Positions 1 to 64,000 of a DNA stretch of 64,000 nucleotides are shown here, in pieces; the stretch's first letter is position 1; each line of letters opens with the position of its first letter. This stretch comes from Glaucostegus cemiculus. Its lineage: Eukaryota. The position numbers were made by a program, and so were the translations under genes. The stretch lies in contig CDPCPM010000263.1 in assembly GCA_976551045.1 (NCBI GenBank), positions 3,906,001 through 3,970,000 on the forward strand. Direction: 5' to 3'. Below the pieces are notes generated by a model, which saw only the letters and a list, made by a program, of their open reading frames with translations, did no database searches and had not been told where the DNA came from.

Positions 1-1469
1 GCCTAAACAATTAAAGAAGGGATTGAAATTAGTTTATTAAGAGGAATTTTAGGGCATAGAACTTATGAAAACAGAACTCACAATAGCTTTTAAGGGTAGT
101 AAATAAGTGAATGGAAAAAAAAACATTAACAAGGCAGGTGAAGGAGTCTTAATAATTATCTGCAATACAGATCCAGCATGCACAATGAATTGAATGTATT
201 TCTGAACTCAGTACTACAAGATTCCATCATTCTATGGAATAACATTTATCAAAGTCCAGCTGGAAAAGCTATTGGGAGTTTTAGGTGACAAAATGTTGCA
301 TTGAAGTGTGAAAGGGGAAGGGTGTGTTAGGGAAGAAACATCAACAGCCAGGTTTCTGGTATGTAGTCATTACTTGGTCACACTGAGAAAGTTTTGATGA
401 AGAGTGGAGTAACTTATCAACACCCAGCATCACAGATTAAAAACTGCCACTTGTAAAAGACACTAGATATTTCACAGTATTGTGGAAGTGTATAATTGGA
501 TGAATATACACTTCAATTTTTGCCCAAGTTGTACAGGCATTTTTACTGATCACTTCTGGGATCCAACAGAGCACTTTCGATCAAAGGAAGGCGCAGATTA
601 AATTGGTAAAGAATCCACAATTAGAATATGTAAAGCACTCAAAGAAACAAGTAAGGGAACAAGACTGATGGAAATGTTCTGAGAGTTGACACAGACTCAA
701 TGGGCCAAATGGCCTCCTCCTACAGCATAAGGAAACATGGGACAATTAAATTTGCTGAATGGACTTCAAGATTTATTGAACAAAAGCCATACACATAGGA
801 ACTTCTATCCAATTGTCAAGGGGAATCATTTGTCTGCAGATTTTTATTGCAGTACTTTGCTTCTGACTTTCCCATTTTCCCTCAAGGGCATTTTTCAGAA
901 CAGTACTCTGCTCAAGTGGCTGTTCTTTGTGTGTCAATGTAGTGTGTTACTGGGCTCTTCACCAATACAGATAAAACACCCATCCAGTCCAGATATCCAT
1001 TTATGACAGACGCCTCAGAAATACTTCTGCCACCTCCCCCCACCCCCAAGAGGGATTTCTAAGAGATTTTCCATAACGAATTTTATCAGGGACCACTGCA
1101 CTTTAATCCAAAAATACAACTGTTAATTAAAACTTAAAAGAAAGATGACAATCGCAAAATTAAAAATCACTTTGTCAAGTTGATGACTACCAAGCTCTCA
1201 AGATAAAGGAGCATTTATATACCACAATATTACATCTCTTAGAAATTTCCCAAAGTGCTTCAAAAAACAATGGAAAAGGCTAAAAATGTTGCCAAGAGGA
1301 GCAATAAGCCTAAGGATTGGGAATATTTCATTCTGTTAAGTAGTAATGAGACTAATCAAGCAAGGAATCAATCAAGCAAGTACTGCGGGTATACAAAAAC
1401 TAGTTGGGACCTTTACATACTGATGCAAGAGAAATTTCAATGGGAAAATGGCAAGTACTTTTTGGTTCA

Positions 1470-2965
1470 TCTTCATGGATGAATATACAGAAAATTTCTC
1501 AGAAAAAATGGAGAAGAGATCCAGAGCGAATGAGCTGAATAAAATTAGTGTGAGAATGACAGGGCTGACAGTTAGAAAATCCCCAGCACCTGATGATCTA
1601 CATCGCAAGATTTTGTAAGAAGTGGTTACGGAGATGGTGACTGCCTTTATTTTGAATTCGATAGATTGTAAAATGAGTCTCACAAATTGGAGAGGTAGCA
1701 AATGTAAATTCCACTATTTGCAGAAGGGAGAAAATGGGAAACTATCCTATCAAGTTTCATAAGAATTCCATATATTTCTTTGAGATCACGTCTCATTTTT
1801 CTGGACTATAGTATACGCCTGGTTTCACAGATATCACTAAGAAAAATGTTTCAATTATCAAGGATGCGGGAACAGGGCACTGAAAAGATAGCAACCAACC
1901 TGGGCAGAGCCAACATAGTAAATTATTTTTGACAAATCAGCACTTTTTTTTTTGAGGGGAGGAACCAGTGGATGTTGTAAATATGGACCTTTAGAACATC
2001 TTCAGTGAAGCACCACATAAAAGGTTATTAAACAAAATTACAGCATATAGGATTACTATTAAATTACCCAGGTACACTAAGAATTGGTTAACAAAGAACA
2101 GGAATAAATAGCTCATTTCCTCGTTGGGAGTCTGAATTATGGGGTGCCACAGGTATCTATGCTGGAGGCCCAGATGTTCACAGGCCATAGTAATGATTTG
2201 GATGACGGAAGTACATAGCAAAAAAAACAAACTGGTAGAGGAACTCAGCGGGTCAGGCAGGATCTGTGCAGGCAGAGGAATAGTCAACATTTTGGGTCAC
2301 GTCAGGAGAACATCGACTATCTCTTCACCTCCACAGATACTGTCTGACCTGCTGAGTTCCTCTGGAAGTTTGCTTTTAACTCCAGATTTCAACATCTGCA
2401 GTCTCTTGCATCTCACCAGATATATCAAGTTTGCTGATGATACAAAGTTATTGGGGGTTGTGAGGAGCTTCCAGGGACTTTCAAGGAGATATCAACAGGC
2501 TATTTGAATGAGCAAGGCCACAGCAGATGAAATAAAATGTGAAAGATGCAATTTCATCCATTTTTGTAGAAAAACAAATGGTGAAAGTTTGAAAGCTGTT
2601 TGCATTTAAAAGGATCAGTACACTTGCACTTGAATCACTGAGTTAACAGATATGCAAGCAATTAGAAAAGCAAATGGCATAGAGGTCTTTATTGCACGAG
2701 AATTAGAGTACAAAAGCAAAATTGCTTCACTGCAATGTACATAGGGCCCTGAATATTGTGTGCAAGTCTGCTCTTCCTACCCAAGAAAGCTGCAACGGTG
2801 ACAAAGGGAGTGCAACAAGGGCTTGCCAGAATGATTCCCAGGAAGGGAACATGTACTGAAGAAAAAGCAAACTTGGCCTATACTCTCTTCAGTTTAGAAG
2901 AATGAGAGGTGATCTCATAGAAATGAAGAATTCTTATGGATTTGACAGGGAGATGCAGAGAGGTA
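1470..2965 (+). mobile_element. Decayed CR1-type LINE ORF2 (RT) fragment, interrupted by a palindromic insert at about 2215-2415
   Basis: YIKFADDTKL RT motif at about 2421-2450; downstream text typical of CR1 ORF2 3' half; many stops and frameshifts. Confidence 0.8.
2215..2415. repeat. Palindromic Penelope-pLTR-derived short element
   Basis: Arms AGAGGAACTCAGCGGGTCAGGCAG (2237-2260) and CTGTCTGACCTGCTGAGTTCCTCT (2340-2363); inserted into a CR1 fragment. Confidence 0.75.
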
Positions 2966-2974
2966 AGGTAAGAG

Positions 2975-4170
2975 CGATTTCCCTTAACATCCAGGCAGCA
3001 TTTAAATGAGTGTGGCATCAAGGAGCCCTGTAAAACTGACATCATTGGACATCATTAGCTTAACATTACAGTGGTTGGAGTCACAACTTGCAGAAAGGAA
3101 TATGACTGTTGTTCTTGGAGGACAATCATCCCAGCCCCAAGACATCATAGCAGGAGGTCCTCAGGACACTGTCTTAGGTCCAACCAACTTCAGCTGGTTT
3201 AATGACTTTCCTTCCATCAGAACTTCAGAATTGAGTATGAACTGATGATTGCAATGGTGTCCATTTCCATTTGCAACTGCTGAGAAAGAGCAATCCATCC
3301 GACATGCAACAATATTTAGGTTTGTGCTAATTAATTGCAAGTAACACTGATGCTGAAGAATTGTCAGGCAATGACCATTTCCAGCAAGAGAGTCTAACCA
3401 GCTACCCCTGACTATCACCAGATCATCTACCACCAACATCATGGTAGTAGGGTGGTTACCCCTGACCAGCCATGTAAACAATGGACCTGTTCTTGTAGTC
3501 CATTGTTTTCCAAACTTGTCTTGCAGTTGGTGAAAAGGCTTTCAGATGTCAGGAAATGGGTCACTCACCACAGAACATGTGGCCTCTGTGGTGAGTGACC
3601 CATTTCCTGACATCTGAAAGCCTTTTCACCAACTGCAAGACAAGTTTGGAACTTGACCAGTAACCCACTGCAGAGTGGCTGAGGTATATGCCATTGACAA
3701 AATGCACTGCAGTTAGCTAAGCTTCTGCAAACCTGCAACCTCTACTGCCAAGAAGGACAAAAGCTTCGTGGATATTGGAAACTTTCATCTGTAGATTCCC
3801 CTCCAAGACATATACCATGCTGAGTTGGAAATATATCACCACTGTTTTGACATTCACTGGGTTTAAATAGCACCATAGAATCATGCAGCACATACACAGG
3901 CCCTTCAGCCCATCATGTCCATGTTGACGATTAAGTACTCATCTATACCATTTCAATTTAGCAGCATTTGGTCTGTAGTCTTCTAATCCTTGCATTTCAA
4001 GTGATCTACCTACTTAATTGTGGCACTCCCAACACAACACCATTGTGGGAATACTTTCACCAGAAGGACTGCAGTGGTTCACAACCATGATTTACCACCT
4101 GTCTTTTCAAAGACAATTAAATGGGCAATAAATGCTGACCTTGCCAGCAACATCCAATCAACAAAAAATA
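2975..4170 (+). mobile_element. Decayed CR1/L2-like LINE fragment with 3' tail, containing the fold-back hairpin and a small reverse CR1 tail (about 3875-4010)
   Basis: LQWLESQLAERNMTVVLGGQSSQPQDIIAGGPQDTVLGP resembles the RT 'GVPQGSVLGP' region; tail shared with 26460-26830. Confidence 0.72.
3508..3651. repeat. Perfect inverted repeat, 67-bp arms, 10-nt loop
   Basis: 3508-3574 is the exact reverse complement of 3585-3651; loop ACATGTGGCC. Confidence 0.97.
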
Positions 4171-4719
4171 ATTTGAAAACCACAGGCAGTACTTCTTGGT
4201 GGAATTTAACACAGTAATGGTAATTAACTTAAACAAGCAGTAATATTTCTATAAACTCAATATAAGGAATTAACACTTTGTATTGTGTGCTACCACTGTC
4301 AATTCCTCATCATAAATATTTCATGCAACAGCTAGCTACTGCAACTAAAGGCAAAATTGTATGTTATTTTAAATGCAAGACTGTAAAGAGTTAATATAAA
4401 ATCTGAGATACTGGGTACTCAATTCCCTACTAAATTGCAATACCTATCAACTCCAAAATCCGTTCCATTTAAACTGGAGGGATAGTTTCACAATTTTTGC
4501 AAGGCTCTCAAAAGAAAAGATGGAAAATTTGTGATATGAAATAATTTTTGCAAACCAATCTTTTAATCAATGCCAAAAATGCTGAGAGACAACAGAAAGC
4601 ATGAACAGTTTGAATTATACACGATTAGGTGAAATTATGACTTAAAAAATGTTGCTCTCTGGTCCCAGGTGAATAAATACTGATTGATCCAATCACACTA
4701 AAAAGACATTTTCCCTCTT

Positions 4720-5057
4720 TTAGCAAAGGGTTGACACAAGACTGCAATCGTCAGGATTACCGCCCTCCCAGCCACTCAAGAATCCCAAAGGGCTGACTTT
4801 GGTTACAAAATGACCTGGTAGGAGTGGAGCTTTCTCCAGGTGACATTTATGGAGATGCTTGCCTTTTAAAGCCACTGCTGCCACAGAGGAGGCACTGGAA
4901 GTTGGGGTCTCTCCCATGTGACTTTTCTTGTGGCCAATCAGGTGATTGTGGGACTGACACTGCAGGCCACACTGCTCGCACACAAATCTTTGAGACTTGT
5001 AATGGACACCGTGGTGATTTCGAGCATGGACCCGAAGGTAGGCAGCCGTGGTGAAAC
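4720..5057 (-). CDS. VEZF1: VEZF1 coding exon 5 (completes finger 7, encodes finger 8); drawn to the first in-frame stop, may instead end at an internal donor (4863 or 4815)
   Basis: Acceptor ATCTTTGTGTAG|GT in phase 1; (G)FTTAAYLRVHARNHHGVHYKSQRFVCEQCGLQCQSHNHLIGHKKSH; TAA at 4722-4720 gives a 427-aa product. 5' boundary is firm, 3' boundary uncertain. Confidence 0.82.
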
Positions 5058-7307
5058 CTACACAAAGATAGGGATTTCAGGTGATAAAAACTAAACACAA
5101 ACAGCTTCACATCCACAACTTCAGGGGCACTTAAGTCTTATTTCAAAAGAAGTTCATGAAGTTAAACATGTTAACACATTTTATCACAAAACATCAAGAT
5201 TACATTAATGAAAATTATATTGTATTTTAACTGGCTATAACATTCCCTGAGAATTCTTATACAAATGCAGCATGCAAAGTCATTCTAATTTACTGTGCTG
5301 AAGATTTTCTTCAGTAAATTGTTATCTCACTGCATAAGAACACACAATACGTCACAATTATTGTTCTGCTGTGAAACTGTCTGTAGGTAAGAAAGAGAAC
5401 CTAAGTTTTAAAATAGTGAAGCAGCAATTATACGCTGCAGAAGATATGAGAACCCTGACTTCAGGAAATGGAACTAGAAAGGAAAGTGGCCATCTTGCTT
5501 TATCAATTACAGTGGGGAAGCTGCAAATATTTTTGATATCATACTAGAGTCAGGAATTGTGTCCTTGGACTGAAAACTTCCTCTGTTATTTGAGGCGAAA
5601 GGTAAGTTGAGTTGAGGAAACTATAAAACAACCTAACTTTCATTTTAGGAAGCTGTTGAAATAGGTTATTGGGAAAAGAATAACTTAGCACTTATACTGA
5701 TGTGGACTGATCAGAAAGTTAGTACTAGGAGGGAATGGCTTTAAGGATGCCACCAGCCTTCTCCATATGCTCATTCTTTGGGTGCAGACAAGTGAATATG
5801 TGTAGGCCATTGAAGAGAGACGAGTCTTTATCCGATGTTCATATCTGCACTTCTTACCACAGGGTACCGAATGGGAAACAGCTGCGCGAATCATGGCCAA
5901 TACTTTTTTCATCTGTTGCCTAGTTTTAAGCATCTGAAGGGCCTAACAAACATTCCACCCAAAACTAATTACTTCCAATAATGAGCAGGGGAAAAGACAG
6001 TACATTTTTCATCTATGTAACTTCAGGAAGAACACTTGTATATTGGCCCACAATGGGAGCTGCAAACATTCTAATCTCACAAGGGAACAAGATGACACTC
6101 CACTTGGAGGAGCAACCTTTGTACAGGATTTTAATGCTCAACGAATTTATTATACAAGGAAATCGAACAGCAGGGTATTTTTTGTTTTGGGAGAATTGAC
6201 TGAAAAAAATTATTTTCTCTTTGTGAAATGTTCATCATCACTTATCTTTTATAATATGGAAAAGAGCACTTTGGTGTGGATTTCTGTAAATTAAAATTTT
6301 TAATTGGATTGGCAAGAACATAATTCAAATGGACTCAGTCGGGCAACATCAGAGTATTCCTTCTAAAAAAAAGTGACAAATAGTCTGACCAGCAAAATAC
6401 TTAGGGTTTAATTGAGTAACATCAATGGAACTCCAACATGGAACTTTCATATGAACACCTAAGCACTCTACTGCTTAAATGTGTAATAAAATTCTCTGGG
6501 GATAGGCTGGGAGTTTTTTTTTTAAATGCATATAACATGCCTAGATACACTGTAATTAGGTAAGAAGAAAAATACCACATCACCACTGTTCAAATTTCCT
6601 CTCATTACATTCCAATTTACCAACACCTGACTTAAGGATGACAAGGAACTGGTACAGGGCAGCACCCAATTATTTACGCCAACAGGTGGCAATGTTAGAA
6701 GAAGAATTTTGAATTCCTAAATTACACTTCAAGCACAATTTAAAAGCACTCAGTTGGCATGATGATCGGTGACTGAAAGTTCTCCAGTTAAAATAGCAAA
6801 CCAATTTTCTCAATACCTACAAAAATGGCAATTTCTTTTAGTTGATTTCAGAAAAATAAAATGTTGGACTAAAGCTTTCCCAGTTTATATTACTGGAGTT
6901 AGAGCTTGTAATTTGGGACTAACTGAGAGAATTGCGATAAGAATACACCTATTACTATAACACCTTCATCAAGAGGTGCAGAAATCTGTTGTTCAATTCC
7001 ACAAACTGGGAACAATAACTTTTAAAACTACCTAAGGAATGACTTCTGTAAAATATTTTCATAAAGCCTTTTCCCACATTTATTAATATGAAGACAAAAA
7101 TGCTGGAACAACTTGGGCAGTCAAACAGCAGCTGTGGAAAGAGAAACTAGCTGATGTTTCATTGACCCGAAATGTTATCTGGTTTCTTCACAGATGCTGC
7201 TTGACTGAGCTGTTCCAGCATTTCTATTTTTGTTTCAGATTCCAGAATCTGCCGTTGTTTTCGTTGTCTTTTAAAGGTATCTAGGAATTCTACCAAAAAT
7301 GCCATAC

Positions 7308-7479
7308 CTTTGTTACAGACATTGCAGTTGTGATTTTGATTGTGGTTATGCATTTTGATGTGGTTGGAGATGTAAGCTGCACTCAGCAGTTTGCCACAGA
7401 TGTGGCAGGACACCTTTCCTTCGTGGCGTATCATGTGTGAACGCAGGCGATCTTTGGTGGCAAAAGCTGCATCACATGT
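7308..7479 (-). CDS. VEZF1: VEZF1 coding exon 4 (rest of finger 5, finger 6, CxxC of finger 7)
   Basis: 172 nt; acceptor CCTCATAG|ACA, donor AAG|GTATGG; TCDAAFATKDRLRSHMIRHEGKVSCHICGKLLSAAYISNHIKMHNHNQNHNCNVCNK. Confidence 0.96.
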
Positions 7480-9437
7480 CTATGAGGACACAAGACAGCC
7501 ATTAATGACCGTTTTACTAAATGTATTATACAACTCATGTTATCAAATTCACTTGACAATGATACCATTAAGTAATTCAATTATTATTTCTGAAATGCAG
7601 TTCTATACATTAACAACAAAATTTAGTACCAGAACCATCAATATATTCCTGTTGTCATTTGTTAAGTCTTGGCGGATAGAATGTAAAACAAACACACAGC
7701 TCTTCTAGTTTCATGTTTGCACTTGTCTGCAGGACTAGTTGCTAACCTCAGTTGTACTAGCTTCAGATGAAACTAAGCAGACGTTGAATAACATTTTCTT
7801 ATCATTAATGAGAACAACACGACTGGTTACAATGACACTGACAGAACCCCGGTAGCTGGACCCTGTTGGAAAATGGCAGTTAGCTCAAATATAAAAGGAT
7901 ATGAAACCCTTGTATATTTGCTTACATTAAAAAACTCTTATTTCATCACCATGAGAAGTGTGATGGAACTGAATTTTTTTTAAAAATATAAATATTTTCA
8001 ACCATGATTAAGGAATTGGTTGTTGAGTGATATTTGATGATCAATACCATTTTCTATTAAAGGGTTCACTATATTCAGTTCTGGTGTTCAGGTGGCATCA
8101 GATATAGAACAGTCAAGCAAGTGGCATTTCAGTACATGTACAGGAATGTGGTACTCACCGCCTCACTTCTATTCAATTATGTCACGACCTACCTGTTTGA
8201 TAACACCACTTGCTCACCTTAGTTCTATACTTCAACCAACAAATCCCAATTTAGAATCTTTCAGTCAACCTAATCTAAACAATTTTTATTTTGTGCGCGC
8301 GTGGGGTATGGGGGGGTGGAGGGAGGGGCCATAGAAGTTCTAATATTGAGATAAGTTGGAATTCTGATATCACTCCTGATGATACAACCCTTGTTTTAGT
8401 CAATCACAGGAATAAATTATCATTTCCGTTTGTGATGGCAAGTAGAGAGAGTTTAGTATTAGGTCCAGGATACCCTAGAATAGAAATATTCTTCACATCA
8501 ATCATTCATGAGGAGCTCTAACAAAAGGTGCCAAATAGGGTGGAGAAATAAACAGCAGATATATTCTAATAAGGTTCTTGTTTGTAAAGGTTTTGTTTAA
8601 AGATCTCTAGTTTTTGATACTATTCCCTCTAGCACACTTATTTCTCCTTTATCCAATCTTGTTTCATGAAGTATACTCACAATCACTCGAATTTCCACAG
8701 CCACAAAAGAAAACCTCTAGTCTTTAGAATCAGTGGGAATGTAATTCTCATATCTACCAATTCAAGAAACATTCCCAGTAATCTATTTTCCCTCAATTTC
8801 ATGGCACGTACTTGCTTAAATCTCAGGTTTTTTTTGTTAAATCTTTCTCCATTGCACAGCATTAACTTTGGAGAATCTTGGAATAACAATACTCACAAAA
8901 CCCATTGAAAGATGTGCATTTCTATAATACTTTTCTCCAAACCATGAGAATGTCAATTGAACACCACAAAGCAAATCAAGTAATTGTGATCCCCAGTGAG
9001 CAACAGGTGGACACTAGAGCACTTGGCTTGCAACTGGAAGCCCTCAATATTCCCACTTTACAGTTGATACATCAGTCTTCCCAAAGAAGGGGAGGGGTGA
9101 AGTAAGGGCAGGTTGTGGGGGAGGGGGAGTAGGGAAGAGAAGACGGGAAATGGAGTTGGGCAAAGTTGGAGTGGCAACCCTTCCCCGCATCCCTCAAATG
9201 AGCTAGCAAGTAACCCACGGAGCTGCCCTGGCAGCACTTGGCAATGGACCACTTCTTCACCTTCTTCCCATGGGGATCGCAAAGATGTGCAGCAAGAAAA
9301 TGATAAAATATACTTTGAGTTAAAGAACAGTTTTGGAACTTTTGACAACCTTTTGAAATTGACAATCTTTGAACATTTCTTTATCCATTTGGACAACACC
9401 TCTTAACTGGCTTTAAAACAGAAAAATAGGAAGTTAC

Positions 9438-9501
9438 TTGGCATTTGAAGGGTCTCTCTGTGGAATGAACATGTTTGACATGACAGCTCAGATGATCTGG
9501 C
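9438..9501 (-). CDS. VEZF1: VEZF1 coding exon 3 ((R)PDHLSCHVKHVHSTERPFKCQ)
   Basis: 64 nt; acceptor TTTTTTTCCTCTCCAG|, donor CAA|GTAACT; phase fits exon 2 (2) and exon 4 (0); peptide matches VEZF1 as recalled. Not in the ORF track. Confidence 0.96.
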
Positions 9502-10601
9502 CTGGAGAGGAAAAAAAGGCCATGGATTAGATTTAAACAGAATAAACACATTTACATTTTAAAATTAACTATCAAAAGCTCTGTTTGATGACTTTATAAA
9601 CATATGCACACTCCAAGACAATAACAGCCCTTATTACACAGAAGCTCCAAAGCATCAGCCAGTGGCATTAGCTGATTTTGACTGGGACAGCAGTAGTAGC
9701 TTTTATGCCTCTGCACTGTCCACAAACAATTCAAATAACCGCAGCTTAAGCAGAGTTAAAAATGAACGGGTTAAACAAAGACAAAGATGTCCAATCATGT
9801 ATCAGGATGCCTTGTCAACCATATTGAACTTACATTACTTTCTTATTCATGTTTCAACTCATTGACACTAATGTTTATTAAATGTCAGCCAATAAAAACA
9901 GCCTTTGAAACTGATAGATTCATAAAATTGCATTAGGACAAAGTGATAAATTTCTTGAGTTTCAAACCCTTTTGCATTCTATTTTGCAAACATTTTACAT
10001 TCAGTTTGTATTTACTAATTTCTTTTAAACAAAAACATTGGAAAGCATACAATATAATTTCCTGATAAAAGCATAAGCGATTACAGAATATCACCAAATC
10101 TATTTGGTCATTATAAAGGGATGCTAGAATGTTACCTGTGAGCAAGTCCCTCAAAAAAAACTATGAACTTGCAGTATTTTGCCCAGCATTGCTATTGGCA
10201 ACCAAAACAGACAAAGAAGCTAAGTCACTTTCAAAGTGCCCCATTAACCCATTTCACCTGGCCTCGCCCTCTGCCACCTACTCTCCAACTTAAAACCACC
10301 TTTTAAAAAAATCTTTTTCCCAGTTCTGACAAAGGGTCTCTGACTGGCGAGAGTAACCATTTCTTACCACAGATGTTGCCTGACCTGCTGATTATACAAT
10401 GCTACGTGTCTATGATGCTGCTGCAATTAAGTTTTTCTTTGTACCTGTGCATACATGTACTTGTGCATATGACAGTAAACTCGACTAGACTTTACAGCAT
10501 TTTCTCTTTTATGAATTTACTACTTGTACTTTATCTGCAATGGTCCCAATTACCACCTCCCTTTCTTCTCCATACCATCCCCTAAACCTTGTAGTTTTTA
10601 C

Positions 10602-11278
10602 CTGGAGAATCCCTTTCCACAAAGGCTGCAGATGTAAGGTTTGTTGATGCCCCCTTCATGTGACCGCACATGATAACTCATGCGATCCTTTCTCTTGAAA
10701 CGTTGCTGGCAAACTGGACACTCAAACGGCTTTTCGTCCGAGTGCGAAAGTTTGTGCCGGTTGAGGTGGTAAACGTCACGGAATGCTTTGCCACACAGTT
10801 CACAGCCATGATTCTTCTTCACTCGCCTGTTTGCATTCTTGCTGGCTGTGACTGCCGAGGTGCTGCTGGTGACAGTGGAAGTGGAGGCGGCAGTCGTAGT
10901 CAGCATCCCTGCAACAGTCGACACCAGCGACGCCGTGCCACCCACACCGGGCGCCGACGACATCAGTGAAACCATGGTCGGCACTTTCCTCGGCCGTGAG
11001 ACCAACTTGATTCCTGTGTGGCATGACTCATGTCGTCGCAGGTGATAACTGTCTCTGAATGCCTTGCTGCAGTAACTGCAGATCACTGGTGTTCTGGTTT
11101 TCTCCTTCTTCTCTACAGTCACCGTGGGTTTTGGCGCTTCTTTGGGATCGGGGGTTTTTGGGGCTGCAGGCAACGTGGTCACGGGGACTTGCTCACGTGG
11201 CTCATTGACTGAATGCAGTATTGGCAGCAGGTTATTCTGCACATGTTGCTGGTGTTGCTGCTGCGAGACATCAGCTGC
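10602..11278 (-). CDS. VEZF1: VEZF1 coding exon 2 (Q-rich N-terminus, C2H2 fingers 1-3 and first half of finger 4)
   Basis: Acceptor TTTTGTAG|GCA, donor AG|GTAAAA; 677 nt open frame with CSYCSKAFRDSYHLRRHESCH, CELCGKAFRDVYHLNRHKLSH, CPVCQQRFKRKDRMSYHVRSH and CSLCGKGFSR, typical of VEZF1/MAZ. Confidence 0.97.
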
Positions 11279-11477
11279 CTACAAAACACAAGTGAGAGTC
11301 AGCTGAACACTGCTGTACTTCAAAACTGGCTTTTTCTGTACAGATGAACTCATCCAACTGCATCTTGTGAACTTGATACTTATAGTTAAAGCCTTCCACC
11401 TTGGCTTTGTAGTTACAAGCACTTTTGGTTTTCCCTTACCTGCATACCAACTGGTTGGAAGGTTAACTGTGACATGG

Positions 11478-11705
11478 AGACACAAGAGACTGTAGATGCT
11501 GTAAACTGGAGCAAAGAACAAACTGCTGGTGGAACTCATCGGGTTAGGCGAAGGGAAAAGTCAACATTTTGGGTGAAGACCCTACTTAAGGACTCCTGAT
11601 ATCCCGATGTAGGGTCTTGACGTGAAATGTTGACTATCCCTTTGCCTTCACAGATGCTGCCTGACCCACTGAGTTCCTCCTGCAGTTTGTTTTTTTTGTT
11701 TCAAG
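11478..11705. repeat. Palindromic Penelope-pLTR-derived short element
   Basis: GGAACTCATCGGGTTAGGC...GCCTGACCCACTGAGTTCC inverted arms; further family members at about 7095-7250, 10320-10395, 18097-18185, 23225-23320, 23978-24095, 24665-24790, 43200-43265, 62060-62200 and 62805-62925. Confidence 0.75.
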
Positions 11706-12329
11706 CCTGCTGAACTTGTAATGGCAATGGAACACTGGTGAATGTGTCTATAACCAATGCAACCAAAGTCCAGACAAGCATTTTTACAACACACTCCCAA
11801 ATGCCACTCTTCCCCCCCACCACCCCCGCACACAAATTCTGTTCAGATCCAATCTATTTTAGTTGACACAATTTAAGATTGCAATTTGTTCAGGTATTAT
11901 ACTGACATTGTTTCAGACCATAATTTTAATGATAATCAGAGTCTAGACATTTGGACATAATACTGGCAGGCTAGAAGCAGAAGCACCCAGTGCAGCTTTA
12001 AAATAATGAATTCTCTGGACATGGACAATGCCTGCAAGGCCAAGCGTAACGTCAGAGTTAACTGAGAAGCTGGCAGTAGGTCTTCTCCAAGATTAGCTGC
12101 AGTCCTTGTAATGAGTGTGATCTCATAGATTACTGACTGAACAGAAACAACAGGTAGCCAAATGCAACAGAGTTAGAACTGTGTGCAGTTTGGGGGTGAT
12201 GACATTCCCTTGCCATTATTACACAGGAGAATAACAATAGCGTTCAAGGGCTCAGTGTCTTGATGTCTGTTAAAGTTATCTTGGCGAGTCACTATAATAC
12301 ATACTGCAGGTCACACATACTATAACCAT

Positions 12330-14460
12330 AGTATGGTGGTGATGGAGTGAATGCAGAGAGAGTAACAATCAAGTGTACCAGTGTCAAGCAACTTGAAAAT
12401 GGCCTAATTTTTAACCAATCCAAGCATTTTCCATCATGCCACTGCTTGATCTAGAGCACTTGAAGAGTTAATGGTAACCTGGGTTAAGACAACTCTTCTC
12501 TGCTTTTGGTCAACATTACCAAATGGGAACTTAATGGCCTTCCACTTTGCTACCAACACTCGTCTGCTGCTTTAAGGGTCACTGTGGCAGCTTCATTATC
12601 AGAGAATGATACCAACAATCAAAGTCCTATTTCTGGCCTTACCAATAATGAAGCAGCTGAAAAAAATACTGAGCACACTGTCCTGAGAATTCCTGGGAAA
12701 CTTCCACAGAACTTTTACAGCTTCAACAGTGCCAACCAGCTAGATGGGTTTCCTCTGTTCCCCAGTCACTCTGAGAAGTGCCCCTTTCTTTTGATGGCCA
12801 CCTTGATGTCAAAGGCAATCATTCTCACTCCTTCAACGACATTCAGATCTTGCATGCACATCCACAAAACCGACCACTTTTTGCAGAAAATGAATTAAGG
12901 ATTGATGAGATTATTGTAGGGTAGATGCTACTTGATTAAGTTATCAATGACATTATCACTTCCATGACGATAGGATGGTAACCGCCCAGGTAATATTTAT
13001 CTTAATTGTTGTGGATAGGTCACATCTGGATTACCTTCATTATTGTTGGGTGGATCCCAATTATTACTGTACTGAACAGTTTATAGAAATTAGGATTAGG
13101 GTCGGAGGACCTTTCATTCCTTAAGCTTGTCGTCATCATCATAAGTGACCTCACACTTCACATCTGTCTTTGCTCCCTATCCTCAGGCACACTAGTTAAT
13201 CTCAGATTGAAAATTATCAACCAGCCCAGCATTTATTATAGTTTGCCAAAGACTATTCTAAACCTCCACCACAATTTTGTAGAAATATTTCTGCTTTCAC
13301 TTGTTAGAGACCTTATTCAATTTTTTAAACTGTGCCCTTGTTGCTAGCCTGTGGAAACAGCTTCTTTCTATAGAATTGTTTTTTCTTAATATCTTGAAAA
13401 CTACTAATCATCACTGCATATTCTTAATTTCAAGTAGTACACATCCAGTTTGTGTCCAAATAACATTCTCCCCAATCAACATGCTTCTCAGGACTGCTGA
13501 CCGTACCTTCTCGACGTGGCTTAGCCAGGGCTTTGTATAGCAAAAACAATTTCTACCTTCCTTGTACTTTAGTCCTCCAAATACAGTGACCAGCATTCAC
13601 AATCTTTATTTTTAGTACAAGACTACTGGTAGATGTGCATAGAATGCCACTCCATCCCCAATGTCTCTGTCAAACCTTTACTATCACAAGTTTTTCACCA
13701 TTTATTCATTTTAGGTCTGAAGTGAATGACCCCATATCTATCTATACTGAAACCCATGTTAGTTTTGCTCATTTAAATCTATTAATATCTCTGTAAAGTT
13801 ATACTTCCATCCACACTGCTTACAATGTGGCCCATGATTGTGGCACTGCCAAACTTAGATGTGGCTTTCTATCACATGAACCAAATATAAATATGGTGAT
13901 TTGCTGCAGCTTCAACACTGATCCTGGCAGGAAATCACAAGTCACATCATGCCAATTTGAGCACCAGACCATTAATCCTAGTGTTGCCTGCCACTCAGCC
14001 AATTTCCTTAACAGGTCAACAGGCTGGCTTCAATTCTACCAGTTTAACTTTAGATAATAGCCTTTTATTATAGGACTTCAAATACTTTCTGCAAGTCCAT
14101 TTGAATGACATCGATGGACTTCCCCGCTGTACTACTGTCACCATCTCCTTAAAAAAAGGCACTGTTATTAGACAGGACCCACTCTTCTCTGATGCGCTGA
14201 AAATCTAAGGTATTCAGGTGCTCTGTTCTTGATTACATACCAAAGCAGTTTCTCATCAGATTTACAGATTAATTGGTACCCTTTTATCATTCTCACCAGC
14301 ATAAAAATTCTACCAACCTTTTACTCCAGTTCTCCAAGTGTACGATTTTCCAATCTAATGAAATGGTTCCCCAATCGGGTGAACTTTGGAAGGTTATTGG
14401 AGCATCTTTAATATTCTCACCTCTCTAAAATCTTGCAATAGAATCATCTATCTGGATGCA
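12330..14460 (-). mobile_element. Highly decayed reverse-strand LINE (CR1/L2-like) fragments
   Basis: Reverse-complement similarity to the LINE relics elsewhere in the window; no intact ORF; boundaries approximate. Confidence 0.5.
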
Positions 14461-14464
14461 TCAT

Positions 14465-14966
14465 GCTTATGCTCTGCCCAGGACTGCAAGAAACTGCAGA
14501 GAGTTGTGGACGCAGCCCAACACATCATGGAAACCAGCCTCCACTCCATGGAGTCTATACCTCTCGCTGCCTTGGTGAAGCAGCCAACATAATCAAAGAC
14601 CCCACCCACTTGGGTCACTCTCTCTTCTCCCCTCTCCCATCAGGGGGAAGATACAGGAGCCCGGGGGCACATACCACCAGGATCAAGGACAGTTTCTATC
14701 CCACTGTGATAAGACTATCGAACGGTTCCCTTTTCCAATGAGGTGGACTCTTGACCTCACAACCTACCTTGTTATGATCTTGCACCTTATTGTCTACCTG
14801 CACTGCCCTTCCTCTGTAGCTGTGACACTTTGCTCTGTATTCTGCTATCGTTTTTACCCCGTACTACCTCACTGCACCGTGTAATGAATTGATCTGTATG
14901 AATGGTATGCAAGACAAGTTTTTCACTGTACCTTGGTACAAGTGACAATAATAAACCAATACCAAT
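14465..14966 (+). mobile_element. Rex-Babar-type LINE 3' end
   Basis: CSAQDCKKLQRVVDAAQHI...YTSRCLGEAANIIKDPTHLGHSLFSPLPSGGRYRS...TTRIKDSFYPTVIRL, then a 3'UTR ending AATAAACCAATACCAAT; close copies at about 21450 and 25440. Confidence 0.85.
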
Positions 14967-17900
14967 CTGGTCATGGGGATCACTCATTTGTGCCACTATT
15001 TCCTTCTTTACTCCTATTTTTGTTAACGTTAATCTCACCAAGTTCCTGCCAGATACCTTTTGTTTCATATGCTACACTGAATGCATTACATTCATCAACA
15101 CTATTAAATATGTTTACTGCTAAATTTACCAAATATGAATCATTACTAAATTTAATATGGCTTGCTCTACATCTGTTCTGAGATACTTTTTGCAGAAAAC
15201 TCCCCTGAATATCAAAGGAATTTATTTGACAAGGGGGTAGCCAGTACAGGTTACATCAAATCCTCGGCATCTGCTAAGTGGCATCCAACCACTTATTAAT
15301 ATGAAGCAGAACAAACCACATGACAAAAGGATTGCAACCCATGTTGAAGTTCTTCCTGGAGAATCATCTACACAGAACTTTAAGCTAATGCTTCTGGAAA
15401 CTTGACCATGAAGTGCAGCATATCTAGTTGTCCATCAGCACTCTCAACTCAATAGAGCAATAGATCTTTCCTTTGACTTATTGGATTTAAAGACATTCAG
15501 CAAGTTTTAGCTTGTTGCTTCTTATGTTTGGTATTCATGCAGTCAGAAGTCAAGAACTCCTTATGCTAGGCATGACATAGCTCCTGCAACATCTTCTGAT
15601 CAATCTTTCATCCCATTTCAAAGCTCTGATTTGATGATCAATTGGTGGAGGTGGGAGGTAGCAAGGTACAGATTGTAAAATGTTCAGGCTACTACTGATG
15701 GCCCACAGACACTCAGCCTTAGGACTAGGTATACTCTAATGTACTGTGCTGCTGCAAAAAGTTAATCTTCATGGCACCTATCCCTTGTGTATATATGCCT
15801 ATGACAATAAACTTGACTGTATGGGTCTGACTAAGACACTGTATGCCACAATGTCCCACTGTAATAAGGAGTTTGTCATCACATGGACTGTGCAATGGCT
15901 ATTCTTATCAATACTGACACCAACAGGTAGATGTTAAATAGGTGGGAATAAAACAAGTACTGGATCCTTCATCAGATGGCCCATGCAGACTCTAGCACCC
16001 ACGTCATTCAGGATACTTTAGTACTAGCAGGTGCATTCTCAAGTCCCCTATAAAGAGTGAAATGCTCACTTTTGCTTCCCTCGTCTCTAGCAAGTCAAAT
16101 TCAACATGGGGGAATATGATTTGCCAGTTAAGATTTGAGGGACTGGAGAGGATGAGGGGTAACAAGAAAATCAGGAGTTTACTCAAACTTGTTTGACCTG
16201 AAACTATGAGACTTCAAGGGGTCAAGAAACAATGCTGATGCTGCCAGAATCACTCCTACTTTGCTATGGGACTCACTGCAGGGAGATTTTCTTACAGTTA
16301 AGGTGCTGCTTCCTCTGTTGCTTGCAGTTGAGATGCAAGACATTGAGAGCTGATAGCACTGCAGCCATGTAAACAACATGCATAACATAAGAACCCATGA
16401 CACAACCAATAAAGTGAATATGATGCTACAAGTACAATGTCAGGCTGTTGCTTGATCAGCATAAGGAGAAAAGAGAAAAAGACAAAAGGCAATCTGGTGG
16501 GTAGTGAAGAACATGGCTTTAAGAAGCATGCTGTCAATGTACTGACTTGCCTTATCCACATGACTAATGCTGTAGCAGGATACATTAATCTTTTGAGCAG
16601 TTACAATCACCAACACTTTAATCTTTCTGACAAAATACAATCAGAATAAAAAAAGCAGCTTTTGTGGAGTAGCTGCACTCAAAAAGTTACCTCAGGGCAT
16701 AAGCCATCAAATAACATTTTCATTAATAATTTAAAGGGGCTCTAAGAGAGTTTACATGGAAGTTCAGTTTCTAAAGATGCAGCCAAGTTTGGAATAAGCA
16801 CCCTTTTATAAAGTGTACATAAAACTATTTTATTTGTACCACATGAACTTGCCTGACCTTAGTTGTGGTGCTACTTTCCAAGTACTCTTCAGTGCTTGGA
16901 AAGATGGGGAGACCATAACAATAGCCAGGGCTTTAACTTTCTACCATCCACTACGACAAAGTATAATACACCCATCATGGAATAACTTGGCTCACATTCA
17001 CCGTCTAGGCTGATACACAGGAGAGTAGTTGTTTCCATGAGATGCAATTGGCTGCTGCAGACACACTTGGAAAAATACCCAGCAACAGTTACTATGTTGA
17101 GGAGAGTTGACGAGAAGATTGCAGAGAGAAAAGATCAGTAGATGTTTAAGGTTACTGATTACATCACTACACTCAATCATGCCAAGTGTCATCTGAACCA
17201 CACAAACAACCAGAGTTTTAAAGCAGGCTCTTCATGAGAATTGCAGCGTGATCATAATAACGGCTGCAATTACATCTGAAAGAAAACATAAGCTATGTTT
17301 GTGTACTTGCAAGTCCTGTATGCCCAAGAGCAAACAAGTATTGCTCACCTGTGCCAAAACATTTTGTCCATTTAAGATGCCAGATCCAGGCTCCGAATCT
17401 GGAAAGCTACCTCTGTGCACCACTATCTTGCATTTATGCAATTAATTGATTCCGGTCTCTACATTGGTAAGCTCTGAAAACAATGACCTATTGTTCCATA
17501 CATGTGCAGATGCCGTATGCTGGCGCTGTGAGCGCTTCAACGATCTGAATGCACAGAGAGCAACTGACAGTGTGCCAGTTTTATCTATCAACATCTTTGC
17601 GTCAAAGCAGCAATGTTAGCATAGCAAGTTGGATCAACACATTCACAAGGCATCAACTGAACTGAAATTCTGACCTTCTACAGGGACTTACTTTTAAAAC
17701 AATCTTTCTGCAATGCAGATCTTTGAATGAGATGTACATTTTGGTTGCACTGCAGGCAGAAAAAGAATGCTCATTTGATCTGGAAAAAGCTGCACTTTCT
17801 TCTCCCCATGAATTCAAATTTAAAATGTTATCACTTGTCAGTGGTTAATAGGACAGAGCTTTGGGTGCAAGGAACATGGCAGAGCTGGTGGGTGGGATCT

Positions 17901-19189
17901 ACATTTTCAAACAGCAGCCTTGATGAACCAAAGTGTAATTTACAAATTTCAAATTATCAATGAAAGTTACTTTAGGAAGCATACTCTTCCCGAATCAAAT
18001 CAATTCCAAAATGTACATTAAATACTGGAAATGAACTCAAGTCAGACAACAGATGCTTCATAGCAGTGACCATTTATCAGAAACCTCAAAAGCATTCTGA
18101 TGAAAAGTCACTGACCAGAAACACTAATTCGATTTCTCTCTGCCCAGATCCTGCCCGGCCTATGGATTATTTCCAGCATCTGCAATGTTTCACTGTTCAA
18201 TTATGTACACAGTTCAACTGATTCAAAATTAACATTCCAGGAGCTGCTTTCATAGGCTAAGCTGGGAATGCAGAGCAACATAGAAGACTGGAGACTAGTT
18301 ATGATACAAGCCTCAACTACAGAGAACACAAGGAGAGGACATGAGTGTAAACTCCATGGGGGAGGATAAAAAAGCCTTTTTCTTTTGGATTCTTTTTGTA
18401 CTCATTACTGTGGGAGGTAAGATTCACTCTCCTTCAAGGTAACCTCATGAGTTCAACAGGAAAAACTGCAAATAAGGAGAAAGAGGGATGATAAACAACA
18501 CTGAAAATTCTCCAGCTTCATTGTTTGCACTCAAAAGGCCACACCAAGAAACATAAGCTTCATTGCGAATGTCTGAAGTAACACAAGTTCGGACATCACG
18601 AGAATGTGAAAAGCAGGCATCAACATCAGAGTCTCAACATCGTGTCGAAATTATGCATGTTTTTGAAGCCTCCCAACAAGTTTTTTGGCACAAGATTCAC
18701 CTATGCATACAGAACAACAATGACTCACATAATTCCTTGATGTGAACATGTGGCCCTTTGATAAACTTTAAGACAGCTGCCATCCTCTCTCAGACTGTCA
18801 CCCAGCTCAGGAGCACTCCCTCACTTGATTATATCTCTGCTTAACCAATCATTGGCAGAACATGTCCAGCCATGACTGTTCCCCTTTGGTCCCCTTTCCA
18901 TTCTCAAATACATGTGCTCTCGAGCAGTCCTCCCCAAAGACAATGCGGATTCCATGCTGGCGATACACAATCTCCATCCTCTTTGATCCCTCCCACATTA
19001 GCTGTCAGACACCCATTCTTGAATTTACTAAAAGTATTGGCCTTGCACTGTACCCTCGAGACCAATCAGCACCCCTACCTCAGACCCCATATTGTCTTTT
19101 TTAAAGTTAATCTGATCAGCTTTATCTTCTACTTCAGCATTGCTCACCTGGCCTGTATCAGCTCATCTAACATTTGAAAAAGCCATCAG

Positions 19190-19447
19190 TAAGAAGCACC
19201 ACCATCTGGGACAAGCCCTCTTCTCATTACTACCAGCGAGGTGGTGGTACAGGAGCCTGAATTCACTCAACAATTCAGAAACAGTTTCTTCCTTTCTGCC
19301 ATCAGAATTCACAATGGTCCATGAAACTACTTTGGGTTTTTTTGCACTATTTTGTGATTTATAATAATTTTGTGTCCTTGCACTACTGCTGCCACAAAAC
19401 TACTAATTTCACGTCATAGAAGACTGTGATAATAAACCTGATTCTGA
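19190..19447 (+). mobile_element. Second Rex-Babar-like subfamily 3' end
   Basis: HHLGQALFSLLP..WYRSL motif; tail GATAATAAACCTGATTCTGA; reverse copies at 37918, 56628 and 60940. Confidence 0.7.
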
Positions 19448-21449
19448 AATATTTGCCAATAGGTTGGACAATTTCTTCACTCTCCTGGCCAGCTTCTCAC
19501 CCATTATTTTTATATACTATACCTCATCCAAAACTCTGCTCTCACTAAACCACATCAAATGACCTCATTCTTTCTTGTCTACATTTGCTCCCAGTCTCCC
19601 AATTTCTCCATTAAAAATCCTGTGCTCCTGTTTATGTCTCCTTATGGCCTTAAAAGACTTGTCTAAAACTTCAGCTTCAGCATCTTTTGCATGCTTCCTC
19701 CTCCTTGTAGTTCTTTAGCCATAGTGCTTATGGCTACACAGATCTCATTCACTGGCATTCCCTCCTTAATCCCATCTCCTGTACCCATCAAAAGGATGAA
19801 TTTTGAACATAATTTTGGCCATATGTTCTTCACCTCAGTGTCTGCTTTTGTTTGGTTGTGCCTCTGCTTATTAAAAGAGCAGAGAAAAATATTACACTTG
19901 CAAAGCATCTTATCAGATTTGCAGTATGGAGTCAACTTAGTCCCTGAAATTTTGGGAAGAAACACGCATGAAATTTCAACCGGTCCATTTCACCAGAATT
20001 AATCCTGTAAAAATATGGAAAATTACAAATTATGGTTACCAAGGAAACACTAAATGATTGGAATTGAGGTTTTTTTTGTAACAGGTGCTCAAACTTTTGT
20101 CTTTCATGGAGCTTTTCAGAGTGAACTGCAGTCAGAGCAAAATAACCAGCGACTTATTTCATTTTATCCTTTGCAATTCCATAGTGAAGGCATTGATTCA
20201 TGCAATATTGCTGAAGTAATTTGTCTAGGTGGGTCAATCTTCACCAAACAGCATAGCTTTAAACCACAGGGCTGAAGCTCAAACTTCGTAACCTAACTTT
20301 AACAAAGAAACATTTTCCAGGAATGACTAGTAAATTTCTCTCTCAATGGACATATGTTTATATATCCCTGAGCCCAATGGGTGCACTGAGATCTTTCCAG
20401 CTGGCACAGCTTGGTACCAAAACAGACACAGTCAGCCACTGAACCATCAGGGAACTAGTTATATTTTTGTAGAACAGGTTACTATATTTTCAAAATTAAT
20501 AACTGCAGAAGTGGAAGATAAAGCTGATCAAATAAACTTTAAAATTAAGATAACGATGTGCCCAAGCAGTTATGCGTGCTATTTTTTGTGTGCATCTTGC
20601 TGCATTGCAACATGGGAGATTATTACATTTTCAAAAGGTAGAGCCTTTCTGATAGCAGCAAGAGCCTGACTGCTTGTTCTAAACATTACAGATGCCATAA
20701 CAATACCTACAGCAGTAGAGTAGTCCAGCTACCATCATTCATCTCACTGTTGTAATGTGGTCTCCGTGTCAAGTGGCTGCCACATATGCCAACGTAAGCA
20801 ACAGTTCAAAGTAATTCAATATATTTTTGACATGTTGAGTCCTACTAAAAATACAGTTTAAAATGCAGAACTCATTTTCATCCCTTGCTTACCCAAATGC
20901 CAACATTCTACTTCACCCTGTCATATCTTGCCATTAAGTTCAGCGTAAAGATTTAAGAAGTCCAACACTAAAAGATCGCACATTGATGAACATTTAATTG
21001 TCACTGAATTAGAAGCTAATAATCAAACTAGGGGAGCGGGTCCACACTTGGGCAGGAGGTAAAGAGCGTGATACTGCAGCAAAAGGACTGGCAAATGTAG
21101 AGATACACAGTACTAATATCCCCAAAACTTCAGCCAATCCTGTGACCATTGTACATTTAGGTCAATTGTTCATACCAAGTTAAACAATTCAAAATATGCC
21201 AATTTGAAGCATTCTTAACAAGAATTTTCCTTTAAGGAAGTGTGCTTGCACTTTGTAATGACACTGTAAACAATGACACAGTACAGTAGTACACATGAGT
21301 GCATGGGGAACAGTGTGCTATTTAAGCTCAATATAATTTGATAACAGTCCCTAGAGTTCAGTTGAATCTGATGATAAAGAGCATGGGTGTAGTGCCTTGC
21401 AGGGTTTGCTCTTTGGTGGGTACCAAGGAGGGTCTCATTACTGTGGATC

Positions 21450-21800
21450 TCTTCCATCGGGTAGAAGATACAGGAGCCTGAGGGCACGTACCACCAGGCT
21501 TAAGGACAGTTTCTACCCCACTGTGATAAGACTATTCAATGGTTCCCTTACACACTGAGATGGATTATGACCTCACGATCTATCTTGTTGTGACATTGCA
21601 CCTTATTGCACTGCACTTTCTCTGCAGCTGTGACACTTTACTCTGTATTGCTATTGTTTTTACCTGTACTATAAACAATGCAGTCTGTACTAATTCAACG
21701 TAACTGCACTGTGTAATGAATTGGCCCATATGATGAGTAGGCAAGACAAGTTTTTCACCGTACCTCAGTACAAGTGACAATAATAAACCAATACCAACAC
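21450..21800 (+). mobile_element. Rex-Babar-type LINE 3' end (5'-truncated copy)
   Basis: High similarity to 14635-14966, same AATAAACCAATACCAA tail. Confidence 0.85.
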
Positions 21801-24469
21801 ATACTCTAACTTGATGTGTCCACACAGGCGATCTGAATGGACTCCAGAGTGCCTGATATCTACCAGCTTGTAGCTATCATTTCTACAGGCATAAGTTCGA
21901 CATAAGTTTCAGTCATATTTTATTTCAGAAGGAATTACAAAGCATCACAGTTACTTCAGCTTAATTATTATGCCAGACAACATATTCCACCCAGGGTGTT
22001 ACTCATGAGTGAACTAATGTAGGGTAAGCCCCATAGGCATTGAGAAGGATGTTCTCTGTGACCTTCTGCACTGCCACCCACAGTAGCTAAGTGCACAACA
22101 TGACATGGGAGTGTCTCCAAGAAATAAGCCTGCACACCCTTCAAAATGCTTCTGCATTATTTGCTCCTTCTCCCAATTTGATACAGTGCGGTTCTCCAAG
22201 AAACTCTGTTCCTAACAGCATGGAAAAGCACTGACAAACATGTTGTTTACAAGCAACAGAAAACTTCTATTACATCCAAAAAATTCCAGTTTTTCCACAC
22301 CATTCAAACTAAACACTGCCTCCATAGCTAAAGTCTGATCTGATGACATAATTAAAAGAAAATTACAATTTGAGCCAATCAGCTCAGAACCAAATCACTC
22401 CCTGGTAAATCCCCACAGGCGCGTGTCAACCAAGTTTGTCTTCAGCTCATAAAAGGCAGTGCAGGAAAGCCTGGCTGTTAGACAAGGCTCTGAGATAACA
22501 GCAGCAGAGGAAATCTAAAGCGACAACAGAATTTACCAGCTGCAACAGAATCTACAAGGCCAGTATTGGTTATCAAACCACAATTAAACATTTCAGCATG
22601 AATTCTAATATGAAGTGGGAAAACCATAATCAGAAACCTATACCATTTGTAAAAAAATAACAAGATTATCCCCAAGTTAACTTAGCTTTCAGTCCATTAA
22701 AAACTACTGGGTCATTCAGTTAGTCCTGACTTAAATAATTTTAAGTTTTTATGATTCTGTAAAAATCACTTGTCTACATTACATGTATAAGATTTAAAGT
22801 AAAAAATTGTCCTCAATGGTTTGAAAGGTAAATATTTAAGGGTAGGGAACCCATTTCTCCTGGTAGGGATATTTTCCACTCAGATATGGATGTGTCTGCT
22901 GGGCAGTCCTTCATCCTGGCTGACAACAGCTTCAAATGTTCAATACCGGTCCAGTGTGCAGTTTCAGTAAATCTCTAATCACTTTTACAGGATTTGTTGC
23001 CCAAGTCCAGCATTTATTACCCCATCCCTGATTGCCTGAGAAGGGGATAATGAGCCGTCTTGGCCATTCTCAACCTTCAAGTAACTTATGAAAGTATGTA
23101 ATTTAATCCGATCATGAGTTGGAATTCAGATGTGGCACTAAAACCTACAAGAGGAATTAATAGAAAAAGAAACTGCCAGGATTCCTGCTGCTATAAAGCA
23201 ATAGGACCCACAAAAGTACAGGAATAAGTCTGTTTCTCTTTCCACAGACCTTGTCTGATCTGCAGAATATGTCTAGTATCTTCTATTTTTATCTCAGATT
23301 TGCAGCATCTGCAGTATTTAAGATGCAAGTATGGCAAATGGATAAGGATATAGTCAATCCACATTGGAATAGTCATCCTTTGCCCTCCAGGTTAAAACAA
23401 TTTGCCATTGAATAGAGTCTAAAGTCAGACGTAACTAATTGCCGTTGGCAAAATTCGAGAGCAAAAGTCTACCCAAGAAAACAAGATTACTAATTTCAAA
23501 GCAGTGGAGAAAACAGTAAATGTCTATAAGTTTCCTATAACTTGAGGATTTTTGACAACAGGTTAAACGTTTATTAACATTCTGGTTAACAGTTTTCCTA
23601 TCAGCTTTTCTTGAAAAGAATTCTCATTGTAATTTATTTCCCAGCATTCCCAACATTAATTTGAACGAGATGCTAATGATGTTGGCAGAGAACCTCTCTA
23701 GGACAAGTTACTGAACCAGACTATACAAAGCAACCAATCATTCCAACATCCTTCAGCAACTTTCAATATCAAACTGGTACAAGCTCCTCCCTCACAGAGC
23801 CAAACCAGGTAATTCCACAGAGGTCACCGACACCAAGTAACGTTCAGAAAAATAAGGGAGATCAAATCAGTCTCGATCTTTCAGTTTAATTGCAATAAAT
23901 ATAGTTTCCTCTGTAATTAACTTTGTGACAAGCAAACAATGAAAGACTGATTAAAGGAGGATAAACACCAAAGGAGACACGAGACTGCAGATGCTAGAAG
24001 CTGGAGCAAAAACAATCTACTGGAGAAACTCAGTGGATCAAGCAGCATCTGTGGAGGTAGATGGTTGACGTTTCGGGGTAAGACCCTGCATGAAGCATTA
24101 AAGGAGTCTGCAGGTTAAAAGCTCAGTGGAACTGACCAACAATGTGGCAGAGATACTATAATTACTCTCAATAAGACTAGTGAGGAGAATGGAATGGGGG
24201 AGACACAGGAGAAGAGGATAGGATTCCTATTGCCAATTTCTACCTGCCCATGATTGGGAAGGACATGTTCTTAGTGGTGAGGTACTCTACTAACACAGGT
24301 CATCAGGTCAAGTAATTCAAGGCCACTTTGGTCACTGCAGTACAGAGGCTTGCCAGTTGCCATGAAACCATACTCCAGTTTGCCATTTCCTTTACCAGAT
24401 GAATCAAAACTGGACAAAAATGAAAAACAAAAAAAAATGCACATGCTGGAAATCAAATAAAAATACAGA

Positions 24470-24660
24470 ACAAGCTGCCACAGGAAGTGGCTGAGGCAAG
24501 TACAACAACATTTAAAATATATTTGGATAAGTACATGGATAGGAGGGGTTTAAAGGAATATGGACCATATGCAAGCAAATGAAACTAGCCTGGTGGGCAC
24601 CATGGCCAGCAGAGGAAAATTGGGCCAAAGGCCCATTTTCATAATGCATTACTCTGACTC
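24470..24660 (+). mobile_element. CR1-type LINE 3' tail
   Basis: AAGCTGCCAnAGGAAGTGGnTGAGGCA...ACATTTAAAA...GTACATGGA...GGGCCAAAGG, shared with 33450-33630. Confidence 0.72.
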
Positions 24661-25439
24661 CCAAAGACAGAAAATACTCGGTAGGTCAGGCAGCATCTGT
24701 GAAGAGATAAACAGGATTAACATTTCAGGTTGGTGATCTGTCACTGACCTGAAACATGAAATCTGTTTCACTCCACAGATGCTTGCTGAACAACTCATTC
24801 CTTAGCAGATAAACTGTAATGTTCTTGCAAAAAGTATGCTTGTTGCTTTAATACAGCAAATAAATTAGATTTACAAAGAAACACTTAAGGCATTGATCAA
24901 CTTCTCAAATATGTCCACTAACGTCCTGAGTTCTCCATACAAAACCCCTGCAGAAGTGGGGTCAAGCTCCATGCATCCTTTAGGTCCCATCCACCCAGCA
25001 TCTTCATTCGCAGTAACTCCAAATCTTTCAAAGGTTGAGGGTTCTCCAAACTTTCAACCTCTCTACATATTCACCAGTCCTGGGCTATTCCTTCATGGTG
25101 TTCCTCACAATCAGAATTTCAGCCCACCTTCTGGAATCTCCTGGCTTGGTCAGGCAATTTCCCAACTGCCTTTTACCAGACAATTCCCCACCCACCCAGC
25201 CCCAGCCTGCCCAGTCTCTTCCCCATCTGTTCTGCCACTCATCCACAACTAGCTCAGCTTGTCCTTTACCAACAAGTTGTTGGACCCATTTCTTGCCCAA
25301 ATAAAGGACTGGGGTGATTTATGTTAAAAGACCCCACACAACCACAAGCTGCTATAACACATCAAAATAGAGGCAGAGCTGTCAGCCATTCAGCCCCTCA
25401 AACCAGTCCCATCATTTAATGACATGACTGAACTATGAC

Positions 25440-26040
25440 CATTATGTAAAAGCCATGGCCAAGAAAGCTCACCAGCACTTCTATTTCCTCAGGAGGCTAA
25501 AGAACTTAAGGTTGTCCCCTTTGACTCTCTCCAATTTTTACAGATGCCCCATAGAAAGCATCCTATCTGGATGTACCATGGCTTGGTATGGCAACTGCTC
25601 TGCCCAGGACAGCAAGAAACTGCAGAGTTGTCGACACAGCCCAGCACATTACAGACACCAGCCTCCCCTCCTTGGACTCTTTACCTCTCGCTGCCTTGGT
25701 GAAGCAGCCAGCATAATCAAAAACCCCACCCACCCAGGACATTCTCTCTTACGGGAGCCTGAGGGCACATACCACCAGACTTGAGGACAGCTTCTACCCC
25801 ACTGTGATAAGACCACTGAACAGTTCCCTTATACAATGAGATGGACTATGACCTCACGATCTACCTTGTTGTGACCTTGCACCTTATTGCACTGCACTTT
25901 CTCTGTAGCTGTGACACTTTACTCTGTACTACTATTGTTTTTACCTGTGTACTGACTCAATGTAATTGCACTGTGTAATGAATTGACCTGTACGATTGGT
26001 TTGTAAGAAGTTTTTCACTGTATCTCCATACAAGTGACTA
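25440..26040 (+). mobile_element. Rex-Babar-type LINE 3' end
   Basis: AKKAHQHFYFLRRLK...FYRCPIESILSGCTMAWYGNCSAQDSKKLQ, the characteristic C-terminal domain; same 3'UTR as the 14465 copy. Confidence 0.87.
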
Positions 26041-26459
26041 TAGCAATACATCATAAATCAAAAATTCATTACCGATTAAAAAGTAATAACTGGCCTCACA
26101 TCACCTGCTTTTTACAGCAGAGTTCCAAACAGCTACAACTGTTCCACATGGAAATGTTTGCTAACTTTTAACCCTGAGAAGCTTCAATTTTAAACCCAGT
26201 TCTTCTTGCCCTAACTTCCCTGGAGAGTGGAGATAGTTTTCCCAACTTACCATGACTCACTGCTAGTACTTTGACAATGCTTTTTTTTAAAGAGAGTCCA
26301 AGTTTATGTAATCCCTCTATAATTTAAATCGTCACATCTAGGAATTGTTTTGGTAAATATAAGCTGCAGCAATCCAAGGCAATCTTTTCCTAAAGGGTTT
26401 GGTTCTTTGCCCTATGCAATTTTCGGCAAAGCAGCCCACCTATTTGGTACTCCATTCAC

Positions 26460-26830
26460 AGGCTGAATATTCCTGCCCTCCAGCAGCCCACTGTGGCTGG
26501 AATGCACATCTTCCGCAAAATGCACTTCAGTTACTCATCTAGGCTACTTCAACATCACCTCCCAAACCTGCACTCTCTACGAAGAGCAGCAGGTGCAAGG
26601 AATGGCTACACCTGCAAGTTCCCAAGTTGTAGGTCAGCCTGACTTGGAAATATATCACCATTCCTTCTTTGTTGCTGGATCTAAAGTCCTGGAAATCCCT
26701 ACCCATCCCAAAAGCACTGTGAGAGCAACTTCTTAACAGTCTGAAACAGTTCAGCAGTAGCTCACCAGGTTGTCAAAGGCAATAAATACTGGTCTTAACA
26801 GCACTGCCCACATCCTGAGAAATGAATAAA
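26460..26830 (+). mobile_element. CR1/L2-like LINE 3' tail
   Basis: Shares TTGGAAATATATCACC and GGCAATAAAT(G/A)CTG with 3825-4140; ends AATGAATAAA. Confidence 0.65.
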
Positions 26831-28132
26831 TACAAAACAACAGTGGAAGGACATAACTCAGGAACAGATGCTATTTTCCCTCTTCTTGAATATTTACTGA
26901 TGGTATTTGGTTCCACAACTGTACTTCAAATTGTTTTCTATCTGACAATATTGATAATAAGGAAGAGCACTCCCAAATCCAATTCACATATAAAAGTTGC
27001 AATCTACATATACACTCACAGATGAGGCTGCTAGAGTTTTTGCCTGATTTTTTTTCTCCTTCCTAACTCGAGGAATAATGCCTGATTATTTCTACTTCTT
27101 CACCAGCTGATTCAACAACAGATATCAAAGCTGGTCAAACATGACTAAGGCTAAAGCTAAATTTAATCAGATGGTCACCTTCACCGTCTCCAGCATTTTA
27201 TGTCAAATTGCAGGAGCAAAACACTAGCTAATACCATAAAGAGTGGAAGTGCAAAAATGTGCAGGGATTGTAATGAAATGCAATGCTGGCAGATTTACAC
27301 AAACTATCCACATGCACCTGTGGATATCCTTGTCACAAGGAAAAACTGATCACCAAGCAGCACAATATAGACCGGATTTCTTGGTTGTTTAATCACATCA
27401 GTTGTACACAATACACACAGTGAGAAGTAGTGTTAAATTCTAAGAAAAACTGCATTAAATTAATGAAACTGGAAAGTTGGAAATTAGCACCATCAATGCA
27501 TAAATCTCAACTGAGATTTATTAACTTGTATCAATAAAACAGATCCCTATTGACAAGACCATCACAATTTATATTGATATTTTTTGAAAAGCAACAAAAG
27601 CCATACATTTCAGTAATGATTTTTTTTAGCACTGAGAACAAAGGTGATCTTTTAAAAGCAAAAATGTTGGAATTAACCCGTTTAGAGTGTACGAAATACT
27701 TCAATCATTGCAACAAGTTCTAAGGTCATGGCACATGAAGAAAATTTAAAAACCATATTGCTTGCCATCAACAGATTTAAAACACAGAAGAAATGTTACC
27801 AATATTTTGCATACTTAGAAAAGCACTAAACCAGAATACCAAAATAGTGGATGATCCGCATCACACTTAAAACAAACTAAATAAAACAGTTCAGCTGCGT
27901 AGTGAAATCAAATGCATTTTTGTACAGAATCAAAAGATTTAAAATATACACAACAGGATCAAAAATAGTTGCCGACATAAGAATGGGTACGTGTGGGTAT
28001 GCGTTGGACACAATTTGAAATTATTCTGCCACTTATTAGATGGGGGAGGGTGGAGAAGAGAACTCAGTAATGAATTGAAGCAGTTAATACTTAAAAATAA
28101 CAGATATTTGCTTTTACAAATGGAGAATTTAA

Positions 28133-28700
28133 TGCAAAGTTAATTGTTGGGCTGCAGTTGAGAATACAGTGCAAATGTTGGCCTGGAGTTGAGAGTAAAT
28201 AAATACACTGCAAATGTTGGGCTGCAGTTAAGAGTAAATAAATACACTGCAAATGTTGGCCTGCAGTTGAGAGTAAATAAATACACTGCAAATGTTGGCC
28301 TGCAGTTGAGAGTAAATAAATACACTGCAATTGTTGGGCTGCAGTTGAGAGTAAATACAGAGCAAATGTTGGGCTGCAGTTGAGAGTAAATAAATACAGT
28401 GCAAATGTTGGCCTGCAGTTGAGAGTAAATAAATACAGTGCAAATATTGGCCTGCAGTTGAGAGTACATAAATACAGTGCAAATGTTGGCCTGCAGTTAA
28501 GAGTAAATAAATACAGTGCAAATGTTGGCCTGCAGTTAAGAGTAAATAAATACAGTGCAAATGTTGGCCTGCAGTTTAAAGAAATACACTGCAAATGCTG
28601 GGCTGCAGTTGAGAGCAAATGGGCTGCAGTTTGGAATAAATAAAGGCACTGCAATTGTTGAGACTGCAGTTTAGAGTAAATAAACGCAGTGCATTTGTCG
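28133..28700. repeat. Minisatellite, 39-bp unit, about 13-14 copies, degenerate at the edges
   Basis: Unit GCAAATGTTGGCCTGCAGTTGAGAGTAAATAAATACA(C/G)T repeated head-to-tail (unit starts at 28171, 28210, 28249...). Confidence 0.97.
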
Positions 28701-28977
28701 GGTTTCAACTCGAAATGAATGCCCTGCATTCTCGTGTGTTTTGGTGTGCAGGGAATGGAAGTGTTCTGCTAGGTGGGTGTTGCACTGCCGGGTTGGAGCC
28801 CAGCTGGGTGCCCGCCCGCCCGCCTGGGCCATGGTGCCGCTGCCCGGCCGGGCTTGTCTGCAGCTCAGCCCGGCCGGAGCGGCACACACAACAACAAAAA
28901 AAACCTCCCTCCTCGCCGCCGCCTCCCGCCTCCTCTCCCCCCGCCCCCACCGCCGCGCCCGCCATCCGCGGCCTCAC

Positions 28978-29010
28978 CTGAAATATGAAGGCGCCCCAGG
29001 TCGCCTCCAT
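28978..29010 (-). CDS. VEZF1: VEZF1 coding exon 1 (MEATWGAFIFQ)
   Basis: ATG at 29010 in GAAATGG context; 33 nt ending CAG|GTGAGG; peptide resembles the mammalian VEZF1 N-terminus MEANWTAFLFQ; lies in a CpG island. Confidence 0.93.
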
Positions 29011-29011
29011 T

Positions 29012-29080
29012 TCACCCGCTGAACACGGAGGAGAAGGAGCCACAACAAAGCTGCTGGGAACACGGCGCTGGGGCAAACAT
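29012..29080 (-). other. Upstream ORF in the putative VEZF1 5'UTR (MFAPAPCSQQLCCGSFSSVFSG*)
   Basis: GCGGCC-ATG at 29080, 22 sense codons, TGA at 29014-29012, one nt before the main ATG. Depends on the TSS lying upstream of 29080. Confidence 0.55.
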
Positions 29081-29394
29081 GGCCGCCGCCGCCACTTCCT
29101 GTCACCTCTCACCCCTCCCCCCGCCCCGCCAATCACTCCGACCAGCAATGCAGCATCCTCGGAGGCAATGCACACATGCAGCGGCTGCTGGCTTTGCATG
29201 GCCTCACTGGCCGAAAGCAGGGCAATAAAGAGTTTACATGCAATATTCTAAAACCCTTAGCACAAGTTCAACCACTCGTTTTTGAGGCAACCTGCACAAT
29301 CTTAACCACCACCTCAGTATGGCAACACTATGGACTTCGCATTGCAAGGGACTTTTTTTTTTGGTTTCATTTGTGTTCTTTCTTGTATGATCGT

Positions 29395-29520
29395 TTAAAT
29401 GTACGTTTTTCTTGTGAATGTTGTGTAGCTGATGCCAGGTGCCAGTGATGCTGCTGGAAATAAGCTTTTCATTGCACCTGTGCATGCATGTACTTGTGTA
29501 TATGACTTTAAACTCGACCT
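29395..29520 (+). mobile_element. Short dispersed repeat (probable LINE 3' tail); copies at 10405-10490 and 15740-15815
   Basis: GATGCTGCTG...AAGnTTTTCnTTGnACCTGTGCATnCATGTACTTGTGnATATGAC...TAAACTCGAC found three times. Confidence 0.65.
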
Positions 29521-30864
29521 TCTTGACATTAATAAAATGCAAATCACTAATCAATTTATTAAACTTAGATTAATTTCTATAGTTATCATGATAGGATCCA
29601 AGCCCATGCTTCTGATGGAAATTTCAAGCAACTAACCAACCACTATGTCTTCTCCATATTGGGGGGACCAAGGCTTTAACCTCTCGCTAACATTACATTC
29701 TTGACTGGGACAACTCAGAAATAATCCCACAGCCTCACTCACTCCACATAACTGTTCCTTCCTCATTTCAAATAATTATTCAGTTATTTCTCCAAAGGTG
29801 AGATGTTCTCTGCCTCAATTACTCTTTTAGGACAAGACATTTCAAGGTGGTCCCTTGATGCGAATTCATCACAAGATCACAAGACAAAAGGAGCAGAAGT
29901 AGGCCATTCGGCCCTTCGAGTCTGCTCCACCACTTCACCATGAGCTAAACTATTCTCCTATCATAATCTACTATTTCTCATAAGCCCAGGGCTGCTTCAA
30001 AAACAACTTTGGGGATGGCCAATTAAAATTTCAAAGAGAAGTAGATACAGGCAAATTGATCACAGCTCAAACACCAGGGTATCCAAGATTTAAAAAGTTA
30101 CTGGTAGGGCCAGGCAGAATATTATTCTCCTTTCACATGAAAATAATAGAAACAAATTACCAGAAACAGGTAGTTGAAGGTATTTCAGGTGAAAAGAAAA
30201 AGATAATTTCCATTTCTGATGCTCCAAGTTCTGAATTGCAAAAGTTGTAACAGGCAGAGAACATTTAATCCTCCATATCATATTTTAATTCCTAACTGAA
30301 ATCATTAAAAGCAAACCTCCCCCCCACCCCACAGCTGCATTTTTGTCCATTTCACATGCTTGCCCAAAATCCTGACACATAAGGTAGCCCATCCCTTTAA
30401 ATGGATTTTAGATTCTTTAAATCAGAAGCGTCAATCCTACCCTGTGAACAGACAAGAGCTTCGCAATCAGATGTGAAAACATTGTGATGGTCACATTCAT
30501 TGTCCTTCCACCTGGAGGATTCGCAATAGGACATGGGTGCTCTGTTTTATCTCTCATTTACACATGGCAGAAAATAATAATACACAGGAACCCATTTTGT
30601 CACCCCAGAGTCTCCAAAAGGGTTATTGAGAAAGCAAGTGAGTAACATTGTTCTTGACTGGTACATTATGCAGTTTTTCATAAGAATATAACTCAACTGC
30701 TAAGGACAGCATTTTTGGAATCCCATGTCTGGCTAAGGATATTGTTTGAGTTGCTTACATTTTGTCGGCTAAAACTGCATAGCTTACTAGTACAGTTACA
30801 TTTCCCATTGCTCTTAGCCAGTAAAGACATTTGTAAGTTTTAAGACACTGGCTTGCATTATATA

Positions 30865-31163
30865 CAGGCCATCCCTGGGTTACTAACGCCTGGACACCCC
30901 TACACACAAACAAGCTCCCATAATATAATTAAATTAAAATCTTGGAGGTATATTTATTCCTACAAACAGCAGAACTAGTTTCCCCCCTCTCTCTCCACTT
31001 TTAGTAATCTTTCTCAACAGTCTTCTGTATTTTTGATGCCATTCACTACAATGTGAATGGAGGTGTGGTGATTTGTGATTTATGTATTTTCCAACTTATA
31101 GACAAAACTAAACTTACAGACATCTGTAAACAGGGAACCCATTCATTACCTGGGGTTGGCCTA
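30865..31163. mobile_element. Tc1/mariner (Tigger-like) MITE
   Basis: Imperfect TIRs CAGGCCATCCCTGGGTTA / TTACCTGGGGTTGGCCTA flanked by TA on both sides; about 300 bp, non-coding. Confidence 0.65.
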
Positions 31164-33109
31164 TAAAACAAAATGAGCAGAGTCTGATCTGCAAAGACAT
31201 GGAGAGGTAGACTATTTGCTATTAGACCATGCTGGACACCATGTGATAAAGCTTGGATGGTGATTCGAAATCACATTCTGGAGTAATAACTTGCAGTTAT
31301 AGACCACCTTTAATGTAGAAAATATCTCAATGCTTTCTCTGAAGTACAGAAGGAAAAAGATGACTGCAAAACTATGGAGAAAAAATCAGGAAAGATATCC
31401 AAGAGGTACAATTGAATCTTACCTTTGAAGAGGCAGAGTGTGTATGACAATTCTGCTTTGTAAGACGGAGGCATCTGAAATCTGTCACCAATCACAGGGT
31501 AAAGGAAATGCACTAAAGGCCAAAGTTAGAGAGCTAAAGAATGTGGGTAAAGAAGCAAAGCTAAATAAAATAGGGGGAAGACCATGGCAACATTTTAGAA
31601 TGATGATTTTAAAAGTTGCCATCAATCATGTCAAGACGTTCTTGGCTCAATCATCAGCTCAGATGTGGTCTCTGATTGTCAGTCACATCTTTACCCATCC
31701 TCCAAGCAAATAAACACCAAGAAATAAAATATTTCTGTGGAAAACAGGAACAATGAAACGGGAGCATCATTTTCAGCCTCACTGGCCTATTCGCATCATT
31801 CAATGAGAACATTGCTGATCTGTGTGACCTAGTTTCACATACCTGCATTTTTTCCATAGTCCTTACTGAATATTGGTTTACAAATATCTGCCAGTCTCTC
31901 AGTCATATTTATCAGTGGACCAGGTTGGACTTGCAATGAACCTGACTCACTGTCATCTCGTCAGCTGCTAAACCACTCAGCAGTAAACTCATTTAGATAT
32001 AGAAGGTTGAATGAGCCATCTCTCGCTGTCCAAAAGACCCCCTGCTGAGTGGAGTAGGCTATGAGTGGTAACCATGCCTATTGTAGTGAATACTGAGGCC
32101 CTGCCCCCAATTCCCTGATGGCCTTGTGACCTCTGGCCATCGTCAAAGCCTTTGGAACTGTCCTTAAATGTCTCCAATAATCAAAGACATTTAAAATCAG
32201 TTCAAAGAGTCTAATGTTTAACTAATTACAATTAATTGAAAACAGCCAAAAATCTTAGAAACATAAAGCTATTAAAAATAGGCAAAATAATGAAAAATAA
32301 CTTATTTAGAATCAGAACAATTACAGGATGTCATTTATTCTGTCATGTCAGTGCTGTCCCACTATCAGAGCAACCCACTAGTTCCACTCCTTTCTCTGTA
32401 ACCTTGCAAATTTTTCCACATCATACATTTACCCGATTCTATAATGGAGCCTGCCTCCATCACACAAACAGTGCATTCCAGACTCCAGAAAAATATTGCA
32501 TACAAAATTTCCTCACATTACCCTTAATCCTCCTCCACTTTCTTTTACACCCGTGACCTCAAATCCTTGAGCTTTCCACTGAACCTTTCCACAATTCATT
32601 CTGTCCAGTCCCCTCGTCTTTTCTTTTACTTCCATCAAATCTTCTCTCAACCTCCACTAGAGCAACCGGTTCCAGCCTCCTTAACCAGTTCTTGTAGTCC
32701 CTCACCCCAGGAACTATTCTCATCAATCTTTTCTGTTCTGTCTCTAATGCTTAAGGACAGCGACACCATTCAAGTGAACGGGGTGACTCAGCTTACACCC
32801 ATGTAATGCAGAAGCTGGATGCATTTCTGCTCAGGGCTACATTCCAGGAGATTCTTTGATTATTTTCTATACCTGTGCATGAACTTTTGATACTCTAAAT
32901 TCATACGGGTCCCACTAAGCCTTTGTCCCTTCCCGCTTTTCCCCATTTACTCTAAGTATTCTGGTCAACATTACATTACAAATGTGATGACCTTGTATTA
33001 TTGACATTGAAATCCACTTGGTGCAAGTTTGCAAATTCATTCAATATATTAACATATCCTTGTAATTTTATGTATCTATCAACACTGCTTACAATGATGC
33101 CCGGCACAT

Positions 33110-34010
33110 TAGTCAGGGCACTGAGTATAGGAGCTGGGACATTATGTTGCAGTTGTACAAGACGTTGGTGAGGGCGCACCTGGAATATCGTGTACATTTT
33201 TTGGTTATCGCAATAGGAAAAGCCTCATTAAGATGGAAAGAGGGCAATGAAGATTTACAAGGATGTTGCCAGGACTCAAGAGCCTGAGTGATTGGGAAAG
33301 GTTGGGCAGACTAGGACTTTGCGTGCAGGAGACTGAAGGTGACCTTATAAAGGTAGATAAAATGACCTTATAGAGGGCAAAGACTTAAGGCGAAAGATTT
33401 AAAAGGGACCCGAGGGGCAACTTCTTCACAGGGGGTGGTGCAAATATTGAACAAGCTGCCAGAGGAAGTGGTTGAGGCAGCTATAATAACAACGTTTAAA
33501 AGACAGTTAGACAGGTACATGGACGGGAAAGGTTTAGAGGGATATGGGCCAAAGGCAGGCAATGGAACTAGCTTACATGGGCATCTTGGTCGGTATGGGC
33601 CAAATGGACTAAAGGACTTGTTTCTATGCTGTATGTGGAAGGGTGGGTTAGTAAGTCTGCAGATGACATGAAGGTTGGTGGTGTTGTGAATATTGTAGAA
33701 CGTTGCTGTAGGTTATAACAGGGGGGTGGGCGCAGGGTAGGTGTGGGTATGTTTGGAAAGTATAGGGGGAATGTCACAGGAATTTACACAGAGTGATGGG
33801 AGCATGGAACGCACTGCCGGCAGAGGTTGTGGGAGCAGATACATTAGGGACATTTTAAAGACTCGTAGATAGGCACATGAATGGTAGAGAAACAGAGGGC
33901 TATGTGGGAGGGAAGAGTTAGATACGTAGATCTTAGAGTAGGATAAAATGTCAGCACAACATCGCGGGCCGAAGGGCCTGTACTGTGCTGTAATGTTCTA
34001 TGTTCTGTGT
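33110..34010 (+). mobile_element. Two adjacent CR1-type LINE 3' fragments
   Basis: LYKTLVRAHLEYRV (the CR1 'LYKTLVRPHLEYCVQFW' motif), LNKLPEEVVEAAIITTFKRQLDRYMD; second fragment ends GGGCCGAAGGGCCTGTACTGTGCTGTAATGTTCTATGTTCT. Confidence 0.85.
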
Positions 34011-35774
34011 ATTACTCTATACCTATCCATGTGCCTGTGGTAGACTTGGATATGTGACTTTCCACCATATCACTTAATTTAATCACATCCTGCCAATTTG
34101 ATTACTTGTTCATCACCCCCACTCTGTCTCCTGCCATTCAGCAACTTTCTTAATTGGGTCCTTGATTCACCTTCACTTCCGTAAGCTTTAGCCATCTGAG
34201 GGACTTCATCAATTACTTTCTATATAACTGATATCCACAGATACTTCTGTCAACTGCCTCCATCACCTCATCAGTCATCAGGCACCACCTGTTCTTCACA
34301 GACTTCCCTGATCCTCTGAAAATTTGAGGCATTCAGTTACATCATCCTTAATTATAGATTTTGGTAACTTTCAGAAAGAAATTTTAGGCAACTAATTCCT
34401 TTCTCACATACTTCTGAAATTGTGGAATGTCGTGCAATTTTTCCATCTGAGTGAATATTTCCCAAATCAATAACTCGAAGATCCAAGACCAGTTGGAAAT
34501 GTTGACCAGGTGAAATGTGAATACTTGCTCAGGCAGTGACCACTCATTCTAACCACTAATTTGATTTATTATCATTTTTTTTGGTCAGAGCTCCCTTGGT
34601 CAAAAAGGCAAATTTACATATGGAACTAAAGTGATTTGACAATCATTATCATTATGGTGATAGTAACACAATTTCTGGTAGACGAACAGTGTGGGACTCA
34701 CGTTTTGAGGCTAGAGTAAGTTTTGTAGAAGAGCTTGATTGCTGATTAATATTTTCCTGCAGTGACTGAAAAGATTGCGATTATCTAATTTTAAATCTAA
34801 TTTCAACACAGTCGGACATATCCACCCGCAAAGAACAGATGACCCCTTGTAACTTACAATAGGAATAAAATTACTTCAATTACACACTGCACCCATTCAT
34901 GATTGTCTCTCTATGACCCCATGACTTGCTGAATGATTATCTATAACTGTACAAGAATATTATTTTTGCATTGGAATTAATCATATATGGCCACTAACAA
35001 ATTAATTTTGGCCATTCTTATGGTGAGGCCAAGATCATATAAGTTAGATATTAGAGTTGTTCAGCTATTGACTCTTTCTCAGATGCACAACTGATTGAGA
35101 GTGCAAGACATTAAAGTTTAGCGTTACACAAAGAGTAAATGGCTGGAAACAGGTTTTAAAGAAACAATCTGGACTGCTTAAAACCTAGTAGGAACAATAA
35201 CTGTGAGGAACACTAATCTCTATCAGCATTTCAAAAAAACAAGACGTGCGCAATTGTTGCACAGATTAAGATTCTTCAGCACATTGTGGCAAACATTGTA
35301 ATTTCTGACGTTGTAGTTAAGGCAATGCTGTTTTGAAACAGATTTTAGATGCAATTAAAATTTTGCAATTAAGTAAAATCTGGTACTTTTTTTTTTAAGC
35401 AGTTCTGCTTAACATAATCAACCTTATACTCCAATCCTTGAAGTACTCGTCCACCAGAAGGTGAGTTACAATTGGCATCAGAATGATGACTGACAAATCA
35501 CTCAAGTTCAACATACAAACTTGCCTCATATGCTGGTATGAACAAAGGTATCTGTAACAAACCCACTTCAGTATCCATAAATTCTTCCACATTACTAAAA
35601 GGATAATACTTCTGACCAAGCAGCCTTTCTTGCTGATGTATAAGATGCAGAGAGTCATAGAAGCAGATAGCATGGAAACAGATCCTTTGGCCCACCATGT
35701 TGATGCAAATATCGTCCCCATTTTACATACAACAATTCTATATTTTTTCCCCCATCAGCTCCCCTTCAATCTTC

Positions 35775-35968
35775 TACCATTCATCTATGCTCTACGGGCA
35801 ATCTACAATGTCCAATTAACCTTCTAATACACATGTCTTTGAGATATGGGAGGAAACCAGAGGGCCCAGAGAAAACCAATGTGCTCATAGGGAGAACATG
35901 CAAACTCTGAGTGGAGAGCACTAAGTCAGATTGTACCCGGGTTACCGGTGCTGTACTAGGGCAGCACA
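35775..35968 (-). mobile_element. V-SINE (HE1/DANA-like tRNA-derived SINE), with a second plus-strand head fragment at about 35978-36030
   Basis: Reverse complement reads GAGTTTGCATGTTCTCCCTATG...GGTTTTCTCTGGGCCCTCTGGTTTCCTCCCATATCTCAAAGAC, the V-domain; B-box-like GGTTCAATCC at about 36010. Confidence 0.78.
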
Positions 35969-37917
35969 TTAGCAAGCAAGAGCTGCTGCCTCTCTGCTCC
36001 AGCAGCCCAGGTTCAATCCTGATCTCTGGCTACACTTAACAATACCTTGTGAATGCAACCATCACATGCATTGACTTAACTGACTCAAGAAAACCTTGTG
36101 TTCCTTCATTTCTCTCAACTGATAACCCAAGTGATGGTCCTCAAAAACCTATCTGCACTGTTGTTTTGCTGCAGGTAGAGATTACTGCACTTATCTCGGT
36201 GGAACAAGTCACCTGCTCCATCAGGTCTCTTCCCAAGACACATCTTTACTCACCTTCCCATATAAAAGCATAGCATTCATGCTTTCATTCTTCATAACCA
36301 CTCTGTTAGACTTCTAGCTGGTGGTTCTGGTGTGGCTGTGTGTGAAAGCACTCGGTTCCTTGACACCTCTGGAGTTCACCTGGCCAGTTGTGTTCTTGGG
36401 TAGGGTTGATGCACCCCACAGCTTGAGTGGCTCCAGGATCTCACCACCACAATTCTTCAAAGCATGTAGTCCCTTAACTTAAGGGGTTCAAGTCCAATCA
36501 AAGGCTATGAATGCTGGAATACAGCGCTGAGCCATCATGTTAGATAACTGGACTCATTTTATTCCAATGGCAACCCAAGAGAAAAGGTCCCCTGAATCGG
36601 AAGAGTCCCTCCTGCATTGGTGCTTAATAATAATTTACTTTAGTTCACTGAAAGGGTCTTGAAACATTGCCCTGAAACTGATCAGCTTGCAGCAATGTCA
36701 GTGTATTCTGATGTATTCAATTACAAAGACTACCAGTATATTATTGCTAACTACTCCATGGAGATGGCCAGTAATTTCATTTAATATACCAGACTCACCC
36801 CTTTGCTCTCCGATTTTAGCATATGCATGGAAACCCAACAAGACTCTTCTGCATCTTTGCCCCTTTCATCTAACACAAACAGGAATTACATCCTTACCAT
36901 AAGCTACCTTCTTGAGGAGCCTGCCTCCTGGTGCAATGTGCCCTGCTTGGTGGTAATAAAAACACTGGAGCATCCTGAACTGGCAATCTGAGTCCAAGTA
37001 GGTTCCAGAACTCAATGACATAGTCACTCTTCTGGGTCCTCACCACATTTACTGAATGTGTTTCAGTAGTGTCCAAAGTTGCTGGAATCAAATGTACTTT
37101 CAAAGTTATTACAACACCCACATCTCTGATTTATAGTGCTAATAAACTCACTAGTGTTTTGTTTACCTCAGGCCCAAATAACAGCAGTAATATTGGCTTA
37201 CTCTTTCATATATGGCTAACTGGCTCTATTTACTGTCCTCCCCAGACCTTAACAACACTTCCTCTCAGGAACAATGCCATCTATTCTATCTACAGAGAAA
37301 ACAACTACAGCCTCATTATCCTGCTCACCAGCCCATCCACCAGCTGCCATTGCTGCTACTTCCCCCTCAATCAAACTGTTCCTCCAGCAGCAACATCCCA
37401 TCCTCATCATCAAGGTGTCCATACCCTTTGACATTGCTGTTTAGCAAGGCAATTAAAGATTAGAGCTACTGACCAAACATTTTTTTTTGTTGATGGTGAA
37501 CAGCACTCAATAGTAGTGACTGATTATATCAACGTATCAGAACTCACATGAGGTGGCACGGAGTTCTTAACAGCTATAAAAGCTGTTCCCGCAATACTAA
37601 GTTTCTGATCATGGTTGATGCAGGTTTACTTCCAAAAACAGATAATGGGAGATGCTGAATTCAATTTGATTTCAAATATGCAAGGTCATGCATTGTCTCC
37701 CCCCCCCCCCCCCCATATAGTGCACAAAAATATTTTTCATTATTCTAGAAATGGATCTTTCAAATTGCAATTATTTTCCATTTACGAAAAATGGGCAACA
37801 ATCCCTCAATCTCAGATCTTCCCAGCCTCCAACTAGAAGATTCTAAAGACTGATTGCAGGTTCATAATCATGGAATCTCTAACTTGCCTACACAAGTCTT
37901 ATTAATAGCAGTCTTGT

Positions 37918-38097
37918 CAGAATCAGGTTTATTATCACTGACATGTCATGAAATTTGTTGTTTTGTGGCAGTACAGTGTAAGAAATAAAAGAATGACTAT
38001 GTTACAAAATGAGTAAATAGTGCAAAAGAGGAATAAAGTCGTAGTCTTCATGGACCATTCAGAAATGTGATGGCAGAGGGCAAGAAGCTGTTCCCTG
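37918..38097 (-). mobile_element. Second Rex-Babar-like subfamily 3' end
   Basis: AGAATCAGGTTTATTATCACTGACAT...GAAGCTGTTCC, shared with 56628-56760 and 60940-61160. Confidence 0.72.
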
Positions 38098-39619
38098 GAA
38101 AACAAAAATCCTGGAAGTAACTGAATTGCTCTTTAAAAGTGACAGTGGGAACAAGATTGGGCAAATCATTTATATTATTCTCTGATAAACTCAAGGGTCA
38201 AGATTCTGTCACAGACAAAGACCACAGATAGAAAATACTGCCTTAGAAGTTGAATAACCTCACTAATTTTTAAAATTACACTCATTGTACCAGTGGCAAG
38301 TGATCAGATTATTGAAGGAAGTGCCCAATGGATTTTTAAAAAAAATCAATTCACCTGTTTTTCTTTTCAAGAACAGTAACCATTGCCAATTGGGATTGAG
38401 CTAAAGGGAATACTCGAGATACAGTCTACATCTTCCAGAACGCCAAACACTCTGGGGGAAAGACTGTTACCATCCACCTGATCTATGCCTCTCATAAGTT
38501 TAAACATTGCTAAGGTCACCTTTCATTCTCCTACTATTAGTAGGAACAAAATATTTCATTCAGAATCATTTACGTTATAATGAGATTGCAATCTTACTAT
38601 CACTTTTACTGATAAAGATGCTTAAATAATGACATGACTCAATTTTCTTCACTGACTTCTCTGGCTGCATCCTGGTAATATGGTTGTAAATTGAGACTCA
38701 CTGGGCATTTTGAATGAGACTTAAAAATTTTCATTTTGGTATTAAGAGTTTTTTTGCTCCTCAGGGCCCATGGTACCTACAAGTGATACTTGTAAATACA
38801 AGTTTGTAAAGTTTAATAAACTTAAGATGCACTAAATTTATTCTACAGTAGACCAGCAAGAGGTGTGACAAACATTAATTAGCTCTGCTAAAGCTTTGAA
38901 GCATAGCATTAAAACTTATTAGGGAAACTCACTCTTGACAGACCTTCCAGTGACAAGTTATCTTGCCTGTATTCCTGTCAATGTATATGTTTTTCTGTAC
39001 AGCAGAGGCTCAGAATGGGGAGGAATATCAATCACCAGCTTTTGAAGGAAATGCTATTCTGTGAAGAAAGCTGATTGCAGTGATTACAATAAACAGAGCT
39101 ACATTTAAAAACAAATCACCTAAAGAGTATCAGGCAGTATAGTCTTTGTTTGTAATGGTTCTGTAACTACATGCTCACTGTACATCAAATTTAATCTGTT
39201 CAGCTACCAATAGGGATGTACAATCACAAATGATACTGGTGTAATTGCTTTATAATCAGGGCAGTGTACATTAGAGACAGTTACACTAAAATTGTGGCTG
39301 TGAAATAGTTTCTGCAAGACAGAAACTGTATATCATATCAAGATGAAATTCATTTAAGAATAACTGTTCACTTGCAAGTCAAACATGCAGCCACACACTG
39401 TTTCACTAAAATTTACCAGCAATTTATTTGAAACATAGGCATTTGTTATGAATTTAGCCCATTGGTAAATAAAACAAAAATCACCTTCATCCTGTATCTC
39501 TGGTAACTGCCCTGAAAGTACTTGAATCCCATTTCAGCTTCACAGTGAACAGTAAATTTGTGGGAAAAGTTGCACTAATCAGAGGAACTTGATTAGTTGG
39601 AGATAATTTAGAAAGCTTT

Positions 39620-41030
39620 AGATGCTGGAAATCAAAAATAAAAACAGAAAATGCTGGACTCAACAGATCATCCCACATCTACAGGAAAAGAAACAGTTAA
39701 CATTTCAGATCCCCTTCACCAGAACTAGGAAGGGGAGAAGTTTGTTAAGCAGCAGGGAAGGTGGGAAGTCTTTGATGGGTGACCATGGGGATAAACTATA
39801 AACAACTAAAAGGTGTGCGTGTGGGGGGGGGGGGGGGGGTGGTTGAAAGACATTCTAACTTTGAACAATTTCTCCTGCAATTCCACTTTCTCCAGATCAA
39901 AAGGTATAACTATGTGCCCAAGCTATTCCTGTCTTTTTGTGAGATACATAGAAGAGATTTTTCTTCATCCTTCCCAAGCCCACTCCATTCACCTTTTTCA
40001 GTACATGACTGCATTGGTGTTGCTTCGTGTACTCACACAGAACTCAACTATTTCATTAATTTTCCTGCCAATTTCCACCCTGCTCTTGCCTTCACACTAC
40101 CTGATTCCTCCCTTTCAGGATCTGTTCCACCTCAGGAGTCAGGCTAGCTGCTAACATCTACAAGAAGCCTAACTCCTGCTACTATTCCTACTACTCTTCA
40201 TCCAAACTTGCCTCCTGTAAGTACTCCATTCCTTTCTCCCAGTTTCCATCTTCATTGTATTTGCTGAGACTTTTCAGAGGTGTCTTCCTTCTCTCTGAAC
40301 CATAGCTATCTTCAAAGTCCTTGAGCATATCTTATCTATTTCCTGCACTTTTACTCTAAACACATCCACCCCCCCCCCCTTTCTAGGACAGAATTACCCT
40401 ATTACCCTGGTTCACAGCTTCTACCCCATCAGCCTCCATATTCCCACCACCAGATAAATCTCCCCCATTCAGCATTCTTCAGGGACCATTCCCTTCATGA
40501 CTTCATCAAATCTTCTGCTCCCTGCAACCACCACCCCTTCAACAGCAATTTCCCTTGCAATTGCAGGCAATACTTGTTCTTTCACTTCTTTCCTTCCCAC
40601 TACCCAGGGAACACATGATCTCATCACCCACCTGAAATATCGGATCCTACAACTTCAGATAACTTGATTTTTCTGCATTTATCAGTTGTCCATTTGTGAT
40701 ATTTGCTCAGCTTTTGTCACCTTATTTTTCTCTGGAATTGGAGGACCTGCCAGGCATGTCTTCCTACTCTGCATTTTGCAACTCCTATATTCTCTTTATG
40801 TTCTCAATCTAATTGCTCCCAGCCACTTATTGACCACATAATCTTGTTTTCAGCTTATCCTCATAGGGTAAGACCAAGTGACAATCAGATATTCTTGCCT
40901 CCACCCCGCCCCAAAAAAAATTCCTGAAGCTTAACAAGCCAGTTCTGAAGGATCTTCCACTTGAAATGTTAACCCTTTCTCTTCCCACATATACTAACCT
41001 GACCTGCTGAGCATTTCCTGCAAATTTTTA
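39620..41030 (+). mobile_element. Decayed Penelope-like element with inverted terminal pLTR-derived arms
   Basis: KGITMCPSYSCLFVRYIE resembles the PLE RT motif GxxMGPSYACLFVGYVE; ends (39620-39720 and 40940-41030) are reverse-complement members of the dispersed palindromic family. Confidence 0.72.
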
Positions 41031-44000
41031 AGATTTTAGTTTGAGTTTGTAGTCAGTTTGTTAGTTCAAGAATCTTTTGGAAATCTGCAAATTGGCACAT
41101 AAAAAATTATGAACTTTAATTCACTGTTTTGCACAGTATATCATTCAATTATATTTTATTTAAATAAAGCAAATGTCAGTGCCATAACAATACACTTATT
41201 TTACAAAGGAGAATGTCGCACAGAGTGAGAATTGAAAAGGTGAAATTTATGTTAAGAACCAAGCTCAGGCAAGTACTCTGTACCATTATGGCCACATTTT
41301 AAAAAGGATAATGGAAAATTGCTACAAATATTAACTTACAGGTAGTAAGAGATTATAGCTATCAGAAAAGACTAAACTGACTGGAGTTCTTTACTCCTGA
41401 ACTCATTTGAATGAAGAAAACAATGGTTCTGCTTTTGGGGAATCTAATAATAGGAATCACAATTCTTGTAAGGTATTCAGAATCTTCTTTATCCAATGCA
41501 GGATAGGGAAAACTATTTATGTATAAACAGTGACAAGTGATGCAAATGGAATTGAAGGTCTTAAGAATATTGGCATTGACAATCTTAGCCAAATGACCCG
41601 CATCAGTGTTTCACTTCCATGTACCCTACTCATCATCCAGTGGCACAAGGTATTATCCAGTAACCATCAATGTAGCGTAGTTCCCATGCAATCCTGGGCT
41701 TTGCTATTATTTACCTGGAACTTCAGCAGGGCATCAGATACTCTGCAATCCTGGGAGCAGCTGTTGATGCTGAACAAGAGAAGAAAATATAGAAACATGA
41801 CAGCTAGGTTACAACTGCAAAGAATTGAAATGTGTGTGAAGGTCTCAAAAGTGCATCTTGGTCTCCAGAGAAAACCTAAACTTGCACAATCAGAAAAGCA
41901 CACCATCTTAGATGCTATAATTCTGAAATAAAAACATAACTTCACATTCAGCAGAATGAGGCAATGGTTTCAGGTTAATATATCTGTGGTGTTTTGCTTT
42001 TCAATTCCTGGCCTGTTCTTGCAATAATTTAGCCCCCACTCCCACAGATGATTTCCAATCTACTTAGCTTTCCCACAATTATTTCAGATTCCAGTAACTA
42101 TATTGCACAGTCCTAATACCATGACCCTCCCCGTTCTTCATAATTTATATCTCCCAGCAGATTTATTGCCCTTAACATGCCTTTTCTGCTGTCACCACCC
42201 ATTTTCTCTTGATTGCCACCATTAAGTCTTTGTGTCCCAGCCTTCCTCCTCCTCTACAACTTAAACCATTGACTGCTTCCCTCTCCACAGATGCTGCCTA
42301 GATTTTCCACTTTTATGCGCGAGAACAGTAGATGCAGTGGTGAAATACTTGCTCCATTGTGCACAATAATTTAAGCAGCCATGTTTTCCTGTAAAAATAA
42401 TTTTAAATGTGGCCTGATTTTACCATTTCATTTTTGTAGATTATCTCAAATTCCAATCGCTCCTGCAAATGGTCTACAAAGCATTCAGCATTTTCCTCCA
42501 TAATGCATGGAGGAAGAAATTTTGAAACTACATGAAGACATAGCTATGGTTAGATAAGCAAGTTTGCTATCATTAAACAAAGTTTTCAAAAGGTCACTTA
42601 AAACATTATCACATTTCAAAATTACTTCATTGGAAAAGCACTTTAGCTCATTTTTCCACAATGAAAACCACACCAACTCCAGTTCTTCAGGGCAGTGTCT
42701 AAATTACATTTGGCTCATCTTGCTTTGAATCCATTTGTGCAACATTATAAACCAAAGATACAAAGTTGAGCTTTTTACCTGATAGAATTTCAGGCAAATT
42801 CTTGGAAATGTAAGTCAGTAAGTTGTTTTATTTAATAGAAAATGAGAACATTATTGACATAAATAAATAAATGTATTTGTGCAACATGTGAACTATGCTT
42901 TCTGTGCATTTTCAAGAGCCTCCTTCCCAAAACTGAGTTATTTTCAAATTGAGTTTCAAAGCTTTAGTACTCAATGTACTGTGACTTCTGAACATCAGAA
43001 GAGACTATGAGCATTGTATAAATCTAATAAACAATTTCATATTTGGAATAACATATAGAGAACTGATCTTAAGGATCAAATTTGGAATTTCCTTTATCCC
43101 CAAAACTGAATGCAACTAATAACTGAAGTAGCATTCATGCCTTTCTCCAAATTTTCAGGAAGTTGATGTTGGAAGCCACAGTAACTTTGGTGATTAAAAA
43201 AAAACCTGCTAGAAATACTTAGGTCAAATAGCACCTGTGTAAATGGAGTTAACACTTCAGGTCAGGAAGAATTTATTCTACCCAGGAAGCTGGCACAGGG
43301 TAGAAAACAATAAAAAGCCAAGTTCTTTAAAAGGACGGAAAACACAAATGTTGGAAGATGCAAAGCAAAATAGATCTGTTAATGAGAAACAAAACAAAAA
43401 TTAGAGAGGTTAAAATGGAAAGACTGTAAAGACGAGACAGTGCCACAGGCTTCATTCAAGCCAAGAACAAGTAACCAAAAACAAGGAATTAAAACTGCAT
43501 GCATCTGGAAGCTTTGTCTCTCATTTGACCAATTTATCTTTAGACTCCAAAGTTTAGTAAATGTCATGAACACCTAGGAGAGACAGTAAGTTTAAAGATA
43601 TGAGAAGTTATGATCTACCTGGAGGGAGTATCAGACTTTACCAAACCACCCAATCAACAGTTAAAAAGAATCTGGATGACATTGCAGCAAATCACTTCCA
43701 AAGCAAAACAAAAATAGTTTCTTCAACCTGGTCCACCGCTCCCCCCCCCCCCCCGGAAAAAAAACCAATGTGTAAATGTTTAATAAGCCACAATTCACAG
43801 TAATAGACAAGCACTTGAATCACCAAGGCACAGAAAGCCAGAGCTTGTGCTGTAAAATGGAATTAGCTGATCATTTCCCCAGACCAACTTTCCCTGACCT
43901 TGAGTCGGTGTAGCTTCCATAATTTCCTACTGAACATCATGAACCAAACTTAAAAGCGGCTTCTCAGTTAAGTGTCTTGTTTGGTGCTAACATTTGAAAA

Positions 44001-47000
44001 TAGAAAGGGTGAATTTCAAAAGATTTTTTTCAGCTACAGTTCATATTTCTGCAAACTTATTGAGAATGCAACAATGCTCCTTTGTGTAGCTGATCTATTT
44101 CCATTTATGGTGACTTGTAAATTAACAAATTATTTACCTTGAAATTTCACATAACTGCTATTGCAATGTTATAGAAGATGCTTTTCTAAAACTGTCAATG
44201 TTTATCCCTGATGTTTTATTGACACAGTTGTTAAACGTCTGAAATAAAAAGGTGTATTGAAGTAAAAGGTGAAGCTAGAAAGGAATAATATACACTAATG
44301 GAGTTGGATGAAGAAAGTTTGGCAAAGCCTCCAATGAAGCACACGGGAATTTTCTTGAGATTGTTTCCTCCCTCCTTTAAACAAGTGGACTATAAGCTAT
44401 AATCCCCATTAAAAGAAACATGCAGAAGATGCTGACTGAAACTACCTCAAAAATTTAAACACCAAAATTCATCTACCAATCTCGAAAGGCAGGTCGCAAG
44501 ACACAGCAGGTCAAGTCTGTTTAACATGGCAATTTCTAACTCAGTCACAAATTAGTCTGTTGGGGCATAGCCCCTAAACTTGCTTTCCAGACAACTGCAA
44601 TTATTTGAATTGCAGGAATTCAAATAACTTAAGTTCACATTTCATCCCTCAGTTCTTTCAGTCAGGGTGATGCCTCCATGGGATGTGGTCAAAAATTTAT
44701 GCTGATGCTGCCCATGATCCCTAATGACTGGACCATGGCACTGAAGGCCTTGGTCCATCAAGCAGAAACTGAATTTGTTACAGCTTTTCAAGTGGTCATC
44801 TGAGCACTTTAAAGTGTGATGGTTTTTGGCCTCCGGTTGTCAGCCTCTTTGCCAACCAAGTCCAGACCCCTCACAAGTTTGTATTCTTCATCTCCCTCTG
44901 ACTTGTTCTCTCTACATTAATACGTCATAGAAAAGGCCCATTGCTCAGCCTTGCAGTATCCCAAAGCAATAGCACTCATCAGTAAAACTCAGAAACCTTG
45001 CTAAAAATCTACTCCCACTATTATTCAGATTGGTCTGATATGACCCTCCCTTAACAAATGCATGCCAGTCCCTCAATCTACAATACCTTGAGAAGGGTGC
45101 TGCTGTCTTTTTAAAAACTACAGCACAGACTGCCTTCCAATCTCCAATGCCACTTTTAGAGCCAAAGACAAATGGAAAATGATTCCCTCTCAACCAGGCA
45201 AAAACTACCAACTTCAATGGTCAATAAACCTTTCACTGGAAAAAGGCTTCTCTCTAATGCAGCACATTAGTGCTGGATGTGGGAAGAAAGAAACCACATC
45301 AGCAAAGATCAATCACCACATCAGCAAAGATCAATCAGGTGATACAGCAAACCTAGGATAAATAACAAACCCTGTCTACTCATGAATTAAGGAGCACTTG
45401 TTAAGTAATCTTTAAATACCTCTTCATCCTAGTTTATTAATTTACATATACCAGTAACCGAAATTGTCACAAGTTCCCACAATATCTATGAAGAATGCTT
45501 TAACTTTCAAGAATTCTAAGTGCATTTCAGCACATTGCAATTCATGCACTAAATCCACAGTGCCAAGCGGCCACTGTTGTTTGGGTGCCCAACTCTTGCA
45601 TTCAAAGCAGCCTTGAATTAAATATTAATGTTTCCATTTACTCACTTTCCATGTAACTGTTTAAACTATCAAGTAAACATATTCAAATGCCAGTTTGTTC
45701 TCACTTTATTAAGTGCCTTTAGCTGTAGCATACACATGATTCTCAGCCAATATTTGCTCAGAAACAAAAAAACTTCAATGCCCTCATGAAAAAAAATGCA
45801 CTCTTCCAGCATCGCTGCTCAAAAGCATGTGGATCCACTACACCTAGTATTGATCTATGCAGAAACTACGTAGATTTTTATCTGTTGTGGAGTTTCTTTT
45901 GAATTAGATTGGATGGGAGTCTAGGTGGTGTAAGAGCAGAAGATTAGTCACAAAATATTTTCAAATGATTACAGCATATCAATCATACATGTAGGGTCCA
46001 GCTGTCTAAAGCATTGCCCCAAATCAGTTTAACTCAAGAAATTACACATTCAGGGAACTTGTGACTTGTAAATTTCTTTGAAAACACTTACCTTTATATT
46101 TTGTTACTACAGGAGGGCATGTCAGTATGAAAGTTATTTTAAATGCATGGCCTTTAAAAGATTTTTCTCACTCTGTAGATTCACAAGAAAACAAAAATAC
46201 TATTTGCTAGTGCCTATCGAAACCCAGCAAAAGATGTTTGCTTCAGAAGCAATATTAGAAACCATGGAACTTAATGTGTTGAAGTGAAGATTTTTAAAAA
46301 TCTTCACAGGGTACAATGGACATTGAAGTTTAACCCTTCACTGCAGGGAATGTGCATGTGATTTGATTGTAGCTACCTATGAATGCTGTTTTAACGATAA
46401 CAGAACATTATAACATTTAAAATCAAAATACAGAGATTTATAGCTTTGAATGGTCAAAATCCTTAGTGGTCAGGCATCTTCTTTATGAATTTTCTTCCAT
46501 AGATATTGCTACTTATAATGCACGTAACTTTCAACAGCTGCAAATCATCTTTCATGAAATTCAACTTCTGTAATTTAGAAATAGTTTTTTTAAATTCCTT
46601 GAAGCGAGAAGCTAAGTTAAACTCTTTGGAGAAATGCTTAACACCAAAAGAGCTCTAAACCAGTGGGGACCTGATTAAAAATGCATTACCTCTTATGGAG
46701 ACATTGATTTTTTGGGTACAATAAGGTGCGATGAATTACAAAAATGGGAGAGAAAAGTACCAGTGAATGAAGTCTTTGAAAGACTTTAAAAATTCTCCTA
46801 GAAAAATGTGTCAATGCCATTAACACAGAAGCCTAACACCTCCAATTTAACTGGACCTCTGTAATTGTCAAAAGAGCTACTTTCCAATTCAAAAGCTCAA
46901 ATTTTAAAGGAACAATGTAATTCTACACTAATCTCATAGTTCAGGCAACATTTTTAAATGTTCATTTTCTATGTCACCTGAACTCAAGAGATTATTAATC

Positions 47001-49079
47001 TACCTCACTACTAGTTATCCTTTTAGATGTGGTTCATTTCCTGGCAACCAACTGCTGTTATCAAAATTCTCAGTAATTGCGTCACAATTGTTAATCCGTC
47101 AGTGTTAACGTCACCACGCATCAACTAATGGAGCACATGGTCATCTCCATCCATGACACCTGCAAAAAAAAGTCCCGAAAGAGTAAAACCACAATTAGCA
47201 TTCGTACTAAATAACTAAATAATTCAAAGGCAACAATCTTACATAATCTAGTTCCAACCATTCACCAGGATTATTGCCTTATAATCACTGCCAGTTATTA
47301 GATAACCAATCCAACTACTTGCACCCACCAAAAAAGAAACTTAAGATTGTGCTCCATAAAATAAAATAGAGCTTTTACTTCCCTTTAAGGGCAAGAAAAT
47401 GTTCAAATTTAAATGGAACTGCTCACCCATTATTGAAAATTTAGGATTCTAACAGCTGGTTCCAGAGCTGAAATAGCTAGTTTTTGGAAGTGATCCCCAA
47501 AGTCAAAAATTCCTTTTTAGACTGAAGACATCATATCATACACTGGTACATCCCCAAGCATTGATCACATTGGATAGAAGCTAAACTAAAAGTTGTTCTT
47601 GTATTGGAGACCTGAAATTTTTTTCATCAATTCCAGTCCAATCAATCCCTTTAATTAAATGAAGGTCTTTGTGTCTAATTTTTATTTAAGCACACTATAA
47701 TGGACCACAGTTGGGGCTGTTTTGATTTGGAGGTTTCAAATGGAAGCAACAGAAGTATTTCTGTCAATTGAATGTCTGAAATAAGGATTGGTGATACAAT
47801 CAAATTCAAAAGATGTTGGGCACAGAAGCTTATTTTAAATATATAGACAATTTATAAGATTAGATGTAAGGAAGTTTATTAGTGGATATTAGGATAGACA
47901 TGGATACAGAGTTGATAAGGGATTAAGCAGATTGCAGATAATGGAATAGAAATTCAAGTTGAATGGGCCAAATGGATGGCCAATTCTATAACTTGGAATG
48001 GAAACAATGCTACAAACCTTGCGGCTTATAGGGCCAAATCTAACTCGGAATAGGCAAGTGAAGGAAATGGTGACAAAAATGGACCCAGCAAATCATGATC
48101 TCCAGCTTTTTTTTGCCTCCCAAGGCAGAAACAAGACCTACTTCCCAGACAGCAGAAACTAAGCAGGGTTCCTTAGACAGCAATCAATAACATGTACAGA
48201 ATGGTCAGGAAAACACCCCAACCACCAAACCAGGACAAGAGTGTGTCAAAATCTACACTTCAACTGCAACAACTTTAACCAATTCCAGTAACTAGTGCTC
48301 CAGATCACAAATGGGCATGGCACAAGTGGATAGGATACGCTGGGAATCACTTGGAGAAAATTTGTTTATGAAGTTTGCTAAAGTAGCCATAACTAAAGAA
48401 ATCCATCAGAATTTATTTCATTACATCAATTGATAGTATCTCAATGACACTGTCCATTTGCTACCTGAATTCTTCCATCTGGTGCACAAATTTTCTTTGG
48501 GCACTAGAGGAGGGCAACAAATATTGAAGTTGTTGATATATCTCAAACTAAAATTTATGTAGATAAAAATATGGGTGACTAAGGTGTCCCATTGCAATGA
48601 ACTTAACCACTGGTAACAAGCTGTTTCACAAGCAAATGCAAGTTTGATTCACCACCCCCCAATGAAAATTTCATCCTTGATGGAAATCTGACACCAGAAT
48701 AGCTGTAAAACAATAAAGACTTAACTCTATCATCCATTATAATAAGAGAACAGCCATGAAAGCACAGCCAAGCTTTCATGCATACATCTGAATGCAAGCA
48801 TGTTGAATTACAAAAGGGTAAAAATAAACAGAGCAAGTGATTCATGTGGCTCAATTCTTGTCTTGTTAAAAAAAATATTTTGGAGGCAGTAACTGCCTAT
48901 TTCAAAAGCAATGAATATTATTGACGTTGAAAAGCACAAAAGATAAATATATTCTTTCTACAGAGGGAGGTACCATTTGCAAAATTTAACACAGATAGTG
49001 TGTAGATCCAGGTCAAAGGATAGATAATACTCTGCTGCAATAAAATGCAAAATAAAAACAGCAACGGCTTTGTTGATCC

Positions 49080-51827
49080 TTTATTAAAATTCACAACATA
49101 CTTTGCTCACCGTGTTTAGTCATTACACTCATCTTGTACGTGCTATCTAATGTCTCAAGGAGAGTGCATACAATATACACAAATGATGCTAACCACAAGA
49201 TGTCTCTACTGCACTTGAATTAAGTGCTTTAGGGACAACTAATGGCAACACATCACATTCTACTTTTCCATCCCTTTGTTAACGAAAGTAACAATTTTCT
49301 GGAGCATATAAAAACTGAAAATCAACCCAAATTAATCCTAAAATGATCATCCCCATCTTTAGTTTTAGAAATCACCATCCATCTGGCAACAGATTTTTGA
49401 TAAGATAAAGTAGGAAAATGCTTTATCAAGTTCTAATATACTTGAGCTGTAAAGCATTTGATTACTCTGAAAAAAGTTAACAATTCAGTGGTGGAATTAC
49501 ACACTATTGTGGATTATCTTGATTTCCTGTTAGTTGTTTCAATTCAATTCCGTACCCAACTAAAGAACTAAACGGGAAACTACCGGCAGGTTCCAGCACA
49601 ACAAATTCAATACTAATACATTACACCCTTGTCAATTAACCAAAATTTAGAATATGAATTTGCATTATAAATGTGCTAATACAACTTGTAAATGAATGGG
49701 AATATATAAAATGCATTTTATTTACAGCATTTGGTGTGAACAGTTTTGGGATTACTTAAGGCTCCTGACAAATTACACAAAACGGAAGCCAAACATCTGT
49801 CCACAAAATAATCAACCCAAACATACAATTAAAAAGTAATTTATTATCAAAATGGATGTTAAACATTAAAGCTTGAGACATAATCTTTTTGGGTCAAAAA
49901 TAAATCAATTTTATCTATTCCCTTAAATTTAGAAATGCATAGCCAATTCATATCTATAACAAACACCCCATAATAAGATACAAAAAAGTTAGATATCACC
50001 CTTGTTAAATTGTTACCAAATCCTGAATGCCGAATCCGTCCAAGAGATTGCTCCAGCGTACCTCTCCTGGTCCTGGGTTCACTCCGTTTACGAAAAAAGG
50101 CAAAAGAAAAAAAAAACTGCCAATCCCACGGGGCATCCATTGAACTCCAACTGATAAAAATAAAATGGAAGGGCTTTTCGAATAGCCAATTGTGGGTATG
50201 AGGGGAAAAACAAAAACAGAAAATAACAAACAAACAAAAGAAAAATCCACAAATACACGGTTTGATTGGGGCAGGAATCCACTCCTACAGCTCCTGGTAA
50301 TATGATCCCGCTCCATGAATCCATGTTATGATCCTCCCTATCCTATCCTCACAATGAATTGAATCCAAAGATCCAGCTCCAAGGATTGGGATCCAATGAG
50401 CCCTCTCCAATCCAAACCTTTAATAACCAGCAAAACCAAAAAAGGAGGCAAACGTTAGATACAACAAACAACAAGGTTTATATGGGATGGGACAGTCATA
50501 GCTGTCATCTGGTCAATATATACAGATGCTTTGACAGATGAACAGCACAAACTGCATCACACCCCTACAGTCAATGTGAAAGTTGTTACATATCTTAACA
50601 AGAAACTTTATTTCACAATACCATTAAAAATGACAACTTACTATTGTAGTTAAGTATTCACTAACCCAACATCATTGTAGCCCACGAATGGGCACATGAT
50701 ATAAGCCTTACACTTAGTTTACTTAGCTACATTAAAGTATGTCTATAGATACTGCTCGGTTTATTTAGAATGTAAATGAAACAAGGGACATGATGTTGGA
50801 CTAGTGGATTTCAATTCAAGCCCTGATAGCATCTACTACACGCACTTCAGTTAGAACAAAATTTACTGGTGCAGTATTTACTTTCATCAATACCTTCATT
50901 TCTAGTTACCACGTGAAATCTAGTAATTGAGTGTACTATACATGTAATTCACCACTTAACTGCATTACAAACTAAATTGATGAATTTTTGATCCAGGTAA
51001 CCAAACTGCTGAAAGACAGCCATTTTACTTTTAATTCTTTTAGAAGTTTGTAAAGTTTTAATTAATGGGACTTCTGCTCAAAATGGTGAAAACCAATGCC
51101 AGACTAGTCACACAGAACATGCAAGCTCAGCAGTATTGATGCTGCACAGAACTTCGTAACGCGGCACAGTAACACCATAGTTTATGGATTATACAACCTC
51201 TTGTACAAAAGAGAAGCACAACTTCAATACTGCCAAGTTTAATTGTGACAATAGCACTTGGAGTCATACCATTGCCTCCATAAATGATCAGATTCCTCCT
51301 CCTCCTCCAATTAGACACGATTTGACATTCCTAATATGACTGAAATGAGCTCCACAATCCTTTAATCCAAAGAATGCTTAATCCATCCTCAGTTGAGATA
51401 TGTCTATAGGAAGATACATGAAAAGGTAAGATAAGGTACAACACAAGGTTTTCACAAACATGTTTCACAATAGCCCTACCTACATAGCCTCCTACAATTC
51501 TTACATTAGGATTTATTCAATTCAAATGAAGTGAAGTATAAACATTAACAAATTACTGCAAACAATTTACTGTTAATCCATGTCATGTTGACACCATTTT
51601 GGAAACTTCCCAAACTCCAAATCTATTCTATCTATACAATTATCAGACCTCAGCAATGACGAGGGAATGTTAACAAAAGAGACTCAACCCTCTGTGTGGT
51701 ATCAATTTAAATTGTGTACTAAACTTGAATAAAACAAGTTAACGTGGATTTAAAAATAAAGAATCCATTCTATTTAAGGAAAAAAGTGGTGGTGTTCTAC
51801 AAGAAATTCCAGCAATGGATTTACAAT
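49080..51827 (-). other. SRSF1: SRSF1 3'UTR with conserved blocks and candidate poly(A) signals
   Basis: No recognisable repeats; blocks near 51230-51435 and 50030-50430 resemble the human SRSF1 3'UTR as recalled; minus-strand AATAAA at 50612-50607, 49845-49840, 49722-49717 and 49085-49080. True 3' end unknown. Confidence 0.75.
50418..51269 (-). other. SRSF1: Alternative 3'UTR intron of SRSF1 (NMD-triggering when spliced)
   Basis: Donor CAATG|GTATGA at 51269, acceptor TTTTTGGTTTTGCTGGTTATTAAAG|GTTTGGATTGGAGAGGG at 50418; junction lies 558 nt downstream of the stop. Confidence 0.8.
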
Positions 51828-52022
51828 CTAGCTACGAGAGCGCGATCTGCTATGACGGGGTGAGTAGCGGGGAGATCCTCTGCTTCGTCTGGGAGAGTAA
51901 CTACGGCTTCTGCTGCGACTTCGGCTACGGCTTCTGGTTCGACTGCGGCTACGTGAACGAGATCTTCCATAGCTTGGACTTCTTGGACCATCAACTTTCA
52001 CATGGATATATGCTGTTTCTCC
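51828..52022 (-). CDS. SRSF1: SRSF1 coding exon 4 (RS domain, TAG stop)
   Basis: Acceptor TTCAATAG|GGA; [64 protein letters not shown]; total CDS 753 nt = 250 aa. Not in the ORF track on this strand. Confidence 0.98.
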
Positions 52023-52443
52023 CTATTGAATACGTGAAGAGAAATGTTCACTACTTTCAAATGTAATCCTGGAAAGCCACTGAATAAGGCTAATACTATG
52101 TTAGTTTCTTCTCCGCCGAAAAGAATTACATCCTTACGCCACTCAATGGTGACTTTCCACCAGAAAAGTTTTCTTTTGTTAACGATAGTGCTGTAATCAC
52201 TAACTTTTCGTTAAAGACAAAAAAAACGAGGTTTAATTACAAAATATCAGCACAATAGATTTGCCATTACAAAAAGGGCCAATTCCCATATTAAATCAAA
52301 GATTGATGAATTAGCTGTAAACAAAAATCCATTTGCTTGAGCCATTCCTTGTGATTATTTTGCCTTACCTGAAGCTCCAAATGAACAGTTAAGTTATGGC
52401 TCTTAGTCATCATCTTTAAGCCTTTCAGAAAAAGGTAACATAC

Positions 52444-52616
52444 CTCATGCGATCGAAATTTTGTGTTATCCAGCTTTCGTACTGCATAGGTCATATCTTC
52501 TTTGCGAACAAACTCCACGACACCAGTCCCATCACGAAAAACATCAGCGTAACATACATCACCTGCTTCCCGCATGTGATCTTTCAAATCTTGCCAACTA
52601 CCGCTGGGAGGAAGCC
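52444..52616 (-). CDS. SRSF1: SRSF1 coding exon 3 (pseudo-RRM with SWQDLKD)
   Basis: Acceptor CTTTTTCAG|GG, donor GAG|GTATGT; [58 protein letters not shown]; 173 nt. Confidence 0.98.
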
Positions 52617-52702
52617 CTGAAAAAGATCATTTTGTAATTAAAAACTAGTAGTTGCTGTTCAAAAAACAAGCAACGAAAATACCATTGAAATCTCAACCTC
52701 AC

Positions 52703-52890
52703 CTGAAACCATCACTCTGTATTCTGAGCGACGGGAGGGGGGTCCATATCTTCCCCTCGGTGTCTGACCACCACCTCCACCACCACCACCCCCTCTTCCA
52801 GTCCCTCTCCCACTCCGCGGAAATTCAACGCGCAGACGGTAGCCATCGTAATCATAACCATCACGACCATACACAGCATCTTCGGCGTCT
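52703..52890 (-). CDS. SRSF1: SRSF1 coding exon 2 (end of RRM1, Gly-rich linker)
   Basis: Acceptor TATTTTCAG|A, donor CAG|GTGAGG; [62 protein letters not shown]; 188 nt. Confidence 0.98.
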
Positions 52891-53099
52891 CTGAAAATAC
52901 AGCGAAATGTTGAAATTCACATGGAAATTGACAAAGAACAATCACGGCAACAGAACCACCTTTAAAAAAAAAAGCCAAAAGCATTATCATTCCAAATTCC
53001 TGAGAAATTGAAATCGACACGCATTTTGGATAGCCATGTGCTCTACAACGTGCCTCGGGACAAGGATCAGTAACACCGTACTTCATGATCAGAATACAA

Positions 53100-55100
53100 C
53101 AAACCACAAAATCAAGCCCGTGTGCTTTTGAATTCAATTTGATGTTGCGTTTTTCCCCAAAGCAGGCGGTCCTCTGCTGTTCATTTAGCTTTGCAGCAAA
53201 ACGCCGCTAAACAAAGGGCCTGCGTGGCGCGCTTTCCCGCTGCAGCAAAATGGCGATCAGACTTCAATAGATACAACCAATAGGTTAAATTGAAGATTTA
53301 AGATAATTTAGCTTTGGTCTGAACGGCGCAAGGTAAAGAATTGGATTCTTTCATCGTGGTTTAAAAACGCCTTCCGCAAACCTATACCTCCACGTAGAAA
53401 CTATTGATTTTCCACAATAGATACAAGGTCAATCCTCCTATATTCAGATCAAATCTCTGCAACTCAACTCAGCGGACAGCTGAGCACAATTCTCATTTTA
53501 TCAGATGGGTCTCCCTCTCATTAAAGTATACCTCTGCTAACCCCCCCCCCCGGTTACTTTAAAAAAAATACAAAGTTGCGCCGCAAGCAATTCCTCTAAG
53601 TGTTAAGCTCGATGAACGAAAGCGATTCTAGCCCCCAACGGAACGTCTTTACGTCCCGTCGAGTACGGCTCCATACAAAGGCATTGAATTTGCCGCCCTC
53701 TGCGATGAGGCTCTGCAGAATGCAGTTTCCAGACCATGAGGTCGCACGCAATGCTATTTCGTAGTTAAAAATTGAAACCCATTACCCACTGCCATTATCT
53801 ACCCCAATTTCAGCCTTGATGCAAAAAGAAACTACAGCCCACGATCATGCCTTTCCACCCCAGAATCCCCACGAATTAAACAGTCGCTTGAAAGCAATCC
53901 CCGCGGCCAAATTACTCGTGGTTTTATACCCCCGAAAAGTTAACATGACAATTTCTAGCCCCCCCCCCCAGGTGGGAATAAATAGCGCCAGTCCCCGAGC
54001 AGTTGCAACTGCACTGAGTACGACCCACTAACCCCAGAACAAAGTCGTGGAGTACAATCCCCAGCACACGCGAAAATTAAACACTACACTAGGGGGGTCG
54101 GCCCGCCGAATCGGTGCTGCAGGTCACGCTGATGGCTGGAACCCAAGGCAGAAACACCAAGGTGGTGGCGGCGGCGGCGGGACCCGGGAGATGGGAAGCG
54201 ACGCGCAGGAGGACCCGGGGGGAGCCACATCTGTCCCAGCGGCCGCGCGGCCCTACCTCGGGTCCTCGAACTCGACGAAGGCGAAGGGCGGGCCGCCGCG
54301 GCGGTTCTTCAGGTCGATGTCCCTGATGCTGCCGTACTTATAGAAGACATCCTCGATGTCCTTGGTGCGGATGTCCGGCGGTAGGTTGCCCACGTATATT
54401 CGACAGTCGTTGTTGCCCGCCGGCCCCCGGATCACGCCGCTGTGGTTCTGCATTCCGTTCCCCTCCAGCCCGACGGTTGGTGCGGCTTAAAATAGGTGCG
54501 TAAAATAAAATAACAGATGCAGACAGGAGGCGTTTGCGCGACTCTGGCGGCGCAAACGGGCAGCAGATCGTTAAACGATTTCGTCTAAATCGCGAAGTAA
54601 AATAGAACGGGCCGGCTAATCAATCTTTTGGCCACAACGTGTCGGTTCCGACCGCCGTCCGTCCTGCTCCCAGACCACAACAAAATGGCGGCCGCTCTTC
54701 TTAGCTCGTTCCCGGGGAGTGCAGCGCCGGAAAATAGTGCCGGCCCCGCGGATGTCTACCGTGCCCATAAAAGAGTGCGGCTCTCTTTCTTTCGGTTTTC
54801 CCGTAGCTCGGGGCCACGTTGGTGACCCGGGCTGTGGCAGACGGCTTTCATCACCACTACTGGATTTTTTAAACCGCTAATCTTCTCTCCTTTCGGTGCG
54901 CTTTGAGAACGGGCTTGCGGGACGATATCGTGGCTTCCGGGTGGCGGCGAGGCCGTGACGTCACGGTGTTTGGCGCGCTTGGCGGCGTCCCCTTGCGCTT
55001 TGGTCACCTCCCCCCTCAGCCTGGCCGCCAACTGCTCCAGTGGCCAGGGCGGCAGAGAGGCGCAGAGCAAAACACGAGTGCTTGTTGCAATCGCACAGCA
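53100..55100. promoter_or_regulatory. CpG island / SRSF1 promoter, exon 1 and intron 1
   Basis: High CpG; YY1-type CAAAATGGCGGC (about 54681-54692) and CAAAATGGCG (about 53246-53255); CRE TGACGTCA at 54956-54963; ETS-type CTTCCGG at about 54934-54940. Confidence 0.88.
54257..54453 (-). CDS. SRSF1: SRSF1 coding exon 1 (RRM1 N-terminal part)
   Basis: [65 protein letters not shown](R); donor AG|GTAGGG; 197 nt. Confidence 0.98.
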
Positions 55101-55264
55101 GGCTAGGCAACATGTGTTTTAAAATAAAGGCTTGCATTCATATGGTACCTTTCCAAATCCTTGGACCTGAGGCAGAACCAGGCTCCACTGCCCATTGAGC
55201 CAGGGCCAACTACCCACTTACACTGGTGCAACATTTCACAGCTTTTACATTTGTTTTTAGTTTG

Positions 55265-56622
55265 TTGTTTCTTTTTCTAACCCACCAACCAGATGGTTTA
55301 TCAACTGCTTATCCTAATCCCCAACCTTGATCTCATCCCTAACAGAGATATTCCCATTTATTACTCCCGAGATTACTCCACTCGCACTTCTGACACGACG
55401 CCATTCCATTTTCCCAATTCCTCCATCTCTGTTATATTTGCTCTGAAGGTGTGACTTTCCACACAGGTTTCTCTGAGATGCCTTCCTTCTTCCTTGATTG
55501 TGGCTTCCCCTCTGCCATAGTTAACAGAACCCTAGAGTGCATCTCATCCAGAGTGCATCTGCTCTCACCCACTCTCCTCCAGGACATAGCAAGGATAGAA
55601 TTCCCTTGGTCCTTCCTTTCCGCTCCATCAGCCACTGCATTCAATGATCACCCATTTTCTGCCATTTTCATTGAGATTTCATTACCAGGCACAAATTTCC
55701 CTCCCCTTCCCTTTCAGTATTGTGAAAGGACCATTTCCTTCATGGTTCCCTTGTTCGCTCTTCCATGTCCACCAAACATTCCCTTTCTCATGGCACTTTC
55801 CCATGTAACAATGGGAGGTGCAATGTCTTACCTCCTTGCCTTCCTGCCATCCGGGGACCCCAAGAGCTTTTCCAAGTAACAACAGTGCTTCCCTTGTTTT
55901 TCCTCAGGTCTAGAGTACCACATTTGATGGTCATGATTTGGTCTCCTTTATACTGAAGAAACCAAACACAGGCTGGATGACTGCCTTGTGGATTTCCTGC
56001 ATTCAGTTCACAAAGGTGACCCTGAGCTTCCACTTGCCTCTCATTTTAATTCTCCATCTCGCTCTCTCTCTGACCTATCTCGTCAGTAAACTCCTTCTCG
56101 GTTCTAATGAAGTGAAATATAAACTTGAGGAACAGAACCTTACCTTCTGTCTAGGCATGTTGCAGTCTTCCAGGCTCAATACTGAGACTCAGTTCAATAA
56201 TTTTGTTAACCCACTTTCACTGCTTGTATCAGAAGAAGCCAGGTCTGCCGCAGGTCATCCACCTGTAATAGTAATGTAATTTTTCTCTGTTCACTGATTT
56301 GCTGGGCATTTGCTACATTTTGAATTATATTTCACGGCTTTTGCATATTCTTAGTTTGTTGAATCTTTCTCTAACCCCCATGTTAGTCCATCAACCAGAT
56401 GGTTTATCAAATGCTTATCTTTATGTCAATCCTGACCTCACTCTAACAGAGAGATTCCCATTCTCTGATCCATCCCTTCCCTATTCTTTATGCAGCCTAA
56501 TTCTAACTCATTCTGTCTCTTTCCCAGTTCCGACAAACGGTCTTCAACCTGCAAGGTTAACTCTGTTTCTCTTTCCACAACTGCTGCCTGATCTGTTGAA
56601 TGTTTCCAACCTTTTCTGTGCT
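55265..56622 (+). mobile_element. Decayed Penelope-like element (RT C-terminal/GIY-YIG region) with direct pLTR-like repeats
   Basis: SEMPSFFLDCGFPSAIV and KYKLEEQNLTFCLGMLQSSRLN resemble PLE 'RKLEEQHLIFRLGTLQP.GLN'; 55270-55358 is repeated at about 56365-56462. Confidence 0.78.
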
Positions 56623-56627
56623 TTATC

Positions 56628-56760
56628 AGAATCAGGTTTATTATCACTGACATATGTCAAGAAATTTGTTGTTTTGCGGCAGCAGTACAGTGCAAGACAT
56701 AAAAATTACTCTGTTACAAATAAAACATATATAGTGCAAAAGAGGAATAATGAGGTTTTA
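56628..56760 (-). mobile_element. Second Rex-Babar-like subfamily 3' end (short)
   Basis: Near-identical to 37918-38040 and 60945-61075. Confidence 0.72.
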
Positions 56761-58454
56761 TGTAAGATAACAATCTGTTTGCCCTTCAGATCAAATCCAT
56801 TCATCCATCTTTAAGATACTAACAATGTAATGTCTTTGTCTTCATTAAACCTAGCTATTCACATTTATAAATAGAAAGGGACTGAATAATGACTCAGAGA
56901 TAGAGAGGAGTAAATAATTTAAGCGTCATTGTGCTATATTCTTCTTGGCTTAGGTGGGATGACAAGTACATGATCCTTCTATAATAAGACAGCAGAACCT
57001 AAATGTAAGTTGTATGCATTTGTGTTTGGGTGAATTGCTGCTCCATACATCTAGTAGGATAATGAACATATAAAGAGATGGTTCTGGGGAGGAAAATGAT
57101 GTGGAAGCTAAGTGGTCAGGGGCTTGGGGCTGCCAAGATGAGCAGGTGTAAACTGGGAGAGTCGTGGGACCTATGATCTTGGCGGTAGTGGAGAATTCTT
57201 TACCTGTTTCTCCAGAAAGTGCAACAGATAAAGTAATCACTTGGTTGCCATTGCCCAGATTCTATAAGGGGTCAGTCAACTCTTGCTTTCCTTTAATAAA
57301 ATATCATCTTGTCACCACAATGGATCAATGTCAAATCATTTAAGGCTTAATAATAAAAGGGTTAATTGGCAGGAAACCAAAAGGACTCTTTATTTGCATT
57401 GTTATACTTTTCCCTATGCTGTAAGGTCTATGGAACAGCAGTTCACCCAATTGCAAGTTTATGTGATTCATCCCTGATTTCAATGCTGCAGTTACAAAGG
57501 TGTCACATACCTATCACTCATCCTCACCCAGCTGGGCTAAGTTAAATCATCTGGGTTTTTTTTCCATCTATTTTTCTTTCAAAGATAATGCATAACACTG
57601 TTTTGAGTCACTGCCATTCCAGAAGACTTGGTGGAGATACAGTTTGTTATTAGAATAACTTTATAACTTAATTGATAACTAAGAAGTAAAGAAGTACAAA
57701 TTGGAGGCTTTTCAGGATTCTCACATGGCATTTTATATTTTAATTCCAGCATCTATAGAATTTTGCTTTAGTGATGTGTCTAAAGCAACACTAGAGGACA
57801 AAATTTCAGGAGGAAGGTCATGCAGACAGATGTGAGAAAGGTACGGAACAGCTTGTTAATTTAAAAATAGTTTTCAGAAAGCTGCAATAGCCTTTTATTT
57901 ATAAAACCTTCCTAAAATTTCTTCATAAGGCTTTTCACCTTTACAAAGACTTTTTAAAATCTTTCCGTATTTATCTTAAAAGCAATCTTTCTGACTTTCA
58001 ATGGCAGTTTTAATTTTGAAATGACTTACTTGATTTTTCTCACACTTCAGTATCTGGTAAACTTTTGTGACACATGTCTTTCTGCCCATTCTATTTTACC
58101 ATGTGCACTGGGTTTGCTGAAAGAAGTTTGTGAGAGAGAAAAAAAAAAGCCCTTTCCAGACATGGTATTTACAAACTGAAGGCTCAATGTAGGAAGCAAT
58201 AAAGAAGAATCTAGCATCATGAGTGTAGGATGGTAAGGAGGGCCCCACATCCACCAGACAGCGTCTATAGGCAGAGGCTGTCTTACAAGATGATATCAGA
58301 GGAGTTTTGTATGGTTACTTTTCCGCAAAGATGTAATTTGGGCAAAATTGCCCACAGTGAAACAAAGATCTGCATTCATTAAAGTTTCAAATGCTATATT
58401 GTGAAGGGTGTCAGTCTTCATCAGTTTGACATATCCCCAACTCATCCAACCCTG

Positions 58455-58545
58455 AGGTCCATCACATTCCACAGTATCACTGGCTTCCCCAAAGTGCTTG
58501 GAGCCATCGATGGAATCCACATTCCACTGAAGGCACCGACAGCAC
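58455..58545 (+). mobile_element. PIF/Harbinger (HARBI1-like, DDE_Tnp_4) transposase relic
   Basis: FHSITGFPKVLGAIDGIHIPLKAP matches the Harbinger motif F..IAGFP.V.GAIDGTHIPI.AP; frame not sustained. Confidence 0.8.
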
Positions 58546-60939
58546 GACTGTGTTTGGAACTTCTGCCTCCGTGTCTTTTCCTGCCTGGTACTGGGAGCTT
58601 TCGGATCATCTGGATGCAAACACAGCTTCCTGACTGATGGAGAAGGAAATGTAAAAATTCACAATGGTAGGACCTACTCATCTGTCACATCACCAAAGAT
58701 GAAATGATCAAATTTTTCCTCACTCATTGCAGCCAACACACGTTTCAAATATGCTGACAGTCAGACCCGCCGTGTTTCACTCCTGAGTGGTGACCAGTTA
58801 TTAAGCAGATATTGATAGTCAGCAGCTGTGTGGCCCTCTCTCCATAAATGAGTAATTCTTTCAGTAAAGCCACAGCGCCACTGGTCCCTGGATGCTTGCA
58901 CTCATTCTGGGTTGCTTTCCCTGCCACATGTACCCTGTAGAGACTGAAGCACTGAACAGATGCTGGAGTTATAAGAAATTCCACTGACAAGCCCATTAAA
59001 AGTCAGTAGGTAACGGCACATGAGATGAAAGGCAAAAGCTTTATTTTCTGTCGCTGATGGCAAAACCCAAAGCCAATATGATAGCACATGAAGAAGTCTC
59101 TGAATTCTGTAGTAAAGCAAGTACAACCAAACTAAACATTAATGGAGTTAACCAAGTTCCACAACAAATTAAAAACTTATATCCCGAGCTCTTAATATAA
59201 GAACTGAAAGGGATTGCAAGGCAGAATTTTCCTGCAGCTCTAAGCACAGTAAACTAATCAGATTGTAGATTTGATCCTTGGTTCATTCTGAATTAATTGA
59301 TCATTGTTGGACCAGAGGTAGACAGTATTAGACACTGGGTTGTCCCCATGTCACTAACAAGGGAGCAAATGAATATGTACCTTCTTGTAAGGAGACACAG
59401 TTAATGCATGAAATCTAATTTGAACAACATTAAAAGGAAAATTGAAATAAGTTGTAGTCTACAAGGCAGTCATTTCTATGTGATTCCCAGTGGTCAAGGA
59501 AGGCCACATATTCTCTCTCTAAGGCTACCTGGGCACATACTAGACTGTGGAAGGGTCATAGGTAGGACCAAAGTGACTCTGCAGTCCAATATGAGAGCAT
59601 AAAAATACTGGGTACCAAGTGTAATCAGGATAGCCTGCTCCCCATGTTATAGATCATAGGATGGGCACATTTGGAAATGATATTCATCTAAACTAGTGGT
59701 CATTAGTGGTCCTTGGCAAATGCTACTCCATGTGACAATGGGCTTAAACAGCCTGACCATCTGTGAGGTGCGACTGGGAGAGTAGTCAATGCCACTCACT
59801 CTCCTCTTCTTGCTTCTGTGCACTGAAGGATCAATGTTAAAATAGATGGATTTCATATAATTATTATTTGTATTGCTTTATCCATTGGTTCTTCTGGCAC
59901 CATGCCTAACCTCCATTTAGTAACCGCGTATAGTGGCAATATTAGAATGAGTAGCTGCATTCAGGGAAATCATAGCTGTTGACACATATCCCATCACCCT
60001 TTGTTTTACTGTTTCAGGGAATTCTCTGCATAAATGTGATGTTGGACTAGTCCCATTCTTGTTTCTTACATTCATTTGAACTGGGAAGTTTGTAGCTGTG
60101 TATAAATGGCAGAGTAATAGCAAACAAATTGTGAAAGCAATTTATAGTAAAGTAAATTCATAAAGTAACATATCAACAGTAAAACCAACACACACTGGAA
60201 GTGTTGGGATTACCCAATACAATTTACGTAGGAGTTCACAGCTGTTGTGTATAGCTGTCTGAGCTGTGACTGCTTCAAGCCCCCAACACCATCTGTCCAC
60301 CACTCATATTTAGTTGAGTGAGAATGAGTAAACAGGGCAAGAAAGCTCTCAGTACCTGAACTCACTGAAGAATATAGTGTAACTTTTTGAGTGCCAGGGT
60401 TGGGTGACTTCTGCCTTTTAGCTATTTAAGGGTCTTGCAAATTGAATGAACATTTTATGGGGTATAATCTAACCAACCAAAAACAGAAGTGCCTTCACTC
60501 ACTAGCTTTATTGTTACCCTTTTCCTTTCCACAATGTCTTATTGTCTCAGCTGTCAATTCTTCCTTCCAATTTGTCTCTAGAGCCCTTTGCAGTGTACGC
60601 ATTAACACATCAACAGGCACACCAACTGAGATGGGATCTTTGTCGAGACTTTTTAATATACATACAGAGTAAAATACAATTACTCCATTTTCCTCAAATA
60701 CATTTATATTGTTGAGTTGAGAAAATGTAGGTTTTGTCGAACTTATTTAGTAATAATTTCTAAATTTTGAGCAAATGTCTTAAGATCAGGAATCGATGAT
60801 CCAGAGAAAAATCATTTCTGACACAATGTTGCATTTGTTAAACATGGATTGTGAATATTTTGTGACTGTTTGCTTGTTTTCTAACATTATCCTCGGGTAA
60901 TTCTAGAAGCCAACAGAGGTAGGAGTTTGCGGCAGGTCA

Positions 60940-61160
60940 GAATGAGAATCAGGCTTATTGTCACTGACTTATGTAACATGAAATTTGTTGTTTTGCGGCA
61001 GCAGTACAGTGCAAAGACATAAAAAGTTTTATAAATTACAAAATAAATAAATAGTGCAAAAAAGGAATAACAAAAGTAGTGTTCATGGGTTTATAGACAG
61101 TTCAGAAATCTGAAGATGGAAGGGAAGAAGCTGTTCCTGTATCTTCAGGCTCCTGTATGT
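60940..61160 (-). mobile_element. Second Rex-Babar-like subfamily 3' end
   Basis: Same sequence family as above, with an AGAATGAGAATC short-repeat tail. Confidence 0.72.
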
Positions 61161-62921
61161 ACACACTTCAGAATATATAATGCTATAAATACCCCTTTTA
61201 GCGCTGATTCCATTAGTGCTCTCACTCCTTCAGAAAGTTAAGCAAGGTATCAGAGTATCAATGGAAAGATGGGATAGAAATGGTGAAAATATTTCTGTTG
61301 TTATCGGACTCCAGGACAGGGGTTATAGTCTACCAATTAGGATCAGAACCTTCATGAATGAAGCTAGGAAATACCTCTACGTTCAATGGTTGGTTGACAT
61401 TTGGCACCTGTTTCTGCAAATGGCAATTCATGCTAGGTTAATGATTAATTTCAACTCTTGAGATTGATGAATTTTTGAGGCCAAAAGAATTAAGAAACAT
61501 TGAAGAAAAAATGATTTTCTGAATTACGTTGTTAATAACATTGATCTCATCAAATGGTGGAAGCAGGCCATGGGAATAAATAGCCTTCTCTGTTCCCATA
61601 TCTGTAGGACTGGTAGCCAATATTTTGCAGTTTACAAGATAATAACTAGAGTGAATTCTGTACAAACCATGTTGCTTATGTAGCAGTGTACTGTGGGCTG
61701 GGAGCTTGGTTTGTACACGGCCCCTTGTTTTGAGCAGCATCTTTTAGCTTTCCTTATTTTTGTTGCTTTGGAGAATGCTATTGGAACCAAATGAGAGACA
61801 ATGCAAGCCCTGCACTAATATGATTGGCTTCCAAAGATAGACATTTTTTTTCAAGACAATTTTATCCAGGTAAACTCCAGGCTCTGCAATAATGAATGGG
61901 ACTATTCTTAGTGTTCTTTCAGCTATGTTGTGCAGTGACACTTCATCTCTGTACAAGCAAAACACAATCCTTTAAATGCAGGATCCCATTCAGAGCACCA
62001 GGTGTGCTGTTTCTTTATACTCCAGACTTCCATATTCCTGTGGAAATATTTGCTGTACTTAAGAGCAACACACAGCTGGAATATAGTGCCAGAGAAACAG
62101 TTAACATGTCAGGTCCATTAACTTTATCTGATGAAAACTCATCAACCTGAAAAATTATCTCCACTTTTCTTTTATTTCAGGTTTCCAACATCTGCAGTTT
62201 GTTGCTGTTCAATTATAATTTAAGTGAGATAGCCCTTCGAAGCCAGCCGAATATCGCTCTGCTCGCTGAGGATGTGAGCCATTGTTTGCTTCAAATGGAG
62301 ATGAATCATACAACTCTAAGCGTACCAGTAACACTCCAGCTCTTGTGAAATTGGTAATTCATCAGGTGTGTTCCTGAAGTACTGGCCAGCTGTTCGGTGA
62401 TGGGGAACACTACTGCCATTTCAATGCTCCCGTTATCCAGTGCCAAACAGACACACTCTCTACCTGGGTTAATGATAGTAATCAAGAGCAGGAAACGTGC
62501 TTGACTATTGTTCTATTCTTTACCCAAGCAGCCAGATGCCAATTGTCACTGCAGAAATCAATGGCCTCTGAAGTTTAAGCATCGTTATTCTCATGGCTCA
62601 ATTCCACCCTACTAAGAACTAAAGCAAGCATACATTATGGAATTTGAACGATTTGTCTGTATATCACTAAACTTTTATACCAATGGCCACTTTCTGTCAG
62701 TTGGCCTCATTGGCATGTTTTTGTCACACATTTTATGTCAAGGAAATTATACTAAAGAGCATCCATCATATTCCTTTCAAGATGTCTCAAAAATCAAAAA
62801 AAAAATTACAGACACAGGAAATCTGAAATAAAATAGCAAATGTTGGTAACAGAAGATCTTTGACTTGAAGTATTAACTCTTTGCTGCCTGACCTGTTGAC
62901 TGTTTCCAGTATTTTCTGTTT

Positions 62922-63256
62922 TTATGTCTCAAAGTACTTCACAACTAATGGAGTTCTTTTGAAGTGTAGTGGATGTTGTAACAGAGGAAGCGCAACCAAT
63001 TTGCATACAGCAGAGTCCCACAGACAGCAACGTGACAGTGACCACGTAATGTGTTTATCTTAAATGATGTGGATTGAGGGTTAAATATCAGCAAGGCATG
63101 AGGAATAATTTTTAGTACTCTTCTTTGAAATTATAACATGTGATCAATGCCCTGAATGAAAAAAATCACCTCCAAATTGTCCTGCTCTCTTTGAGTGCTG
63201 TATTTGAGGTCAGCTTAGATTTTCATGCTCAAACATTAGGAGTGGGGATCTGAACA
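62922..63256 (-). mobile_element. Deu-domain SINE (SacSINE1/AmnSINE1-like), decayed
   Basis: TCAAAGTACTTCACA..AATGGAGTTCTTTTGAAGTGTAGT...CCAATTTGCATACAGCAGAGTCCCACAGACAGCAA...TTGAGGGTTAAATAT...GTCAGCTTAGATTTTCATGCTCAA resembles the reverse complement of the DeuSINE consensus as recalled. Confidence 0.65.
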
Positions 63257-64000
63257 GTAACTTACCAACCATGGTACAAATTTTGCCCACATTTATAAAG
63301 AGCTCTGCCTACATAAATTGTTCTTTTAATGTGGGAAAATCATAGCTAGATCTCACTTTTCCCACAAGTTACTCAAAATGCTTACTGATATTTCTTCACT
63401 GAACACCAGGCAACCTACCTTCCCATCACTAGCAGATTGCACTTTGAAACATTCACATAATGTACTGCACCAAGTCATTGAGGTTATATCAACATCCTCT
63501 TCCTCCTCAAAACCATCAGTAACAAGGAGAACTAAATCAATGTCATACAGGGAACATCGTCAACTGCAAGTCTACCTCCAGTGAACTTCCCGTTGCCATA
63601 AAATTTGAGTAACACCTTTCAAGTCAACATATCTGTTCACCATGTAGCAATTCATCACAATATGCAATCCTCACCTAATCCCTGTTTTGCAATTACTTTG
63701 GGCTACACCACTGGAGATTTGCTGGTATACTATAAGGTCTTAATAATCATCAAATGGTGTATCATTTCTGCACTAAGCAATTTGAAAACTCATAAATATA
63801 TGCCACTCAAATGGTCAATTAAAGCAACATTGATTGCAATGTTCAAAGCGTAATTATACAGAGGTGACCCCACGTTAGAATAATGCCATCAGTCTTTTTA
63901 TTTAGCTGTCAGAGCCCTATCCAGTTTGTTTCTGTAATAACTGCAGCAAACCTTCATCATTTCTACTCTCAACCGGAGTCATTGTTATCACATAATCAAC

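Follow-up and report, generated by a model that had tools for sequence, protein, structure and literature searches.

A conserved in-frame cassette exon that completes finger 7 and adds finger 8 in VEZF1 of sharks and rays, with a likely origin before the MAZ/VEZF1 duplication

Results

The VEZF1 locus

We analysed 64,000 nucleotides of DNA from Glaucostegus cemiculus, referred to here as the window (G000:C263:3906001-3970000). It carries coding exons of a zinc-finger gene on the reverse strand, with two last exons (A and B) beyond its edge. Positions below are those of the window unless stated.

52662..52916, reverse strand: frame bearing an SR-protein exon (SRSF1, synteny marker)
28978..29010, reverse strand: VEZF1 coding exon 1 (MEATWGAFIFQ), equal to the start of RefSeq ray VEZF1
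10602..11278, reverse strand: VEZF1 exon 2, with fingers 1-3 and the first half of finger 4; covered by a contig and stranded reads
9438..9501, reverse strand: VEZF1 exon 3
7308..7479, reverse strand: VEZF1 exon 4, with fingers 5 and 6 and the Cys pair of finger 7 (CNVC, within 7326-7309); phase-1 GT donor
4863..5057, reverse strand: VEZF1 cassette exon, AG acceptor and AAG|GCAAGC donor; 195 nt, phase 1-1
5057 to 5014, reverse strand: helix and His pair of finger 7, in the cassette exon
4980-4918, reverse strand: finger 8, in the cassette exon, followed by a short Ser/Ala stretch
4720..4862, reverse strand: in-frame read-through past the GC donor, with a TAA stop at 4722-4720
G000:C263:3904013-3903797, outside the window, reverse strand: last exon A
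G000:C263:3901515-3901391, outside the window, reverse strand: last exon B, ending in PTSPPW

The gene is the ortholog of VEZF1, which encodes a transcription factor of blood vessels. A maximum-likelihood tree with 26 rows and 143 columns was computed for fingers 2-6; its root was the PATZ1 of the same genome, and frog row P0238 was left out. It placed the window sequence on one side in a group of 12 VEZF1 rows with support of 100/99, the other 11 including coelacanth, teleosts and amniotes. It thus groups with VEZF1 and not with MAZ or PATZ1, and a MAZ identity was rejected on this tree. The gene also has a VEZF1-type finger 1 and the PTSPPW tail, and separate MAZ and PATZ1 loci are found in the same genome on contigs C1263 and C629. 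Approximately 24 kb upstream, on the same strand, lies the SR-protein exon, which is identical at 60/72 residues to the RRM-bearing part of the tree-shrew model P0230, a model in which an upstream RRM-bearing gene is fused to VEZF1. We take this SR-protein gene to be SRSF1, and in the human gene order SRSF1 lies upstream of VEZF1. The tree, the upstream SRSF1 and the SPPW-ending last exon bear out the identification of the gene made in an earlier note on this DNA. A model joining exons 1-4, the cassette and exon A is identical at 451 of 452 residues to Pristis pectinata XP_051891882.1 (VEZF1-like isoform X1). A tandem repeat array with repetitive open frames on both strands occupies 28094-28768, just inside VEZF1 intron 1.

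The tail encoded by exon A has 72 residues, of which 66-70 are identical between sawfish and three sharks, and no counterpart was found among the bony-vertebrate VEZF1 tails listed. The stop of exon A is followed, 24 nt further on, by a donor-like site, CAA|GTGAGT, and exon B may thus be joined to it as UTR. An exon of the polyQ type was sought and rejected here, there being none in 33 shark/ray-type proteins and none up to exon B by ORF scan.

The cassette exon completes finger 7 and adds finger 8

The 3' end of exon 4 (7479-7308) reads CNVCNK plus one G and is followed by the GT donor. The acceptor at 5057 is an AG preceded by a pyrimidine-rich tract, and joining exon 4 to it yields the fingers CNVCNKGFTTAAYLRVHARNH and CEQCGLQCQSHNHLIGHKKSH, each with C-x2-C-x12-H-x3-H spacing. 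The proposal that this acceptor completes finger 7 and adds finger 8 therefore stands, with 4863 now read as a donor of the GC type. At this donor, AAG|GCAAGC, the exon ends in frame after 195 nt, and in RefSeq models of relatives the residue at the cassette end is identical to that at 4863. There is no stop in the 195 nt, and the gene model continues into exon A or B. Read-through over 4720..4862 could represent an intron-retaining or terminal form.

Among the eight shark, ray and skate proteins compared, 62-65 of the 65 cassette residues are identical, and the cassette peptide matches a MAZ-like locus in the same genome (E 2.8e-10). Together these matches indicate that the cassette is not a chance reading frame. 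An AlphaFold2 model, made for the stingray ortholog P0006 (65/65 identical in the cassette) from a 20-row alignment, contains eight beta-beta-alpha units with disordered ends; the block of fingers 7 and 8 has a pLDDT of 81-85, with predicted helices at residues 320-331 and 352-362, respectively. Strict C2H2 patterns count seven fingers because the spacer of finger 6 has 11 residues, and finger 8 by itself scores under the Pfam curated cut-offs. No solved structure named VEZF1 or MAZ was present among 15 matches. Fingers 6 and 7 both have a helix of the form AAY-hydrophobic-x-x-H (window 7326-7420 and 5057-5014), which may be a trace of an old tandem duplication.

Six- and eight-finger isoforms in database models

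An initial protein search returned three candidates. The RefSeq models of sharks, rays and skates take four forms, with eight or six fingers followed in each case by tail A or tail B; in these relatives, isoforms X1/X2 contain the cassette and X3/X4 lack it. The cassette was included in 10 and skipped in 23 of the 33 shark/ray-type VEZF1 proteins that have exon 4, a count drawn from a listing that showed 15 of the main cluster's 62 members. The cassette itself is thus not new, since the automated RefSeq annotation of sharks and rays already has it. This is a point on which the earlier note needs correcting. What is new is the history of the cassette and its relic in PATZ1. In the literature searched, which lay mostly outside subscription journals and was in part seen as excerpts, we found nothing on an eight-finger VEZF1 or on the history of the cassette; sources included PMC7708047, bioRxiv 10.1101/2024.07.14.603411 and PMC11311815 (references), and the accessible part of bioRxiv 10.1101/2023.04.25.538167 gives a family tree as supplementary figure S3A.

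Transcript evidence from a close relative

Four of 23 listed runs were used, these being raw RNA (X21-X23) and a contig set (X1) taken as RNA by guess, all from one close relative of the individual sequenced. One X1 contig (record 5, depth 15.2) spans exons 2-4 and ends at 7308. Another (record 4, depth 4.3) has 226 nt and covers 4863-5055 without differences. Its length equals 30 overlap letters plus 195 plus 1, and exons A and B start with the same base; from this arithmetic we infer that the contig may be a spliced exon lying between two branch points. Differences between X1 and the window number 0/193 in the cassette and 7/175 in the piece of intron next to it (Fisher p 0.005), where a 175-nt contig covers 4666-4840; relative to exons 2 and 4 (8/852) the cassette does not differ significantly (p 0.36).

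Raw reads were mapped at 88% likeness, with interspersed repeats crowding the tables of joints and loose ends. The joint 7479-9438 was found in 2, 12 and 20 reads of X21, X22 and X23, respectively, and the reads in the cassette bin have the same strand as exon 2. At this mapping, the 7308-5057 junction was not among the 15 joints listed of 83 in the relative's runs. Rough ratios of cassette to exon 2 depth were 0.34, 0.06 and 0.87 for X21-X23; the bin holds few reads and intron makes up over half of it, and the ratios give no more than a hint of variable inclusion of the cassette. Both forms in the RefSeq models of relatives and a fitting contig of lower depth agree with the six- versus eight-finger switch that had been proposed, and the cassette is likely alternatively spliced, through its GC donor.

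No cassette among the VEZF1 protein models of bony vertebrates

Among 222 VEZF1 proteins of bony vertebrates that include exon 4, teleosts and coelacanth among them, none had a further finger. This set comprises 133 ray-finned-type and 89 lobe-finned-type proteins sorted by motif; it counts proteins and isoforms rather than species, and consists of protein models rather than genomic loci, with none named from gar, bichir, sturgeon or lungfish (nor, on the cartilaginous side, from chimaera). The first Cys of the leftover CxxC is gone in 133/133 ray-finned-type proteins and kept in 89/89 of the lobe-finned type. In the coelacanth model exon 4 is joined directly to the last exon, and in amniotes a polyQ exon stands at the cassette position. 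A search with fingers 5-8 listed MAZ forms of bichir, paddlefish, lungfish and coelacanth, and no bony-vertebrate VEZF1 with the cassette among the best 120 of 390 matches. A metagenome scan gave four loci: a teleost maz locus that carries the cassette (100 bits) and served as a positive control, a teleost vezf1 locus, and two unrelated ones. The teleost vezf1 contig showed no match in the 1.9 kb after exon 4 and ends before the last exon.

Nine teleost proteins named VEZF1 (P0072, P0075, P0078, P0082, P0094, P0096, P0120, P0125 and P0136) have fingers 7-8 and were rejected as MAZ by their finger 1. A search by name would thus falsely suggest an eight-finger teleost VEZF1.

Finding the cassette in 0/222 proteins indicates that its loss from VEZF1 likely took place on the bony-vertebrate stem. 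The earlier note had spoken of a loss from mammalian VEZF1; by this count the loss appears to predate mammals by far.

The cassette in MAZ and PATZ1

In the same genome, finger 7 of MAZ (C1263:26801) and of PATZ1 (C629:208313) is also divided by a phase-1 intron at this position. The MAZ exon (G000:C1263:26801-26583) has 219 nt to a predicted CAG|GCAGGA donor and holds a stop. Its locus lies at a contig end amid GC-rich tandem repeats, and a PW-ending last MAZ exon was not found within the 20 kb examined. MAZ models with six and with eight fingers exist in bichir and lungfish. The match at E 2.8e-10 and the common phase-1 intron agree with the homology to the MAZ-2/SAF-2 exon that had been proposed.

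The PATZ1 exon (G000:C629:208313-208131) contains a decayed finger 8 at the homologous offset, without the first Cys and the last His. This relic scores 29.4 on a finger-8 matrix, a value reached by 0/5000 shuffles in a test run after the HMM alignment had been seen; three intact fingers score 79-97. The exon runs for 183 nt to a predicted donor, an in-frame AAG|GCAAGC identical to that of VEZF1. The same intron position in MAZ and PATZ1, together with the PATZ1 relic, suggests that the cassette is likely older than the gene duplications, in line with the proposed origin before MAZ and VEZF1 separated. The simplest history, judged from these sequences, is likely inheritance by PATZ1, MAZ and VEZF1 alike.

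At fourfold sites the divergence of VEZF1 from MAZ is as great in the cassette (5/13 the same) as in exon 4 (3/15), and a recent copy from MAZ was rejected as unlikely on this ground. Synonymous sites between the two genes are saturated. In an exon tree in which PATZ1 was represented by its finger-7 half alone, all MAZ sequences came together with support of 97/99, and the alternative was 0.53 log units worse (p-AU 0.033). With the PATZ1 relic included, support for the MAZ clade was 75/30, and both alternatives were 0.17 log-likelihood units worse (p-AU 0.39). Taken by itself, the exon-only tree would be compatible with an old transfer of the exon from MAZ. In sharks, VEZF1 and MAZ have HAR, VCEQCG and GHK in common, at which bony-vertebrate MAZ differs.

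The representative search, which was crowded by long finger arrays, led to two hagfish clusters. The cassette was present in none of eight hagfish family models (P0299, P0301, P0404-P0409) and is therefore not traceable beyond jawed vertebrates. The hagfish clusters mix family traits, one having a BTB domain and a VEZF1-like finger 1, the other a PATZ1-like last finger and no BTB domain. No lamprey or invertebrate relative was found among 16 short matches examined.

Discussion

Origin and loss of the cassette

We consider it probable that 4863..5057 is a conserved in-frame cassette that is likely skipped or included by way of its GC donor, likely goes back to an ancestor shared by PATZ1, MAZ and VEZF1, and was likely lost early in bony vertebrates. 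None of the results that the earlier note had named as speaking against its reading (junction reads and purifying selection both lacking, grouping of the gene with MAZ, or a copy annotated and expressed in tetrapod VEZF1) appeared in the data examined. Such a history would explain why the mammalian VEZF1 array ends with an unpaired CxxC, and would date the MAZ-1/MAZ-2 switch to before the duplications of the family. A fuller account, for which we see an even chance, is that the three genes inherited one regulated GC-donor cassette switching between six and eight fingers, which MAZ kept, with a stop, which in PATZ1 suffered decay of finger 8, and which VEZF1 has kept intact only in cartilaginous fishes, the CxxC of human VEZF1 being a scar of its loss. 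The finding concerns one gene family, and its function is predicted.

The timing of the loss is the point at which another history has most room. The cassette might survive unannotated or in unseen isoforms of some bony-vertebrate VEZF1 genes, in gar, bichir, lungfish and perhaps coelacanth, and have been lost more than once. The bony-vertebrate evidence consists of protein models, with a sole teleost vezf1 contig covering 1.9 kb past exon 4; the protein clusters mix isoforms beneath one representative; and the CxxC persists in all lobe-finned proteins of the set. Against these points, none of the 222 proteins carries the cassette, and the best 120 matches of the finger 5-8 search held bony-vertebrate MAZ forms and no VEZF1 with it, which makes this history rather unlikely. 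We give still less weight to a regain, in which ancestral VEZF1 lost the cassette and cartilaginous fishes recopied it from MAZ by old gene conversion. The residues common to shark VEZF1 and shark MAZ fit such an event, and the three exon topologies are indistinguishable in the tree; yet the cassette would have to be lost and then return to exactly the intron it had left, synonymous sites show saturation, all MAZ sequences stay in one group in the best trees with and without the relic, and the VEZF1 donor equals the PATZ1 site and not the MAZ site.

That the cassette is a non-functional remnant, or merely a stop-bearing terminal exon running to 4720, seems very improbable. Such a reading could draw on the GC-type donor, on the frame that stays open to the stop at 4722-4720 and on the contig over 4666-4840, but it is opposed by the residues kept across sharks, rays and skates, by the cassette contig, which ends at 4863 plus one letter, and by RefSeq models in which this donor is joined to exon A or B. 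The least credible alternative, to which we assign a negligible chance, is that we are dealing with MAZ itself or with a duplicate resembling it, and that the cassette is an ordinary one. The cassette is indeed most like MAZ exon V', and finger 1 shows several teleost proteins that bear the name VEZF1 to be MAZ; the tree position, finger 1, tail, upstream SRSF1 and separate MAZ locus all speak for VEZF1. Early loss of an inherited cassette from VEZF1 of bony vertebrates thus remains our preferred account.

Proposed function

Skipping of the cassette would leave an unpaired CxxC before the tail, and inclusion would provide the helix and His residues of finger 7, add finger 8 and keep whichever tail follows. 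Fingers 1-5 have Arg or His at helix position -1, 3 or 6. At these positions finger 7 has T/Y/V and finger 8 has S/H/G, with none of the arginines typical of reading G, and their linkers depart from the TGEKP type. Under C2H2 recognition rules, such fingers read G-tracts poorly. Because the helix residues and linkers of fingers 7-8 are unlike those of G-reading fingers, we lean slightly towards an auxiliary role over a longer motif or no effect: fingers 1-5 would still read the G-rich site, and fingers 7-8 would form a module that alters binding stability or partner contacts. The cassette would then probably tune rather than redirect DNA binding, and the splice ratio might tune VEZF1 output by analogy with what is reported for MAZ-1 and MAZ-2.

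Comparison with known systems

The shark and ray VEZF1-like isoforms X1/X2 of RefSeq (XP_051891882.1, XP_059829373.1 and XP_072445908.1) contain the same exon and protein, and structurally there is no difference from the gene described here. Bony-vertebrate VEZF1 resembles the ray gene in fingers 1-6, in the PPW-ending last exon and in its neighbour SRSF1, and differs in the lack of fingers 7-8 in 222 proteins; the part of PMC6948172 available describes six C2H2 fingers and a proline-rich tail. PATZ1/MAZR has 4-6 fingers depending on splice variant, according to the accessible part of PMC12425865. Like ray VEZF1 it splits finger 7; unlike ray VEZF1 it has a BTB domain and a decayed finger 8.

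Human MAZ-2/SAF-2 was reportedly the subject of Ray et al. 2002. It uses exon V' (ENST00000219782) which, like the ray VEZF1 cassette, is an optional exon after exon 4 that encodes two fingers; the peptides are homologous and the phase-1 intron is the same. MAZ-2 is encoded by MAZ, whereas the ray cassette belongs to VEZF1, MAZ being a separate locus, and the sequences of finger 8 and of the linkers differ. Exon V' has 225 nt and a stop that replaces the tail; the ray cassette has 195 nt and no stop, and either tail is kept. As far as excerpts of PMC12102611 and PMC9756471 report, the extra exon of MAZ-2 leads to two more fingers, an early stop and a different activity, and the MAZ-1/MAZ-2 switch shifts in human cancers. 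The portion seen of PMC5622404 describes opposing effects of MAZ-1 and MAZ-2 on one reporter and activation of a MYB-site reporter by both, so that the functional contrast between them is context-dependent. In MAZ-2 the gain of fingers goes hand in hand with loss of the tail; the ray cassette brings in fingers and leaves the tail in place, and so takes the two effects apart. If this holds, sharks and rays would offer a natural test of the MAZ-2 fingers free of the confounding loss of the tail.

Follow-up and report, generated by a model that had tools for sequence, protein, structure and literature searches.

Does the segment at 18092-18185 carry a hammerhead ribozyme, what kind of element left it there, and is it likely to act today? 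An earlier note on this DNA, made from its letters, had read the segment as one member of a dispersed family of minimal hammerhead cores derived from the pLTRs of Penelope-like elements (PLEs). We examined the whole stretch, a window of 64 kb. The string CTGATGA...GAAAC was present letter for letter at 18097-18122, and the six other copies named in the note were recovered no more than 2 nt from the places it gave, with C3 of the core at 62128, 40945, 56530, 10326, 11604, and 24094 (minus strand). An iterated nhmmer profile yielded 23 matches at E<=1 in the 64-kb window, whereas no match in 20 shuffled windows scored above 10 bits; the dispersed family is real and well in excess of chance. Twenty-two copies were taken into the family analysis, after weak matches at 34293, 55082, 30189, 41736, and 57597 and tail-only fragments had been excluded from the count, and 18 of the 22 reached E<=1e-3 with a profile from which their own unit was excluded. 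At least two subfamilies, A and B, were distinguished by the length of loop II and by pair 2.1-1.1. Eleven of the 22 copies lie inside introns of VEZF1, five in the sense and six in the antisense orientation.

The two boxes by themselves occurred at chance level. CTGATGA together with GAAA was found three times in the window, compared with a mean of 1.3 and a maximum of 5 in shuffled sequence, and with N7 left free the count was 4 versus 3.4 in the shuffles. A strict minimal-hammerhead descriptor found 0 sites in the window (shuffled mean 0.03), and none of the seven matches returned by an Rfam scan of the window at E<=10 belonged to a hammerhead family. The case for a ribozyme therefore comes from comparison among copies and is independent of any single one. 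Other sequence collections were searched with the 18-nt tail motif, which gave 0 loci in viral contigs; 20 loci in metagenomes and 6 in prokaryote genomes were rejected as chance matches, scoring at most 21 bits and nearly all matching hardly anything outside the motif.

The origin of the family was traced through two decayed open reading frames (ORFs), both on the plus strand. The remnant at 55397-56205, interrupted by frameshifts and stops, retains the thumb region of a reverse transcriptase (RT), a Cys linker, and a GIY-YIG region to the C-terminus. A 110-residue piece of it, with X at three stops, matched 18 proteins (E<=1e-3), which carry motifs of an RT, a Cys linker, and a GIY-YIG nuclease. 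The second remnant, at 39852-40610, is 5'-truncated and comprises the C-terminal part of the RT, the thumb, and the Cys linker (tblastn with the homologue P0004, E 9e-13). The score of P0004 to Atlas clusters containing PF26215, GIY-YIG, RVT_1, and HTH_animal was 0.96. The CX2-5CxxC linker between RT and GIY-YIG is complete in the homologues P0002, P0003, and P0004, and the 55 kb remnant keeps two of the three linker Cys residues, the third being lost. Neither the remnants nor the homologues received a name from searches of Pfam, NCBIfam, and PDB sequences; a 50-aa nuclease piece found nothing in a word-index search of proteins, and a search of viral contigs with P0004 found no relative. Judging from the Cys-linker motif, the element was probably a Neptune-type PLE, or one of the Neptune/Nematis type.

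Downstream of each ORF remnant, and on its strand, the profile located a hammerhead copy, at 56481-56632 (C3 56530) and at 40898-41044 (C3 40945, with a 3-nt deletion in the core region). Since these two copies lie directly downstream of decayed RT/GIY-YIG ORFs, the copies are the 3' pLTR ends of a Penelope-like element, and the Penelope pLTR origin proposed in the earlier note was confirmed by this linkage. A weak, older copy lies just past the ORF stop, at 56240-56331 on the plus strand (C3 56245; 6.6 bits leave-one-out only). The remnant at 39.6-41.0 kb also has an inverted pLTR copy at its 5' end, at 39601-39766 on the minus strand (C3 39722), with a 5-nt deletion in helix II. Heavy 5' truncation and an adjacent inverted copy at the 5' end are both described for PLEs (10.1101/2021.04.23.441226; also the legend of fig. 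S4A in PMC4209133). The 55 kb remnant is flanked by a direct repeat of about 83% identity, at 55233-55358 and 56329-56462; the upstream repeat has no hammerhead and, from its sequence, may be a partial pLTR.

When the copies were anchored on C3 and G12, a shared layout was obtained, consisting of a 4-bp helix I, CUGANGA, one bulged A, a helix II of 4-5 bp, and GAAA, followed by two bases, then U, H, and the 3' strand of helix I. Read across copies, this anatomy fits the consensus of metazoan PLE minimal type-I hammerheads in PMC4209133, with boxes, helices, and UH in the consensus order and spacing, as the earlier note had claimed. Among 11 copies, CUGANGA plus one extra base was the majority state at each position (C3 kept in 10/11, U4, G5, and A6 each in 9/11, G8 in 8/11, and A9 in 6/11). 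Downstream, 21 copies were scored, and G12 was kept in 17, A13 in 17, A14 in 19, A15.1 in 17, U16.1 in 18, and H17 (not G) in 20.

Much of the variation in the core is CpG decay, which was seen in both directions at three dinucleotides. Position 15.2-16.2 reads CG in 1, TG in 9, CA in 6, TA in 2, and another dinucleotide in 3 of 21 copies; position 11.1-12 reads CG in 2, TG in 13, CA in 2, TA in 1, and another in 3 of 21; and position 7-8 reads CG in 1, TG in 5, CA in 2, TA in 1, and AG in 2 of 11. The palindromic CG at 15.2-16.2 would be best explained as ancestral and lost by CpG decay. The palindromic AACGUU consensus that had been read by eye is thus sound as regards its CG when this decay is allowed for, but the CG is a minority state (1/21 copies), and the unweighted majority consensus of the palindrome is AUGU or similar, not ACGU.

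Subfamily B copies have U-A at pair 2.1-1.1 in 7/8 cases and subfamily A copies have C-G there in 2/3, which reads as one compensatory event between the subfamilies. In an unadjusted alignment of 14 copies, the proposed helix register paired 59% of cells versus 22-41% in slid registers; the helix II tabulation omits three indel-bearing copies. With the same 14 copies and unadjusted alignment, the observed percentage paired was reached in 145/500 shuffles and the covariation score in 101/500, and the covariation that the earlier note wished to see checked in helices I and II was not significant within the window. Non-CpG core cells matched the majority in 108/128 cases versus 427/545 for the tail (p = 0.14). 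The core has thus been kept no better than the tail, and there is no sign of selection on it after insertion. Subfamily A also differs in its core. In the three copies of this subfamily that cover the box (11604 plus, 11590 minus, and 24094 minus), position 9 reads T, T or C, then A, so that a pyrimidine is found in 3/3 and A9 in 0/3. This pyrimidine may be a natural variant of the core or an old defect common to these copies; A9 changes in hammerheads cost 10-100 fold (PMC4075628).

The copy at 18097 was delimited by cross-copy alignment and fold as a decayed minimal type-I hammerhead at 18093-18129 on the plus strand. The 5' strand of helix I lies at 18093-18096, the C3-A9 box at 18097-18103, the bulged A at 18104, helix II with its loop at 18105-18117, G12-A15.1 at 18118-18121, position 16.1 at 18124, H17 at 18125, and the 3' strand of helix I at 18126-18129. 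The pLTR tail, with an internal deletion, continues over 18130-18200 on the same strand (profile, 41.7 bits with the 18097 copy left out). The first box is kept; the defects are a C at 16.1, an A.A mismatch at 10.1-11.1, and a helix II with three of five pairs, and the four-mer at 15.1-16.1 is not palindromic (15.2-16.2 = CA). In PMC3088659, core changes and mispairs adjoining the core are criteria for rejecting hammerheads, and in PMC4075628 a change of U16.1 is among the mutants selected against a ribozyme. Compared with functional hammerheads, which have an intact core and paired 10.1-11.1, 1.1-2.1, and 15.1-16.1, the 18097 copy fails.

An inverted partner arm of this copy lies at 18020-18085 on the minus strand. 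It is more decayed, with its box at 18080 and with G8 and A15.1 changed, and by profile alone it is weak (5.1 bits, leave-one-out). The hairpin formed by this arm and the 18097 copy had a fold z of -4.44, with 0/200 shuffles as good, and C3-A9 of the 18097 copy are predicted to be paired within it (P unpaired <= 0.01). The segment 18092-18185 lies inside VEZF1 intron 1, antisense to the pre-mRNA. On its sequence, the 18097 copy is almost certainly inactive, and it is without evident function. The other copies are in a similar state, since all 11 full-core copies fail the filters of PMC3088659, 10 of them by core changes and the 62128 copy by multiple mispairs; the doubt about activity expressed in the earlier note was well placed. 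When single copies were folded, the full hammerhead was the minimum-energy structure in 1/9 only, namely 11590, whose box is broken.

The host gene was identified from its exons, which are on the minus strand. Exon 2 of VEZF1 runs from 11278 to about 10600 (zinc-finger exon 10598-11278) and shares 89% identity with a VEZF1-like protein of the bamboo shark, with the next VEZF1 matches at 63% or less. The first coding exon, at 29010-28978, has its splice sites in place, and intron 1 occupies 11279-28977 between the two. Several other features were observed in and around the gene. Within intron 1, close to the first exon, a 39-bp tandem array of 12 copies with 90% matches lies at 28163-28620. Downstream of the coding part of VEZF1, at 3508-3651, two perfectly matched inverted arms of 67 bp enclose a loop of 10 nt; this repeat is outside the hammerhead family and has miRNA-like matches in Rfam below threshold only. 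It may represent a recent fold-back insertion, a locus for a hairpin RNA, or an assembly error. Three copies of a second dispersed family, which we take to resemble the 3' end of a LINE, lie at 14500-14967, 21449-21799, and 25624-26059, at 72-91% identity. A third family is found at 19384-19475, 37914-38036, 56625-56750, and 60942-61070, and one of its copies adjoins the 56.5 kb pLTR copy at the 3' end of the latter. An RRM splicing-factor gene, presumably SRSF1, has exons at 52291-54343 on the minus strand.

Reads of relatives, not of the same species, were aligned to 17700-18500 at 80% likeness. In one relative's DNA run, depth was about 55 over 18105-18185 versus about 1 on average on the flanks. 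The paralogue reads of the relative had T at 18124 (U16.1) in 39/54 and T at 18117 in 40/57. In a relative, one contig runs across 18049-18500, which shows that this relative shares the 18.1 kb insertion and that the insertion is older than the split. RNA reads of relatives on 17700-18500 numbered 11 and 74; all were less than 90% alike, covered the repeat only, and continued into other sequence, and they therefore derive from paralogues. In these two RNA runs, which gave paralogue reads only over 17700-18500, neither joints nor a pile-up of read ends were found. A word search across sequencing runs listed no RNA run and gave no run containing over 17% of the words, a result that carries no information on expression.

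The profile also located a series of inverted units and single copies. The inverted units comprise 2211-2417, with both arms 5'-truncated within the hammerhead; 7084-7270, in a downstream VEZF1 intron; 11472-11704, a subfamily A unit in VEZF1 intron 1 with C3 equivalents at 11590 (minus) and 11604 (plus) and a fold z of -7.77; 24649-24802, also in intron 1; and 62091-62212, whose plus arm (C3 62128) keeps 12/12 core letters, with two of five pairs in helix II, two of four in helix I, and no palindrome. Among the single copies, 10272-10394 (plus strand, C3 10326) has the upstream UTR and lies antisense in VEZF1 intron 2; 23968-24101 (minus strand, subfamily A) is the only copy keeping the ACGU palindrome, and its box is broken; and 23219-23329 (plus strand) starts about at the predicted cleavage site. 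The copy at 42258-42299 (plus strand) is short, whereas 43188-43273 (minus strand) and 62842-62928 (plus strand) are 5'-truncated, the last with a tail-only inverted arm just upstream at about 62790-62848.

Most copies have their 5' ends inside the ribozyme. Relative to G12, 17/22 lie between -25 and +2, a stretch of 28 nt upstream of the cleavage site, four lie farther upstream, and one is at the cleavage site, although these counts come from n=22 copies, the upstream sequence is poorly covered by the profile, and a few weak tail-only fragments exist. The upstream UTR is absent from 18/22 copies, all of them short. The cleavage site is spanned by 21/22 copies, which is in line with uncleaved RNA as the main substrate, as described for Poseidon in vitro (PMC11167929); copying from a re-ligated circle would likewise span it. 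In six short inverted units, every one of the 12 arms begins within the ribozyme or at its edge, and the G12-G12 distances in these six units are 9, 14, 25, 39, 54, and 59 nt. Because the six junctions all differ, the inverted units are not copies of one master hairpin, and each was formed at its own insertion.

Could the likeness to a hammerhead have arisen by chance, inside a repeat that belongs to a different class, for instance a SINE or the tail of a LINE? The chance frequency of the boxes, the empty descriptor search, the lack of a hammerhead match in Rfam, and the non-significant covariation would be compatible with this, but both boxes, the bulge, the helices, the position of the palindrome, and UH follow the published order and spacing across copies, and the motif stands downstream of PLE ORFs, where it would be expected; we consider such a coincidence very improbable. 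The earlier note had gone further and proposed a separate, non-autonomous, retrozyme-like element, whose short hammerhead units would be transcribed, cleaved, circularised, and amplified as units. This proposal would account for the 18 short copies that lack the upstream UTR, and a preprint (10.64898/2026.07.22.740005) derives non-LTR retrozymes from PLE pLTRs and reports them in the single chondrichthyan genome that it covers. However, retrozymes take the form of direct tandem repeats, 150-450 bp in size (PMC7229834), and 0/5 tandem arrays in the window come from the hammerhead family. The six differing junctions are what is expected of PLE 5'-truncation plus inversion, and just one of the 22 copies begins at the cleavage site. 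Moreover, the inverted partner is antisense, so that the core is sequestered and there is no second sense copy with which to form a dimer. Given the missing tandem array, the junctions, and the antisense partners, the proposal was not upheld, and we regard it as improbable.

The position of 11/22 copies in VEZF1 introns and the presence of the 18.1 kb insertion in a relative might instead suggest an intronic ribozyme domesticated to regulate VEZF1 pre-mRNA, as discussed for the amniote RECK and C10orf118 hammerheads. This is the least credible of the alternatives, and hardly to be expected. The 18097 copy lies antisense, with C at 16.1, a mismatch at 10.1-11.1, and a box that is predicted to be paired. 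None of the five sense copies is whole, each being broken or truncated, and neither strand is favoured (5 sense versus 6 antisense). The RNA reads of relatives (11 and 74) come from paralogues and show no end pile-up.

We therefore interpret the copies, with high confidence, as fossil 3' ends (pLTRs) of a cartilaginous-fish Penelope-like retrotransposon, probably of Neptune type, that had at least two subfamilies and carried a hammerhead now decayed. The active ancestor would have had a pLTR with a minimal type-I hammerhead made up of a 4-bp helix I, CUGAYGA, one bulged base, a helix II of 4-5 bp opened by G-C, GAAA, and an ACGU palindrome replacing helix III, and cleavage would have followed H17. 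Under the model proposed in the literature (PMC4209133; PMC6765202), two motifs in one tandem transcript may have paired via the palindrome and cut slowly, possibly aided by the element's own protein. The copies in the window would have been made in trans by the RT and GIY-YIG nuclease of the element through target-primed reverse transcription, presumably initiated about 100 nt 3' of the ribozyme. Synthesis would mostly have stopped early, and the 5' end would often have received a second copy in inverted orientation, giving short hairpins. After insertion, the copies would have decayed neutrally, CpG sites first. No young intact hammerhead copy was found in the window, and scans of other sequence collections gave chance matches only.

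The clustering of 5' ends at the ribozyme raises a more speculative idea. In elasmobranch PLEs, the folded, uncleaved hammerhead might be the main site of RT stalling and re-priming, making fold-back insertions of about 200 nt, and subfamily A may carry a position-9 pyrimidine variant. We hold this as a tentative and rather unlikely suggestion, as the numbers are small and PLE copies are in general skewed to short lengths. If the stalling reading were true, the ribozyme would shape the structure of insertions independently of cleavage. A genome with very many copies could reveal whether the ribozyme fold sets the points of truncation and inversion, and also whether active elements carried the position-9 variant. 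According to PMC11167929, mutating a PLE hammerhead did not affect insertion in vitro.

Several known systems can be compared with the family described here. The amniote RECK and C10orf118 hammerheads (PMC6155905, PMC3088659) share the intronic position, but they are intact, conserved, and active, whereas the copies in the window are broken and the 18097 copy is antisense; the intronic copies are inert and, as they stand, of little significance. Non-LTR retrozymes (PMC7229834; 10.64898/2026.07.22.740005) have in common a type-I hammerhead, a non-coding nature, and kinship with PLE pLTRs. They are described as direct tandem repeats giving linear and circular RNA monomers, in contrast to the dispersed single copies and inverted pairs with variable junctions found in the window. 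Poseidon of Anolis (PAc; PMC11167929) likewise has a hammerhead in the pLTR and an RT start about 100 nt downstream, and the unprocessed RNA reported as its main substrate is matched by the 21/22 copies spanning the cleavage site. It differs in belonging to another clade, with no Cys linker in the description available to us, and in the kind of evidence, its activity having been observed in vitro, with protein needed, whereas ours comes from sequence. With Neptune/Nematis EN+ PLEs (10.1101/2021.04.23.441226), the window shares the RT, the Cys linker, the C-terminal GIY-YIG, heavy 5' truncation, and an inverted 5' copy, although it has C-terminal remnants only and the 55 kb remnant is without the third linker Cys.

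The closest match is to the PLE minimal hammerheads of PMC4209133. Both have type-I topology, the CUGANGAH box and its additional base after A9, and a G-C pair opening helix II, with helix III absent; the palindromic 15.2-16.2 of the published motifs is probably the ancestral state in the window. In both, the motifs are mostly dispersed single copies from truncated PLEs, with some close pairs on opposite strands. Subfamily A differs from the published consensus by its position-9 pyrimidine, and the copies in the window are all decayed. We found no cartilaginous fish among the species listed in the supplement of that report, and our literature search for elasmobranch PLE hammerheads found no paper, although Lunse et al. 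(RNA Biol 14:1499) may list examples from sharks or rays. The window thus adds an elasmobranch PLE family to a class of motifs described in 2014, and its ribozyme is of a kind already known.
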